Part shown: positions 1-44,706 of the stretch, piece by piece
How the letters are laid out: the number at the start of each line of letters is the position of its first letter
Position numbering within the stretch: the first letter of the stretch is position 1
From: a phage
Length of the DNA stretch: 44,706 nt
Assembly (NCBI GenBank): GCA_021454005.1
Contig: GCA_021454005.1_3939.1
Strand: one strand, 5' to 3'
Notes under the pieces: generated by a model
What the model was told of the DNA's origin: nothing
Seen by the model: only the letters and a program-made list of their open reading frames with translations
Databases searched by the model: none
Translations under genes and position numbers: made by a program

Positions 1-399
1 CAGGAAGCTGCTTTGTCAGATTTGACTAATAAGATTTCTGCTTCTGCTGAAGCTTTTGGATTTGATGCAAAAGAAGCTGCAACGACTATTTTAGGTGCTG
101 GTCTTGACAACCCTCTGAGTGTTCTGTTTATGAATGCTATGGAAGGTGCTAACCAGAAACTTAATGAAACTATCGCGTCCCATGCTTCTGCAATGGAAGA
201 AAAAGAATCAGAAATCACCAAGCTGAAAGAAACTGCTGGTGCTGTTCTTGAACATTCCAACGCTATGGAAGAAGTGGGTAATGACGGCGAAGCTGATTTG
301 GTTGAAGAAGAAAAAGAACCAGCTAAGAATGCTTCCGAAGACACCGCTGAACAACGCAAACTGGCTCTCCAGAATGCTCTAAAATCTCTTATCAAATAA
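1..399 (+). CDS. head scaffolding-like protein (5' partial)
   Basis: Acidic Ala/Glu-rich ORF directly upstream of decoration-like and capsid genes. Frame is open to position 1; the ORF-track start at 13 is a TTG. Assigned by composition and gene order only. Confidence 0.35.
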   Translation, partial: QEAALSDLTNKISASAEAFGFDAKEAATTILGAGLDNPLSVLFMNAMEGANQKLNETIASHASAMEEKESEITKLKETAGAVLEHSNAMEEVGNDGEADLVEEEKEPAKNASEDTAEQRKLALQNALKSLIK

Positions 400-410
400 G
401 GAACACAATA

Positions 411-788
411 ATGGCATATCAAGGTTTTACTAAGTTAGGTAACAGAGAACCTCTGAATGATATCATTCTTTGGGAACAGATTACCCCAACAGGCCACTCT
501 CGTAAAGAGTACACTCCACAGGCATCTACAGAATATCGTGTAGGCGAGGTTCTGAAAGCAGATGGTACTAAGGTTACAGCAGGGCAAGAAGCTCAGGCTG
601 ATTCGGTATGTATCGTTAATTTCTACGCAGACCTGCAACTGTCTTACCACGGTCAGTTGAAAGTTGTTGGTATCCACCGTGATGCAGAACTAAAAGACCT
701 GCTAATTCTTGAATCAAGCGTTAATGCTGATGAAGTCAAGAAAGCTCTGGCTGCTAAAGGTATTGATTTCGTACCAACTGGCCTGTAA
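411..788 (+). CDS. putative head decoration protein (by position)
   Basis: 125 aa ORF between scaffold-like and major capsid genes, the position of lambda gpD-type decoration proteins. No motif recognised. Confidence 0.3.
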   Translation: MAYQGFTKLGNREPLNDIILWEQITPTGHSRKEYTPQASTEYRVGEVLKADGTKVTAGQEAQADSVCIVNFYADLQLSYHGQLKVVGIHRDAELKDLLILESSVNADEVKKALAAKGIDFVPTGL

Positions 789-821
789 TAACAATAATAA
801 GACATTCTGGAGAATTTTACA

Positions 822-1934
822 ATGTTGACTAATTCTGAAAAAAGCAGATTTTTCCTTGCTGACCTGACTGGTGAAGTCCAGTCTATCCCAAATACTTATG
901 GGTATATTTCCAACTTAGGTCTGTTCCGTTCAGCACCAATCACCCAAACTACTTTCCTGATGGACTTGACTGATTGGGATGTTAGCTTGCTTGATGCGGT
1001 AGACCGTGATAGCCGTAAAGCAGAGACTAGCGCACCTGAGCGTGTTCGTCAAATCAGCTTCCCAATGATGTACTTCAAAGAAGTTGAAAGCATTACTCCT
1101 GATGAGATTCAGGGTGTACGTCAGCCAGGCACTGCAAATGAACTGACTACTGAAGCTGTAGTACGTGCTAAGAAGCTGATGAAGATTCGTACCAAGTTCG
1201 ATATTACTCGTGAGTTCCTGTTTATGCAAGCTCTGAAGGGTAAAGTTGTTGATGCTCGTGGTACTCTGTATGCTGACCTGTACAAGCAGTTCGACGTTGA
1301 GAAGAAGACTATTCACTTTGACCTTGACAATCCTAATGCTGACATCGACGCTTCTATTGAAGAACTGCGTATGCACATGGAAGATGAAGCTAAGACTGGC
1401 ACTGTAATCAACGGTGAAGAAATTCACGTAGTTGTTGACCGTGTATTCTTCAGCAAACTGACTAAGCATCCTAAGATTCGTGACGCTTATCTTGCACAGC
1501 AGACTCCACTGGCTTGGCAGCAGATTACTGGTTCTCTGAGAACTGGTGGTACTGACGGCGTTCAGGCTCACATGAACACTTTCTACTACGGTGGTGTTAA
1601 GTTTGTCCAGTACAACGGTAAGTTCAAAGACAAGCGTGGTAAGGTTCACACTCTGGTTAGCATTGATGGTGTTACTCAGGATGGAACTGTAGGTGTAGGA
1701 CATGCTTTCCCTAACGTTTCTATGCTGGGTGAAGCAAACAACATCTTCGAAGTGGCATATGGCCCATGTCCTAAGATGGGTTACGCGAATACACTTGGTC
1801 AGGAACTGTACGTATTCGAATACGAAAAAGACCGTGACGAAGGTATCGACTTTGAAGCTCACTCTTACATGCTGCCATACTGTACTCGTCCTCAGTTGCT
1901 GGTAGATGTTCGTTCTGACGCTAAAGGCGAATAA
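822..1934 (+). CDS. major capsid protein
   Basis: 370 aa ORF with RBS GGAG 8 nt upstream, at the capsid position of the head module (scaffold - decoration - capsid). Size fits HK97-fold capsid proteins. Confidence 0.65.
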   Translation: MLTNSEKSRFFLADLTGEVQSIPNTYGYISNLGLFRSAPITQTTFLMDLTDWDVSLLDAVDRDSRKAETSAPERVRQISFPMMYFKEVESITPDEIQGVRQPGTANELTTEAVVRAKKLMKIRTKFDITREFLFMQALKGKVVDARGTLYADLYKQFDVEKKTIHFDLDNPNADIDASIEELRMHMEDEAKTGTVINGEEIHVVVDRVFFSKLTKHPKIRDAYLAQQTPLAWQQITGSLRTGGTDGVQAHMNTFYYGGVKFVQYNGKFKDKRGKVHTLVSIDGVTQDGTVGVGHAFPNVSMLGEANNIFEVAYGPCPKMGYANTLGQELYVFEYEKDRDEGIDFEAHSYMLPYCTRPQLLVDVRSDAKGE

Positions 1935-1955
1935 TATTCTTAAGGAGGGTTATGA

Positions 1956-2405
1956 ATGTGTTATACAGGCGACCCAGCCAATAACCCTCTTGATAGAGTA
2001 AGAATCCTCTGCACAGACACTAATAATGATGAAATTCTTATTGAGCAGTCTGTGCTAGAGTGGTTCTATCTAGAATCTGGAAAGGATGAAAAGAAAGCAG
2101 CCATCAAAGCTCTTAAATATTTACTCTTTCAAGTAGCCAAGATGGGAGATGAGAAGGTTGGTGGTGTTTATTTACGCAACTCTTCCAGATTCAAATCTCT
2201 GAAAGCTGTTTATGACGACCTTGTTAAAAGCTCTGTTTCAGGACTACCCTATGCAGGTGGTATTAATCAGTGTGATATTGACATGCGTCGTCAGAATCCT
2301 TGCTCTGTCAAGAAATACACAGAATATGGTGATGCTGCCAGATACGAAGGCAGAGATTACTGCAACCGTGTTAATGGCGTATTTATTATCGAGCGAGATG
2401 AATAA
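1956..2405 (+). CDS. head-tail joining / neck protein (hypothetical)
   Basis: 149 aa ORF with strong RBS AAGGAGGG, first of four small ORFs between capsid and sheath. Confidence 0.3.
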   Translation: MCYTGDPANNPLDRVRILCTDTNNDEILIEQSVLEWFYLESGKDEKKAAIKALKYLLFQVAKMGDEKVGGVYLRNSSRFKSLKAVYDDLVKSSVSGLPYAGGINQCDIDMRRQNPCSVKKYTEYGDAARYEGRDYCNRVNGVFIIERDE

Positions 2406-2887
2406 TGGTTAAAAGGGTTATTCACCCCGCGAGAGCAAAATTAGTCGGGGCTATGAAGAACTTGCAAACGGCTAATGCTCAAGTTGGGTATTTTCAAGAA
2501 CAAGGTCAACATAGCTCTGGTTTTTCTTATCCTGCTTTAATGTATTTACAAGAAGTTATTGGGGTTCCTTCAGCTTCTGGTAAAGTATATCGTAGGTTGT
2601 TTGAAATTACTATGATGCTAAACAAACAGACCTTGTTAGAGCAGACTAAGAAGAATCTATATAAGCAACTTAGCAGTCTCAACACAGACCCTTCAAATAC
2701 CTTAGAAGCATTTGCAAAGAATGCTCAAAAGGCAATTAAAAGAGGTTTTGGTAATTCTGCTATCCTCCCTCCTAACGCACCTTCCACAGTCAAGAAAAAA
2801 GGCTTTAACGCACCTCTTGTTGAGACAGGTGACTTAAGAGATAACCTTGCTTATAAAATTTCTACTAAGAAGGGTATTAAAAAATGA
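2405..2887 (+). CDS. head-tail joining / neck protein (hypothetical)
   Basis: 160 aa ORF, start overlaps the upstream stop (ATGA); position only. Confidence 0.3.
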   Translation: MVKRVIHPARAKLVGAMKNLQTANAQVGYFQEQGQHSSGFSYPALMYLQEVIGVPSASGKVYRRLFEITMMLNKQTLLEQTKKNLYKQLSSLNTDPSNTLEAFAKNAQKAIKRGFGNSAILPPNAPSTVKKKGFNAPLVETGDLRDNLAYKISTKKGIKK

Positions 2888-3285
2888 GACTCTTAAACAG
2901 ACACAGCTTTGTAGTAAAGCGTAAAGTCTCTGAAGATGGTTATTATAATGCTGATGGTGATTGGGTAGCTTCACAAGATATTGTAGAGGTTAACTGTAAA
3001 GGTAATATTCAGCCATATATCAAAGGTTCTGTAAAGAATGGTACACAGATTGCTTTACCGGAAGGTATTAGGCTTACCGATACAAGAATCCTGTATACCA
3101 CATATAAACTTAGAACTTCAGATGATGTAGAGTGGAATGAGTCTGATATTGTTATGATTGATGGTCATGAGTATGAAGTATTTATGACTATGGATTGGTC
3201 ACAGCAATTAGCCCATACGTCCCATTATGAATATATCATTATTAGAAGGGATAAAATGAATGCAGTTAGAAACAGCAGAACTTGA
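2884..3285 (+). CDS. neck / tail completion protein (hypothetical)
   Basis: 133 aa ORF overlapping the previous stop; position only. Confidence 0.3.
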   Translation: MRLLNRHSFVVKRKVSEDGYYNADGDWVASQDIVEVNCKGNIQPYIKGSVKNGTQIALPEGIRLTDTRILYTTYKLRTSDDVEWNESDIVMIDGHEYEVFMTMDWSQQLAHTSHYEYIIIRRDKMNAVRNSRT

Positions 3286-3859
3286 AAAAGGTCTAGTTAG
3301 AACCTTAGTGGATGTTATTGGTCACAGACTAGCTCGTGATAAGAATAATAGACCAAACGTAATTAGAGCTTACCCTTCTGATAACTCAAATGACAAAGGT
3401 TTAAAACCTGACCAGCCATTTATTACCGTATATTGTCAAGATGCTGCAACACCTTATGGTTGGGTTCTTGATAAGTTTGTTGAGGATGATGTAGTTTGCT
3501 ACAGAATTACTTTTCAGATTCCTGTATTAATTACGGTCAATGGTAAAGGTGCTCACAGTATTATGCTTGAGCTTAAACAACGATTAGAGATGAGTTCAGT
3601 CAGGGATTTAATTCTTGAAGAGACAGGAGCTACAGTACTAGACACTGGAGCCATCCCAAATGACTACACTTATCTCAATACAGATTTCGAAAATTCTGCG
3701 CCTCTTGTTGTAACTCTTGTAAAAAATTCAGTCCTGAAAGATGAACGTGGAAGTATTATTGAGCGTGTCATTGTTGATGGTGAGTTGGTTTATGAAGAAG
3801 GACAAGAGCCACCAGAATATACTATCCATCTAGATGTAGACTCCAAAGGGGTAAAATAA
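3260..3859 (+). CDS. neck / tail terminator-like protein (hypothetical)
   Basis: 199 aa ORF immediately upstream of the sheath gene; position only. Confidence 0.3.
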   Translation: MQLETAELEKGLVRTLVDVIGHRLARDKNNRPNVIRAYPSDNSNDKGLKPDQPFITVYCQDAATPYGWVLDKFVEDDVVCYRITFQIPVLITVNGKGAHSIMLELKQRLEMSSVRDLILEETGATVLDTGAIPNDYTYLNTDFENSAPLVVTLVKNSVLKDERGSIIERVIVDGELVYEEGQEPPEYTIHLDVDSKGVK

Positions 3860-5212
3860 ATGTGGAATCCAATTGTTAATGTAGATATTACATTGAACAC
3901 CGCAGGAACTACAAGAGAAGGTTTTGGTTTGCCACTATTCTTAGCTTCAACAGATAACTTTGAAGAAAGAGTCCGTGGTTATACTTCCTTAACTGAAGTT
4001 GCTGAAGATTTCGATGAAAACTCTGCTGCATATAAGGCTGCTAAACAACTTTGGAGTCAAACTCCTAAAGTAACTCAGCTTTATATTGGTAGACGTGCTA
4101 TGCAGTACACTGTATCAATTCCTAATGCTGTTACTGAAAGTACAGACTACTCAATTACTGTAGCTGCTGGCGGTGGAATTTCTCAACCATACCAGTACAC
4201 AGCAGTGGAATCAGACACTGCTGAGAAAGTTTTGCAACAGTTTAAAACACAGATTGAAGCTGACCCAACAATCAAAGATAAGGTTTCTGTGAACGTAACT
4301 GGTAGCAATGGCTCTGCCACAATGATTATTACCAAAGCTGGTGATAATGACTTTGTGAAAGTAACAACCACAGCACAGACTGTGTATATTGCAAGTACAA
4401 CTGCCGATACAGCATCAACTGCTCTGGCAGCTATCGAAGCTTACTCTACTGACTGGTATTTCATTGCAGCAGAAGACAGAACTCAACAGTTTGTCTTAGC
4501 AATGGCTTCTGAGATTCAGGCTCGCAAGAAAATCTTCTTTACAGCTAACTCCGATGTAACAGCCCTGCAAGGTACAGAATTAGCCAGTGCAAATGATGTT
4601 CCAGCACAGCTTGCTAAGAGTATGTACACTCGTACAGTTTGCTTGTGGCATCACGCAGCAGCAGAAGACTATCCAGAGATGGCATACATTGCTTATGGTG
4701 CTCCATATGATGCAGGTTCAATTGCTTGGGGTAATGCTCAGCTAACTGGTGTAGCAGCTTCTCTACAACCATCTAATCAGAGACCTCTGACAAGTATTCA
4801 GAAGTCTGCTTTAGATGTACGTCACTGTAACTTTATTGACCTTGATGGTGGTGTTCCAGTGGTTCGTAGAGGGATTACTTCTGGTGGGGAATGGATTGAT
4901 ATCGTCCGTGGCGTTGACTGGTTAGAATCAGACCTGAAAACTTCTCTGAGAGACTTGCTAATTAACCAGAAGGGTGGTAAGATTACTTATGATGATACTG
5001 GTATTACCCGTATTCGTCAAGTCATTGAAACCTCTCTGCAAAGAGCAGTCAACAGAAACTTCCTGTCATCTTACACAGTTAATGTTCCTAAAGCCTCTCA
5101 AGTTGCTTTAGCAGACAAGAAAGCACGTATCCTAAAAGACGTTACCTTCGCAGGTATCTTAGCAGGTGCTATCTTGGATGTTGACTTGAAAGGTACAGTG
5201 GCTTACGAATAA
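3860..5212 (+). CDS. tail sheath protein
   Basis: 450 aa ORF followed by tube-sized ORF, chaperone pair and tape measure, the P2/Mu order sheath - tube - chaperones - TMP. Confidence 0.55.
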   Translation: MWNPIVNVDITLNTAGTTREGFGLPLFLASTDNFEERVRGYTSLTEVAEDFDENSAAYKAAKQLWSQTPKVTQLYIGRRAMQYTVSIPNAVTESTDYSITVAAGGGISQPYQYTAVESDTAEKVLQQFKTQIEADPTIKDKVSVNVTGSNGSATMIITKAGDNDFVKVTTTAQTVYIASTTADTASTALAAIEAYSTDWYFIAAEDRTQQFVLAMASEIQARKKIFFTANSDVTALQGTELASANDVPAQLAKSMYTRTVCLWHHAAAEDYPEMAYIAYGAPYDAGSIAWGNAQLTGVAASLQPSNQRPLTSIQKSALDVRHCNFIDLDGGVPVVRRGITSGGEWIDIVRGVDWLESDLKTSLRDLLINQKGGKITYDDTGITRIRQVIETSLQRAVNRNFLSSYTVNVPKASQVALADKKARILKDVTFAGILAGAILDVDLKGTVAYE

Positions 5213-5227
5213 TAGAGGTAAATTGGA

Positions 5228-5674
5228 ATGGCTATGTATCAGCAATATTCCCCTAAAGACGTTGTATGTAGCTGGAATGGTATTGCCATTGAAGGCTTTG
5301 CCCCAGACTCATTCTTGCGTCTACAGAGAACATCACCACTTGTGACACCAGTTGTTGGTGCAGGTGGTCAGGTTGCTCTAACAAGAAATGCAGACAAGAC
5401 AGGTACTATTGAGATTGAGTTAATGCAGACTTCTCTCTCTAACCAGATGCTTTCTGCAATTCAAGCTAAACAAGACAATATGGAACTTGAAGAAGATATC
5501 TCTTCTAACTTCGTAATCTACGACCCATCAGGCTCTGTTCTGGCAACCGGTATTAATGCTTGGTTGCAGGAACTACCACAGATTGAACTTGGTCGTGACC
5601 AGAACTCTAAAACTTGGATTTTTGGTTGTGAGAAGTTAGACTACACTTCTACAATTCCAGCGTCAAGTGTTTAA
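5228..5674 (+). CDS. tail tube protein
   Basis: 148 aa ORF after the sheath gene, followed by a strong rho-independent terminator. Confidence 0.5.
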   Translation: MAMYQQYSPKDVVCSWNGIAIEGFAPDSFLRLQRTSPLVTPVVGAGGQVALTRNADKTGTIEIELMQTSLSNQMLSAIQAKQDNMELEEDISSNFVIYDPSGSVLATGINAWLQELPQIELGRDQNSKTWIFGCEKLDYTSTIPASSV

Positions 5675-5685
5675 TAAATCCTATA

Positions 5686-5720
5686 AGGGGGAGACTTTAA
5701 AAGGTCTTCCCCTTTTTTGT
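5686..5720 (+). terminator. rho-independent terminator after tail tube gene
   Basis: GC-rich hairpin (GGGGAGAC / GTCTTCCCC) followed by TTTTTTGTTT. Confidence 0.6.
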
Positions 5721-5747
5721 TTCTTTTAAAAGTATTAAGGAATCACA

Positions 5748-6146
5748 ATGAAAACAGAATCTAGAGTAATTAACGGTAAGAAAGTGAATATCATTCTGCT
5801 TGGGGCAAGAGATGGTATTAAGATGTCTATGAAGTTGGGTAAAATTGTTGTTCCAACTTTTGCACAGATGCTATCAAGTCTGACTGACAAGGGTAAGAAA
5901 GAAGCTCCAATGGTTCCATTTAAAGAACTTGTTGAAGCTTGTTTTGACAGAATTGAAGAAATTAACCTTGAAGAGATGGCTACCTTATTATTTCAAGGGG
6001 CAACTGTTGACGACTTCCCACTTAATATTGATACGTACTTCCAAGCAAACTACGGTGAGTTTATTGATTACTTAGCATTTGCGCTGGAGGCAAACTTCGG
6101 AAGTTTTTTCGAAGCAAGCATTTTCAAAAGCCTAACTTCTCAGTAA
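5748..6146 (+). CDS. tail assembly chaperone (upstream frame)
   Basis: 132 aa ORF directly upstream of the tape measure gene; contains slippery heptamer T_TTT_TTC near its 3' end. Confidence 0.5.
   Translation: MKTESRVINGKKVNIILLGARDGIKMSMKLGKIVVPTFAQMLSSLTDKGKKEAPMVPFKELVEACFDRIEEINLEEMATLLFQGATVDDFPLNIDTYFQANYGEFIDYLAFALEANFGSFFEASIFKSLTSQ
6104..6110 (+). other. candidate -1 programmed ribosomal frameshift site
   Basis: T_TTT_TTC fits X_XXY_YYZ in the zero frame of ORF 5748..6146. The -1 frame is open from 6110 and continuous with ORF 6149..6388, whose ATG has no SD. Confidence 0.45.
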
Positions 6147-6148
6147 AC

Positions 6149-6387
6149 ATGGGTAACACTCTACAGACACCACTAACTGATGCTGCTGTAGAGGCAACCT
6201 ATGAAGAAGCAGACGAGATGAAATTTGTGCTTGCTATTTATGGTATGGAAGGGTGTAAAGAAACACTTGACCAACTCTTTGCTATGACATTCTCTGATTT
6301 ATTATCATTGAGACAATTTCTTGAGATTCAGAGGTCGTATAAAGAGGAAATTGCTTACAACGAACTTAGAAGAGCAGGAAAAATGTA

Positions 6388-6388
<1 letters not shown>
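6149..6388 (+). CDS. tail assembly chaperone, frameshift extension
   Basis: 79 aa ORF in the -1 frame relative to the upstream chaperone ORF, no RBS, ends at the tape measure start. Confidence 0.4.
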
Positions 6389-14407
<8,019 letters not shown>

Positions 14408-14409
14408 TA

Positions 14410-15597
14410 ATGGCAGTAGGTGAAATTCAAATTAGTGCCTTGCCTCAAGCAGCCTTACCAATTGACCTTAGTGATATCTTCCATCTTAAGCAGGGTATTG
14501 AGGATAAGAGATGTACTCTTGAGCAATTACTTGCTCCACACTCAAGCCTAAGAAATAACCCTCATGGTGTGACTAAAACACAAATTGGTTTAGATAATGT
14601 TATTAATTCTCTTCAGTTAGTTGCTGCAAATAACTTATCAGATATTGTTAATGTAGCTGAGGCAAGAGCAAATCTACAGATTATGTCTTCAGAAGAGGTT
14701 AATAACCTTGTTCAACAGCATATTCAGGACAAGAGCAACCCACACAATACAACTAAGGCACAGGTAGGATTGAGTAATGTTCAAAACTGGACAACATCTA
14801 ACCTTTATAATGAAGATGCAGATAAGTATGCTACAGCAAGAGCAGTAAATAACTTGTACAAGGCTGTTCAGGCTTCCTATCCAGTAGGTACTATCCATCT
14901 TTCCATGAACTCTGCAAACCCTTCTACATATTTAATTTGTGGGGGTACTTGGGAGTTAGTTTCAAAAGGTAGAGCATTGGTTGGTTATGACTCTGACACA
15001 AGACCAGCAGGTTCTGTATTTGGTGCTTCAACTGTTACTTTGTCAGTTAATAACATGCCTCAACATTCACACTCCGTGTCTCTTAGTGGTGGTGGTCACA
15101 CTCATAATGCAACTGTGTCAATTTCAGCTTTTGATTATGGAACTAAGACTACCAATTCTTTTGACTATGGAACAAAGACTACTAACACAACAGGTAACCA
15201 CAACCATGTTGGTAGTGGGTCAACAAGTACTGCTGGTGCTCACAACCACAGATTGACATATGAAGCAGGCGGTGGCCTATCGGAAAGACCTGCAATGGTT
15301 TGGTCTACAAGAAATGACCAATCGTGGTACTCAGCAGATGCTGTCTGTGAAGTCGCTGGTGCACATACCCACTCTTTCAGTGTTACCACCAACACAACTG
15401 GTAACCACAACCATACAGTAGGTATTGGTGCTCACAGCCACACAGTTGGTATTGGTTCGCATACACATAATGGTACTGTAACAGTTTCTTCTTCTGAACA
15501 TACGCATAGCGGGAACACTAATAGTGTTGGTGGAGGACAAGCTTTCAACATTGAGCAGCCATCCTTCGTACTGTATGTATGGCAGAGAACAGCTTAA
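14410..15597 (+). CDS. tail fiber protein (short), His-rich tip
   Basis: Two copies of the phage tail-fibre repeat (NPHGVTKTQIGLDNV, NPHNTTKAQVGLSNV); C-terminal FDYGTK repeats and HxH motifs (TGNHNH, AHSHTVGIGSHTH); C-terminal end shared with next gene. Confidence 0.65.
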   Translation: MAVGEIQISALPQAALPIDLSDIFHLKQGIEDKRCTLEQLLAPHSSLRNNPHGVTKTQIGLDNVINSLQLVAANNLSDIVNVAEARANLQIMSSEEVNNLVQQHIQDKSNPHNTTKAQVGLSNVQNWTTSNLYNEDADKYATARAVNNLYKAVQASYPVGTIHLSMNSANPSTYLICGGTWELVSKGRALVGYDSDTRPAGSVFGASTVTLSVNNMPQHSHSVSLSGGGHTHNATVSISAFDYGTKTTNSFDYGTKTTNTTGNHNHVGSGSTSTAGAHNHRLTYEAGGGLSERPAMVWSTRNDQSWYSADAVCEVAGAHTHSFSVTTNTTGNHNHTVGIGAHSHTVGIGSHTHNGTVTVSSSEHTHSGNTNSVGGGQAFNIEQPSFVLYVWQRTA

Positions 15598-15606
15598 TTT
15601 CTTTAC

Positions 15607-15628
15607 AGGGGCTTGATAGCCCCTTTTA
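15607..15628 (+). terminator. weak terminator / attenuator between tail fiber genes
   Basis: Hairpin GGGGC-TTGATA-GCCCC followed by TTTT. Confidence 0.4.
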
Positions 15629-15643
15629 AGAGGAAAATTTATA

Positions 15644-18022
15644 ATGGCAGATTACAAGTTGAGTGAATTAAACTCAATCGATACAATCCGTTCAGATGAC
15701 CTTCTTCACGTCAGGGTTAAAAAGAGACCTGAAATGCTTGGTGATGAAGACCGTCGAATGACCTATCAAGATTTCTTAGCATCTTTTAAACTTGAAAGAT
15801 TTGTTCAGATTGCTGGTAGTACTATGACAGGTGATTTAGGGATTGTTAAGTTACTTTATGGTGGTAAGGTAGTCTTTGACCCAACAGGCTCTTCTGAGAT
15901 TACTATTGGGGATGTTTTAAAGACTTTTAAAATCAACGCAAATGGCCTTAAACTAACTATTGCAGATGCTTCAAGGTCGGCAACTGTTTATCATACTCTG
16001 AATAAGCCAAGTCCTAATGAACTTGGGATGAGAACTAATGAAGAGAATGATGCAAGATACTCAAGATTAGCTGCAAATAACACCTTTAGAGGTACTCAAG
16101 CTATTCTCTCTGACAATGAAGCCCTTATTGTTAAGAATATTACACAAGGGATGCCACTCTATATTCGTGGTCAAGATGCAGATGGCACTAACAGATGGTA
16201 TCTAGGCAATGATAATAAAGGCACAGACAACCTTGTTTTAAAAAACGTTAAATCTGGTGCATACGTAGCGATTTTAGCTAACCTAATCTCTGTGAATAAA
16301 TCAATTCAAATCACTGGTCAAGTACAACCTTCTGACTTCTCTAACTTAGATGCTAGATATTTTACTCAGACAGTTGCTAATCAGAGATTTGCACAGTTAG
16401 CTGGTAATAACACATTTAGTGGTTCTAATATTTTTACTAATTTTGTTGTTAAGAAGAATGCTAATGCTATTACCATTCAAAATGGAGATACAGCTACGGC
16501 TTTGTATATCCAAGCAAGGAAATCAGACGGAACTAATAAGTGGTATATTGGTAATGATGGTGATGAGAACATTGTAAACATCTATAACTATTTAGCAAGA
16601 ACACAAATCTCACTAGGTAACACCATTACCATGAGCAGAACAGTCCAAATTGGTGGTCAAGTTCAACCTTCCGATTGGACTAATATTGACTCTAGATACA
16701 TTCCAGCAGCTACTTTGAATAATCTTGCTAAGATTAATGTTGGTAATACATTCACATTCCAGCAAATTATCCAAGCAAATGGTGAAGCTATTAGACTAAA
16801 AAACTCTTCTGAGAACTCACCGTTGTATATTAGAGGTCAGGACAGCACTGGTGCTAATAGATGGTATGTAGGTAATGGTTCAGGGAATGATAATGTTATC
16901 ATCCACAACTATAAGACAGGCTGTGAAGTGAATCTGTCTAGTGTTGCTGCTATTAATAAAACACTAAGAATCACTGGTCAAGTTCAACCTTCTGATTGGG
17001 CTAACTTGGATGCTAGATACTTTGTTAAGACTCAGTTATTAAATCAATCCTTAATGACTGTATCTGTCGATAACCTTGAAAACCCTTCAGCATTTAATCT
17101 TGGCTACTCAGGTTTTGTAAGAAATAATAGTGTTACTAGTGGCTTGAAAGAGTTGGCAATTCATGTTGCTCACTCTAGTAAGTCTGCTGCACACGCAAGG
17201 GGTATCTCTTTTGTATACGGTTCAAACGGTTTGGCAACATTCACCTATGCCTATGACAAAAATGGTGACTATGCCGGAGAGGCACAGCTTTACACAACTG
17301 ATTTCAAACCAACCCCTTCAGATATCGGTGCATACACTAAAGCTGAGACTGACCAGAAGATTGCACAGGCAGTAAGTGACTCTACAGACCTTAATAAAAT
17401 CTATCCAGTAGGTATTGTGACATGGTTTAACAGCAATATTGACCCTAATACAGCACTTCCTGGGTTAACTTGGACGTACCTGAACAATGGTGTTGGTAGA
17501 ACTATCAGAATTGCAGCAGCAAATGGTTCAGATGTTGCTACAACAGGTGGTTCAGATTCTGTGACGTTAGCTGTTGGTAACTTACCATCACACACCCATA
17601 GTTTCTCTGCTACCACTTCATCTTTTGATTATGGTACGAAGGGAACTAACAGTACTGGTGGTCATGCTCACTCTGTAAGTGGTACAACAAGTGCTGCTGG
17701 TAACCACGCTCACCACTTAGGTTTGTTATTAGTTAATGGTGGTGATGCTTTGTACGGTTATACAACAGTTGGTAACAGTCTCCCTAGAACACTTGACTGG
17801 CTTGACAGAAGGGACAATAAATTCCCTAACACTAACACAACTGGTAACCATACACATACATGGTCTGGTACTACAAGCGGTGCTGGCGACCATTCCCACT
17901 CTGTAGGTATTGGTGCTCACAGCCACACAGTCAGTGGTAACACTGGTGGTACAGGTTCTGGGTCAGCATTTAGTGTTACTAACCAGTTCTACAAGTTAAT
18001 GGCTTGGGTGAGAACTGCTTAA
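15644..18022 (+). CDS. tail fiber protein (long), three internal repeats, His-rich tip
   Basis: 792 aa; three ~112 aa tandem repeats (LYIRGQD..RWY.GN...[13 protein letters not shown]); C-terminal FDYGTK and HxH motifs paralogous to the upstream fiber. Confidence 0.65.
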
Positions 18023-18028
18023 TCCCTT

Positions 18029-18057
18029 GTTGACTGATTGTTAAGATGGTGTTAATA
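18029..18057 (+). promoter_or_regulatory. sigma70-like promoter (TTGACT-17-TAATAT) with overlapping inverted repeat
   Basis: TTGACT at 18029-18034, 17 nt spacer, TAATAT at 18052-18057; inverted repeat AAGATGGTG/CACCATCTT at 18044-18083; RBS GAGGTG before ATG 18102. Confidence 0.35.
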
Positions 18058-18101
18058 TTCTTTATGGGTATTCTCACCATCTTGGCTGATGAGGTGATTA
18101 A

Positions 18102-18296
18102 ATGCCTACAATCCTAGCAATTCTTCTAAAAAATCTAGGTAGCTTCTTCTGGAAACTCATTTTATCCCTTCTAAGTGAATACATGATTGAGAAAGTGTTC
18201 TTTAAGCTTGCAAGATACCTTGCGAGTAAAACAGACACACCTATTGATGATGAGTTCGTAGATAACTTAGAAAAAGCTTTTAAGGGGGAGAAATAA
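18102..18296 (+). CDS. small membrane protein (possible lysis-associated)
   Basis: 64 aa, hydrophobic N-terminal segment, RBS GAGGTG; function not established. Confidence 0.3.
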   Translation: MPTILAILLKNLGSFFWKLILSLLSEYMIEKVFFKLARYLASKTDTPIDDEFVDNLEKAFKGEK

Positions 18297-18668
18297 ATGA
18301 AGTGGCTAGAGGAAGCTTTTAAAAATAATATTGGTGCAATTGTAGTTGGTATTTTTAGTGTTATTGGGATGTATACCACTATGCAAGTTTCAAGTGGTAA
18401 GCAAGAAGTATCTGTCACAACAAAGTTACAGCAGCTAGATAATTATTCCAAAAGTAACTATTCAGCTATTCGTGATTTACAGTCTGACATGAGACTGATT
18501 CAGCTAGGGATGGAGAACCAGAAAGTTCAGTTAGAGAATGTTAAGGGTGAAAACGCAAAACTTACCAAAACTCTTGATAAATTCTCTGACAGTGTGAATA
18601 ATCTGGCTCAATCAGTATCAGCCCTCCAAGCTATTACTGAGAAGAACACAAAGAATACTGAAAAATAA
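18297..18668 (+). CDS. membrane-anchored coiled-coil protein (possible spanin-like)
   Basis: 123 aa with N-terminal TM helix (IGAIVVGIFSVIGMY) followed by heptad-like Q/L/N-rich region. Confidence 0.3.
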   Translation: MKWLEEAFKNNIGAIVVGIFSVIGMYTTMQVSSGKQEVSVTTKLQQLDNYSKSNYSAIRDLQSDMRLIQLGMENQKVQLENVKGENAKLTKTLDKFSDSVNNLAQSVSALQAITEKNTKNTEK

Positions 18669-18676
18669 AATTTTAA

Positions 18677-18708
18677 GGCTCCTTTTGACGGGAGCCTTTT
18701 TTGTTTTT
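18677..18708. terminator. bidirectional terminator at convergence of + and - strand blocks
   Basis: Hairpin GGCTCC-TTTTGACG-GGAGCC flanked by A-run upstream and T-run downstream, between convergent genes ending at 18668 and 18707. Confidence 0.6.
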
Positions 18709-19606
18709 ACTTACCTACTGACAAAGGCGCTTCAATCTTTCCTGCATGTTGGTAGTTGTTAATTCCACCGATAAAGTCACTTGCAGTGAGATGTTTTAGG
18801 TCACTTAAAGTGTTAAGTGGGATACCAATCTCAAAAGTTGGTGCATGGAACTCTTCATTGTTCATCAGTTCATAAACCTGCTTCATATGGTTCTGATAAA
18901 TCTGAGTATCTCCAAAGACACCTATCAAATATCGTGGAGTGTATCCAGTCATCTTACAAAGGACTTCCAGAATAAAACCATAAGATGCAATGTTAAACGG
19001 AAGCCCTAAAAAGGTGTCTACAGAACGCTGATACCATTGTAAGTCAACTTCACCCTCGTTGGTGATATAAATCTGAAACAGAACATGACAAGGTGCTAAA
19101 GCCATTGAGTTTGCTGCAATATCTGCTGCATTCCAAGCGTTAACAAGCATGTAACGGTCTGTGATATCACCCTTCATCTTCGCTACTAAGGTCTCTAACT
19201 GGTCTACAACACAACCATCATGACCCTCAAAGTTTCTCCACTGAACCCCGTAGATTCTACCACCTGCATCCTCTAACCAGTCTTGTTCAGAGGAATAATT
19301 AGAGCTTAACCAGCGTTTAAAATCATCTGACCAGATAGTCCAGCGTTCCCCATCATTTTCACCCCAAGTACGGTAACGAAGTTCACCAAGTTTATTCTCA
19401 CCATTCAGGAACCATAAAGCTTCCCCAATAACTTGCCGTGTAAACACCTGTTTAGATGTTAAGAGTGGGAAACCAGTTCGCATATCAAAACGAAACTGTG
19501 GTGGAGCAAATGCAGAGATAACATCTCCAGTTCGTGTAGTACGCAGTTCACCAACGGATAAAACATGGTTCAGGATATTTTTGTAACTCAAATCAGCTTG
19601 TGACAT
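18707..19606 (-). CDS. thyA: thymidylate synthase
   Basis: Motifs ALAPCHVLFQIY (active-site Cys), YQRSVDTFLGLPFNIASY, GRIYGVQWR closely match E. coli ThyA (recalled). Confidence 0.85.
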   Translation of the reverse strand: MSQADLSYKNILNHVLSVGELRTTRTGDVISAFAPPQFRFDMRTGFPLLTSKQVFTRQVIGEALWFLNGENKLGELRYRTWGENDGERWTIWSDDFKRWLSSNYSSEQDWLEDAGGRIYGVQWRNFEGHDGCVVDQLETLVAKMKGDITDRYMLVNAWNAADIAANSMALAPCHVLFQIYITNEGEVDLQWYQRSVDTFLGLPFNIASYGFILEVLCKMTGYTPRYLIGVFGDTQIYQNHMKQVYELMNNEEFHAPTFEIGIPLNTLSDLKHLTASDFIGGINNYQHAGKIEAPLSVGK

Positions 19607-19607
19607 A

Positions 19608-20153
19608 TCAAAAGTGTCCTTTTACTTGTGGAACATAAATTTCAAAGGTTGCTTTACCATCATCCGATGGCCTTGACTGTACCTTTGCAAATACACGGCT
19701 ATCATACAGCTTCTCAAAGAAGTTTTCAAAAGGTAAATGCACAGTGGCCTCTTCAGTAACTTTATGGAAGACTGTATGGAACACCACACCAGCATACGGT
19801 AAAGCATTGACAAGGACACCTGCACCACCAATTACAAAGACATCTTCATCAATAGAGCTATCAAGATACTTCAAAAATGCTCCAAATGACTCTTTACTGG
19901 CTTTAGCATACATTACATCATCTTTGCCAAAGTCTATGCCTAAGTATGGTACAGAATTTGTTAAGATTAGGTTTGCACGTTCTGGTAGAGGTTTACTACC
20001 CAGAGTCTTAAAAGTCTCATTACCCATCACTACTAAGTTATTTTTAGTGAGTCTCTTAAACTCTTGCATGTCCTGTTTATGTCGAGGCCACGGCATACCA
20101 GTTGGAGTACCAAACTCACCATTTTCACCACTTGCAAAGATTAATTTAATCAT
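19608..20153 (-). CDS. frd: dihydrofolate reductase
   Basis: N-terminus MIKLIFASGENGEFGTPTGMPW with LVVMGNETFKTLG..PLPER matches the DHFR fold signature; adjacent to thyA. Confidence 0.8.
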   Translation of the reverse strand: MIKLIFASGENGEFGTPTGMPWPRHKQDMQEFKRLTKNNLVVMGNETFKTLGSKPLPERANLILTNSVPYLGIDFGKDDVMYAKASKESFGAFLKYLDSSIDEDVFVIGGAGVLVNALPYAGVVFHTVFHKVTEEATVHLPFENFFEKLYDSRVFAKVQSRPSDDGKATFEIYVPQVKGHF

Positions 20154-20410
20154 TTTGTAAATCCTTTCTTAATGAACCAGTTGATAACACTCTTCACAAC
20201 TTTACTATGATGGTAGATAAAATGTGGAGAGGGTTGGTATGAACCATAAGCCCAGAAAGCGATAATTTCATTACACCCTGTGCATCGGGTACTTTCTTCA
20301 GCAATATGACCGTTGACTATTTCACTTACCTCACCTTGTAAGTCTGTACACCCGCAATGTGGACAACGGATAGGTGTTCCATCAGACTCATAGCAGTGTT
20401 CAATTTTCAT
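20150..20410 (-). CDS. small zinc-ribbon protein (hypothetical)
   Basis: 86 aa with CPHCGC...CTGC cysteine pairs; start overlaps DHFR stop. Confidence 0.35.
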   Translation of the reverse strand: MKIEHCYESDGTPIRCPHCGCTDLQGEVSEIVNGHIAEESTRCTGCNEIIAFWAYGSYQPSPHFIYHHSKVVKSVINWFIKKGFTK

Positions 20411-20926
20411 CTATTTAACCTCAAAAACTGGTTCAAGAACCAATATAAAGTCTACACAGTCATCTTCTTCATCCAGAATACCATCAAAGTTCTTAGGTAC
20501 AAAGTCGAAGAGGCTCATAGAATATCGGTCAGAAGTAACCCTGATAGTGTTCCCTATATTCTCTACAGTTAATATTGTACGGCTTTCTGTTACCTCACTT
20601 AGAAGATTACTCACAAAGTCATCTAAGAAGTGTTTCATCAGTGACTTGAAGCCTTTAGGGTAATCTGTACCAGAGTATGTTTCAATCTGAGGAACAAGCT
20701 TAACATTTATACTAGTCTTTGTTAAGAACGTTTTAGAGAACATGCTATCAGGTAGCTTACAAACAGTCTTTCCAGTACCTTCATGTTCAATCTCAACAAA
20801 ACCAGCTTCGTCTCCACATGTAACTATTTTAAAAGATGCTTCATTCTCATACTGTGAAGCCATAAACTTTTTAAGCATTTCTTTAAGGAAATCTGCATGA
20901 GCATCTTGTAAGTAGATATCAATCAT
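20411..20926 (-). CDS. hypothetical protein
   Basis: 171 aa ORF in - strand block; no motif recognised. Confidence 0.35.
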   Translation of the reverse strand: MIDIYLQDAHADFLKEMLKKFMASQYENEASFKIVTCGDEAGFVEIEHEGTGKTVCKLPDSMFSKTFLTKTSINVKLVPQIETYSGTDYPKGFKSLMKHFLDDFVSNLLSEVTESRTILTVENIGNTIRVTSDRYSMSLFDFVPKNFDGILDEEDDCVDFILVLEPVFEVK

Positions 20927-20939
20927 AGTTAATCACCTA

Positions 20940-21299
20940 TTATGGGAACAAGCACTTAATGTCATCGTTTTTGAAAACAAAACTTGTGTAGTTGTGACCA
21001 TCAACATCCAACCAAACAGCCTGAACATCCACACCATCAAGATTGTGGTAAAGTTCTTTGATGAAGTGGTCTTTCACAATCTGGCTGCTAGTTGTTTCCA
21101 GCTTAATGTTCGAGATTGCTGAACCTACAGCCATATAGCCCATGACCCGTTTCTTCTCAGTATGCTTAATCTTACCATCTTTGTAAGCCATAATGAGATT
21201 GGAAAGAATTTTTACACCATAATACTTTTCAAGGTGAGTAGGTACACCATAAAAGCCTAATGCGAAGTTTTCAGAGTGGATAATGTTTTCACGTTTCAT
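20940..21299 (-). CDS. hypothetical protein
   Basis: 119 aa ORF; no motif recognised. Confidence 0.35.
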   Translation of the reverse strand: MKRENIIHSENFALGFYGVPTHLEKYYGVKILSNLIMAYKDGKIKHTEKKRVMGYMAVGSAISNIKLETTSSQIVKDHFIKELYHNLDGVDVQAVWLDVDGHNYTSFVFKNDDIKCLFP

Positions 21300-21300
21300 A

Positions 21301-21600
21301 TTAATCTGCCAACCTTAAATTGAAATTAACACCAAATTTTTCACATACTTCCAACATATACTCAAGGGAGACGTTACCAGTGAGATGGATTATGTTGGAT
21401 ACACGAGCCTGAGAGATACCACAAATTTTAGCAACTTGCTCTTGAGAAAGACCTCTGGATTTAATCTCTCTCTTAAAACGATGTGCAACGAAATCTCTCA
21501 TTTCATCTACATCCATTGGACAAATATAACTCTCCATTTCAGCCTCTCTATCAGCCTCCCAATCATCTTGTGGGGCATAAGGGTCAAAAGCCTCATTCAT
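21301..21600 (-). CDS. putative helix-turn-helix DNA-binding protein
   Basis: HTH-like segment LSQEQVAKICGISQARVSNIIH preceded by acidic N-terminus; start taken at ATG 21600, overlapping upstream stop (ATGAATGA). Confidence 0.4.
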   Translation of the reverse strand: MNEAFDPYAPQDDWEADREAEMESYICPMDVDEMRDFVAHRFKREIKSRGLSQEQVAKICGISQARVSNIIHLTGNVSLEYMLEVCEKFGVNFNLRLAD

Positions 21601-21805
21601 CTTTCTTCTTCCGTTTGCGTGAAGTGTCAATCAATGAATCTATGTTTGTAGCCCTAACCTTTTCACGTTCATCGTTAAGATAATCATCAAGAGCCTTTTC
21701 AATCTGTGAATCATCTTGACAGATAACTGTAAAGACTGTAAAGCCATCTGTATCGTCAATTATCTTACCATAACCGCTTCTGGGATGTAACTTTTTAAGA
21801 GCCAT
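21593..21805 (-). CDS. hypothetical small protein
   Basis: 70 aa ORF with basic C-terminus (RKRKKKDE), coupled to downstream HTH gene. Confidence 0.3.
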   Translation of the reverse strand: MALKKLHPRSGYGKIIDDTDGFTVFTVICQDDSQIEKALDDYLNDEREKVRATNIDSLIDTSRKRKKKDE

Positions 21806-21806
21806 A

Positions 21807-22190
21807 TCAAATACCTGTGCAGCTTCTGTTTTCTAAGAAATACTCAACACCATACATAGCTTTTTGCATCAAATCTTCTTTAAACTGGATACGATGGTTG
21901 AGCATAGCCTGTACATCAATATCATCACGGTGTTTCTCTTTAATATTTGCAGATTGCAGGAAATACTCTGCAAGAACACGATACTGGTAGTCAGTTACCT
22001 TATCAGTCATCTCTGTCAAAGATTCTTCAGAGATTGGTTTAAGTAGTTCACCATTAGCCAGAGCAACACCTTTAACAATCTGGCAAGTGTCTTCTGGAAC
22101 ACCTGATAAGTCCACATTTGGAAGTTCTGTTGCATTGACTGGTAAGTTCATTGCCATAACCATTGCAGTAGCTAATAAAATCTTTTTCAT
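21807..22190 (-). CDS. secreted/periplasmic protein with signal peptide (hypothetical)
   Basis: N-terminus MKKILLATAMVMAMNLPVNA-TE looks like a Sec signal peptide with AxA-like site; RBS GAGGT; own promoter upstream. Confidence 0.45.
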   Translation of the reverse strand: MKKILLATAMVMAMNLPVNATELPNVDLSGVPEDTCQIVKGVALANGELLKPISEESLTEMTDKVTDYQYRVLAEYFLQSANIKEKHRDDIDVQAMLNHRIQFKEDLMQKAMYGVEYFLENRSCTGI

Positions 22191-22234
22191 AATGACCTCA
22201 AAGTTATATTAAATTTTGTATTACATTGAGTATA

Positions 22235-22263
22235 AAAATAAGCTATAACACCTGACTTGTCAA
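22235..22263 (-). promoter_or_regulatory. sigma70-like promoter for signal-peptide gene
   Basis: On - strand: TTGACA (22258-22263), 17 nt spacer, TATTTT (22235-22240); -35 extends as TTGACAAG..GGTG. Confidence 0.35.
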
Positions 22264-22282
22264 CAGACTTTATAGCTTATTT

Positions 22283-22656
22283 GGCAGATTTTTTATAAGG
22301 CTACTGCCATCCTTCCATACCCTACCTTACCACACCTAACCATACCTAACCAAACTACACCATACAATACCTTATTAAAAGACCCTCTTAAAGACCTTTT
22401 AAAAAGGTAAGTCTCATTTTAATGTAGCTGAGACTAACTACCCACACCTTACCTCACCTGACCTGACCTGACCATACCTAGCATTACCGTGCCACACCTC
22501 ACTTAAAAACCCTCTTAGAAGACTCTTAAGTGATGTAATCGGATTTTAATGTAGCTCCGATTAACTACCCGCACTTTACCAAACCTCACCCTACCCTACC
22601 AGACCTTACCTAACCGCGCCGTACCTCATTAAAAGACCCTCTTAAAGACCTTTTAA
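22283..22656. repeat. intergenic modular repeat array A (3 units)
   Basis: Hairpins at 22283-22308, 22410-22435, 22536-22563; G-depleted tracts at 22309-22374, 22436-22499, 22564-22628; second hairpin family at 22375-22402, 22500-22532, 22629-22656. Confidence 0.7.
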
Positions 22657-22678
22657 AAAGGAGCCTCCGAAGAGGCTA
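22651..22678 (-). terminator. rho-independent terminator (UUCG tetraloop) after 146-aa gene
   Basis: On - strand: AGCCTC-TTCG-GAGGCT followed by CC TTTTT; 10 nt after stop of gene 22689..23129. Confidence 0.5.
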
Positions 22679-22688
22679 CCTAGTCAAC

Positions 22689-23129
22689 TTAGAAAGGTTT
22701 TCTACGTTGCTTGTTAATGTTAGCTTTCATAGCAGCTAAATGGTTTTGCTGTTCAATTAGTCGTGAACGTTCTTGATGGCTAAGTACCATAGTGTTCACA
22801 TTCTCAATCGCTTGAGTGGCTTGCTTTAAAGCACGACCAATCTTACCAGACATTTTACGTTTTGCAATAGTTGCTTGATGCTTAGGTTCAACCACACGAT
22901 AACCAACACCCATTGAAGCAACCAGATAAATCTTCTCTTCTTTAAGAAGCTTCTCAATAAACTTCTCAAGTCGATTTAAGCGTGTAAGCGCATAAGCCTT
23001 CATTTCATCTTCGTACTTAACAATGTCACCTTGATAAGTTGGCTTCACAATACCTAAGAAGGTGTCCATCTCAGAATGTGATACAGTGTCACCGTAACTA
23101 AACTTTGCTGCTAATGCTTTTGTATTCAT
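22689..23129 (-). CDS. hypothetical protein (cassette gene 2)
   Basis: 146 aa ORF, basic C-terminus (KANINKQRRKPF); no motif recognised; between repeat arrays. Confidence 0.4.
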   Translation of the reverse strand: MNTKALAAKFSYGDTVSHSEMDTFLGIVKPTYQGDIVKYEDEMKAYALTRLNRLEKFIEKLLKEEKIYLVASMGVGYRVVEPKHQATIAKRKMSGKIGRALKQATQAIENVNTMVLSHQERSRLIEQQNHLAAMKANINKQRRKPF

Positions 23130-23131
23130 AA

Positions 23132-23737
<606 letters not shown>

Positions 23738-23760
23738 TTAGTTGATTGTTAAGTTGTTTG

Positions 23761-24098
23761 TAAAGAACCCTCAATAGAAGACTCTTTAGAAACTTGGTAG
23801 ATTTTTAACGTGGCTACTACCATCCACCCACACTTTGCCATACCTCACCGCGCCTTACCCGACCGGGCTGCACCTTGCCTTGCCAAACATCACTTAAAAA
23901 CCCTATGAGATACCCTATCGAGTATAATTTAAAGGCTCTTAAGTGATGTAAGTCTCATTTTAATGTAGCTGAGACTAACTACCCATACCCTACTTTACCT
24001 TGCCGTACCGTACTTTACCCGACCACACCGGACAATACTTAACCCTACCTCACCCGACCGGACATCACTTAAAAACCCTCTTAGAAGACTCTTAAGTG
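23761..24098. repeat. intergenic modular repeat array B (2-3 units)
   Basis: Second-family hairpins at 23761-23788, 23891-23945, 24066-24098; first-family hairpins at 23796-23821, 23951-23976; G-depleted tracts at 23822-23890, 23977-24065. 24066-24098 equals 22500-22532; 23951-23976 equals 22410-22435. Confidence 0.7.
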
Positions 24099-24131
24099 AT
24101 GCTGGTGAGTACCCGTTGGTCTATGCTGCTC

Positions 24132-24159
24132 AGTATACTCACCAAATTTTCTATGTCAA
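24132..24159 (-). promoter_or_regulatory. sigma70-like promoter firing into repeat array B
   Basis: On - strand: TTGACA (24154-24159), 16 nt spacer, TATACT (24132-24137), just downstream of ligase stop; overlaps inverted repeat GGTGAGTA/TACTCACC (24104-24141). Confidence 0.35.
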
Positions 24160-24165
24160 CAACTT

Positions 24166-25266
24166 TTATTCATAATCTCGTATAACGAGACCAACAGGGA
24201 ACTGTAAAGAACCCTTACGAGTCATCTTCTGGAACTGAACCGTTAAAGGTTTCCCGATAAACTCTTCAGGATGCTCAGCAAGATACTGTTTCTTCTCATG
24301 AGTAGTCTTCCATGAGACATCTACAAAGACGTTAGGAAGAGTCTCTACAACGAACTTACCATGACCACGTTTATCAGTCTTTACACCAGTAACTTTAAAC
24401 TCTTCAGTGTGCATCTTCTTGTGCTTAATCAAGAAGTATGAACGGTGACCACACTCATAGAAAGATTCTTCAGAGATTGAACGGTACATTGCACCTTCAA
24501 ACTTAGCTTCAACCCACTTATCATGAGCTTCATCAAACTCTTCCCAAGAATTTACACGGATAGTCTGTACAGGAACAACTCTACAGGTATCCCCAAGCTC
24601 AACAATAGGTGAGTTATCAATAACTTCACGACGCTCAGGCCAAGATTTTGAATTGTCACAGATATCATACCAGTAGAATTTAAGAAGGTGACGGTCTGGA
24701 TTGTCAGCATTCTTAATCATAGATACAATATCTTCTAAGTCCCAACCATGAGCATAAATCTCTCCGTCAAAGTCTTCAACTTGCGGATGTAATTTAAGCA
24801 ACAAAAGCAAATCTGGGATTAGTTCTGTTGGAACGTTGTAAACAGTATTCTCACGAGAATAAGCTGTGAAACTGACTGAATCAGCATCTCTTGAGATTCT
24901 ACAACGTACACCATCAAGTTTTGGTTGAGCATCAGCAGGGAACTTCAGATACTTTGCATGACTAACCTTTGCAGCATCATGAGCAAGCTGTACACCTACC
25001 TTCTCAGTATTCTGTGCAGACTCTTTTGTGTAAGCATAACCTTTACGGTCAACTTGCTTTTTATACTTAGCAGCAACTTCAAAGAGAGCTTGCTGTTCAG
25101 CGTTACGCTCATTCTTTTTACCGATGTTCTTAGGCTCTGCTGTATACTCTTCAAACATCATCTTGCCATTCTCTTTACCATAGGTTGTAATAACTTTGTC
25201 ACCTACAGCAACACATGACCAGACGTTGAAGGAACCATCTTTATTTTGTTTGTACAGAATTGTCAT
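24166..25266 (-). CDS. ATP-dependent DNA ligase
   Basis: Adenylation motif KLDGVRC (KxDG); size about 366 aa; start set at ATG 25266 with RBS GAGGT. Confidence 0.8.
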   Translation of the reverse strand: MTILYKQNKDGSFNVWSCVAVGDKVITTYGKENGKMMFEEYTAEPKNIGKKNERNAEQQALFEVAAKYKKQVDRKGYAYTKESAQNTEKVGVQLAHDAAKVSHAKYLKFPADAQPKLDGVRCRISRDADSVSFTAYSRENTVYNVPTELIPDLLLLLKLHPQVEDFDGEIYAHGWDLEDIVSMIKNADNPDRHLLKFYWYDICDNSKSWPERREVIDNSPIVELGDTCRVVPVQTIRVNSWEEFDEAHDKWVEAKFEGAMYRSISEESFYECGHRSYFLIKHKKMHTEEFKVTGVKTDKRGHGKFVVETLPNVFVDVSWKTTHEKKQYLAEHPEEFIGKPLTVQFQKMTRKGSLQFPVGLVIRDYE

Positions 25267-25459
25267 TTTTAACCTCTGAGTGATACCAAGTATTGCAAGC
25301 ATTACATGCGTAAAGCTCTAAGTCATTTTTATCTGGTTTGTGGAAACAGTTTGACCCACAACGACACCGGAATAGCTTACCATCAACACGAAGAATGAAT
25401 GTTTCAAGCTCACCATCTTCTGTAAGAACTGCGTTCTTAAATTTATCTTCTACAGTCAT
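25241..25459 (-). CDS. small zinc-finger protein (hypothetical)
   Basis: 72 aa with CRC...CNAC cysteine pairs; 3' end overlaps ligase start. Confidence 0.3.
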   Translation of the reverse strand: MTVEDKFKNAVLTEDGELETFILRVDGKLFRCRCGSNCFHKPDKNDLELYACNACNTWYHSEVKNDNSVQTK

Positions 25460-25662
25460 TTTCTCTTACCACCAATCTCTACGTCGATAACTTGAACATC
25501 GCCAGCAACATCAAACTTATGAATGATGCTTTCCACAGTGTAAGTCCAACCCTCAATGCGAACCAACTCACCTTCTCGTGGGACGATTGGATTACGTTGA
25601 GCTACGGTTGTAGTGGAGTGAACAACATCATAACAATAGATGTAGTTTACTAAGACTTCCAT
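25456..25662 (-). CDS. hypothetical small protein
   Basis: Start set at ATG 25662 with RBS GAGGT 7 nt upstream; the longer ORF-track version overlaps the lipoprotein gene. Confidence 0.3.
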   Translation of the reverse strand: MEVLVNYIYCYDVVHSTTTVAQRNPIVPREGELVRIEGWTYTVESIIHKFDVAGDVQVIDVEIGGKRK

Positions 25663-25672
25663 CGTGAAAACC

Positions 25673-25942
25673 TCACTCAATAACCGTAGTGTGTGATTGA
25701 CCATTTTTGCCATAGCTATAAGATGTTGTTGTTTGGGAGTTTGGACATCTGACAACAACAATATCTCTGCTTATAGCATCACCATGTAACTTGTATACTC
25801 TGCAATCTTGCATCTCTGGTGGGAGACTGTAAGAAGCATTTTTATCTTCATAAGAAGGGTTGCAGCCAGATAGAAAAACAACACCAAGCGCAATTACTGC
25901 TTTCCACATAATACTTCCCCAGAGACTGTACATTTTCTTCAT
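25673..25942 (-). CDS. putative lipoprotein
   Basis: N-terminal hydrophobic segment ending in lipobox-like FLSGC; 89 aa. Confidence 0.45.
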   Translation of the reverse strand: MKKMYSLWGSIMWKAVIALGVVFLSGCNPSYEDKNASYSLPPEMQDCRVYKLHGDAISRDIVVVRCPNSQTTTSYSYGKNGQSHTTVIE

Positions 25943-26172
25943 AGCAACTCCAGAATATCAATACGTTCACCTTTGAGTACTCCAGTACGGTCTTTTGCAA
26001 TCTTACCGTCAACGATAAGGATGTGTGTAGACCTTAAAGTGTCGCTGTTAAAGGTTTTTACGAACTTGCTAGGCATCACTACAATACACATCTCCTGAAT
26101 CAACTCTGGAGTATAGCAATTGTCGTGAAGTTGCTGAATAACGTCTGCAAGTGTCATTTTTGATGTCTCCAA
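25939..26172 (-). CDS. small protein, paralog of 26360..26569
   Basis: C-terminus DGKIAKDRTGVLKGERIDILELL matches GGKIAKDKTGYLKGERVDIENLL in the other copy. Confidence 0.4.
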   Translation of the reverse strand: METSKMTLADVIQQLHDNCYTPELIQEMCIVVMPSKFVKTFNSDTLRSTHILIVDGKIAKDRTGVLKGERIDILELL

Positions 26173-26363
26173 TATTCAATATCTACAAGTTCTTGTGCAA
26201 TGCTTTTAAGGTTACTTTTAAGGAAAACTTTCTCACCACCAGACAGGGAAGTGTTATCAATGAGTCTATTCATTCTCTCAAACAACTTCTGCTTACGGTT
26301 CTTGATAGTTTCCTTTGAAGCACCTTTCATCATCGCTGCATGGGTTCTTCCACGGTGACTCAT
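26154..26363 (-). CDS. small basic protein (hypothetical)
   Basis: 69 aa Lys/Arg-rich ORF between the two paralogs. Confidence 0.3.
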   Translation of the reverse strand: MSHRGRTHAAMMKGASKETIKNRKQKLFERMNRLIDNTSLSGGEKVFLKSNLKSIAQELVDIEYWRHQK

Positions 26364-26569
26364 AGCAAATTCTCGATGTCTACACGTTCACCTTTTAAGT
26401 ACCCTGTCTTATCTTTTGCGATTTTCCCTCCAGCAATAAAGATATCTGCTATACGCAGAGCTTCAGGGTTTACTCTATAACCACTGCAAATAACAATAAG
26501 CATGTCTTCAATCTCTTTTTGAGAATAACCTGCACATTGCAACTGAACTTCAATCTCTGAAAGCGTCAT
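26360..26569 (-). CDS. small protein, paralog of 25939..26172
   Basis: 69 aa; shared C-terminal motif; RBS AGGAGG; conserved TTGACAAGGTG box upstream. Confidence 0.4.
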   Translation of the reverse strand: MTLSEIEVQLQCAGYSQKEIEDMLIVICSGYRVNPEALRIADIFIAGGKIAKDKTGYLKGERVDIENLL

Positions 26570-26630
26570 GTGACCTCCTATACAAGATACAGTATAAGGT
26601 ACTCTTCCATGAGCACCTTGTCAATACTAA

Positions 26631-29330
26631 TTAGTGAACCTCAAGCCAGCTTTTACCAACCTTACCAGTACCTGTAACAAGTGTTTCTTTCTTAAGACCT
26701 AAGTTCTTAGAAGCTTGTCCATAATACCAGTCAGTAACCGCTTTCACCTCTGCCGTCATGCTTTCTGGACATTCCCAACTCGTCTCATCGTGATATGCGC
26801 AGAGTAAACGAGCACCAATAGCTGGTTTGCGACCATTCAACTTCATCAAGCCTTCGTCAATCATACGACGACAAGCAAGGTTAATCGCCTCATTTTGAAT
26901 CTGAGCCTCTGAACCCATCAAAAGATAGTTCAATAATTTGTGTGGAGATTTACACCACAACCAAGCTCCAGCAACCTTTACAAAACCACCTTTAGAGATT
27001 GCAGCAGTCTTACCAAATACCTCTTCAAGTGCCTTTTTAGTTGCTTTGTAGTCAGCTTCCAAGTCATCTAGCAGCTTTTTAATTTTAGGCAAACGAATAA
27101 AGTAAGTCTGTTTAGTCAGCGCACCTTCCTGAGTAGTTGCAGCTTTAATCGTCTTAGCAAACTTCTCATCACCTGCACCGAACAGCAGTGCATAGATACC
27201 ATTCTTAGCTTTCTTACGACCCTTGCTAATCTCATGAAGAAGATTCTCATCCTGAGTAGCTCGACAAGTCAAGATGTCCTGCTCATCGTTCAAGTTAAAG
27301 TAAATACTGTTCAGTGTATGTGCATCAGTCCCTGAATAGACAACGTACAGGTCATTCTCAGAGTCATAGCGAAGGTACTTATCAATCTCTGGGTTAAGGT
27401 ACTCATCAAAGTGTTTACAGTAATAGCGTCCATCTTCTTGACGAATGAACTCAATTTCTTCTTTACCTTGCGTTACCGCTTTGGTGAAGTCTTTATCACC
27501 CATAAAGTTACAAAGAAGAACTAGCTGGGCTGAGTTCATGTCTACAGAGACAACGTTAGTACCTTCCTCACAAATCCACACTGCCCTCATTGGTTCCCCA
27601 TAGACAGCAGCACCAGACGGTACGTTTACAATACCATACTGTGTCATACGTCCAGTTGAAGTACCAAACACCATTGCACCAGCACTAAGGCGACCATCAG
27701 GACGAATCTGGTTCAACCAACCTTTTTCATCATCCTTTGAGTTCTCAATAGTTCTGCGTCGGTGCATCAAAGTGTAGTATTTAGCAATCTTCTGTCCAAG
27801 CTCACCTTCAATCGTATCGTAAGATGATTCAGTAAGTTTTGGTGAAGTACGGATTAAGCAAGGCTCAAGCAAATCTGTGTACTTCTTCACAGACCAGTTA
27901 TGCTCAATGTACTGGACGCCTTCGTGTTCAACATAACTCAAACCACACCGCTCAACCATTTCCTGCCACTTAGGATGCTTTGTAATCATCTTTTTATTGT
28001 CTTTGAAACGACAAACTTTGACAGGGCGACCATCAGAGTCTTTCTTGTAGTTCCAGTCATCTGGAATCCAACCAACTGATTTCAAGTAGTCTTTAACAAC
28101 TGCTACCTGAGTCATACGAGAAACTTCAAACTCAATTGGTGTATATGGTGCATCAATCAAACCTGTGTAGCGACTTGACTCAAGTTCAAAGTGGTTAACA
28201 ACGTGGCTGTTATAGTACTTCACAGTTTTGACTGTTTTTACTGGCTTCCAGTCTTTGCATTTCTTGCCAATCTTTGCGTTCAACTCATTGCAAATTGCAC
28301 GAGCATCCTTCATTGCTACAAAGCCTTCCTTGTACTCTTCACCAGTTACAGTGTTGGTTGGTGTATAGCAATTCCTTTTTTCAATGTTAAAAATCTTTGT
28401 AGTTGGCTTACCAAATGGTTTGATTTCGTATGTCTGCATCTCGCCATTACGTACCTGCTGACGATACTTTGTCTTAGGGTACTTGGTAATTCTTTTCAGT
28501 CCATCTGCATGACCAAATGTTTCAACATACTCATTCCAAGCTTTTGCAAACTCTTCTCCAGTGACTTTACCTTTGGTCTTAATAGTTGGAGGTAGATGTG
28601 GTTCAACCTCTGAAGCAAGCTCATTAGTCAACTTGTCAAGTTCCTTTACATGGAACTCCATAAGCTCTTTATCAGCTTTCCAACCATTGATAGCTTGTTG
28701 ACTCATCCAGAAAGATGTTTCTTTAGCTCGCATGTAGGTTTCATAAGTGTCTATGCCACACTTCTTAAGCTTGAGATACTCATTATCAAGTGCCCGTTTA
28801 GTTTTGGCGTTAATACGGATATCTTCTACAACACGAGTGAAGATTTCTGCATTCCACACACCCCAATGTTCAATCTCTGGTTTACGAACACCGACACGAG
28901 CACCCCATGCAGCCAAACCATGAGCACCTTTATAACCCTTTGGAGTTGGTCTATCCATCCACTGAACACGAGACTGGATAAGAGAATCCTGAAAGAAATT
29001 ACTCCACGGTTTACACTTTGGATTATCAAAGTTCCATAAATCGGGTGCAATGTGATTGAAAACCCACCAGTCATAACCAAGACCATTATGAATGCAAAGA
29101 CGTTTTGCCTTTAACGCAAATTCAATACCTTCACGTAAGCCACCCTTAATGTACTTGGTATACTTGTGACCGAGGATAGGCTCATCTGTAAAGACCCATA
29201 CAGGTGGCTCTTCATCGTCAGATTTATAGTCTGCGAAAGCCATTACGTGCACTTTAGTGAACTCAAGGAGTAAACCATCAGTTTCTGTATCACCAACTAA
29301 ATGTAAGTTTTTAAAATCTACGTTTTCCAT
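26631..29330 (-). CDS. DNA polymerase, family A (T7-like)
   Basis: Exo motif GDTETDGL; Pol A motif B RKKAKNGIYALLFGAG; motif C YHDE; start set at ATG 29330 with RBS GAGGGAG. Confidence 0.85.
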   Translation of the reverse strand: MENVDFKNLHLVGDTETDGLLLEFTKVHVMAFADYKSDDEEPPVWVFTDEPILGHKYTKYIKGGLREGIEFALKAKRLCIHNGLGYDWWVFNHIAPDLWNFDNPKCKPWSNFFQDSLIQSRVQWMDRPTPKGYKGAHGLAAWGARVGVRKPEIEHWGVWNAEIFTRVVEDIRINAKTKRALDNEYLKLKKCGIDTYETYMRAKETSFWMSQQAINGWKADKELMEFHVKELDKLTNELASEVEPHLPPTIKTKGKVTGEEFAKAWNEYVETFGHADGLKRITKYPKTKYRQQVRNGEMQTYEIKPFGKPTTKIFNIEKRNCYTPTNTVTGEEYKEGFVAMKDARAICNELNAKIGKKCKDWKPVKTVKTVKYYNSHVVNHFELESSRYTGLIDAPYTPIEFEVSRMTQVAVVKDYLKSVGWIPDDWNYKKDSDGRPVKVCRFKDNKKMITKHPKWQEMVERCGLSYVEHEGVQYIEHNWSVKKYTDLLEPCLIRTSPKLTESSYDTIEGELGQKIAKYYTLMHRRRTIENSKDDEKGWLNQIRPDGRLSAGAMVFGTSTGRMTQYGIVNVPSGAAVYGEPMRAVWICEEGTNVVSVDMNSAQLVLLCNFMGDKDFTKAVTQGKEEIEFIRQEDGRYYCKHFDEYLNPEIDKYLRYDSENDLYVVYSGTDAHTLNSIYFNLNDEQDILTCRATQDENLLHEISKGRKKAKNGIYALLFGAGDEKFAKTIKAATTQEGALTKQTYFIRLPKIKKLLDDLEADYKATKKALEEVFGKTAAISKGGFVKVAGAWLWCKSPHKLLNYLLMGSEAQIQNEAINLACRRMIDEGLMKLNGRKPAIGARLLCAYHDETSWECPESMTAEVKAVTDWYYGQASKNLGLKKETLVTGTGKVGKSWLEVH

Positions 29331-29376
29331 TTTTACTCCCTCTAAAATCATTAACCTCATACATTACTGCAAAAAA

Positions 29377-29382
29377 TTATAA
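29377..29382 (-). promoter_or_regulatory. candidate -10 (TATAAT) for DNA polymerase gene
   Basis: Perfect TATAAT on - strand about 47 nt upstream of the pol start; no well-spaced -35. Confidence 0.25.
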
Positions 29383-29526
29383 AAAGCAAGTTGACAATGC
29401 ACTTGACAAGGTGCTAATCTTTGCGAAGTGGGTTTTTACTTAAAAGGTTACTTAACAGTTTAACTATACAGATACTTTAAAACTCTTAAAAGATTATTTA
29501 ATAGCTTTTAAAAAGCTTTAAAGTAT

Positions 29527-29543
29527 AACGTATAGAATACGTT
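29527..29543 (+). promoter_or_regulatory. palindrome overlapping TAGAAT -10-like hexamer
   Basis: AACGTA-TAGAA-TACGTT inverted repeat in AT-rich region; TAGAAT at 29533-29538 matches the -10 of promoters at 33910 and 34249. Confidence 0.3.
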
Positions 29544-29587
29544 AAGATAAAAGATTAAAACTCAATAGTTACTTAAAAGAGGCTTAC

Positions 29588-30010
29588 ATGCAGAAAATGT
29601 TTGTTCACCCAGACATAGCTGACTTTGTTAGAGCTTTGCAGAAGTTGGAAGAACTTGACATTGCTGCTCAACGGGAATATGCTCACCATCACAGGAGAAT
29701 GGTTGATATACAACATGAAATAGAGTTGTCTGAAAACTATGAAGATGACTTAAAATGCTCTGTATTTGAGCATATGAAAGATGTTGCTACAGCAAGACGT
29801 AAAGCTAAAGACACAGTTGCTTTACTAGATTCTCTTAAAAAGAGGTTGCAAAGTGGTACAGACCTGTGTAATCTAGCATCACTGATTAACGATGTCGAAA
29901 CTTCTTGGGATAGACACTACTATCCACGTTCTGAAAAGACACTTGACTTTTCTTCATCAGAAAACTTAAAATGTTCTAGAAAGAAACTTAACCAACTGAG
30001 AGAGAAATAA
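29588..30010 (+). CDS. hypothetical protein
   Basis: 140 aa ORF, first gene of + strand block; no motif recognised. Confidence 0.35.
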   Translation: MQKMFVHPDIADFVRALQKLEELDIAAQREYAHHHRRMVDIQHEIELSENYEDDLKCSVFEHMKDVATARRKAKDTVALLDSLKKRLQSGTDLCNLASLINDVETSWDRHYYPRSEKTLDFSSSENLKCSRKKLNQLREK

Positions 30011-30011
30011 T

Positions 30012-30824
30012 ATGAATATCAATGTGGAACAGATGCTTGAAGAGAAAGGTGTTGATGAAGCATTCTTAATCAATGCCGTAGAAAGCATGGCTATGATTCT
30101 TCGTGGAAATAACTACACAGAACAGTTTATGCCTGCAAGCTACAACTTACCTGAAGACAAGTCTGATAGTAGTGCTTTTGCAGAGCAGGTTAATATGATG
30201 CTGTGTGACAAAAAGCTTGCTTTAGCATCTATCGTTGTAGGTGTCGATGCTCTTGCAGAGTTCATTTTTTATGAGATGCAGAAAAATGACTATATTGCCA
30301 TGACATCTGAAGAAAAAGACTCGCTGCTGCTCTTAGATAATGATGAGCTAGTTGGCCTGTTAATTTCTTCAACGAGTGCTGTTATGGCTGCTCTTGAGAA
30401 GCGTATGAATGAGAAGTTGTCACGGTATGAAAAACTTGATTGGGGCGTAGAAGAATTAAACCCACGAATCAAAGAGATTATCCAGCAAACCAAAGCTTCT
30501 TTGGAAGAAGCTGTGAAAGATGATTATGTAGCTGGCATAGAACCACTACAGGTGAAAGTTGCATTGATGATGCCAGCTATCTCTACGATGATGAATATCG
30601 TTGCATTAATCCAGCTTTCACAGATGATGGGTACAACCATCGAGTTCATTGAGAGTATGACTGGTGGTGTCAGTATGCAAGCAATCAATGATGTTTTGGT
30701 GAGCATTGGAGCTTCAATCATTGAAGAGAAACTGCGCATTAACTTTGGTGACGATTTTGTGAAGCAAATCGCAGCTATGGCTGAAAAAGAACACTCACAG
30801 ATTACCACTGAACAACTGCACTGA
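30012..30824 (+). CDS. hypothetical protein
   Basis: 270 aa acidic ORF; no motif recognised. Confidence 0.35.
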   Translation: MNINVEQMLEEKGVDEAFLINAVESMAMILRGNNYTEQFMPASYNLPEDKSDSSAFAEQVNMMLCDKKLALASIVVGVDALAEFIFYEMQKNDYIAMTSEEKDSLLLLDNDELVGLLISSTSAVMAALEKRMNEKLSRYEKLDWGVEELNPRIKEIIQQTKASLEEAVKDDYVAGIEPLQVKVALMMPAISTMMNIVALIQLSQMMGTTIEFIESMTGGVSMQAINDVLVSIGASIIEEKLRINFGDDFVKQIAAMAEKEHSQITTEQLH

Positions 30825-30842
30825 GTTTTTATAAATGTTACA

Positions 30843-30868
30843 AGCCTCCTTAGTTGGGGGCTTTTTAG
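30843..30868 (+). terminator. rho-independent terminator
   Basis: AGCCTCC-TTAGTT-GGGGGCT hairpin followed by TTTTT. Confidence 0.5.
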
Positions 30869-30885
30869 TAATTAAGGGAGATAGA

Positions 30886-31629
30886 ATGAGTAATATTATC
30901 GCATTTACTGGAAAGGCACGCTCTGGAAAAGACACCTCATGTTCTATTGTGAAGAACATCTTAGAGGATGAGTATGGCTACAATGTTGCTGTAATGGCCT
31001 TTGCAGACAACCTTAAAATGTCTGCATCAAAGATATTTGACCTGACTTGGAATGACCTGTATGGTGAAACTAAAGAGACTCCACAGGTATTTGACTTATC
31101 ATATCCTGAACTGATGTTTAAAGTTACGGAAGCTATGGAGTTCACCTTCAGAGATGAACGTTACCATATGGACTTCAAGCTTATGTCAGAGTTAACCGGA
31201 CGATTAATCATGGAGCTTAAGAAGGTTGCTAAACCTACCCTATTAACACGTCTGGGATTTAGTAAAAAGTATAAATTCTCATCAAGACAAATTCAACAGA
31301 TTTGGGGTACTGAAGTTGTCCGTAAAGTAATGGGCAACAAGTTCTGGTCTAAAGACCTTGAAAAAAGAATGGTTAGATTCCATGAAATGTGCTCACTTAG
31401 AAATCAATATGGTTTTGTCTTAATCAGTGATTTAAGATTTGACTCTGAAGCTGAATGGCTGAGTAGATTTGCACACCAAACTATTGAAGTAAAAAGAGAC
31501 AATGTGGACAAAGTTTCATCACATGTTTCAGAAAATGGGATTTCTACAAAATATGAGCGTGACATTATTCATAATAATGGTACTCTTGCAGACCTTGAGA
31601 ACAAGCTAAGAGCCATCATTAAAGTTTAA
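30886..31629 (+). CDS. deoxynucleoside monophosphate kinase (T4 gp1-like)
   Basis: P-loop FTGKARSGKDT matches T4 dNMP kinase LSGVKRSGKDT (recalled); start set at ATG 30886 with RBS AAGGGAG. Confidence 0.7.
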   Translation: MSNIIAFTGKARSGKDTSCSIVKNILEDEYGYNVAVMAFADNLKMSASKIFDLTWNDLYGETKETPQVFDLSYPELMFKVTEAMEFTFRDERYHMDFKLMSELTGRLIMELKKVAKPTLLTRLGFSKKYKFSSRQIQQIWGTEVVRKVMGNKFWSKDLEKRMVRFHEMCSLRNQYGFVLISDLRFDSEAEWLSRFAHQTIEVKRDNVDKVSSHVSENGISTKYERDIIHNNGTLADLENKLRAIIKV

Positions 31630-31637
31630 AAGAGAGA

Positions 31638-31838
31638 ATGAAGATGAGAGTAAAAGACAATTTTAAAGTTATTGACCACCGTTTAGTGGAACTCTCATCT
31701 CTTTCCAATGAGGTAATGATTGAACGTCTTAAGAGAGTTGAATCACGAAGGAAAGAGATTGCAGATGAAATTCATGAACTGGACAAGATTGAAAATGGAT
31801 TGAAGGCAGAACTACAACGAAGAGGTGCTAATGTCTAA
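31638..31838 (+). CDS. hypothetical small protein
   Basis: 66 aa charged, helical ORF; position only. Confidence 0.3.
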   Translation: MKMRVKDNFKVIDHRLVELSSLSNEVMIERLKRVESRRKEIADEIHELDKIENGLKAELQRRGANV

Positions 31839-33816
31839 AGGTCGTAAATTGAAAGAGGCTGGTCAGTTTGTTGGTCATTGCGCATGTCCACGTTGTGGCT
31901 CATCAGATGCTGGTTCAATCTATCATCATGACGATGATTCTTATTCAATGACTTGCTTTAGTTGTAACAAAGGTTTCCCAGAGTGGGATTTTGATAAAGG
32001 ACAAATCGTGAGCACTTATTCTACTGGTTCAGACAATAAAAACCGTACTTTCCGTGGAATGGATTTAGACGATGTAAAAGAAAACCTAGAAGCAATGGAC
32101 TTGAAAGATAGGAAGATTCCTGCAAAAGTCCTTGAACGCTTAGGTATCAAGGTTGACATTGACAGTGATGGTGAAATTGACGCGCATTTCTATCCAACTT
32201 ACAAACGTAATGAAGATGGTAAGCTAGAGCACGTTGGCTACCGTGTTCGTCACCGTTACCCAGAAGACCATCCAAAAGAACACCTACGAGGTAAGTTAAA
32301 AGACTTTTCTGGTGGTGTTGGAGACATTAAAGGTGAACTGGCAATGTTCGGTTCATGGATTGCTCCAGAAGGTGGTAACCGTCTATTCATCTGGGAAGGT
32401 GAGATGGAATGTGCGACAGCAATCTATATGACTTCTCTTGCGATTAAGGATAAATCTCGTCGTAAGAATTACTGTCACGTATCTGTTCCATCAGGTGCAA
32501 ACATCAAGTCTATCAAAGATAACTATCAGTACATTACATCATTTGATGAGATTTACTTGTGCTTTGATAACGATGAAGCAGGTGCTAAAGCCACTAAAGA
32601 GGCTGCTGGTATCCTACCTATTGAGAAGGTTCGTTTATTCCAGTATCCAGAAGGCGTAAAAGACCTTAACGAGTGGTGGACAAAGTTCTATAAAGAGAAA
32701 GACACAGTTCTGGAAGGATTTAAGCAGCGTATCTACAATGCACCTCGTTACTGTCCTGCTGGTATCAAGAACTTTGCAGATGGTTTTGAGGCAATGAAGA
32801 ATCGTGGTCAGATTCCATTGATTCCTTTCCCAGAATCTTTCGGAGATTTGAACAGGCTGACTTATGGTGGTTACGGTTTAGGTGAGATTACAACTATTGC
32901 AGCACCATCTTCAGTAGGTAAGTCAGCTTACACTCGTGAGATGATTTATTCAGCTTGGAAAGAAACTGATTATAATATCGGTGTAATTCCTGTAGAAGAT
33001 ACCTATGAAGAGTTGATGGAGATGCTCTGTGCAATCCACCTGAGCAAGCAGATTTCTGAGATTCCTTATGACGAACGTGATTGGGATGAATTGAAGAAGG
33101 CACACGCAGAACTGTCTAAGGGTCGTCGTATCCACATCGTTGACCATCAAGGGGCAATTGACCAAGATAACTTGCTGGAGTTTGTTGACTATCTTGTTAA
33201 CAGCTTAGACTGTAAGATTATTATTCTTGACCCTATTACGTTGGCTCTGTCACGTTCAGATACGGATGAAGAGGAAGTTTTATCTGAGCTATTGCGTCGT
33301 TGCAAACGCTACCAGTATGCACAGGTGAACGTCTGTCACGTTCGTAAGAGTGCAGGTGGTCAGAAGGCTAACTCCGAAGGTGGAGATATCTCTGAAGAGG
33401 ATATTAAAGGTTCTGGTGCGTATTTCCAGATTTCTATGAACAACATTCTATTAATGCGTAACAAGGTTGACTCAGACCCTGTTAAGAAAAACTTGACAAA
33501 AATCAAGTTAACTAAATGCCGTCGTCATGGTAAGTCAACAGGTATTGCTGGTCATACTTGGTACAATCCAGATACAGGACGTCTCATTAAAGCCTCTGGT
33601 TGTGGAGTTGACATTGATGGTGCAGCAGAAAATATTCGCCAACAGTTTGGTATTGGTGAAGCTGAAGACCATTACGATGACTCTTTGCCACATTATGAGG
33701 ATGAAGTGTTTGACCGTGAGACTGGTGAAGTCTATACTGAAGAGCAGCGTCAAAGCTCAACGATTCCACCTGTATTAAGTGAGGATGCAGATGACTGCCC
33801 GTTCGAAACTGAGTGA
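31831..33816 (+). CDS. DNA primase/helicase (T7 gp4-like)
   Basis: N-terminal zinc ribbon CACPRCGSSD...CFSCNKG; Walker A APSSVGKS and Walker B IIILDP in C-terminal half; start at ATG 31831. Confidence 0.8.
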   Translation: MSKGRKLKEAGQFVGHCACPRCGSSDAGSIYHHDDDSYSMTCFSCNKGFPEWDFDKGQIVSTYSTGSDNKNRTFRGMDLDDVKENLEAMDLKDRKIPAKVLERLGIKVDIDSDGEIDAHFYPTYKRNEDGKLEHVGYRVRHRYPEDHPKEHLRGKLKDFSGGVGDIKGELAMFGSWIAPEGGNRLFIWEGEMECATAIYMTSLAIKDKSRRKNYCHVSVPSGANIKSIKDNYQYITSFDEIYLCFDNDEAGAKATKEAAGILPIEKVRLFQYPEGVKDLNEWWTKFYKEKDTVLEGFKQRIYNAPRYCPAGIKNFADGFEAMKNRGQIPLIPFPESFGDLNRLTYGGYGLGEITTIAAPSSVGKSAYTREMIYSAWKETDYNIGVIPVEDTYEELMEMLCAIHLSKQISEIPYDERDWDELKKAHAELSKGRRIHIVDHQGAIDQDNLLEFVDYLVNSLDCKIIILDPITLALSRSDTDEEEVLSELLRRCKRYQYAQVNVCHVRKSAGGQKANSEGGDISEEDIKGSGAYFQISMNNILLMRNKVDSDPVKKNLTKIKLTKCRRHGKSTGIAGHTWYNPDTGRLIKASGCGVDIDGAAENIRQQFGIGEAEDHYDDSLPHYEDEVFDRETGEVYTEEQRQSSTIPPVLSEDADDCPFETE

Positions 33817-33886
33817 TAGCTATAAAAGAGGGGGGTTCACACCCTTATTTGAAGAAAAAAGTTTAAATAAATTTCATGAAGAGTGT

Positions 33887-33915
33887 TTGACAAAGATTGA
33901 TAGGTTCTATAGAAT
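33887..33915 (+). promoter_or_regulatory. sigma70-like promoter TTGACA-17-TAGAAT
   Basis: TTGACA 33887-33892, 17 nt spacer, TAGAAT 33910-33915. Confidence 0.45.
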
Positions 33916-34068
33916 GCTCCACATGAAATGCGATGGAGAAGTTGAAATAGAACAGCAGTTCCATCAAAGCATGATTACAGTCATCATTACACTGCCTCAG
34001 CATAATATTGGTTGGCTGTTTATAATGAAAGAAAATGTGTTTGAATATCAAGTATATCGGAGAATATC

Positions 34069-34218
34069 ATGAAACACTCTAAAGCATTTGAAAAAGTTTT
34101 TGGGGATTCCTTAAAAGCCACTGCTGGAAAACCAGCAAAATACTATGAAGAAAAACGTGTAAGAACTGGAAAAACTGCACGTAAAGCAGCTTCTAAAGAT
34201 AAGCACAACTTCCAGTAA
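34069..34218 (+). CDS. small basic protein (49 aa), absent from ORF track
   Basis: ATG 34069 preceded by GGAGA 8 nt upstream; encodes MKHSKAFEKVFGDSLKATAGKPAKYYEEKRVRTGKTARKAASKDKHNFQ, Lys/Arg-rich. Confidence 0.3.
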   Translation: MKHSKAFEKVFGDSLKATAGKPAKYYEEKRVRTGKTARKAASKDKHNFQ

Positions 34219-34225
34219 TTAGCAT

Positions 34226-34254
34226 TTGACAATAGAGTATCAACAAATTAGAAT
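34226..34254 (+). promoter_or_regulatory. sigma70-like promoter TTGACA-17-TAGAAT
   Basis: TTGACA 34226-34231, 17 nt spacer, TAGAAT 34249-34254; same architecture as 33887. Confidence 0.45.
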
Positions 34255-34290
34255 TGGTACTCTTCATAAATTGAGATAGAGGTTTAAATA

Positions 34291-35148
34291 ATGTCTAAAG
34301 TTGTTAAAATGAAAGCTCCGGTAGAGAAGTACAACGGTACTGAACGTCAAACTCTGCGTTACCTGCTGAAAGATGTCTGGTTTTATTACCTGAACACTTC
34401 ACCGCGTCCGGGAAAAGGTAAGTCTATTGATAAGAAATTCCCAGGCAAGGACTGTAACTACAGCGTATCAATTCTGGCAGAAGACGGTAACAAACTGTTT
34501 AAAGAGTTTACTAAGTCTAAGAAGAACCCAGAAGGTTGGGATAAAGTTACTACTGAAGCAGTTGATGCAGATGACTTCGAAGAGAAGTTTGGCTGCAAAC
34601 CACCTTTTGAAGCAGACACTTACTACATCTTGAAAGTAAGTCGTGCAGCAGCTTATAAAGATGGTGCTGTATGGACAGCTAAACAGTCATTCCCTGTAAT
34701 GCTGATTGAAGAAGTAAACGGTAAACGTGTAGCTGTTAAACAGCCGATGAAGAAAATCAAAGCTCAAGCATCTGATAAGCATGAAGATGATAAGAACTAT
34801 GATGTAATTCATCCAGATATTGCAGTTGGTAACGGTTCTTTTGGTAGTGTGATTCTTTCTACTCACTTCTACACTTTTGAGAACAATGTTCTGACTAAAC
34901 CTATTCAGGAACAGTTTATCATTGATACTCTTGTACCTTACACTGGTGGTAACGGTGCTAATGGTGAACCTGAACTGGATGAAGATGAACTGGCTATGCT
35001 TGGTCTTGATGGTGTCGAAGATAACGGTGAAATCACTGAAGAAGACGCAACAGACCATAAATCTTCGAATGATTCTGATGATGGTGATGATGAAGATTTG
35101 CCAGACCCAGATGACGAAGAGGATGAAGACTTCGATACAGAAGATTAA
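34291..35148 (+). CDS. single-stranded DNA-binding protein (T7 gp2.5-like)
   Basis: Highly acidic C-terminal tail ending DEEDEDFDTED with aromatic residue near the end; sits with primase-helicase and exonuclease. Confidence 0.45.
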   Translation: MSKVVKMKAPVEKYNGTERQTLRYLLKDVWFYYLNTSPRPGKGKSIDKKFPGKDCNYSVSILAEDGNKLFKEFTKSKKNPEGWDKVTTEAVDADDFEEKFGCKPPFEADTYYILKVSRAAAYKDGAVWTAKQSFPVMLIEEVNGKRVAVKQPMKKIKAQASDKHEDDKNYDVIHPDIAVGNGSFGSVILSTHFYTFENNVLTKPIQEQFIIDTLVPYTGGNGANGEPELDEDELAMLGLDGVEDNGEITEEDATDHKSSNDSDDGDDEDLPDPDDEEDEDFDTED

Positions 35149-35165
35149 TCTCTAAAGTTACTTTA

Positions 35166-35193
35166 AAGCCCTGTACTCCGTATGGGGCTTTTT
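35166..35193 (+). terminator. rho-independent terminator
   Basis: AAGCCC...GGGCTT hairpin followed by TTTTT. Confidence 0.45.
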
Positions 35194-35209
35194 CATATGG
35201 AGAGCCATA

Positions 35210-36250
35210 ATGGAGAAGTACACATTAACAAAACTTCCCGATTCAGTTACACATGTTTTTATTGACTCTGACAGTATTGCCTATAAAGGTGCTTGTGTAG
35301 TTGAGAAATCAAAATATAAATACGTCAATAAACTCACAGCAGAAGAATCTGAGCCATTTGATAATGCGAAAGATGCTGCAAGATGGTTAGCAGACCAGAG
35401 AATCCTTGTGGAAGAACTTGGCCTGACATTTGATGAAGATGAATGGGAAAGACAAACTTGGAAAGAAGCTAAGAGTGAAAAAGAAGCTATCATGGCTACT
35501 CAACAGGTGCTTCAGGAATGGCTTAAGATTGTTGGTAAAGAAAGAACTTGGGTAGGCTATTTAACAGAGAAAGGTGTGCATAAACATAAAGACATTAAAG
35601 GTCTTGAGCACCAATATCAAGGGAACCGTAAAGATGCTGTCACACCAACACACTTAGTTGCTTGTCGTGAGTATCTTCTGTCAAGACCAGAGTTCAAACT
35701 CTTAAAGGGAGGATTCGAAGCCGATTCAATCGTAATTGCTAAAGCTGAAAAGATGGGTAAGAAAGCTGCTCTTATGAGTATTGACAAAGACCTTCGACAA
35801 GCTGAAGGAACTTATTGTATTGATATGACTTATGAAAAATCACCACTAATTTTTATTGCTGATAATAATGTTGGTGATATCTGGGATTGTCCTATCAAAT
35901 CAAAACCAAAAGCTGCAAAAACAGTTGGTGTAGGTTTTAAATTCTTGTGTTATCAGGCTGTTGCTGGAGATAATGCAGACAACTACTTCGGCCTAAAAGG
36001 GGCTGGTAAAGTAGCTGTGATGAATGCTTTAGATGGTAAAGAGACCTACAAAGAGTGTCTTGATGCTATCTATGAACTCTATGCTAAAAAAGACTCTTAT
36101 ACCTATGTGTCATGGGATGGACAGACTGTTACAAAGACACCGTTAGAGTTAATGGAACAGCATTTCTGGATAGCATATCAAGAGAGAAATCCAAAAGACA
36201 ATTTCTCTTTCAAGAAATATAATTGGGAGCCGTGTATGAATGAAGATTAA
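35210..36250 (+). CDS. 5'-3' exonuclease (T7 gp6-like)
   Basis: VTHVFIDSDSIAYKGA, SIDKDL and QAVAGDNADNYFGLKGAG match recalled T7 gp6 segments. Confidence 0.75.
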   Translation: MEKYTLTKLPDSVTHVFIDSDSIAYKGACVVEKSKYKYVNKLTAEESEPFDNAKDAARWLADQRILVEELGLTFDEDEWERQTWKEAKSEKEAIMATQQVLQEWLKIVGKERTWVGYLTEKGVHKHKDIKGLEHQYQGNRKDAVTPTHLVACREYLLSRPEFKLLKGGFEADSIVIAKAEKMGKKAALMSIDKDLRQAEGTYCIDMTYEKSPLIFIADNNVGDIWDCPIKSKPKAAKTVGVGFKFLCYQAVAGDNADNYFGLKGAGKVAVMNALDGKETYKECLDAIYELYAKKDSYTYVSWDGQTVTKTPLELMEQHFWIAYQERNPKDNFSFKKYNWEPCMNED

Positions 36251-36737
36251 AGGATTTGGCAATTGCCCTACCTACGGTCATTGGGTATCTTTATGTGGGG
36301 AAGTTGACCCCACTAAACATTTTGGCTTTGTCTATTTAGTACACTGTAAGAAGACTGGACAATATTATATAGGAAAGAAACAGCTTAACAGTGTGACCAA
36401 AAGAAAAGTTGCTGGGAAGACTCGGAAGAAGGTAGTCACTAAGGAAAGTGATTGGATGACTTACGAAACCTCTTCTGAGTATATTAAAAAAGATATTGAG
36501 AGTTTTGGAAAAGAATTTTTTGACTTTTACATTATTCAGACCTATTACACAAAAGGTGGCCTAGTCTATGGTGAAGCAAACCTTCAACATAAATTCGATG
36601 TAATGACAAAAAGGATTGACTCTAAGCTCAGACTCTTCTACAATGCCAATATTGCAGCAATTAAGTTTATCACTAAAGAAACTTATGAAGATGCTGAAAA
36701 AAGAATCCATAAGGTAATGAAAGCAAATTGTGCTTGA
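36240..36737 (+). CDS. GIY-YIG family endonuclease (homing endonuclease-like)
   Basis: GFVYLVHCKKTGQYYIGKK shows GIY...YIG spacing with downstream R/E residues; overlaps exonuclease stop by 11 nt. Confidence 0.55.
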   Translation: MKIKGFGNCPTYGHWVSLCGEVDPTKHFGFVYLVHCKKTGQYYIGKKQLNSVTKRKVAGKTRKKVVTKESDWMTYETSSEYIKKDIESFGKEFFDFYIIQTYYTKGGLVYGEANLQHKFDVMTKRIDSKLRLFYNANIAAIKFITKETYEDAEKRIHKVMKANCA

Positions 36738-36743
36738 TAACTA

Positions 36744-36989
36744 TTGAGAGAGAATAAAATGTTTAACAAAAGCAAAGCTGTGAGTCATGTAGCAAAAGTT
36801 GACAGCAAGATTGAAGAACTTGAGCGCATCCTTGCAAATGCTAGAGAGTCAATAATCAAAGAAGTTGAAGCTGTTGAATCTCAAATGCAGCACCTAATGC
36901 TTAAACGCCAAGAGCTACGTGAGCATCTGGAATATATTGAAACACGAGAGCTAAAGGTTAACAGATTTTTAAGGAGTCCAAATGTTTAA
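36744..36989 (+). CDS. hypothetical small coiled-coil protein
   Basis: 81 aa charged helical ORF. Confidence 0.3.
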   Translation: MRENKMFNKSKAVSHVAKVDSKIEELERILANARESIIKEVEAVESQMQHLMLKRQELREHLEYIETRELKVNRFLRSPNV

Positions 36990-37737
36990 CTCAAGAGAAG
37001 CAGTAAAAAACTGGAATCTTCGTTGTGGAAACACTCAAAAGCAACCTTACAGTGATGAGTATTGGGAATCTTTAAAATCCCAGTCTCTGTGTATGCTGGA
37101 AGAAGCAAAAGAGCTTGTAAAAGCAATTGAAGAGAAAGACCCCATTGAGACACTGGATGCTCAGGCAGATTTGCAATATGTTCTTGACGGTTTGATTTAC
37201 CTGTCACAACATGACCATAACGGTGCTATGAAAGCTGTTTGCCGTAATAATGACCTGAAGTACACAGATGACTATGAAGAAGCTTTAAAACGTCTTGCAG
37301 ATATTGAGAAGCGTACTGGTCAAGAGTGTATTATCAGAATGTCAGTAGTTGATGGTAAAGAGTGGTATGCCATTGTTCGTGCAGCAGATGGGAAGATTAT
37401 GAAGCAATCGAATCTCCCTAAAGTACAGCTTGGTGAATACATTGTAGAACTTGAAAGCCAAGAACTTTTTGTGGTAGTATCTGAGACATGCGTTATCTGC
37501 AAAGGTATTGTAGATAGTTTAAAGGATTTGGGTGTAGATGGTTTTGTAGAAGTTAATCCAATTACCTCTAAAGCAGATAAAGACTTCTGTAAAGAGAATG
37601 GACTATGGATTGCAGATATTGTCTATTATGATGGTGAGCAGTTCCATGTAACCTCATACCCGAAACTGAATTATGATGCTAATAACCTGAAGTGCTGGTT
37701 AAAAGGGGTTGGTTATAATGGATTCACAGAACATTAA
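36982..37737 (+). CDS. hypothetical protein, possible MazG-like domain
   Basis: N-terminal segment LEEAKELVKAIEEKDPIETLDAQADLQYVLDGL resembles the MazG/HisE helical motif (weak, by eye). Confidence 0.3.
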   Translation: MFNSREAVKNWNLRCGNTQKQPYSDEYWESLKSQSLCMLEEAKELVKAIEEKDPIETLDAQADLQYVLDGLIYLSQHDHNGAMKAVCRNNDLKYTDDYEEALKRLADIEKRTGQECIIRMSVVDGKEWYAIVRAADGKIMKQSNLPKVQLGEYIVELESQELFVVVSETCVICKGIVDSLKDLGVDGFVEVNPITSKADKDFCKENGLWIADIVYYDGEQFHVTSYPKLNYDANNLKCWLKGVGYNGFTEH

Positions 37738-38041
37738 TAAAGAGGGTGTGGCTCAGAAGAGCCACTTCTCAAACTACAATATTTCTATGACGGTGTTCAT
37801 GAATGACCCGTTACTAGAAAAATATGGTGAGACTCCAGATACACTTCTGGACAATGAACAAGTTTTAAAAGCAGTCCTGTACAAATATGGGATTGATATT
37901 GAGAAAGAATATTCCTTTGAAATCTGCCAACACAGGAATACTTTCGGTAAAGTTGTGATGGCTCCACTCTTTATGGGTGTAGAAAGGACTGACTATGGTT
38001 GGTTATATCTAAAAAGAAACTTGGAGAAATACCGTGTCTAA
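37709..38041 (+). CDS. hypothetical protein
   Basis: 110 aa ORF; no motif recognised. Confidence 0.3.
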   Translation: MVIMDSQNINKEGVAQKSHFSNYNISMTVFMNDPLLEKYGETPDTLLDNEQVLKAVLYKYGIDIEKEYSFEICQHRNTFGKVVMAPLFMGVERTDYGWLYLKRNLEKYRV

Positions 38042-38372
38042 AGCAAAAAAGCTATCTTATGATGATATTGTCTCAGGTGCTAAGTTAGGCGTTGACAGCC
38101 TCGGACAAGATGTTAAGCACGGGGACACAGTTATGTACTGTGATGACCGAAGAGGTAGAAGTGCAATCTTGTTTGGAAGAATTGTTTGCAAGATGCGAGG
38201 CAATTACGTTGTTGCAGACATGGATGTGAACGTTACACAAAAACTTGAAACACTTATGGATGATAATACATCATCATGGTTCTCCCTGAATTGTATGCAC
38301 ACTTCTTCAGTCACAAAAGTAAGTGATAAGTTTTACGATATGTGGCAGAATGAGCAAATTTTCAAGATTTAA
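38034..38372 (+). CDS. hypothetical protein
   Basis: 112 aa ORF followed by terminator. Confidence 0.3.
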   Translation: MSKAKKLSYDDIVSGAKLGVDSLGQDVKHGDTVMYCDDRRGRSAILFGRIVCKMRGNYVVADMDVNVTQKLETLMDDNTSSWFSLNCMHTSSVTKVSDKFYDMWQNEQIFKI

Positions 38373-38376
38373 ACTA

Positions 38377-38402
38377 GGGAGCCTCTTCGGAGGCTCTTTT
38401 CA
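38377..38402 (+). terminator. rho-independent terminator (UUCG tetraloop)
   Basis: GAGCCTC-TTCG-GAGGCTC followed by TTTTCAT; same hairpin as the - strand terminator at 22661-22678. Confidence 0.55.
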
Positions 38403-38418
38403 TCTGTAGGATTCAAAA

Positions 38419-40653
38419 ATGATTAAGACAATTAAAAAATCAAACGGTACAGTAGTAAGCTTTGACCCAGAAAGACTGAATAAGTGGGCATCATGGGCAG
38501 ATAAACGTGGAATTATCTGGTCAGAAGTCACTATGGAAGCTATGAAACGTGTCTATGAGGGTTGCACTACAAAAGAGATGCACCAAGCCATGATTGATGT
38601 TTGTGTTGATAAACAAACTCAAGAGTACTCAGATATGGCTGGACGGCTACTTTTGGGTATTATCTACAAAGAAGCCTTTGGAGGCTTTACTAAGGTTCCT
38701 ACGCTGGTTACCTTCGTTAAAAATATGGAGAGAGCAGGACTTTGGGAGAAGATGGACTACTCACAGGAAGAGCTTGAATACCTGCAAGGTTACATTGTGC
38801 ACTCAAAAGATATCTCTTACGGTTATGCAGTCTTGAAACAGTTCAGAGACAAGTATGGTATCCGTGATATTAAAACGGGAAGACTTTTTGAGTCACCACA
38901 ATTTATGTTCATGGGTATGGCTATGAAAGCCTTTGAGAAGCAACCAAAGCACCGTAGACTGCAAGATGTTATCAAGCTGTACACTTACCTATCTGACCTG
39001 AAGATTAACGCGCCTACGCCATATTTAAACGGTTTAAGAGCAACTAAATCAGGTTATGCGTCATGCTGTTTGATTAAGGCAAATGACACTGCCGAATCTC
39101 TCGGTATTGCTGCAAAGGTTGCTTATGATATGACTACAAAGCAAGCTGGCATTGGGATGCTGATGGAGACTCGTACTATTGGTGATGGTATCCGTCAAAA
39201 TACTATTGAGCACATGGGTAAACTCCCTTATTACAAGCTTGTACGCTCATCTGTAGAGGCAAACAAACAGAAGAGTCGTGGTGGTTCAGCTAATAACTTC
39301 TACACTGCTCTAGACCCGCAGATTGAAGATTTACTGCGTTTGAAGCACCCTACAACGGTTCCTTCTAAACGTATTAATGAGATGGACTACTCATTCGGCA
39401 CAAACGATTATTTCTGGCAGTGTGTTCAGTATGATACAGATTGGTTGCTATTCTCTTACAAAGATGCACCAAAACTCTATGACATGTTCTACACAGCATC
39501 TGCTGATGAGTTTGCTATGGCAGTTGGTCATGCAGTACATTCAGGTGTTAAGCACAGACGGGTAAAGGCTCGTGAAATTGCTAAGCTGTTTATTCAACAG
39601 CGTTATGCTACAGGTCGTGTGTATCCATTCTTCACTAACAATGCAAACACACATACACCATTTAAAGAACCATTGAAGATGTCAAATCTTTGTATGGAAA
39701 TTGTGTTGCCAGTGTACGGCTTTGAGAAAGAGACAGACCTTTACAGAGATGATGCTATGAAAGAGGATGGTGAGGTAGCTCTTTGCTTCCTAGCTAGTTT
39801 GGTTGCAGGGAGAATTTCAGAAGATGAATACGCTGACGTTGCTTATTATGCTCTTGCAATGGTTGACTCCGTTATTGACCTTATGGATTATCCGTATCCG
39901 TCGATGCGTAACCATGTTCAGAAGCGTCGTTCTGTTGGGATTGGCCTTACAAATGTGGCTCATTACCTTGCGAAGAACTACGTGAACTACTCTTCACGAG
40001 CAGGTAAAACGAAACTTCATGAACTGGCAGAGATGCACTCTTACTATCTGCATGAAGCCTCTCTGAGACTTGCTAAAGAGCGTGGAGTTCCAGAGTACAT
40101 GAAGTTCACTAAGTATCCTGAAGGCTGGGTTCCTCCAAAGACAGCCAACAAGAAGATTGATGAAAAGCATGATGCAAAACTACGATATGATTGGGATGAC
40201 TTAGCACAACGTATCAAAGAAAATGGTGGAATCCGAAACTCTGTATTAGAAGCTTACATGCCTAATGAGAGTTCTTCACTAGCAACTAATACGACAAATG
40301 GCTTGTACCCAATTCGTGACTTTATTTTAACTAAAAAGTCTGCAACTGGTAACGTGCTGTTTATTGTTCCAGATTATGAAGAGTTGAAGTATGTATATGA
40401 AATTGCTTGGGGTATTGACACCTTTGACCTGATTGATTGTTATGCAATTGTTCAAAAGTTCACTGGTCAAGCTATCTCTTCAGATTTCTATGTTGACTAC
40501 GCAAAAGCTAAGAAGGTATCATTGGCTCAAGCTTTGAAGTACATGATTTATGCCAACTCGGTAGGTATGAAAACCATGTACTACCTTAACAGTCGCATTG
40601 GTGTAGGTAAATCTGCACTGCAAGATGCTTATTGCGAGGGTTGTGGTGTTTAG
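38419..40653 (+). CDS. nrdA: ribonucleotide reductase class Ia alpha subunit
   Basis: N-terminal ATP-cone-like segment; SNLCMEIVLP, GEVALCFLAS, RRSVGIGLTNVAHYLAK and C-terminal CEGCG match recalled E. coli NrdA motifs. Confidence 0.85.
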   Translation: MIKTIKKSNGTVVSFDPERLNKWASWADKRGIIWSEVTMEAMKRVYEGCTTKEMHQAMIDVCVDKQTQEYSDMAGRLLLGIIYKEAFGGFTKVPTLVTFVKNMERAGLWEKMDYSQEELEYLQGYIVHSKDISYGYAVLKQFRDKYGIRDIKTGRLFESPQFMFMGMAMKAFEKQPKHRRLQDVIKLYTYLSDLKINAPTPYLNGLRATKSGYASCCLIKANDTAESLGIAAKVAYDMTTKQAGIGMLMETRTIGDGIRQNTIEHMGKLPYYKLVRSSVEANKQKSRGGSANNFYTALDPQIEDLLRLKHPTTVPSKRINEMDYSFGTNDYFWQCVQYDTDWLLFSYKDAPKLYDMFYTASADEFAMAVGHAVHSGVKHRRVKAREIAKLFIQQRYATGRVYPFFTNNANTHTPFKEPLKMSNLCMEIVLPVYGFEKETDLYRDDAMKEDGEVALCFLASLVAGRISEDEYADVAYYALAMVDSVIDLMDYPYPSMRNHVQKRRSVGIGLTNVAHYLAKNYVNYSSRAGKTKLHELAEMHSYYLHEASLRLAKERGVPEYMKFTKYPEGWVPPKTANKKIDEKHDAKLRYDWDDLAQRIKENGGIRNSVLEAYMPNESSSLATNTTNGLYPIRDFILTKKSATGNVLFIVPDYEELKYVYEIAWGIDTFDLIDCYAIVQKFTGQAISSDFYVDYAKAKKVSLAQALKYMIYANSVGMKTMYYLNSRIGVGKSALQDAYCEGCGV

Positions 40654-40666
40654 TTTTAACAACTAT

Positions 40667-40687
40667 GAGGGTCGTAAAAGACCCTCT
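40667..40687 (+). other. stem-loop after nrdA without U-tract
   Basis: GAGGGTC-GTAAAA-GACCCTC followed by A-rich sequence; shares AAAAGACCCTCT with the repeat-array hairpins. Confidence 0.35.
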
Positions 40688-40708
40688 AAAAATAACTTTG
40701 GAGAGACC

Positions 40709-40966
40709 ATGAAAGATTTAATAGAAAAACATGAGCGACCAATATACTTGCTCTACAAACCCCGCAAAGCATTGTACTATGTGAGCAGCACAGGTATCAT
40801 GATAAAGCAGAATGATGACTTATGGGTCACTGGAGCCTCTTATATCTCTACAGCAGATGGTAAAATTTACGCAAGACCTTATGAGATGTTTAACAAAGAA
40901 AATTGGGAAGTTTTAGACAGAAAACAAGCCTTAGAAATGATAAAGAAAGGAGAAATCACGCTATGA
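40709..40966 (+). CDS. hypothetical small protein between nrdA and nrdB
   Basis: Start set at ATG 40709 with RBS GGAGAG; 85 aa. Confidence 0.3.
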   Translation: MKDLIEKHERPIYLLYKPRKALYYVSSTGIMIKQNDDLWVTGASYISTADGKIYARPYEMFNKENWEVLDRKQALEMIKKGEITL

Positions 40967-42036
40967 TTAACCAGCACCCAATCTTTTTAGGTGGTGAGAG
41001 AAAAACTTTTGACTCACTTAATAAACACTACCCAAAAATCTTTGAACTTTATAAACAACAAAAAGCACAAGACTGGTCAGAAGATGAGTTCCCTTTTGAA
41101 CAATCACGTCTTGATTTTGAGAGTGTCCCAGCATCAATGTCAGGTGTAATGCTTGAGATTCTTAAGTGGCAGTGGGAAGCAGATACTCAAGTTGCTAAGA
41201 GCTTGGCATTTGCCTTTGCACCATTTATCTCTGATGACATCTATGCAACTGCAATTATGAAGCAGTCTGAGATTGAAAACCTACATGCCCTTACTTACTC
41301 AGAGATTGTAAGGCAATGTATTAAAAACCCTGAAACAATCTTAGATGAGATTAACCAGAATGTTGCTGTGCAAGACCGATTAAAAACTGTGAATCGTGTT
41401 CTTGAAGAATTACTGGATGAAGGTATAAACTATCGTCTGAGTTATGTGCGTGATTCACTTCTGGACAAAGACCCTTTACACTTCCATAAAGTGATTCTAA
41501 AAGGTCTATTTGCAGTGACTGCACTTGAAGGTATATCTTTTATGGCATCCTTTGCATGCACTTTTGCACTTGATGCTCAAGATAAATTTCAGGGTATTGC
41601 TCAAGCTGTGCAGAAGATTATGCTTGATGAAATCCTTCACACTAAAATTGATATTGAAGTTTTAAAAGAAACTTTAAGAGATGATGAGTGGCAGAAAGCT
41701 TTTCAACAAATTCTTCCAGAGATTAAAGTAATCTTAGATGAAGTAGTTGAAAGTGAAGAGAAATGGTCGTATTATATCTTCTCCGAAGGACGTGCTGTAG
41801 TTGGCTTAAATACAAAGCTTCTTCATGAGTGGGTTTACTATAATGCTGCCCCACTGTATGATATGTTTGGCATTCCCAGAGATTTTGTAGCTCCTAAAGA
41901 ACCACCTTTGAAGTACATGATTAAGAAGATGGAAATTGATAAAGAGCAGAATGCTAATCAGGAACAACAGAATGGCGCGTACCTATTGAATACTGTTGTA
42001 GATGATTTGAATAGTGGATTTTTAGAGGTTCCTTAA
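40963..42036 (+). CDS. nrdB: ribonucleotide reductase class Ia beta subunit
   Basis: EGISFMASFACTFAL resembles the E. coli NrdB EGIFFSGSF region; size and position after nrdA; start at ATG 40963 with RBS AAGGAG. Confidence 0.8.
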   Translation: MINQHPIFLGGERKTFDSLNKHYPKIFELYKQQKAQDWSEDEFPFEQSRLDFESVPASMSGVMLEILKWQWEADTQVAKSLAFAFAPFISDDIYATAIMKQSEIENLHALTYSEIVRQCIKNPETILDEINQNVAVQDRLKTVNRVLEELLDEGINYRLSYVRDSLLDKDPLHFHKVILKGLFAVTALEGISFMASFACTFALDAQDKFQGIAQAVQKIMLDEILHTKIDIEVLKETLRDDEWQKAFQQILPEIKVILDEVVESEEKWSYYIFSEGRAVVGLNTKLLHEWVYYNAAPLYDMFGIPRDFVAPKEPPLKYMIKKMEIDKEQNANQEQQNGAYLLNTVVDDLNSGFLEVP

Positions 42037-42278
42037 TGACTTATGTAATTTACTCCAAAACTGGATGCCCTCAGTGCGAGACTGCAAAGAATTTTGCAAA
42101 AGCTCGTGGTATTGACCATGTTGTGAGAATGTTAGGGCAGGACTATGAACTATCAGACCTGATTGATATTGCACAGATGCCAGTTCGTCAGATGCCATTC
42201 ATCATGAAAACTGATGGGCAAAACCTAAAACCTGTTGGTACGCTACAGAATTTTATGGCAGAGGTGAATAATGCTTAA
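42036..42278 (+). CDS. glutaredoxin/NrdH-like redoxin
   Basis: 80 aa with CPQC redox motif near N-terminus (YSKTGCPQCETAK), between nrdB and nrdD. Confidence 0.65.
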   Translation: MTYVIYSKTGCPQCETAKNFAKARGIDHVVRMLGQDYELSDLIDIAQMPVRQMPFIMKTDGQNLKPVGTLQNFMAEVNNA

Positions 42279-42477
42279 ACGCATTTGGGAAGGTTTGGTT
42301 GTTGATGCACCAGCTATTGTGATTGGTATGCTTATCGTTAACCTATTTACTGACTTTGAACAAGGTTCATTGTTTGGAGCCATGTTACTATGGGTTATCT
42401 TCGAAATATTAGAGATACAGTTAGGTATCACTGAAAAACTAAGAGAACTCTTTGCGAAGTTTTCTAAAAAGATTTAA
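42271..42477 (+). CDS. small hydrophobic membrane protein (hypothetical)
   Basis: 68 aa with two hydrophobic segments; overlaps redoxin stop. Confidence 0.3.
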   Translation: MLKRIWEGLVVDAPAIVIGMLIVNLFTDFEQGSLFGAMLLWVIFEILEIQLGITEKLRELFAKFSKKI

Positions 42478-42483
42478 AATGAA

Positions 42484-42507
42484 AGGGTCTCTTCGGAGAC
42501 CTTTTTA
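42484..42507 (+). terminator. rho-independent terminator (UUCG tetraloop)
   Basis: AGGTCTC-TTCG-GAGACCT hairpin followed by TTTTT. Confidence 0.55.
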
Positions 42508-42525
42508 GCATGTAAAGGGGCAATA

Positions 42526-44670
42526 ATGAACAAAGTACAGATTATTAAAAAGAATGGCTCACTTGAAGAACCTGATATCAAAAAAGTTTTAGCAGCAGTC
42601 ACAAAGTCAGCTAACAGAGTTGGTTATAAAGAGCTTCCACCAGATGTTACTCAAGCTCTTGAGTCAGCATTTATGAGGATTCTGGTAAAGTCCACTAAGC
42701 AGAATAATTTGCTAATTTCGGTAAATGATATTCACAGTATTGTTGAGGGTGCTTTGGCAGAAGTCAATCACGAGATTTATGAGTCTTACTCAACATATAG
42801 AAATTACCGTAAAGAGGTTGCTCAAAATTGGGATGAACTCTACCAGAAGACTAAAGATACACTCTTCTTAGGTGACCGAGAAAACGCTAATTTTGACAGC
42901 AGTTTAATTTCTACAAAAGGTTCAATTATTCGTGGTTATCTGACTAAAGAAATCTTTAAACAGTACCATTTAACACCAGAGGAACTTGAAGCCATTGAAA
43001 AAGGGTTTATCTACATCCATGATTTAAGAGACCTAATTTTTGGTGGTATCAACTGTTGCCTGTTTGACATTGGTAAAGTCCTGAAAGGTGGCTTTGAAAT
43101 GTCTGGCATCGAATATTGTGAACCGAAGTCTGTACTGTCAGCCTTACAGGTTATTGGTGATGTAGTTCTTTCAGCAACTGCACAGCAATTTGGTGGCTTT
43201 ACTTTAGCAGAGATTGATAAGGTACTTGTACCGTATGCTAAGAAGTCTCTACACTATCATGCTGAGAAAGCAGCATCTTATGGTATTCCTAAAGAACATT
43301 ACCACAATTATGTCATGGAGCAGCTACAGATTGAACTGACTCAGGGTTTCCAGTCACTTGAAATGAAACTAAACACTGTACCTTGTAGTCGTGGGGATTT
43401 TGCATTCACAACTTTGACATTCGGGTTACTTGACTCAGATATGTCCAATGAAGATAACCGACTGCAATACATGATTGCAAGTACTCTCCTAGATGTTCGT
43501 ATGAATGGACAAGGTAAGAGCAAGAAGCCTGTTGTATTCCCTAAACTGGTTTATATTTATGACCAGAAGAGACACGATGAGAATATCTGTCAAGGCCACC
43601 TGTACAGTAAAGCTATTGAGTGTTGCTCTAAAGCAATGTATCCAGACTTCTTAAGTGTATCTGGTCATGGTGCTGTAGCAGAGGCTTTTGAGCGTTCTGG
43701 TAAGGTTATTTCACCAATGGGTTGCAGAGCTTTCTTGTCTCCATATCTTAATGAGGATGGGGAAGAGTTCTACGTTGGTCGTGCTAACATTGGTGCTGTA
43801 TCTTTGAACTTACCAATGATTTACCAGTATTCTAAAGAGAATGGATTAGACTTCTGGACAGAACTTGATAAATATCTCGAAATGATTCGTAGCTTCCATA
43901 AGAAACGCTACGAAATGATTGCTAATATGCCAGCAAGTTCTAACCCTCTTGCATTCACACAAGGTGGTCTGTACAAAGGAACTAAGAAACCTACTGACAA
44001 GGTTGGTTGGGATATTGTGAAGTCCTTCACAGCTTCTTTTGGTGTTACTGCGCTTGATGAGTTGTCTGTTCTTGCTGAAGGTAAACGACTTCATGAAGTT
44101 GGAAGCTATAGTTTTGCATATGATGTTCTGGCATACATCAACATGAAAACCGAAGAGTTTAAAAATGAAGATGGCTTCTTATATGCCGTCTATGGTACTC
44201 CAGCAGAATCACTATGTGGGACTCAGCTAAAACAGTTCAGAGATATGTTTGGGGTTATCAAAGGTGTTTCCGATAAGGAATACTTTACAAACAGTTTCCA
44301 TATGAATGTTGCAGCAGACATCTCGCCATTTGAGAAGCAGGACTTAGAAGAGCGATTCTTCCATATCTGTAGAGGCGGTAGAATCCAGTATGTAAGAGTA
44401 GCTAACCCAGAAAACTTAACAGCACTTAAAAGTTGTATTACAAGAGGGATGTTGAAAGGTTTCTATCAGGGGCTTAACTTTGACTTAGCAATCTGTGAAC
44501 ATTGTGGTAACAGACCAAAGGCTGATGTTGAAGAATGTGAGGTTTGCCATTCACATGATATCTCTGTGATTAACAGGGTGTGTGGGTATCTTGGATGGAC
44601 TAAGATTAAAGGTGAATCCCGAATGAACGATGCAAAAATCGCTGAGATTCGTGATAGAGTCTCTATGTAA
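42526..44670 (+). CDS. nrdD: anaerobic ribonucleotide reductase class III
   Basis: C-terminal glycyl-radical motif RVCGYLG preceded by Cys cluster CEHCGN...CEVCHSH; N-terminal ATP-cone-like segment; 714 aa. Confidence 0.85.
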   Translation: MNKVQIIKKNGSLEEPDIKKVLAAVTKSANRVGYKELPPDVTQALESAFMRILVKSTKQNNLLISVNDIHSIVEGALAEVNHEIYESYSTYRNYRKEVAQNWDELYQKTKDTLFLGDRENANFDSSLISTKGSIIRGYLTKEIFKQYHLTPEELEAIEKGFIYIHDLRDLIFGGINCCLFDIGKVLKGGFEMSGIEYCEPKSVLSALQVIGDVVLSATAQQFGGFTLAEIDKVLVPYAKKSLHYHAEKAASYGIPKEHYHNYVMEQLQIELTQGFQSLEMKLNTVPCSRGDFAFTTLTFGLLDSDMSNEDNRLQYMIASTLLDVRMNGQGKSKKPVVFPKLVYIYDQKRHDENICQGHLYSKAIECCSKAMYPDFLSVSGHGAVAEAFERSGKVISPMGCRAFLSPYLNEDGEEFYVGRANIGAVSLNLPMIYQYSKENGLDFWTELDKYLEMIRSFHKKRYEMIANMPASSNPLAFTQGGLYKGTKKPTDKVGWDIVKSFTASFGVTALDELSVLAEGKRLHEVGSYSFAYDVLAYINMKTEEFKNEDGFLYAVYGTPAESLCGTQLKQFRDMFGVIKGVSDKEYFTNSFHMNVAADISPFEKQDLEERFFHICRGGRIQYVRVANPENLTALKSCITRGMLKGFYQGLNFDLAICEHCGNRPKADVEECEVCHSHDISVINRVCGYLGWTKIKGESRMNDAKIAEIRDRVSM

Positions 44671-44672
44671 AA

Positions 44673-44684
44673 CTTGACAAGGTG
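44673..44684 (+). promoter_or_regulatory. conserved CTTGACAAGGTG box after nrdD
   Basis: Same 12-mer as 29402-29413 (+) and 26615-26626 (- strand); contains TTGACA; downstream gene is outside the window. Confidence 0.35.
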
Positions 44685-44706
44685 ATGTGGGTCTTGATAG
44701 GCTTAC

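Follow-up and report, generated by a model that had tools for sequence, protein, structure and literature searches.

The window analysed here, a 44,706-nt stretch of DNA, is a Felixounavirus genome that is 99.4% identical to LF110P1 and has 289 related phage records. We focus on the primase/helicase-to-SSB junction of this Felix O1-like phage, where two host-type promoter sites and two small conserved genes lie between the primase/helicase gene and a gene for a T7 gp2.5-like SSB. The locus is an ordinary one and already known, its sequence, both small ORFs and the promoter P2 being present in public records. Its features are as follows:

31825..33816, + strand: T7 gp4-like DNA primase/helicase gene (Pfam Toprim_2 and DnaB_C; annotation of GenBank relatives)
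33710..33738, + strand: candidate promoter P102, TTGACC-17-TATACT (promoter scan)
33791..34072, + strand: ORF-A from its ATG, 93 aa, Felix O1 p246, PHROG 4982 (annotated CDS in relatives)
33887..33915, + strand: P1, sigma-70-type promoter-like site, TTGACA-17-TAGAAT, within ORF-A codons 33-42
34059..34063, + strand: ORF-B Shine-Dalgarno GGAGA, 5 nt ahead of the ATG
34069..34218, + strand: ORF-B, 49 aa, Felix O1 p245, PHROG 4424
34226..34254, + strand: P2, sigma-70-type promoter, TTGACA-17-TAGAAT, 36 nt upstream of the SSB ATG (scan)
34234..34263, + strand: conserved hairpin, AGAGTATCAA / TTGGTACTCT (MFE -9.6 kcal/mol, z -3.8)
34278..34282, + strand: SSB Shine-Dalgarno AGAGG, 8 nt ahead of the ATG (RBS in the phage Meda annotation)
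34291..35148, + strand: divergent T7 gp2.5-like SSB, 285 aa, PHROG 3877 (remote homology)
35165..35193, + strand: intrinsic terminator, Felix O1 t104 (hairpin of -15.2 kcal/mol, z -3.3, then UUUUU)

Felix O1-like phages have no RNA polymerase of their own and are transcribed by the host sigma-70 enzyme, and RT-PCR in Felix O1 detected early transcription of ORFs 96, 101 and 105, near these genes (PMC3185647). Searching the literature on Felix O1-type phages for transcription start sites, RNA-seq, transcriptomes and promoter assays retrieved none, so that the activity of P1 and P2 is deduced here from sequence. The P102 candidate, which lies ahead of ORF-A within the 3'-terminal part of the primase gene, corresponds to the promoter predicted in Felix O1 at 67839-67867 (PMC3185647), and Suspvirus keeps it as TTGACC-17-TACACT. 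Downstream, t104 closes the P2-SSB transcription unit; it is listed as a terminator in Felix O1 (PMC3185647), and the phage Meda record annotates a terminator at the same site. A replication origin at the tandem promoters, by analogy with the primary origin of T7, was considered and rejected: the GC skew tracks the direction of transcription, with turns at ~18.7 kb and ~29.4 kb, and has no feature at 34 kb.

The ORF-A/ORF-B cassette

The ORF track lists ORF-A as 33779..34072, with the annotated start at ATG 33791. It has a Shine-Dalgarno of its own (GAGGA), shares 26 nt with the primase gene, and meets ORF-B in the overlapping stop-start sequence ATGA. ORF-B itself was "unlisted" only because the ORF track stops at 60 aa; it is a CDS in every annotated Felix O1-type record that we examined, most deposited relatives examined calling it a hypothetical protein, and in a few related records one of the small ORFs seems to be left out. 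Its Shine-Dalgarno is made from the conserved ORF-A Arg-Arg codons CGG AGA, and TATCGGAGA is invariant over three genera whose overall nucleotide identity is ~70%. The ATGA overlap and the placing of the Shine-Dalgarno in the Arg-Arg codons mark ORF-A and ORF-B as a translationally coupled cassette. ORF-B and ORF-A are full-length members of PHROG 4424 and PHROG 4982 (E 7e-36 and 6e-49, respectively) and show no difference from these families.

The first-pass annotation had described a basic 49-aa ORF with a good ribosome-binding site and P1 upstream of it, which agrees with what we find (GGAGA; pI 10.2, charge +8.7), and had proposed conservation of the reading frame in relatives as a check. 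This check revealed strong purifying selection: dN/dS between genera is 0.08-0.13, with 22/35 differences at third codon positions, and among 22 unique Felixounavirus sequences 7/49 third positions vary as compared to 1/98 first and second positions. The frame is retained down to 57% identity, and the protein is at least 99% identical in 171 phage records from Escherichia, Salmonella and Shigella phages. This pattern of substitution identifies ORF-B as a real gene under very strong purifying selection. The family comprises 42 clusters, mostly of 44-50 aa, the large carrier contigs being phage-sized (70-92 kb), and a broader profile search found homologues only in Felix O1-type (Ounavirinae) phages, with no informative new context. 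AlphaFold2 modelled three short helices (pLDDT 69), so the product is probably helical as modelled. A profile search of ORF-B against the PDB returned only a non-significant match to eL39 (E 0.46), a Foldseek search of the model against the PDB gave no match, and PADLOC and NCBIfam gave nothing, leaving ORF-B with no homologue of known function in these searches.

Two alternative views of the cassette have to be weighed. The first-pass annotation had noted that ORF 33779..34072 overlaps P1, as it does, and had taken it as probably not coding. Under that reading ORF-A would be no gene at all: a long untranslated leader would contain P1, and the 49-aa ORF alone would be translated. The rapid evolution of ORF-A (39-41% amino-acid identity between genera, dN/dS 0.36-0.74) could be seen in this light, as could the lack of any Pfam, NCBIfam or PDB relative and the "Not Fit" score of its SUSP1 orthologue in a knock-down screen (PMC11879866). 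However, the annotated frame of ORF-A is free of stops in nine lineages, with identities as low as 17%, as compared to 2-18 stops in every other frame; the sequences remain alignable across these nine lineages, with indels in frame, conserved N- and C-terminal motifs and a conserved hydrophobic pattern; and the PHROG 4982 match, the GAGGA and the ATGA overlap with ORF-B also argue for translation. These properties point to ORF-A being a real, fast-evolving protein gene, and we consider a non-coding ORF-A highly improbable.

A different possibility is that ORF-A and ORF-B, as a cassette, serve in host takeover or anti-defence instead of assisting replication, in which case the fast evolution of ORF-A would reflect an arms race and the target of ORF-B would be a highly conserved host component. 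The elevated dN/dS of ORF-A fits this idea, as does its resemblance to AcrIIA4, the only one to emerge and a weak, non-significant one (E 0.28), and so does the conservation of ORF-B over phages of three host genera. Most of the Ounavirinae lineages that we sampled carry the cassette but some do not, and three of the sampled lineages have the same replisome genes with neither ORF-B nor the cassette. It also appears dispensable in the laboratory, since both cassette orthologues of SUSP1, agp052 and agp053, are "Not Fit" in the knock-down (PMC11879866; for ORF-B, supplementary file 16); the same screen also missed the primase/helicase (PMC11879866). Against the anti-defence idea, none of the defence or anti-defence families gave a significant match, and the position between replisome genes and the early expression of the neighbourhood suit either reading. 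We regard an anti-defence role as possible, but on the unlikely side. Most likely, ORF-B would encode a small helical protein of basic character with an accessory role, its target being either nucleic acid or the acidic tails (F-x-T-E) of replisome proteins (see below); plaque formation in the laboratory would not require it.

A divergent gp2.5-like SSB

The gene downstream of P2 had been labelled SSB in the first-pass annotation, and remote homology upholds this label. An exhaustive profile search recovered 65 relatives of the 285-aa protein, and a profile built from the family and its remote relatives matches T7 gp2.5 (PDB 1JE5) at E 1.8e-7. A two-step hhalign chain leads to the same protein, with a probability of 99.94% between the family and the remote-only set and of 94.8% between the remote set and T7 gp2.5; when the close family was aligned to T7 gp2.5 alone, the value was 25%. 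PHROG 112, "Gp2.5-like ssDNA binding protein", is matched by 31/46 relatives, and the Pfam family SBB_T7 by 5. The window protein itself does not directly match a curated gp2.5 family model: it hits no Pfam family at E 0.1 or below, nothing in NCBIfam and only PHROG 3877 in the PHROGs, and PDB searches with the single sequence and with the close family found nothing. Its AlphaFold2 model (mean pLDDT 41, from an 11-sequence alignment) is mostly beta and unusable for a fold search. The assignment of the protein as a T7 gp2.5-like SSB is thus a transitive one, made through its remote relatives.

The profile homology to T7 gp2.5 (PDB 1JE5, PF21265 SBB_T7, PHROG 112) extends over an IGNGS.G.V motif, which reads IIGGGSKLKV in T7. 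Both proteins also end in an acidic tail in which an aromatic residue is critical; in the window protein the tail ends in ...DEDFDTED (...DPDDEEDEDFDTED, with an invariant Phe). This tail motif covaries with that of the primase/helicase, whose own acidic tail ends in ...DDCPFETE, and the T7 helicase-primase likewise carries a matching tail. The genomic setting is also similar in kind, the window SSB gene neighbouring genes for the gp4-like primase/helicase and a 5'-3' exonuclease. The two proteins differ in size (285 aa as compared to 232 aa for T7 gp2.5) and in the position of the Phe, which is terminal in T7 gp2.5 and four residues from the end in the window SSB (F-x-T-E). Unlike T7 gp2.5, the window SSB belongs to a separate PHROG (3877) and has no direct Pfam or PDB match.

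In all 60 Ounavirinae records sampled, the SSB homologues are labelled hypothetical. The SUSP1 orthologue, agp054, was scored "Fit" in the knock-down screen and behaves much like an essential gene, its depletion reducing the efficiency of plating by ~4 logs (PMC11879866).

The promoter sites P1 and P2 and the hairpin at P2

TTGACA, exactly 17 nt and TAGAAT had been reported at 33887-33915 and 34226-34254, and both sites are present on the + strand exactly as claimed. Each of them matches the sigma-70 hexamers in 11/12 positions and has a spacer of exactly 17 nt, within the 17 +/- 1 nt range of sigma-70 promoters. Two exact copies of the pattern are found in the window, where 0.02 would be expected, and 0/100 shuffles reach that number; when one mismatch is allowed this excess is gone (2 found versus 0.64 expected, with 16/100 shuffles reaching two). 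A third 11/12 site in the window, TTGACA-16-TATACT, lies at 24159 on the - strand. P1 and P2 are not duplicates of each other, since their spacers and flanks have no sequence in common.

The two sites resemble the E. coli sigma-70 promoters of phages that lack an RNA polymerase, sharing the TTGACA, the 17-nt spacer, the TAnnnT -10 and the 11/12 match; our comparison set comprised the predicted Felix O1 promoters P11, P41, P45, P102 and P117 and the wV8 and AYO145A annotations. P2 is also like these promoters in being intergenic and ahead of a Shine-Dalgarno and gene, whereas P1 differs by being embedded in a coding ORF. The Felix O1 paper lists neither P1 nor P2 (PMC3185647); KR014248 already annotates P2 as a promoter.

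P2 had been placed ahead of the SSB gene, and we see both this order and its conservation across lineages. The spacing is 17 nt in 9/9 lineages, and the -35 box reads TTGACA in seven of them and TTGCAA or TTGACT in two. The -35 and the spacing are retained in Mooglevirus, Suspvirus, Wc4-1-like and Ea21-4-like phages and three metagenomic lineages, remaining constant while the flanks diverge, a pattern that identifies P2 as a conserved intergenic promoter. P2 and the terminator t104 frame a monocistronic unit for the divergent SSB.

For P1, the claim of a functional promoter is plausible, as key bases are kept across lineages through amino-acid changes. An A/T-rich stretch lies upstream, and both hexamers are invariant among the 22 unique Felixounavirus sequences. 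The site could nevertheless lack promoter activity and owe its match to chance or to the protein, in which case TTGACA would result from Leu-Thr codons and TAGAAT would be a lineage-specific accident. P1 lies wholly within a coding ORF, and its -35 consists of the codons for the conserved Leu-Thr of an ECLTK motif; beyond Felixounavirus the match drops to 9/12, and no site can be detected in Wc4-1, L012 and L013; promoter-like sites in the window are not commoner than in shuffles (39 versus 42.5, and 59 versus 51.3); and the Felix O1 paper (PMC3185647) and the AYO145A record annotate promoters in intergenic DNA only. On the other side, third-codon positions are invariant within the 29-mer, where 0/9 vary among the 22 sequences as compared to 30/92 (33%) across ORF-A, although this test is small (roughly p 0.03). 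At least six lineages have a homologous site of the form TTGACN or TTGCAA-17-TAnAnT despite amino-acid changes, the T-A-n-A-n-T of the -10 surviving Y/G/C/A/R, R/K/I and M/V/L replacements, with ATA and AGA codons in use. In the L014 lineage, Leu-Thr has become Leu-Gln and yet the site reads TTGCAA-17-TATAGT. P1 thus shows conservation beyond that of the coding sequence, with weaker support than for P2, and is probably a real internal promoter; we give the chance explanation a substantial but minor share of the probability.

P2 differs from the other promoters in that it overlaps a conserved hairpin, which is unique to it among the 21 promoter-like sites in the window and missing at the 20 others. 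Its left arm is part of the P2 spacer, most of the -10 occupies the loop, and the predicted start site is covered by the right arm. Hairpins with covarying stems occur in nine lineages (z -1.9 to -5.1), their arm positions and spacing shifting by 1-5 nt between lineages; because of these shifts, gapless RNAalifold over the P2 region catches the hairpin only partly, and per-lineage folds were used instead. The 10-bp stem is followed by UCAUAAAUU and has no proper U-tract; the element does not fit the intrinsic-terminator pattern of a stable G+C-rich stem-loop with an immediate U-tract, and a terminator scan made no call. Since a proper U-tract is missing here, and Ea21-4-like relatives have UCUUUU after the hairpin, it may be at most a weak or leaky terminator. 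An Rfam search of 33600-35300 gave only sub-threshold, chance-level matches (S15 leader, 17.5 bits versus a cut-off of 39.5, E 0.38).

The inverted repeat could instead act at the level of double-stranded DNA, as an operator at which a dimeric repressor from the phage or the host would shut off or autoregulate the SSB promoter. Its straddling of the -10, a classical position for a repressor operator, would agree with this, together with its specificity for the SSB promoter among the 21 sites and its conservation in nine lineages. The arm sequences, however, covary rather than being conserved, and they move relative to each other; moreover, mismatches are consistently G.U in the sense strand, so that in 13/13 variants the + strand folds more stably than the - strand, a pattern that suits an RNA element but would not be expected of a DNA-binding site. 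A DNA operator at P2 is therefore quite improbable in our judgment, and we treat the repeat as an RNA hairpin.

A proposed scheme of transcription and its meaning

In the scheme that we propose, P1 would act as a second working promoter inside ORF-A. From a start near 33922, its transcripts would run through a ~147-nt leader into ORF-B and on towards the SSB gene. The hairpin that overlaps the P2 -10 would be part of these long transcripts and of any that read through from the primase gene, while transcripts from P2 would begin inside the right arm and thus lack it. The RNA hairpin would then most likely serve as a leaky attenuator, or as a 3'-end element keeping the SSB unit insulated from the message upstream. 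The account as a whole, combining host promoters, the ORF-A/ORF-B cassette, the gp2.5-like SSB unit, the hairpin and an accessory role for ORF-B, is in our view a likely one.

A more elaborate function for the hairpin is conceivable. In T4 gene 32, SSB autoregulation works through an operator in which a structured 5' element precedes an unstructured ribosome-binding region rich in A/U. The P2 hairpin likewise lies upstream of an SSB start (by 28-57 nt) and is followed by an A/U-rich ribosome-binding stretch, and in both cases more than one promoter serves the gene. The hairpin, which buries the P2 -10, might constitute an SSB-specific regulatory switch with two classes of SSB mRNA, the long P1 or primase-operon transcripts carrying it beside the A/U-rich ribosome-binding site and the short P2 transcripts lacking it, and with autoregulation by SSB or ORF-B. 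The comparison with T4 is an analogy only; gene 32 has a pseudoknot, whereas the P2 element is a simple hairpin missing from P2-started transcripts. Such a switch strikes us as decidedly improbable. If true, it would be the gp2.5-family counterpart of the T4 gene 32 operator.

ORF-B is extremely conserved and has no relatives of known function, and is therefore a clean candidate for the study of small-protein function. For the timing of transcription in Felix O1-type phages, the two conserved host-type promoter sites and the SSB-specific hairpin provide concrete elements that can be tested. Finally, SUSP1 agp054, which the genome-wide knock-down flagged as essential but "completely hypothetical" (PMC11879866), can now be named, by remote homology, as a gp2.5-like SSB.

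Gene layout and the two small ORFs

Over 33500-35200 the sequence shares 99.4% identity with Felixounavirus LF110P1 and matches 289 phage records, the majority of them Escherichia and Salmonella Felix O1-like myoviruses. This Felix O1-type region also occurs, at 96-98% identity, in two records named for phages of other hosts, Campylobacter phage A126 (MG065668.1) and Staphylococcus phage SA1 (GU169904.1), which are probably contaminated or chimeric assemblies. The two promoter-like sites considered here (P1 and P2), the small ORFs and the gene for an SSB (a protein that binds single-stranded DNA) are, as judged from sequence comparison, functional elements and not chance occurrences (in the case of P1, probably so). 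The finding is an ordinary one, and largely present in public annotation already.

Features of the region
31825-33816: T7 gp4-like primase/helicase (Toprim and DnaB_C)
33791 (ATG)-34072: ORF-A, 93 aa, PHROG 4982 (p246 in Felix O1)
33887-33915, + strand: P1, TTGACA-17 nt-TAGAAT
34069-34218: ORF-B, 49 aa, PHROG 4424 (p245 in Felix O1)
34226-34254, + strand: P2, TTGACA-17 nt-TAGAAT
34291-35148: 285-aa ORF (SSB), PHROG 3877
35165-35193: intrinsic terminator, Felix O1 t104 (-15.2 kcal/mol, then UUUUU)
35210-36250: 5'-3' exonuclease

Some relatives list the gene following the exonuclease (36240-36737) as an HNH or homing endonuclease, and its counterpart in related loci has a SegE-type GIY-YIG match; it may be a mobile endonuclease within the replication module.

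The first-pass annotation regarded the ORF overlapping P1 as probably non-coding. This is contradicted by its frame, which contains no stop in nine lineages (each of the five other frames has 2-18), by its match to PHROG 4982 (E 6e-49), and by proteins alignable down to 17% identity, in which the motifs at both termini are conserved and the indels are in frame. ORF-A, with its own GAGGA Shine-Dalgarno, a 26-nt overlap with the primase gene and coupling to ORF-B, is by these marks a protein-coding gene, although a fast-evolving one (dN/dS 0.36-0.74). Its orthologue in phage SUSP1, agp052, had a strongly negative gene fitness (-2.83, p 0.98, "Not Fit") in a CRISPRi-ART screen, a direction opposite to that of essential genes.

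ORF-B, by contrast, had been proposed as a gene from the outset, and was missing from the ORF track solely due to the 60-aa cut-off. It encodes a basic protein (pI 10.2, charge +8.7) and is preceded at five nt by a GGAGA Shine-Dalgarno, supplied by the conserved Arg-Arg codons CGG AGA of ORF-A; the ORF-A stop and ORF-B start share an ATGA, and both ATGA and Shine-Dalgarno are invariant across three genera. The frame is kept in relatives, with dN/dS of 0.08-0.13 between genera. Protein identity is at least 99% across 171 phage records that diverge by as much as ~7% in their DNA; 22 of the 35 differences between the window's ORF-B and that of Moogle fall at third codon positions, and among 22 unique Felixounavirus sequences variation affects 7/49 third positions as compared to 1/98 first and second positions. 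The family comprises 42 clusters, mostly of 44-50 aa, whose named members belong only to Felix O1-type phages of Escherichia, Pectobacterium and Yersinia, and the large contigs carrying members are phage-sized (70-92 kb).

Both small ORFs are hypothetical proteins in every annotated Felix O1-type record that we examined, and among the hits a few records seem to lack an entry for one of them. Hafnia-phage-like and Ea21-4-like lineages lack the cassette, their primase stop leading straight to the promoter and SSB gene, while the metagenomic lineage L014 has ORF-A only, with a P1-like site still within it (loci L011, L045, L046, L047 and L014). Phage SUSP1 corresponds to locus L006, and knock-down of its ORF-B orthologue, agp053, had no effect ("Not Fit", with a fitness of -0.06, p 0.59; PMC11879866 supplementary file 16); this screen has false negatives, since the primase/helicase was likewise "Not Fit" (PMC11879866). 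Strong constraint, the null knock-down and absence from some lineages together mark ORF-B as a real, conserved accessory gene. No significant match was found in PDB, Foldseek, Pfam, NCBIfam or PADLOC, and the AF2 model has three short helices (pLDDT 69); a role as a nucleic-acid-binding accessory factor is a reasonable, if speculative, suggestion.

Two promoter-like sites of unequal standing

The Felix O1 genome has no RNA polymerase gene of its own, and host-type promoters were predicted for it in intergenic DNA only (PMC3185647). Both TTGACA-17-TAGAAT sites were found as initially described. The exact pattern occurs twice in the window against 0.02 expected, a count reached in 0/100 shuffles; with one mismatch permitted no excess was left, and the window was not richer than shuffles in promoter-like sites as a class. 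The "identical architecture" ascribed to the pair covers hexamers and spacing only, since the spacers are unrelated in sequence. A third, 11/12 site (TTGACA-16-TATACT; 24132-24159, - strand) lies between two - strand genes.

P2, as the first-pass annotation had it, precedes the SSB gene, and already carries a promoter annotation in KR014248. We compared nine lineages (Felixounavirus, Mooglevirus, Suspvirus, Wc4-1-like, Ea21-4-like and three metagenomic lineages among them), and the spacing is exactly 17 nt in all nine, with a -35 of TTGACA in seven and TTGCAA or TTGACT in two, and a -10 of TAGAAT, TAAGAT, TAACAT or TAATAT. The counterpart is degenerate in locus L015 and reaches only 9/12, without a hairpin, in the Hafnia-phage-like L045. 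On sequence grounds P2 is a genuine conserved promoter, which, with an AGAGG Shine-Dalgarno, the 285-aa gene and the strong t104 terminator at its end, would form a compact promoter-gene-terminator unit.

P1 spans ORF-A codons 33-42, its -35 encoding Leu-Thr of a conserved ECLTK motif. Both hexamers are invariant among the 22 unique Felixounavirus sequences, where 0/9 third-codon positions vary inside the 29-mer versus 30/92 across ORF-A (roughly p 0.03). A homologous site (TTGACN or TTGCAA, 17 nt, TAnAnT) occurs in at least six other lineages; the encoded residues differ between them (Y/G/C/A/R, R/K/I, M/V/L), and the codons include ATA and AGA, which are rare in E. coli. Retention of TAnAnT through these changes points to selection on T-12, A-11 and T-7. 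Outside Felixounavirus, however, the site reaches only 9/12, and none was found in Wc4-1, L012 or L013; the earlier reading of P1 as a promoter is thus plausible, and we lean towards its being active. An A/T-rich run, AAAAAAGTTTAAATAAATTT (33853-33873), occupies the UP-element position 14-34 nt upstream of the -35, and is nearly invariant within Felixounavirus though coding. The -10 falls in a perfect 10-bp palindrome, TTCTATAGAA (33905-33914), which is probably due to chance because folding yielded no stable hairpin there (z +1.5). The counterpart of Felix O1 "P102" (33710-33738, TTGACC-17-TATACT) is a further candidate promoter upstream of ORF-A.

A conserved hairpin overlapping P2

P2 overlaps a hairpin (-9.6 kcal/mol) with arms AGAGUAUCAA (34234-34243) and UUGGUACUCU (34254-34263); the left arm lies in the spacer, the loop holds most of the -10, and the expected start site is covered by the right arm. 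Hairpins with different, covarying stems (-9.6 to -14.7 kcal/mol, z -1.9 to -5.1) occupy the same place in nine lineages (seen in the window and at loci L005, L006, L010-L014, L042, L043, L046 and L047), including Ea21-4-like phages, even though in these the SSB gene comes immediately after the primase gene. Among the 21 promoter-like sites of the window, P2 alone has such a structure (z -4.7; next best -1.3).

An inverted repeat at a promoter could represent a double-stranded DNA operator. The arms move by a few nt between lineages, and in 13/13 variants the sense-strand RNA fold is stabler than the antisense fold, since every non-Watson-Crick pair is G.U; this favours an RNA element over an operator. 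P2 transcripts would start inside the right arm and lack the full hairpin, which would be confined to RNA reading through from P1, P102 or the primase operon. The window hairpin has no proper U-tract and was not called by the terminator scan; in some relatives UCUUUU follows the stem. Our favoured reading is that of a leaky attenuator or 3'-end element, by which the SSB unit would be insulated from the message upstream. A leader with autoregulatory function, like that of T4 gene 32, would be more interesting if true, but seems improbable. In Rfam the ribosomal S15 leader matched below threshold (34233-34344; 17.5 bits vs a 39.5 cut-off, E 0.38); this match, spanning the hairpin, ribosome-binding site and SSB gene start, is at chance level.

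The 285-aa protein as a gp2.5-like SSB

The window protein alone had no match in Pfam or PDB, and its AF2 model was unusable (pLDDT 41). An exhaustive profile search retrieved 65 relatives, most of 200-240 aa. All 46 relatives examined matched PHROG 3877 and 31 matched PHROG 112 ([quoted passage not shown]), with Pfam SBB_T7 in five and Enc34_ssDNA-bd in two; the joint profile matched T7 gp2.5 (PDB 1JE5, E 1.8e-7), which bears out the original SSB label. As a guard against profile drift, hhalign was run between the close family and a remote-only set (99.94%, E 1.8e-36), and between that set and T7 gp2.5 (94.8%, E 5e-8). Remote homology hence supports a divergent T7 gp2.5-like SSB.

The acidic C-terminal tail of the SSB (35107-35148) has an invariant Phe (F-x-T-E), and shares an acidic [P/G]-F-x-T-E motif with the primase/helicase tail (33775-33816). 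The two covary across lineages (CPFETE/APFETE, GFQTE/GFQTE, IPFRTE/VPFKTE; window, L010-L015, L046 and L047), mirroring T7, in which gp4 and gp2.5 have matching acidic, Phe-containing tails. The likeness suggests a common docking partner, as for gp4 and gp2.5 of T7.

The gene is hypothetical in 60/60 sampled records. Its SUSP1 orthologue, agp054, called "completely hypothetical" in the knock-down screen, was "Fit" (2.82, p 3e-7), with an efficiency of plating (EOP) ~4 logs lower (PMC11879866). The value added here is thus that an essential "hypothetical" gene can now be named as a gp2.5-like SSB and, beside this naming, that a conserved hairpin is specific to its promoter.

Follow-up and report, generated by a model that had tools for sequence, protein, structure and literature searches.

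A domain-only SegE-type GIY-YIG nuclease gene conserved beside the exonuclease gene of Ounavirinae phages

The window analysed here, a stretch of 44,706 nucleotides of phage DNA, is of a Felixounavirus, and the gene at positions 36240–36737 on its plus strand (ATG start, stop codon included) encodes a 165-aa GIY-YIG nuclease of the SegE type that consists of the catalytic domain only. This gene, orthologous to Felix O1 ORF107 and to bas63_0057, is a fixed core gene under strong purifying selection. It is not an inserted element, nor is it a remnant, because it is uniformly present in the relatives and has not lost its catalytic residues. Our preferred reading, to which we assign a probability of about 0.55, is that the product is a catalytically intact SegE-like endonuclease, inherited vertically as part of the Ounavirinae core and probably acting as the partner of the exonuclease encoded immediately upstream.

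The proposed partner is a T7-gp6-like 5′–3′ exonuclease (35210–36250, plus strand), which is recognized through phrog_107 (E = 3e-63) and weak Pfam 5_3_exonuc matches and is annotated in Felix O1 as gene 6 / exodeoxyribonuclease. The last 11 nt of its gene (36240–36250) overlap the GIY-YIG ORF, just as the first-pass annotation had described. The placement in a replication module was likewise correct, the surroundings comprising, besides the exonuclease, genes for a primase/helicase (31825–33816), a MazG-like protein (36982–37737) and NrdA (38419–40653). Relatives retain the 11-nt overlap together with a GGAG; in other Ounavirinae genera the overlap at the GIY-YIG start amounts to 8 nt, or is replaced by a 2-nt gap. 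A Shine–Dalgarno-like GGGAG (36225–36229, plus strand) lies 10 nt ahead of the GIY-YIG ATG, still within the 3′ end of the exonuclease gene, and suggests that translation of the GIY-YIG gene may be coupled to that of its neighbour; the GGAG...ATGAATGAAGATTAAAGG context is retained where the upstream neighbour is an HNH gene. Scans around the ORF for promoters (15 found, 13.9 expected) and terminators (3 found, 2.9 expected) gave chance-level results.

Catalytic domain, motifs and predicted fold

The GIY...YIG signature that had been read from the ORF is present literally, as GFVY...YIG, and is accompanied by a strong match to Pfam PF19835, SegE_GIY-YIG (E = 9.4e-28, 97.4 bits against a cut-off of 25), in which residues 21–138 cover positions 10–123 of the 123 in the profile. 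phrog_447 is matched over positions 3–147 of 148, with E = 4.2e-48. In this superfamily, motif A takes the form GIY-X10–11-YIG on a β-hairpin; in the ORF it runs from G29-F-V-Y32 to Y43-I-G45, with the canonical 10 residues between the two tyrosines, and the corresponding strands of the model span residues 29–36 and 42–48. The catalytic core comprises residues 29–138 (36324–36653, plus strand) and includes, on the same strand, the codons of Y32 (36333–36335), Y43 (36366–36368), E112 (36573–36575) and N135 (36642–36644). These four residues are invariant among 61 diverse homologues, as is G45, and the four are also invariant when aligned together with T4 SegE. Their equivalents by sequence motif in I-TevI, whose sequence was checked against 1MK0/1LN0, are Y6, Y17, E75 and N90. 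In the model, E112 lies within helix 105–118, and Y134-N135 comes after it; the catalytic roles of the motif D glutamate and the motif E asparagine have been described (PMC2988022).

An AlphaFold (AF2) model of the protein (pLDDT 94) displays the α/β fold of the GIY-YIG superfamily and is closest to the catalytic domain of I-TevI (PDB 1LN0/1MK0), from which it nevertheless differs widely in sequence, with just 13–15% identity. SLX1 and UvrC are among the other matches in the fold comparison. An hhalign comparison of the family profile with I-TevI was weak (probability 2.9%) and spanned only the two tyrosines, without reaching E112 and N135; it was of use for the first two motifs alone. Sequence searches of PDB chains, either with the single protein or with the 61-sequence profile, gave only chance-level matches, and PADLOC and NCBIfam returned no match for the protein.

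Two features set the protein apart from T4 SegE, with which it shares the Pfam family, the Tyr/Tyr/Glu/Asn positions and a Y-x-x-S position. One is an N-terminal extension, delimited by alignments (residues 1–28; 36240–36323, plus strand), that forms short β strands in the model and carries a family-invariant H14-W15. The other is a Lys/Arg-rich insertion (residues 50–69, NSVTKRKVAGKTRKKVVTKE; 36387–36446, plus strand), which the model folds into a β-hairpin (DSSP strands 50–55 and 64–69) standing where the canonical helix α-1 would be. T4 SegE lacks both. The basic hairpin is a candidate for a built-in DNA-binding element. Compared with I-TevI, helix α-1 with its R27/H31 is replaced by this hairpin and a subsequent coil (residues 70–79, SDWMTYETSS), and no conserved arginine stands at the place expected from the motif-B arginine, R27. 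K47, which is invariant, and R62/K64, which are near-invariant, are candidates for substitutes; T4 SegE, which is listed as active, is likewise devoid of an obvious arginine at this position in the alignment.

Beyond the catalytic domain the protein has only the 28-aa N-terminal extension and a single C-terminal helix (residues 150–163; 36687–36728, plus strand), as judged from the model, the alignment and a Pfam scan of long relatives. The suspicion that so short an ORF might lack a separate DNA-binding domain therefore proved right, and the catalytic domain is the sole Pfam match. Lengths in the family are bimodal, and ten out of ten long relatives scanned with Pfam carry NUMOD3, NUMOD1, HTH or I-HmuI-like modules; long relatives up to 41% identical to the short protein share with it the N-terminal extension and the hairpin. 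Targeting by I-TevI requires a linker, a zinc finger and an HTH domain. In Seg-type homing endonucleases the catalytic domain is connected to a DNA-binding domain for a long target, and these enzymes, which are sporadically distributed, differ in this respect from the 165-aa protein, which has no DNA-binding module at its C-terminus, occurs throughout its subfamily and is under strong purifying selection. Seg enzymes are described as possessing C-terminal DNA-binding modules and as driving their own inheritance (PMC2988022). The 81-aa ORF downstream was considered as a severed DNA-binding tail and rejected, as Pfam gave no NUMOD or HTH match; all its Pfam matches were sub-threshold, mostly to coiled-coil families.

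A fixed gene beside a mobile HNH element

Out of 302 exonuclease-bearing Ounavirinae records, 301 gave a GIY-YIG match, and the organism counts were identical. The sole miss, GE_vB_B3, is an UNVERIFIED record in which the GIY-YIG sequence is present with frameshifts and in which the primase and nrdA genes are also frameshifted. The gene occupied the locus in all 31 loci fetched, and a search for an insert-less allele, free of the GIY-YIG gene, yielded no contiguous junction in the 60 rows sampled. The order exonuclease, GIY-YIG, small ORF, MazG is repeated across Ounavirinae lineages and is shared by Felixounavirus, Mooglevirus and Kolesnikvirus as well as by the genus-unassigned Pectobacterium phage Wc4-1 and Hafnia phage SarahDanielle. 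Of five neighbouring genes, the GIY-YIG gene has the lowest dN/dS, 0.038 (exonuclease, 0.055; MazG, 0.129). Conserved in 301–302 phage records with a dN/dS of about 0.04, the ORF is not a product of chance. Protein identities were 61% for GIY-YIG and 54% for the exonuclease in the comparison with M7, and 51% and 52%, respectively, with Wc4-1; divergence of the gene within the subfamily tracks that of its neighbours.

The first-pass annotation had seen in this ORF a free-standing homing endonuclease wedged into the replication module, or possibly a remnant of one. The former does not agree with universal presence at the locus, the missing DNA-binding module and purifying selection, nor decay with four invariant catalytic residues and a dN/dS of about 0.04. 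Uniform presence in relatives combined with a lack of catalytic residues had been named as the outcome that would speak against the proposal; the uniform presence was observed, whereas the residues are retained. The proposed comparison of the junction among relatives did uncover a presence/absence polymorphism, but what varies is an HNH gene, not the GIY-YIG gene.

This polymorphic gene (Felix O1 ORF106) encodes a homing endonuclease with HNH_3 and AP2 domains and, where present, is located between the exonuclease and GIY-YIG genes. It occurs in about a third of the relatives and is absent from the window, in which pairwise alignments locate its empty insertion site at 36211–36239; they place an insert of 485–518 bp after positions 36210–36242. 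An insert of about 490 bp was seen in 13 of 30 loci (Felixounavirus, Mooglevirus and related), the gap in EC6 being larger, and in 89 of 275 records the exonuclease and GIY-YIG flanks were too far apart for joining. Most HNH-carrying Felixounaviruses also show an approximately 80%-identical replacement of the tract 35691–36390 (plus strand), which reaches ~140 nt into the GIY-YIG ORF: sliding-window and segment identities are 78–82% in the tract and 95–97% in its flanks. The divergent tract is found in most genomes with the HNH insert and in just one insert-less genome. It is, at the inter-genus level, the co-conversion-like footprint left by the HNH element. Neither relaxed constraint or decay nor a co-conversion tract tied to the GIY-YIG gene was found at the locus, and the truly mobile element at this junction is the HNH gene, not the GIY-YIG gene. 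The HNH gene and its conversion tract are relevant to the mosaicism of Felix O1-like phages.

Linkage to exonuclease genes, proposed function and alternatives

Outside the Ounavirinae, short homologues recurrently adjoin exonuclease genes. Among dereplicated non-Ounavirinae IMG/VR viral contigs, drawn from the best 80 matches to one peptide pattern and forming phylogenetically non-independent clusters, the gene upstream of the short homologue encoded an exonuclease in 21 of 29 cases: a Cas4-domain exonuclease in 11, a phrog_107 exonuclease in eight, another exonuclease in one and an SbcC-like protein in one. Most of these upstream genes overlap the GIY-YIG start, by 4–56 nt, and FEN-type and Cas4-type partners are interleaved in the GIY-YIG similarity tree. 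The linkage is likewise found on three metagenome contigs (L044, L047 and L048). Seven long forms (204–355 aa) are preceded merely by ORFs of 57–94 aa, or by none, and next to more distant short homologues (cyanomyoviruses, phage Mendera) there is no adjacent exonuclease gene. Between Ounavirinae and some distant phages the GIY-YIG protein is about 50% identical, as compared with just 25–28% for exonuclease, primase and polymerase, which would fit either strong constraint or past horizontal transfer. Adjacency alone is no proof of cooperation with the exonuclease, since homing endonucleases also commonly adjoin conserved replication genes.

The two genes appear to be co-transcribed and translationally coupled. 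If their products do cooperate, the GIY-YIG protein would make low-specificity nicks or breaks, or cut particular DNA structures, with the basic β-hairpin contacting DNA; little sequence specificity is proposed because the protein has no sequence-reading DNA-binding domain. The exonuclease would then widen these cuts. Likely roles would be breakdown of host DNA to supply the neighbouring genes of nucleotide salvage (MazG, RNR), recombination-dependent replication, or the processing of branches. Phage T7 combines an endonuclease with the exonuclease of gene 6 to degrade the DNA of its host and to process recombination intermediates. The module in the window is T7-like, with a gp4-like primase/helicase and a gp6-like exonuclease, and the GIY-YIG ORF sits where a partner of the gene 3 endonuclease I type would be useful. 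This likeness would be a functional analogy only; T7 endonuclease I has a different nuclease fold and its gene is not adjacent to gene 6.

A comparable analogy may be drawn with T4 endonuclease II (DenA), a GIY-YIG enzyme that has no separate DNA-binding domain and makes the initial cuts in host DNA, the gp46/47 exonuclease completing degradation and nucleotide scavenging being started in this way (PMC2764454). Both proteins are small and lack a separate DNA-binding domain, both would serve the phage, not themselves, by the logic of endonuclease plus exonuclease, and some short homologues of the ORF adjoin gp46-like SbcC/Rad50 genes; the ORF does not, however, qualify as a homologue of DenA. 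Host-DNA breakdown was expected in Felix O1, yet its genome paper identified no DNase responsible (PMC3185647); a GIY-YIG protein acting as partner of the exonuclease would account for this missing enzyme. It is tempting to go further, although only tentatively, and to regard the pair as a widespread and so far unremarked two-gene phage module of exonuclease and endonuclease, in which FEN-like, Cas4/RecB-like and SbcC-like partners have been swapped while the GIY-YIG protein was kept. In Felix O1-like phages the GIY-YIG protein, as a homing-endonuclease catalytic domain domesticated into the replication module, might then be the nuclease, missing so far, that initiates host-DNA breakdown or recombination. 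If so, it would exemplify a homing-endonuclease-type catalytic domain turned core phage enzyme.

Alternatively, the gene might be an active, free-standing homing endonuclease of the Seg type that has swept to fixation and is still selfish, or that serves marker exclusion against phages without it. T4 SegE, of the same Pfam family, is an active homing endonuclease (PMC2988022, Table 1), the catalytic domain is nearest I-TevI and closer to homing-endonuclease domains than to EndoII in the fold comparison, and family members are spread over many unrelated phages and contexts. Several GenBank records carry the label ‘GIY-YIG homing endonuclease’, and the higher identity to distant phages than that of the neighbouring genes would be consistent with horizontal transfer. 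Yet a selfish element accords poorly with zero presence/absence polymorphism in 302 records, with the lowest dN/dS of five neighbouring genes, with divergence that tracks these neighbours within the subfamily and with the lack of the DNA-binding domain present in long relatives. The sole conversion-like tract goes with the HNH gene, and short forms behind three unrelated exonuclease types would be unexpected for a sequence-targeted element; we therefore regard this reading as quite unlikely. At the other extreme, a catalytically dead remnant might be retained for a structural or regulatory reason, such as signals for downstream genes, and some T4 endonuclease genes are known to be kept for the promoters embedded in them (PMC2988022). 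The shortness of the ORF and the motif-B position without an identified arginine are in keeping with this, but the same absence in T4 SegE, listed as active (PMC2988022), invariant Tyr, Tyr, Glu and Asn across 61 diverse homologues, purifying selection across the whole protein and promoter-like matches inside the ORF no commoner than chance make it highly improbable.

Two further alternatives keep the enzyme active and change its task. It could be a structure-specific debranching or junction-resolving nuclease, following the logic of SLX1 and acting before packaging as T7 endonuclease I or T4 endonuclease VII do, rather than degrading the host chromosome. The Felix O1 RefSeq record names no resolvase, its annotated endonucleases being HNH genes and the GIY-YIG ORF only; the structure-specific GIY-YIG enzymes SLX1 and UvrC are both among the fold matches, and the gene lies in a replication/recombination module beside a FEN-type exonuclease. 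We rate this possibility as unlikely. Lastly, the protein might be an anti-defence nuclease that destroys host immune nucleic acid (e.g. retron msDNA) or signalling molecules, adjacent to the exonuclease gene but functionally unlinked to it. A preprint proposes that gp77 of Bas63, a phage of the same genus, said to have a GIY-YIG domain, counters retron Ec67 (PMC11482910). Where checked, at gene 65 (glutaredoxin) and g79/g80 (NAD genes), the numbering of that paper agrees with the locus tags, and gp77 is therefore bas63_0077, which has no sequence similarity to bas63_0057 and in which neither Pfam nor PHROG detected a GIY-YIG domain. The identification of the ORF with gp77 was accordingly rejected. 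PADLOC gave no match, and universality, a dN/dS of 0.04 and coupling to exonucleases across phages would not be expected of a conditionally useful gene, so that an anti-defence function seems rather doubtful.

Felix O1-like phages are in wide use for typing, biocontrol and therapy of Salmonella and E. coli. The ‘NAD synthetase’ label (RefSeq/PHROG 447) was rejected, as Pfam at E ≤ 1 gives PF19835 only and NCBIfam nothing; the gene often bears it in error. Altogether this universal gene carries the conflicting labels ‘NAD synthetase’, ‘HNH homing endonuclease’ and ‘GIY-YIG homing endonuclease’, and the evidence fits none of them.

The gene and its product

The GIY-YIG ORF occupies positions 36240–36737 of the plus strand and encodes, from an ATG start, a protein of 165 aa. 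From its ATG, it overlaps the final 11 nt of the exonuclease ORF (35210–36250, 346 aa), which is of the T7-gp6 type according to phrog_107 (E=3e-63) and weak Pfam 5_3_exonuc matches. The overlap suggests translational coupling; a GGGAG motif is found 10 nt 5′ of the ATG. Next on the 3′ side is an 81-aa ORF without known function, then the genes for a MazG-like pyrophosphatase and for NrdA. The protein matches Pfam PF19835 (SegE_GIY-YIG, E=9.4e-28) and, end to end, PHROG 447 (148 positions). ORF, Pfam and PHROG data thus bear out the coordinates, signature, exonuclease overlap and replication-module setting reported in the first-pass annotation. Upstream, the 285-aa ORF at 34291–35148 matches phrog_3877, of unknown function; its very acidic C-terminal tail, ...DDGDDEDLPDPDDEEDEDFDTED, recalls single-stranded-DNA-binding proteins of the T7 gp2.5 type, and sigma-70-like promoter matches (11/12 each) precede it at 33887 and 34226.

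Fifteen residues (H14, W15, G29, F30, Y32, Y43, G45, K47, W72, Y75, S78, F96, E112, Y134 and N135) are invariant in all 61 homologues of a diverse family alignment. When T4 SegE is added, Y32, Y43, E112 and N135 are still invariant; by sequence motif, these correspond to I-TevI Y6, Y17, E75 and N90 (I-TevI sequence checked against 1MK0/1LN0), the hhalign alignment spanning only the two tyrosines. The protein showed no canonical motif-B arginine, and where I-TevI has helix α-1 the model shows a Lys/Arg-rich β-hairpin (residues 50–69) followed by coil. The missing arginine is not taken as a sign of inactivity, because T4 SegE, which is listed as active (PMC2988022), likewise has no obvious arginine at that place. 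SegE (205 aa) is a distant family member that differs in having neither the N-terminal HW extension nor the basic hairpin. Motif, fold, Glu and Asn place the protein in the GIY-YIG superfamily and in PF19835.

Against 1.84 billion representatives, a profile search returned 2266 clusters (E≤0.001), and among the top 150 of these lengths were bimodal (at most 200 aa in 68, longer in 82). DNA-binding modules (NUMOD3, NUMOD1, HTH or I-HmuI-like) lie C-terminal of the catalytic domain in all ten long members scanned; short members, including the protein studied here, have no such module. Databases already contain the ORF and its family, so the object itself is not new. Two of the labels that it carries, 'NAD synthetase' (PHROG 447 and RefSeq) and 'HNH homing endonuclease' (some GenBank records; the copy of Hafnia phage SarahDanielle is mis-annotated as HNH), are unsupported: no NAD-synthase domain is detectable in the ORF, and SegE_GIY-YIG is the only domain found. 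As far as the searchable literature shows, neither its place as a core gene universal to the Ounavirinae nor the repeated pairing of short members with exonucleases appears to have been described.

Constraint on the gene and mobility at its junction

Felixounavirus genomes match the window region at 99% identity. Searches with the exonuclease (tblastn, E≤1e-40) and with the GIY-YIG protein (E≤1e-30) recovered 302 and 301 phage records, respectively, with equal counts for Escherichia (120/120), Erwinia (29/29), Shigella (23/23), Felixounavirus (14/14), Citrobacter (11/11), Pectobacterium (4/4) and Hafnia (3/3), and 80/79 for Salmonella. The sole missing Salmonella record is the UNVERIFIED assembly GE_vB_B3, in which the GIY-YIG gene is present and frameshifted, as it is in phage EC6. 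Because the primase, exonuclease and nrdA genes of GE_vB_B3 are also frameshifted, the lesions in both phages look like sequencing errors rather than gene decay.

A synthetic insert-less allele, in which the exonuclease 3′ end was joined to downstream sequence, had no contiguous match in the 60 rows sampled from 275 records; its halves always lay at least 487 bp apart. The gene follows the exonuclease in 31 of 31 fetched loci. The order exonuclease, GIY-YIG, small ORF, MazG is found in Felix O1, Moogle, Erwinia phage M7, Pectobacterium phage Wc4-1 and SarahDanielle. Within the subfamily, the divergence of the gene tracks that of its neighbours: identities for GIY-YIG, exonuclease and primase/helicase are 61, 54 and 70% to M7 and 51, 52 and 71% to Wc4-1. 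Pairwise Nei–Gojobori dN/dS was 0.038 for the GIY-YIG ORF, as compared with 0.055 for the exonuclease, 0.111 for the 285-aa ORF, 0.129 for MazG and 0.177 for the 81-aa ORF. The GIY-YIG ORF is a vertically inherited, strongly constrained core gene. It is not the wedged-in insert of the initial view, nor is it a remnant in decay.

Mobility is nevertheless seen at the junction. A gene of ~490–520 bp separates the exonuclease from the GIY-YIG gene, exactly at their junction, in 13 of 30 loci from Felixounavirus, Mooglevirus and relatives; its Felix O1 copy, ORF106 (L001:2483–3007), encodes an HNH_3 + AP2 endonuclease. In EC6, the gap between the two genes is larger. The flanks are too distant for joining in 89 of the 275 GenBank records, the spacing that an HNH-type insert of ~490 bp produces. 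ORF106 takes the place of the exonuclease's last ~8 codons and ends in ...GGAGAAGCTTATGAATG, so that the ATGAATGAAGATTAAAGG context and the GGAG at the GIY-YIG start are the same with either gene upstream. The window lacks the HNH gene, its empty insertion site lying at ~36211–36239.

Most HNH-carrying Felixounaviruses are only 78–82% identical to the window over 35691–36230, and often over 36251–36390 too, which is the divergence level between genera, while the flanks of the 35691–36390 tract are 95–97% identical. HNH-less genomes show 96–98% identity over the same tract, with the exception of L025, which has a divergent exonuclease 3′ half. The low identity suggests co-conversion of the tract from a different lineage. 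Flanks co-converted with the gene are the classical mark of free-standing homing endonucleases (PMC2988022), and the HNH gene with its divergent tract matches it. The junction is therefore a homing site, as first proposed, but for the HNH gene absent from the window and not for the GIY-YIG ORF. Elsewhere, at 26364–26653, the window has 289 bp versus 558 bp in Felix O1 and lacks the HNH gene ORF95 beside the DNA polymerase. In Bas63, the annotation splits nrdD (L038:2631–5517) into two joined parts that enclose an HNH_3/NUMOD1 endonuclease gene, an intron-like arrangement; the window nrdD ORF (42526–44670) is unbroken and collinear with Felix O1.

Gene neighbours of short homologues outside the Ounavirinae

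Eight diverse short homologues were looked up individually. In two T7-like replication modules (L044, L047), the short homologue overlaps the 3′ end of a 5′-3′ exonuclease gene, and in a third (L050) it directly follows an unannotated 281-aa gene. It adjoins a DNA polymerase in L042, with an exonuclease two genes off, and lies directly 3′ of a gp46-like SMC_N/AAA_23 gene in L048; such a gene is nearby in L045 and L049, and an RNR in L051.

For a census, complete GIY-YIG ORFs from the best 80 IMG/VR loci were grouped into 38 clusters at 85% identity, and the directly upstream ORF of each short representative (n=29) was assigned by PHROG; these clusters are mutually non-independent and represent the clade nearest the query. 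The upstream protein was a Cas4-domain exonuclease (phrog_1990) in 11 and a member of the window exonuclease's own family (phrog_107) in 8; phrog_21388 (exonuclease), phrog_77 (SbcC-like), a ribonucleotide reductase and a protease occurred once each, and six had no PHROG match. Independently, Pfam found 5_3_exonuc domains in 8 upstream proteins, and the 11 Cas4-type proteins bear the conserved motifs that RecB/Cas4 nucleases should have: GHxD...DVK, QxxxY and C-x2-C-x5-C. In most cases the upstream gene overlaps the GIY-YIG start by 4–56 nt. Cas4-type and FEN-type partners are interleaved in a UPGMA similarity tree of the GIY-YIG proteins. Downstream genes are less constant (metallophosphoesterase, 6; nucleotide kinase, 4; primase/helicase, 3), and in the seven long forms the upstream ORF is of 57–94 aa or absent. 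No exonuclease adjoins the short homologues of cyanomyoviruses and phage Mendera, which are more distant.

Proposed role

The ORF encodes a conserved, selected GIY-YIG-fold protein with Tyr/Tyr/Glu/Asn intact and no targeting domain. We favour, with a probability of roughly 0.55, an endonuclease that serves the phage and is coupled in function to the exonuclease. The protein would nick or cut DNA, either with little regard to sequence or in a structure-specific manner, the basic hairpin possibly gripping the DNA, and the exonuclease would then resect from these entry points, in host-DNA breakdown or in recombination or branch processing. The best-documented analogue is T4 EndoII, a GIY-YIG enzyme without separate DNA-binding domain, whose limited cutting opens host DNA to degradation by the gp46/47 exonuclease and starts nucleotide scavenging (PMC2764454); the ORF product is not its close homologue but may work alike. 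Host-DNA hydrolysis was anticipated in the genome paper on Felix O1, which identified the exonuclease as the only DNase and counted the HNH genes alone as homing endonucleases (PMC3185647).

The RefSeq annotation of Felix O1 names no resolvase or further endonuclease beyond the HNH genes and the GIY-YIG ORF, which speaks for a pure resolvase, a rival that nevertheless seems unlikely. That the gene is a still selfish homing endonuclease we consider improbable: the DNA-binding domain, sporadic distribution, relaxed constraint and conversion tract of that class are not seen for it, and short forms stand behind three unrelated exonuclease types, which is unlike a sequence-targeted selfish element and is as expected of an exonuclease co-worker. 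Equally improbable is an anti-defence nuclease. A preprint proposed Bas63 gp77, as a GIY-YIG-domain protein, to counter retron Ec67 (PMC11482910); however, bas63_0077 (L038:7949–8461) and the ORF show no similarity in sequence, and in bas63_0077 Pfam detects no GIY-YIG domain and PHROG only a weak HNH-family match. A dead remnant is scarcely credible.

Two further regions distinguish the window from Felix O1. The ~1.67 kb at 22396–24061, absent from Felix O1, holds two minus-strand ORFs (146 and 200 aa) that match no Pfam family and only phrog_5926 and phrog_4652, of unknown function. Within a 792-aa tail-fibre-like ORF (15644–18022), positions 16411–17305 are unalignable to Felix O1 while both flanks align, and may represent a host-range-determining variable region.
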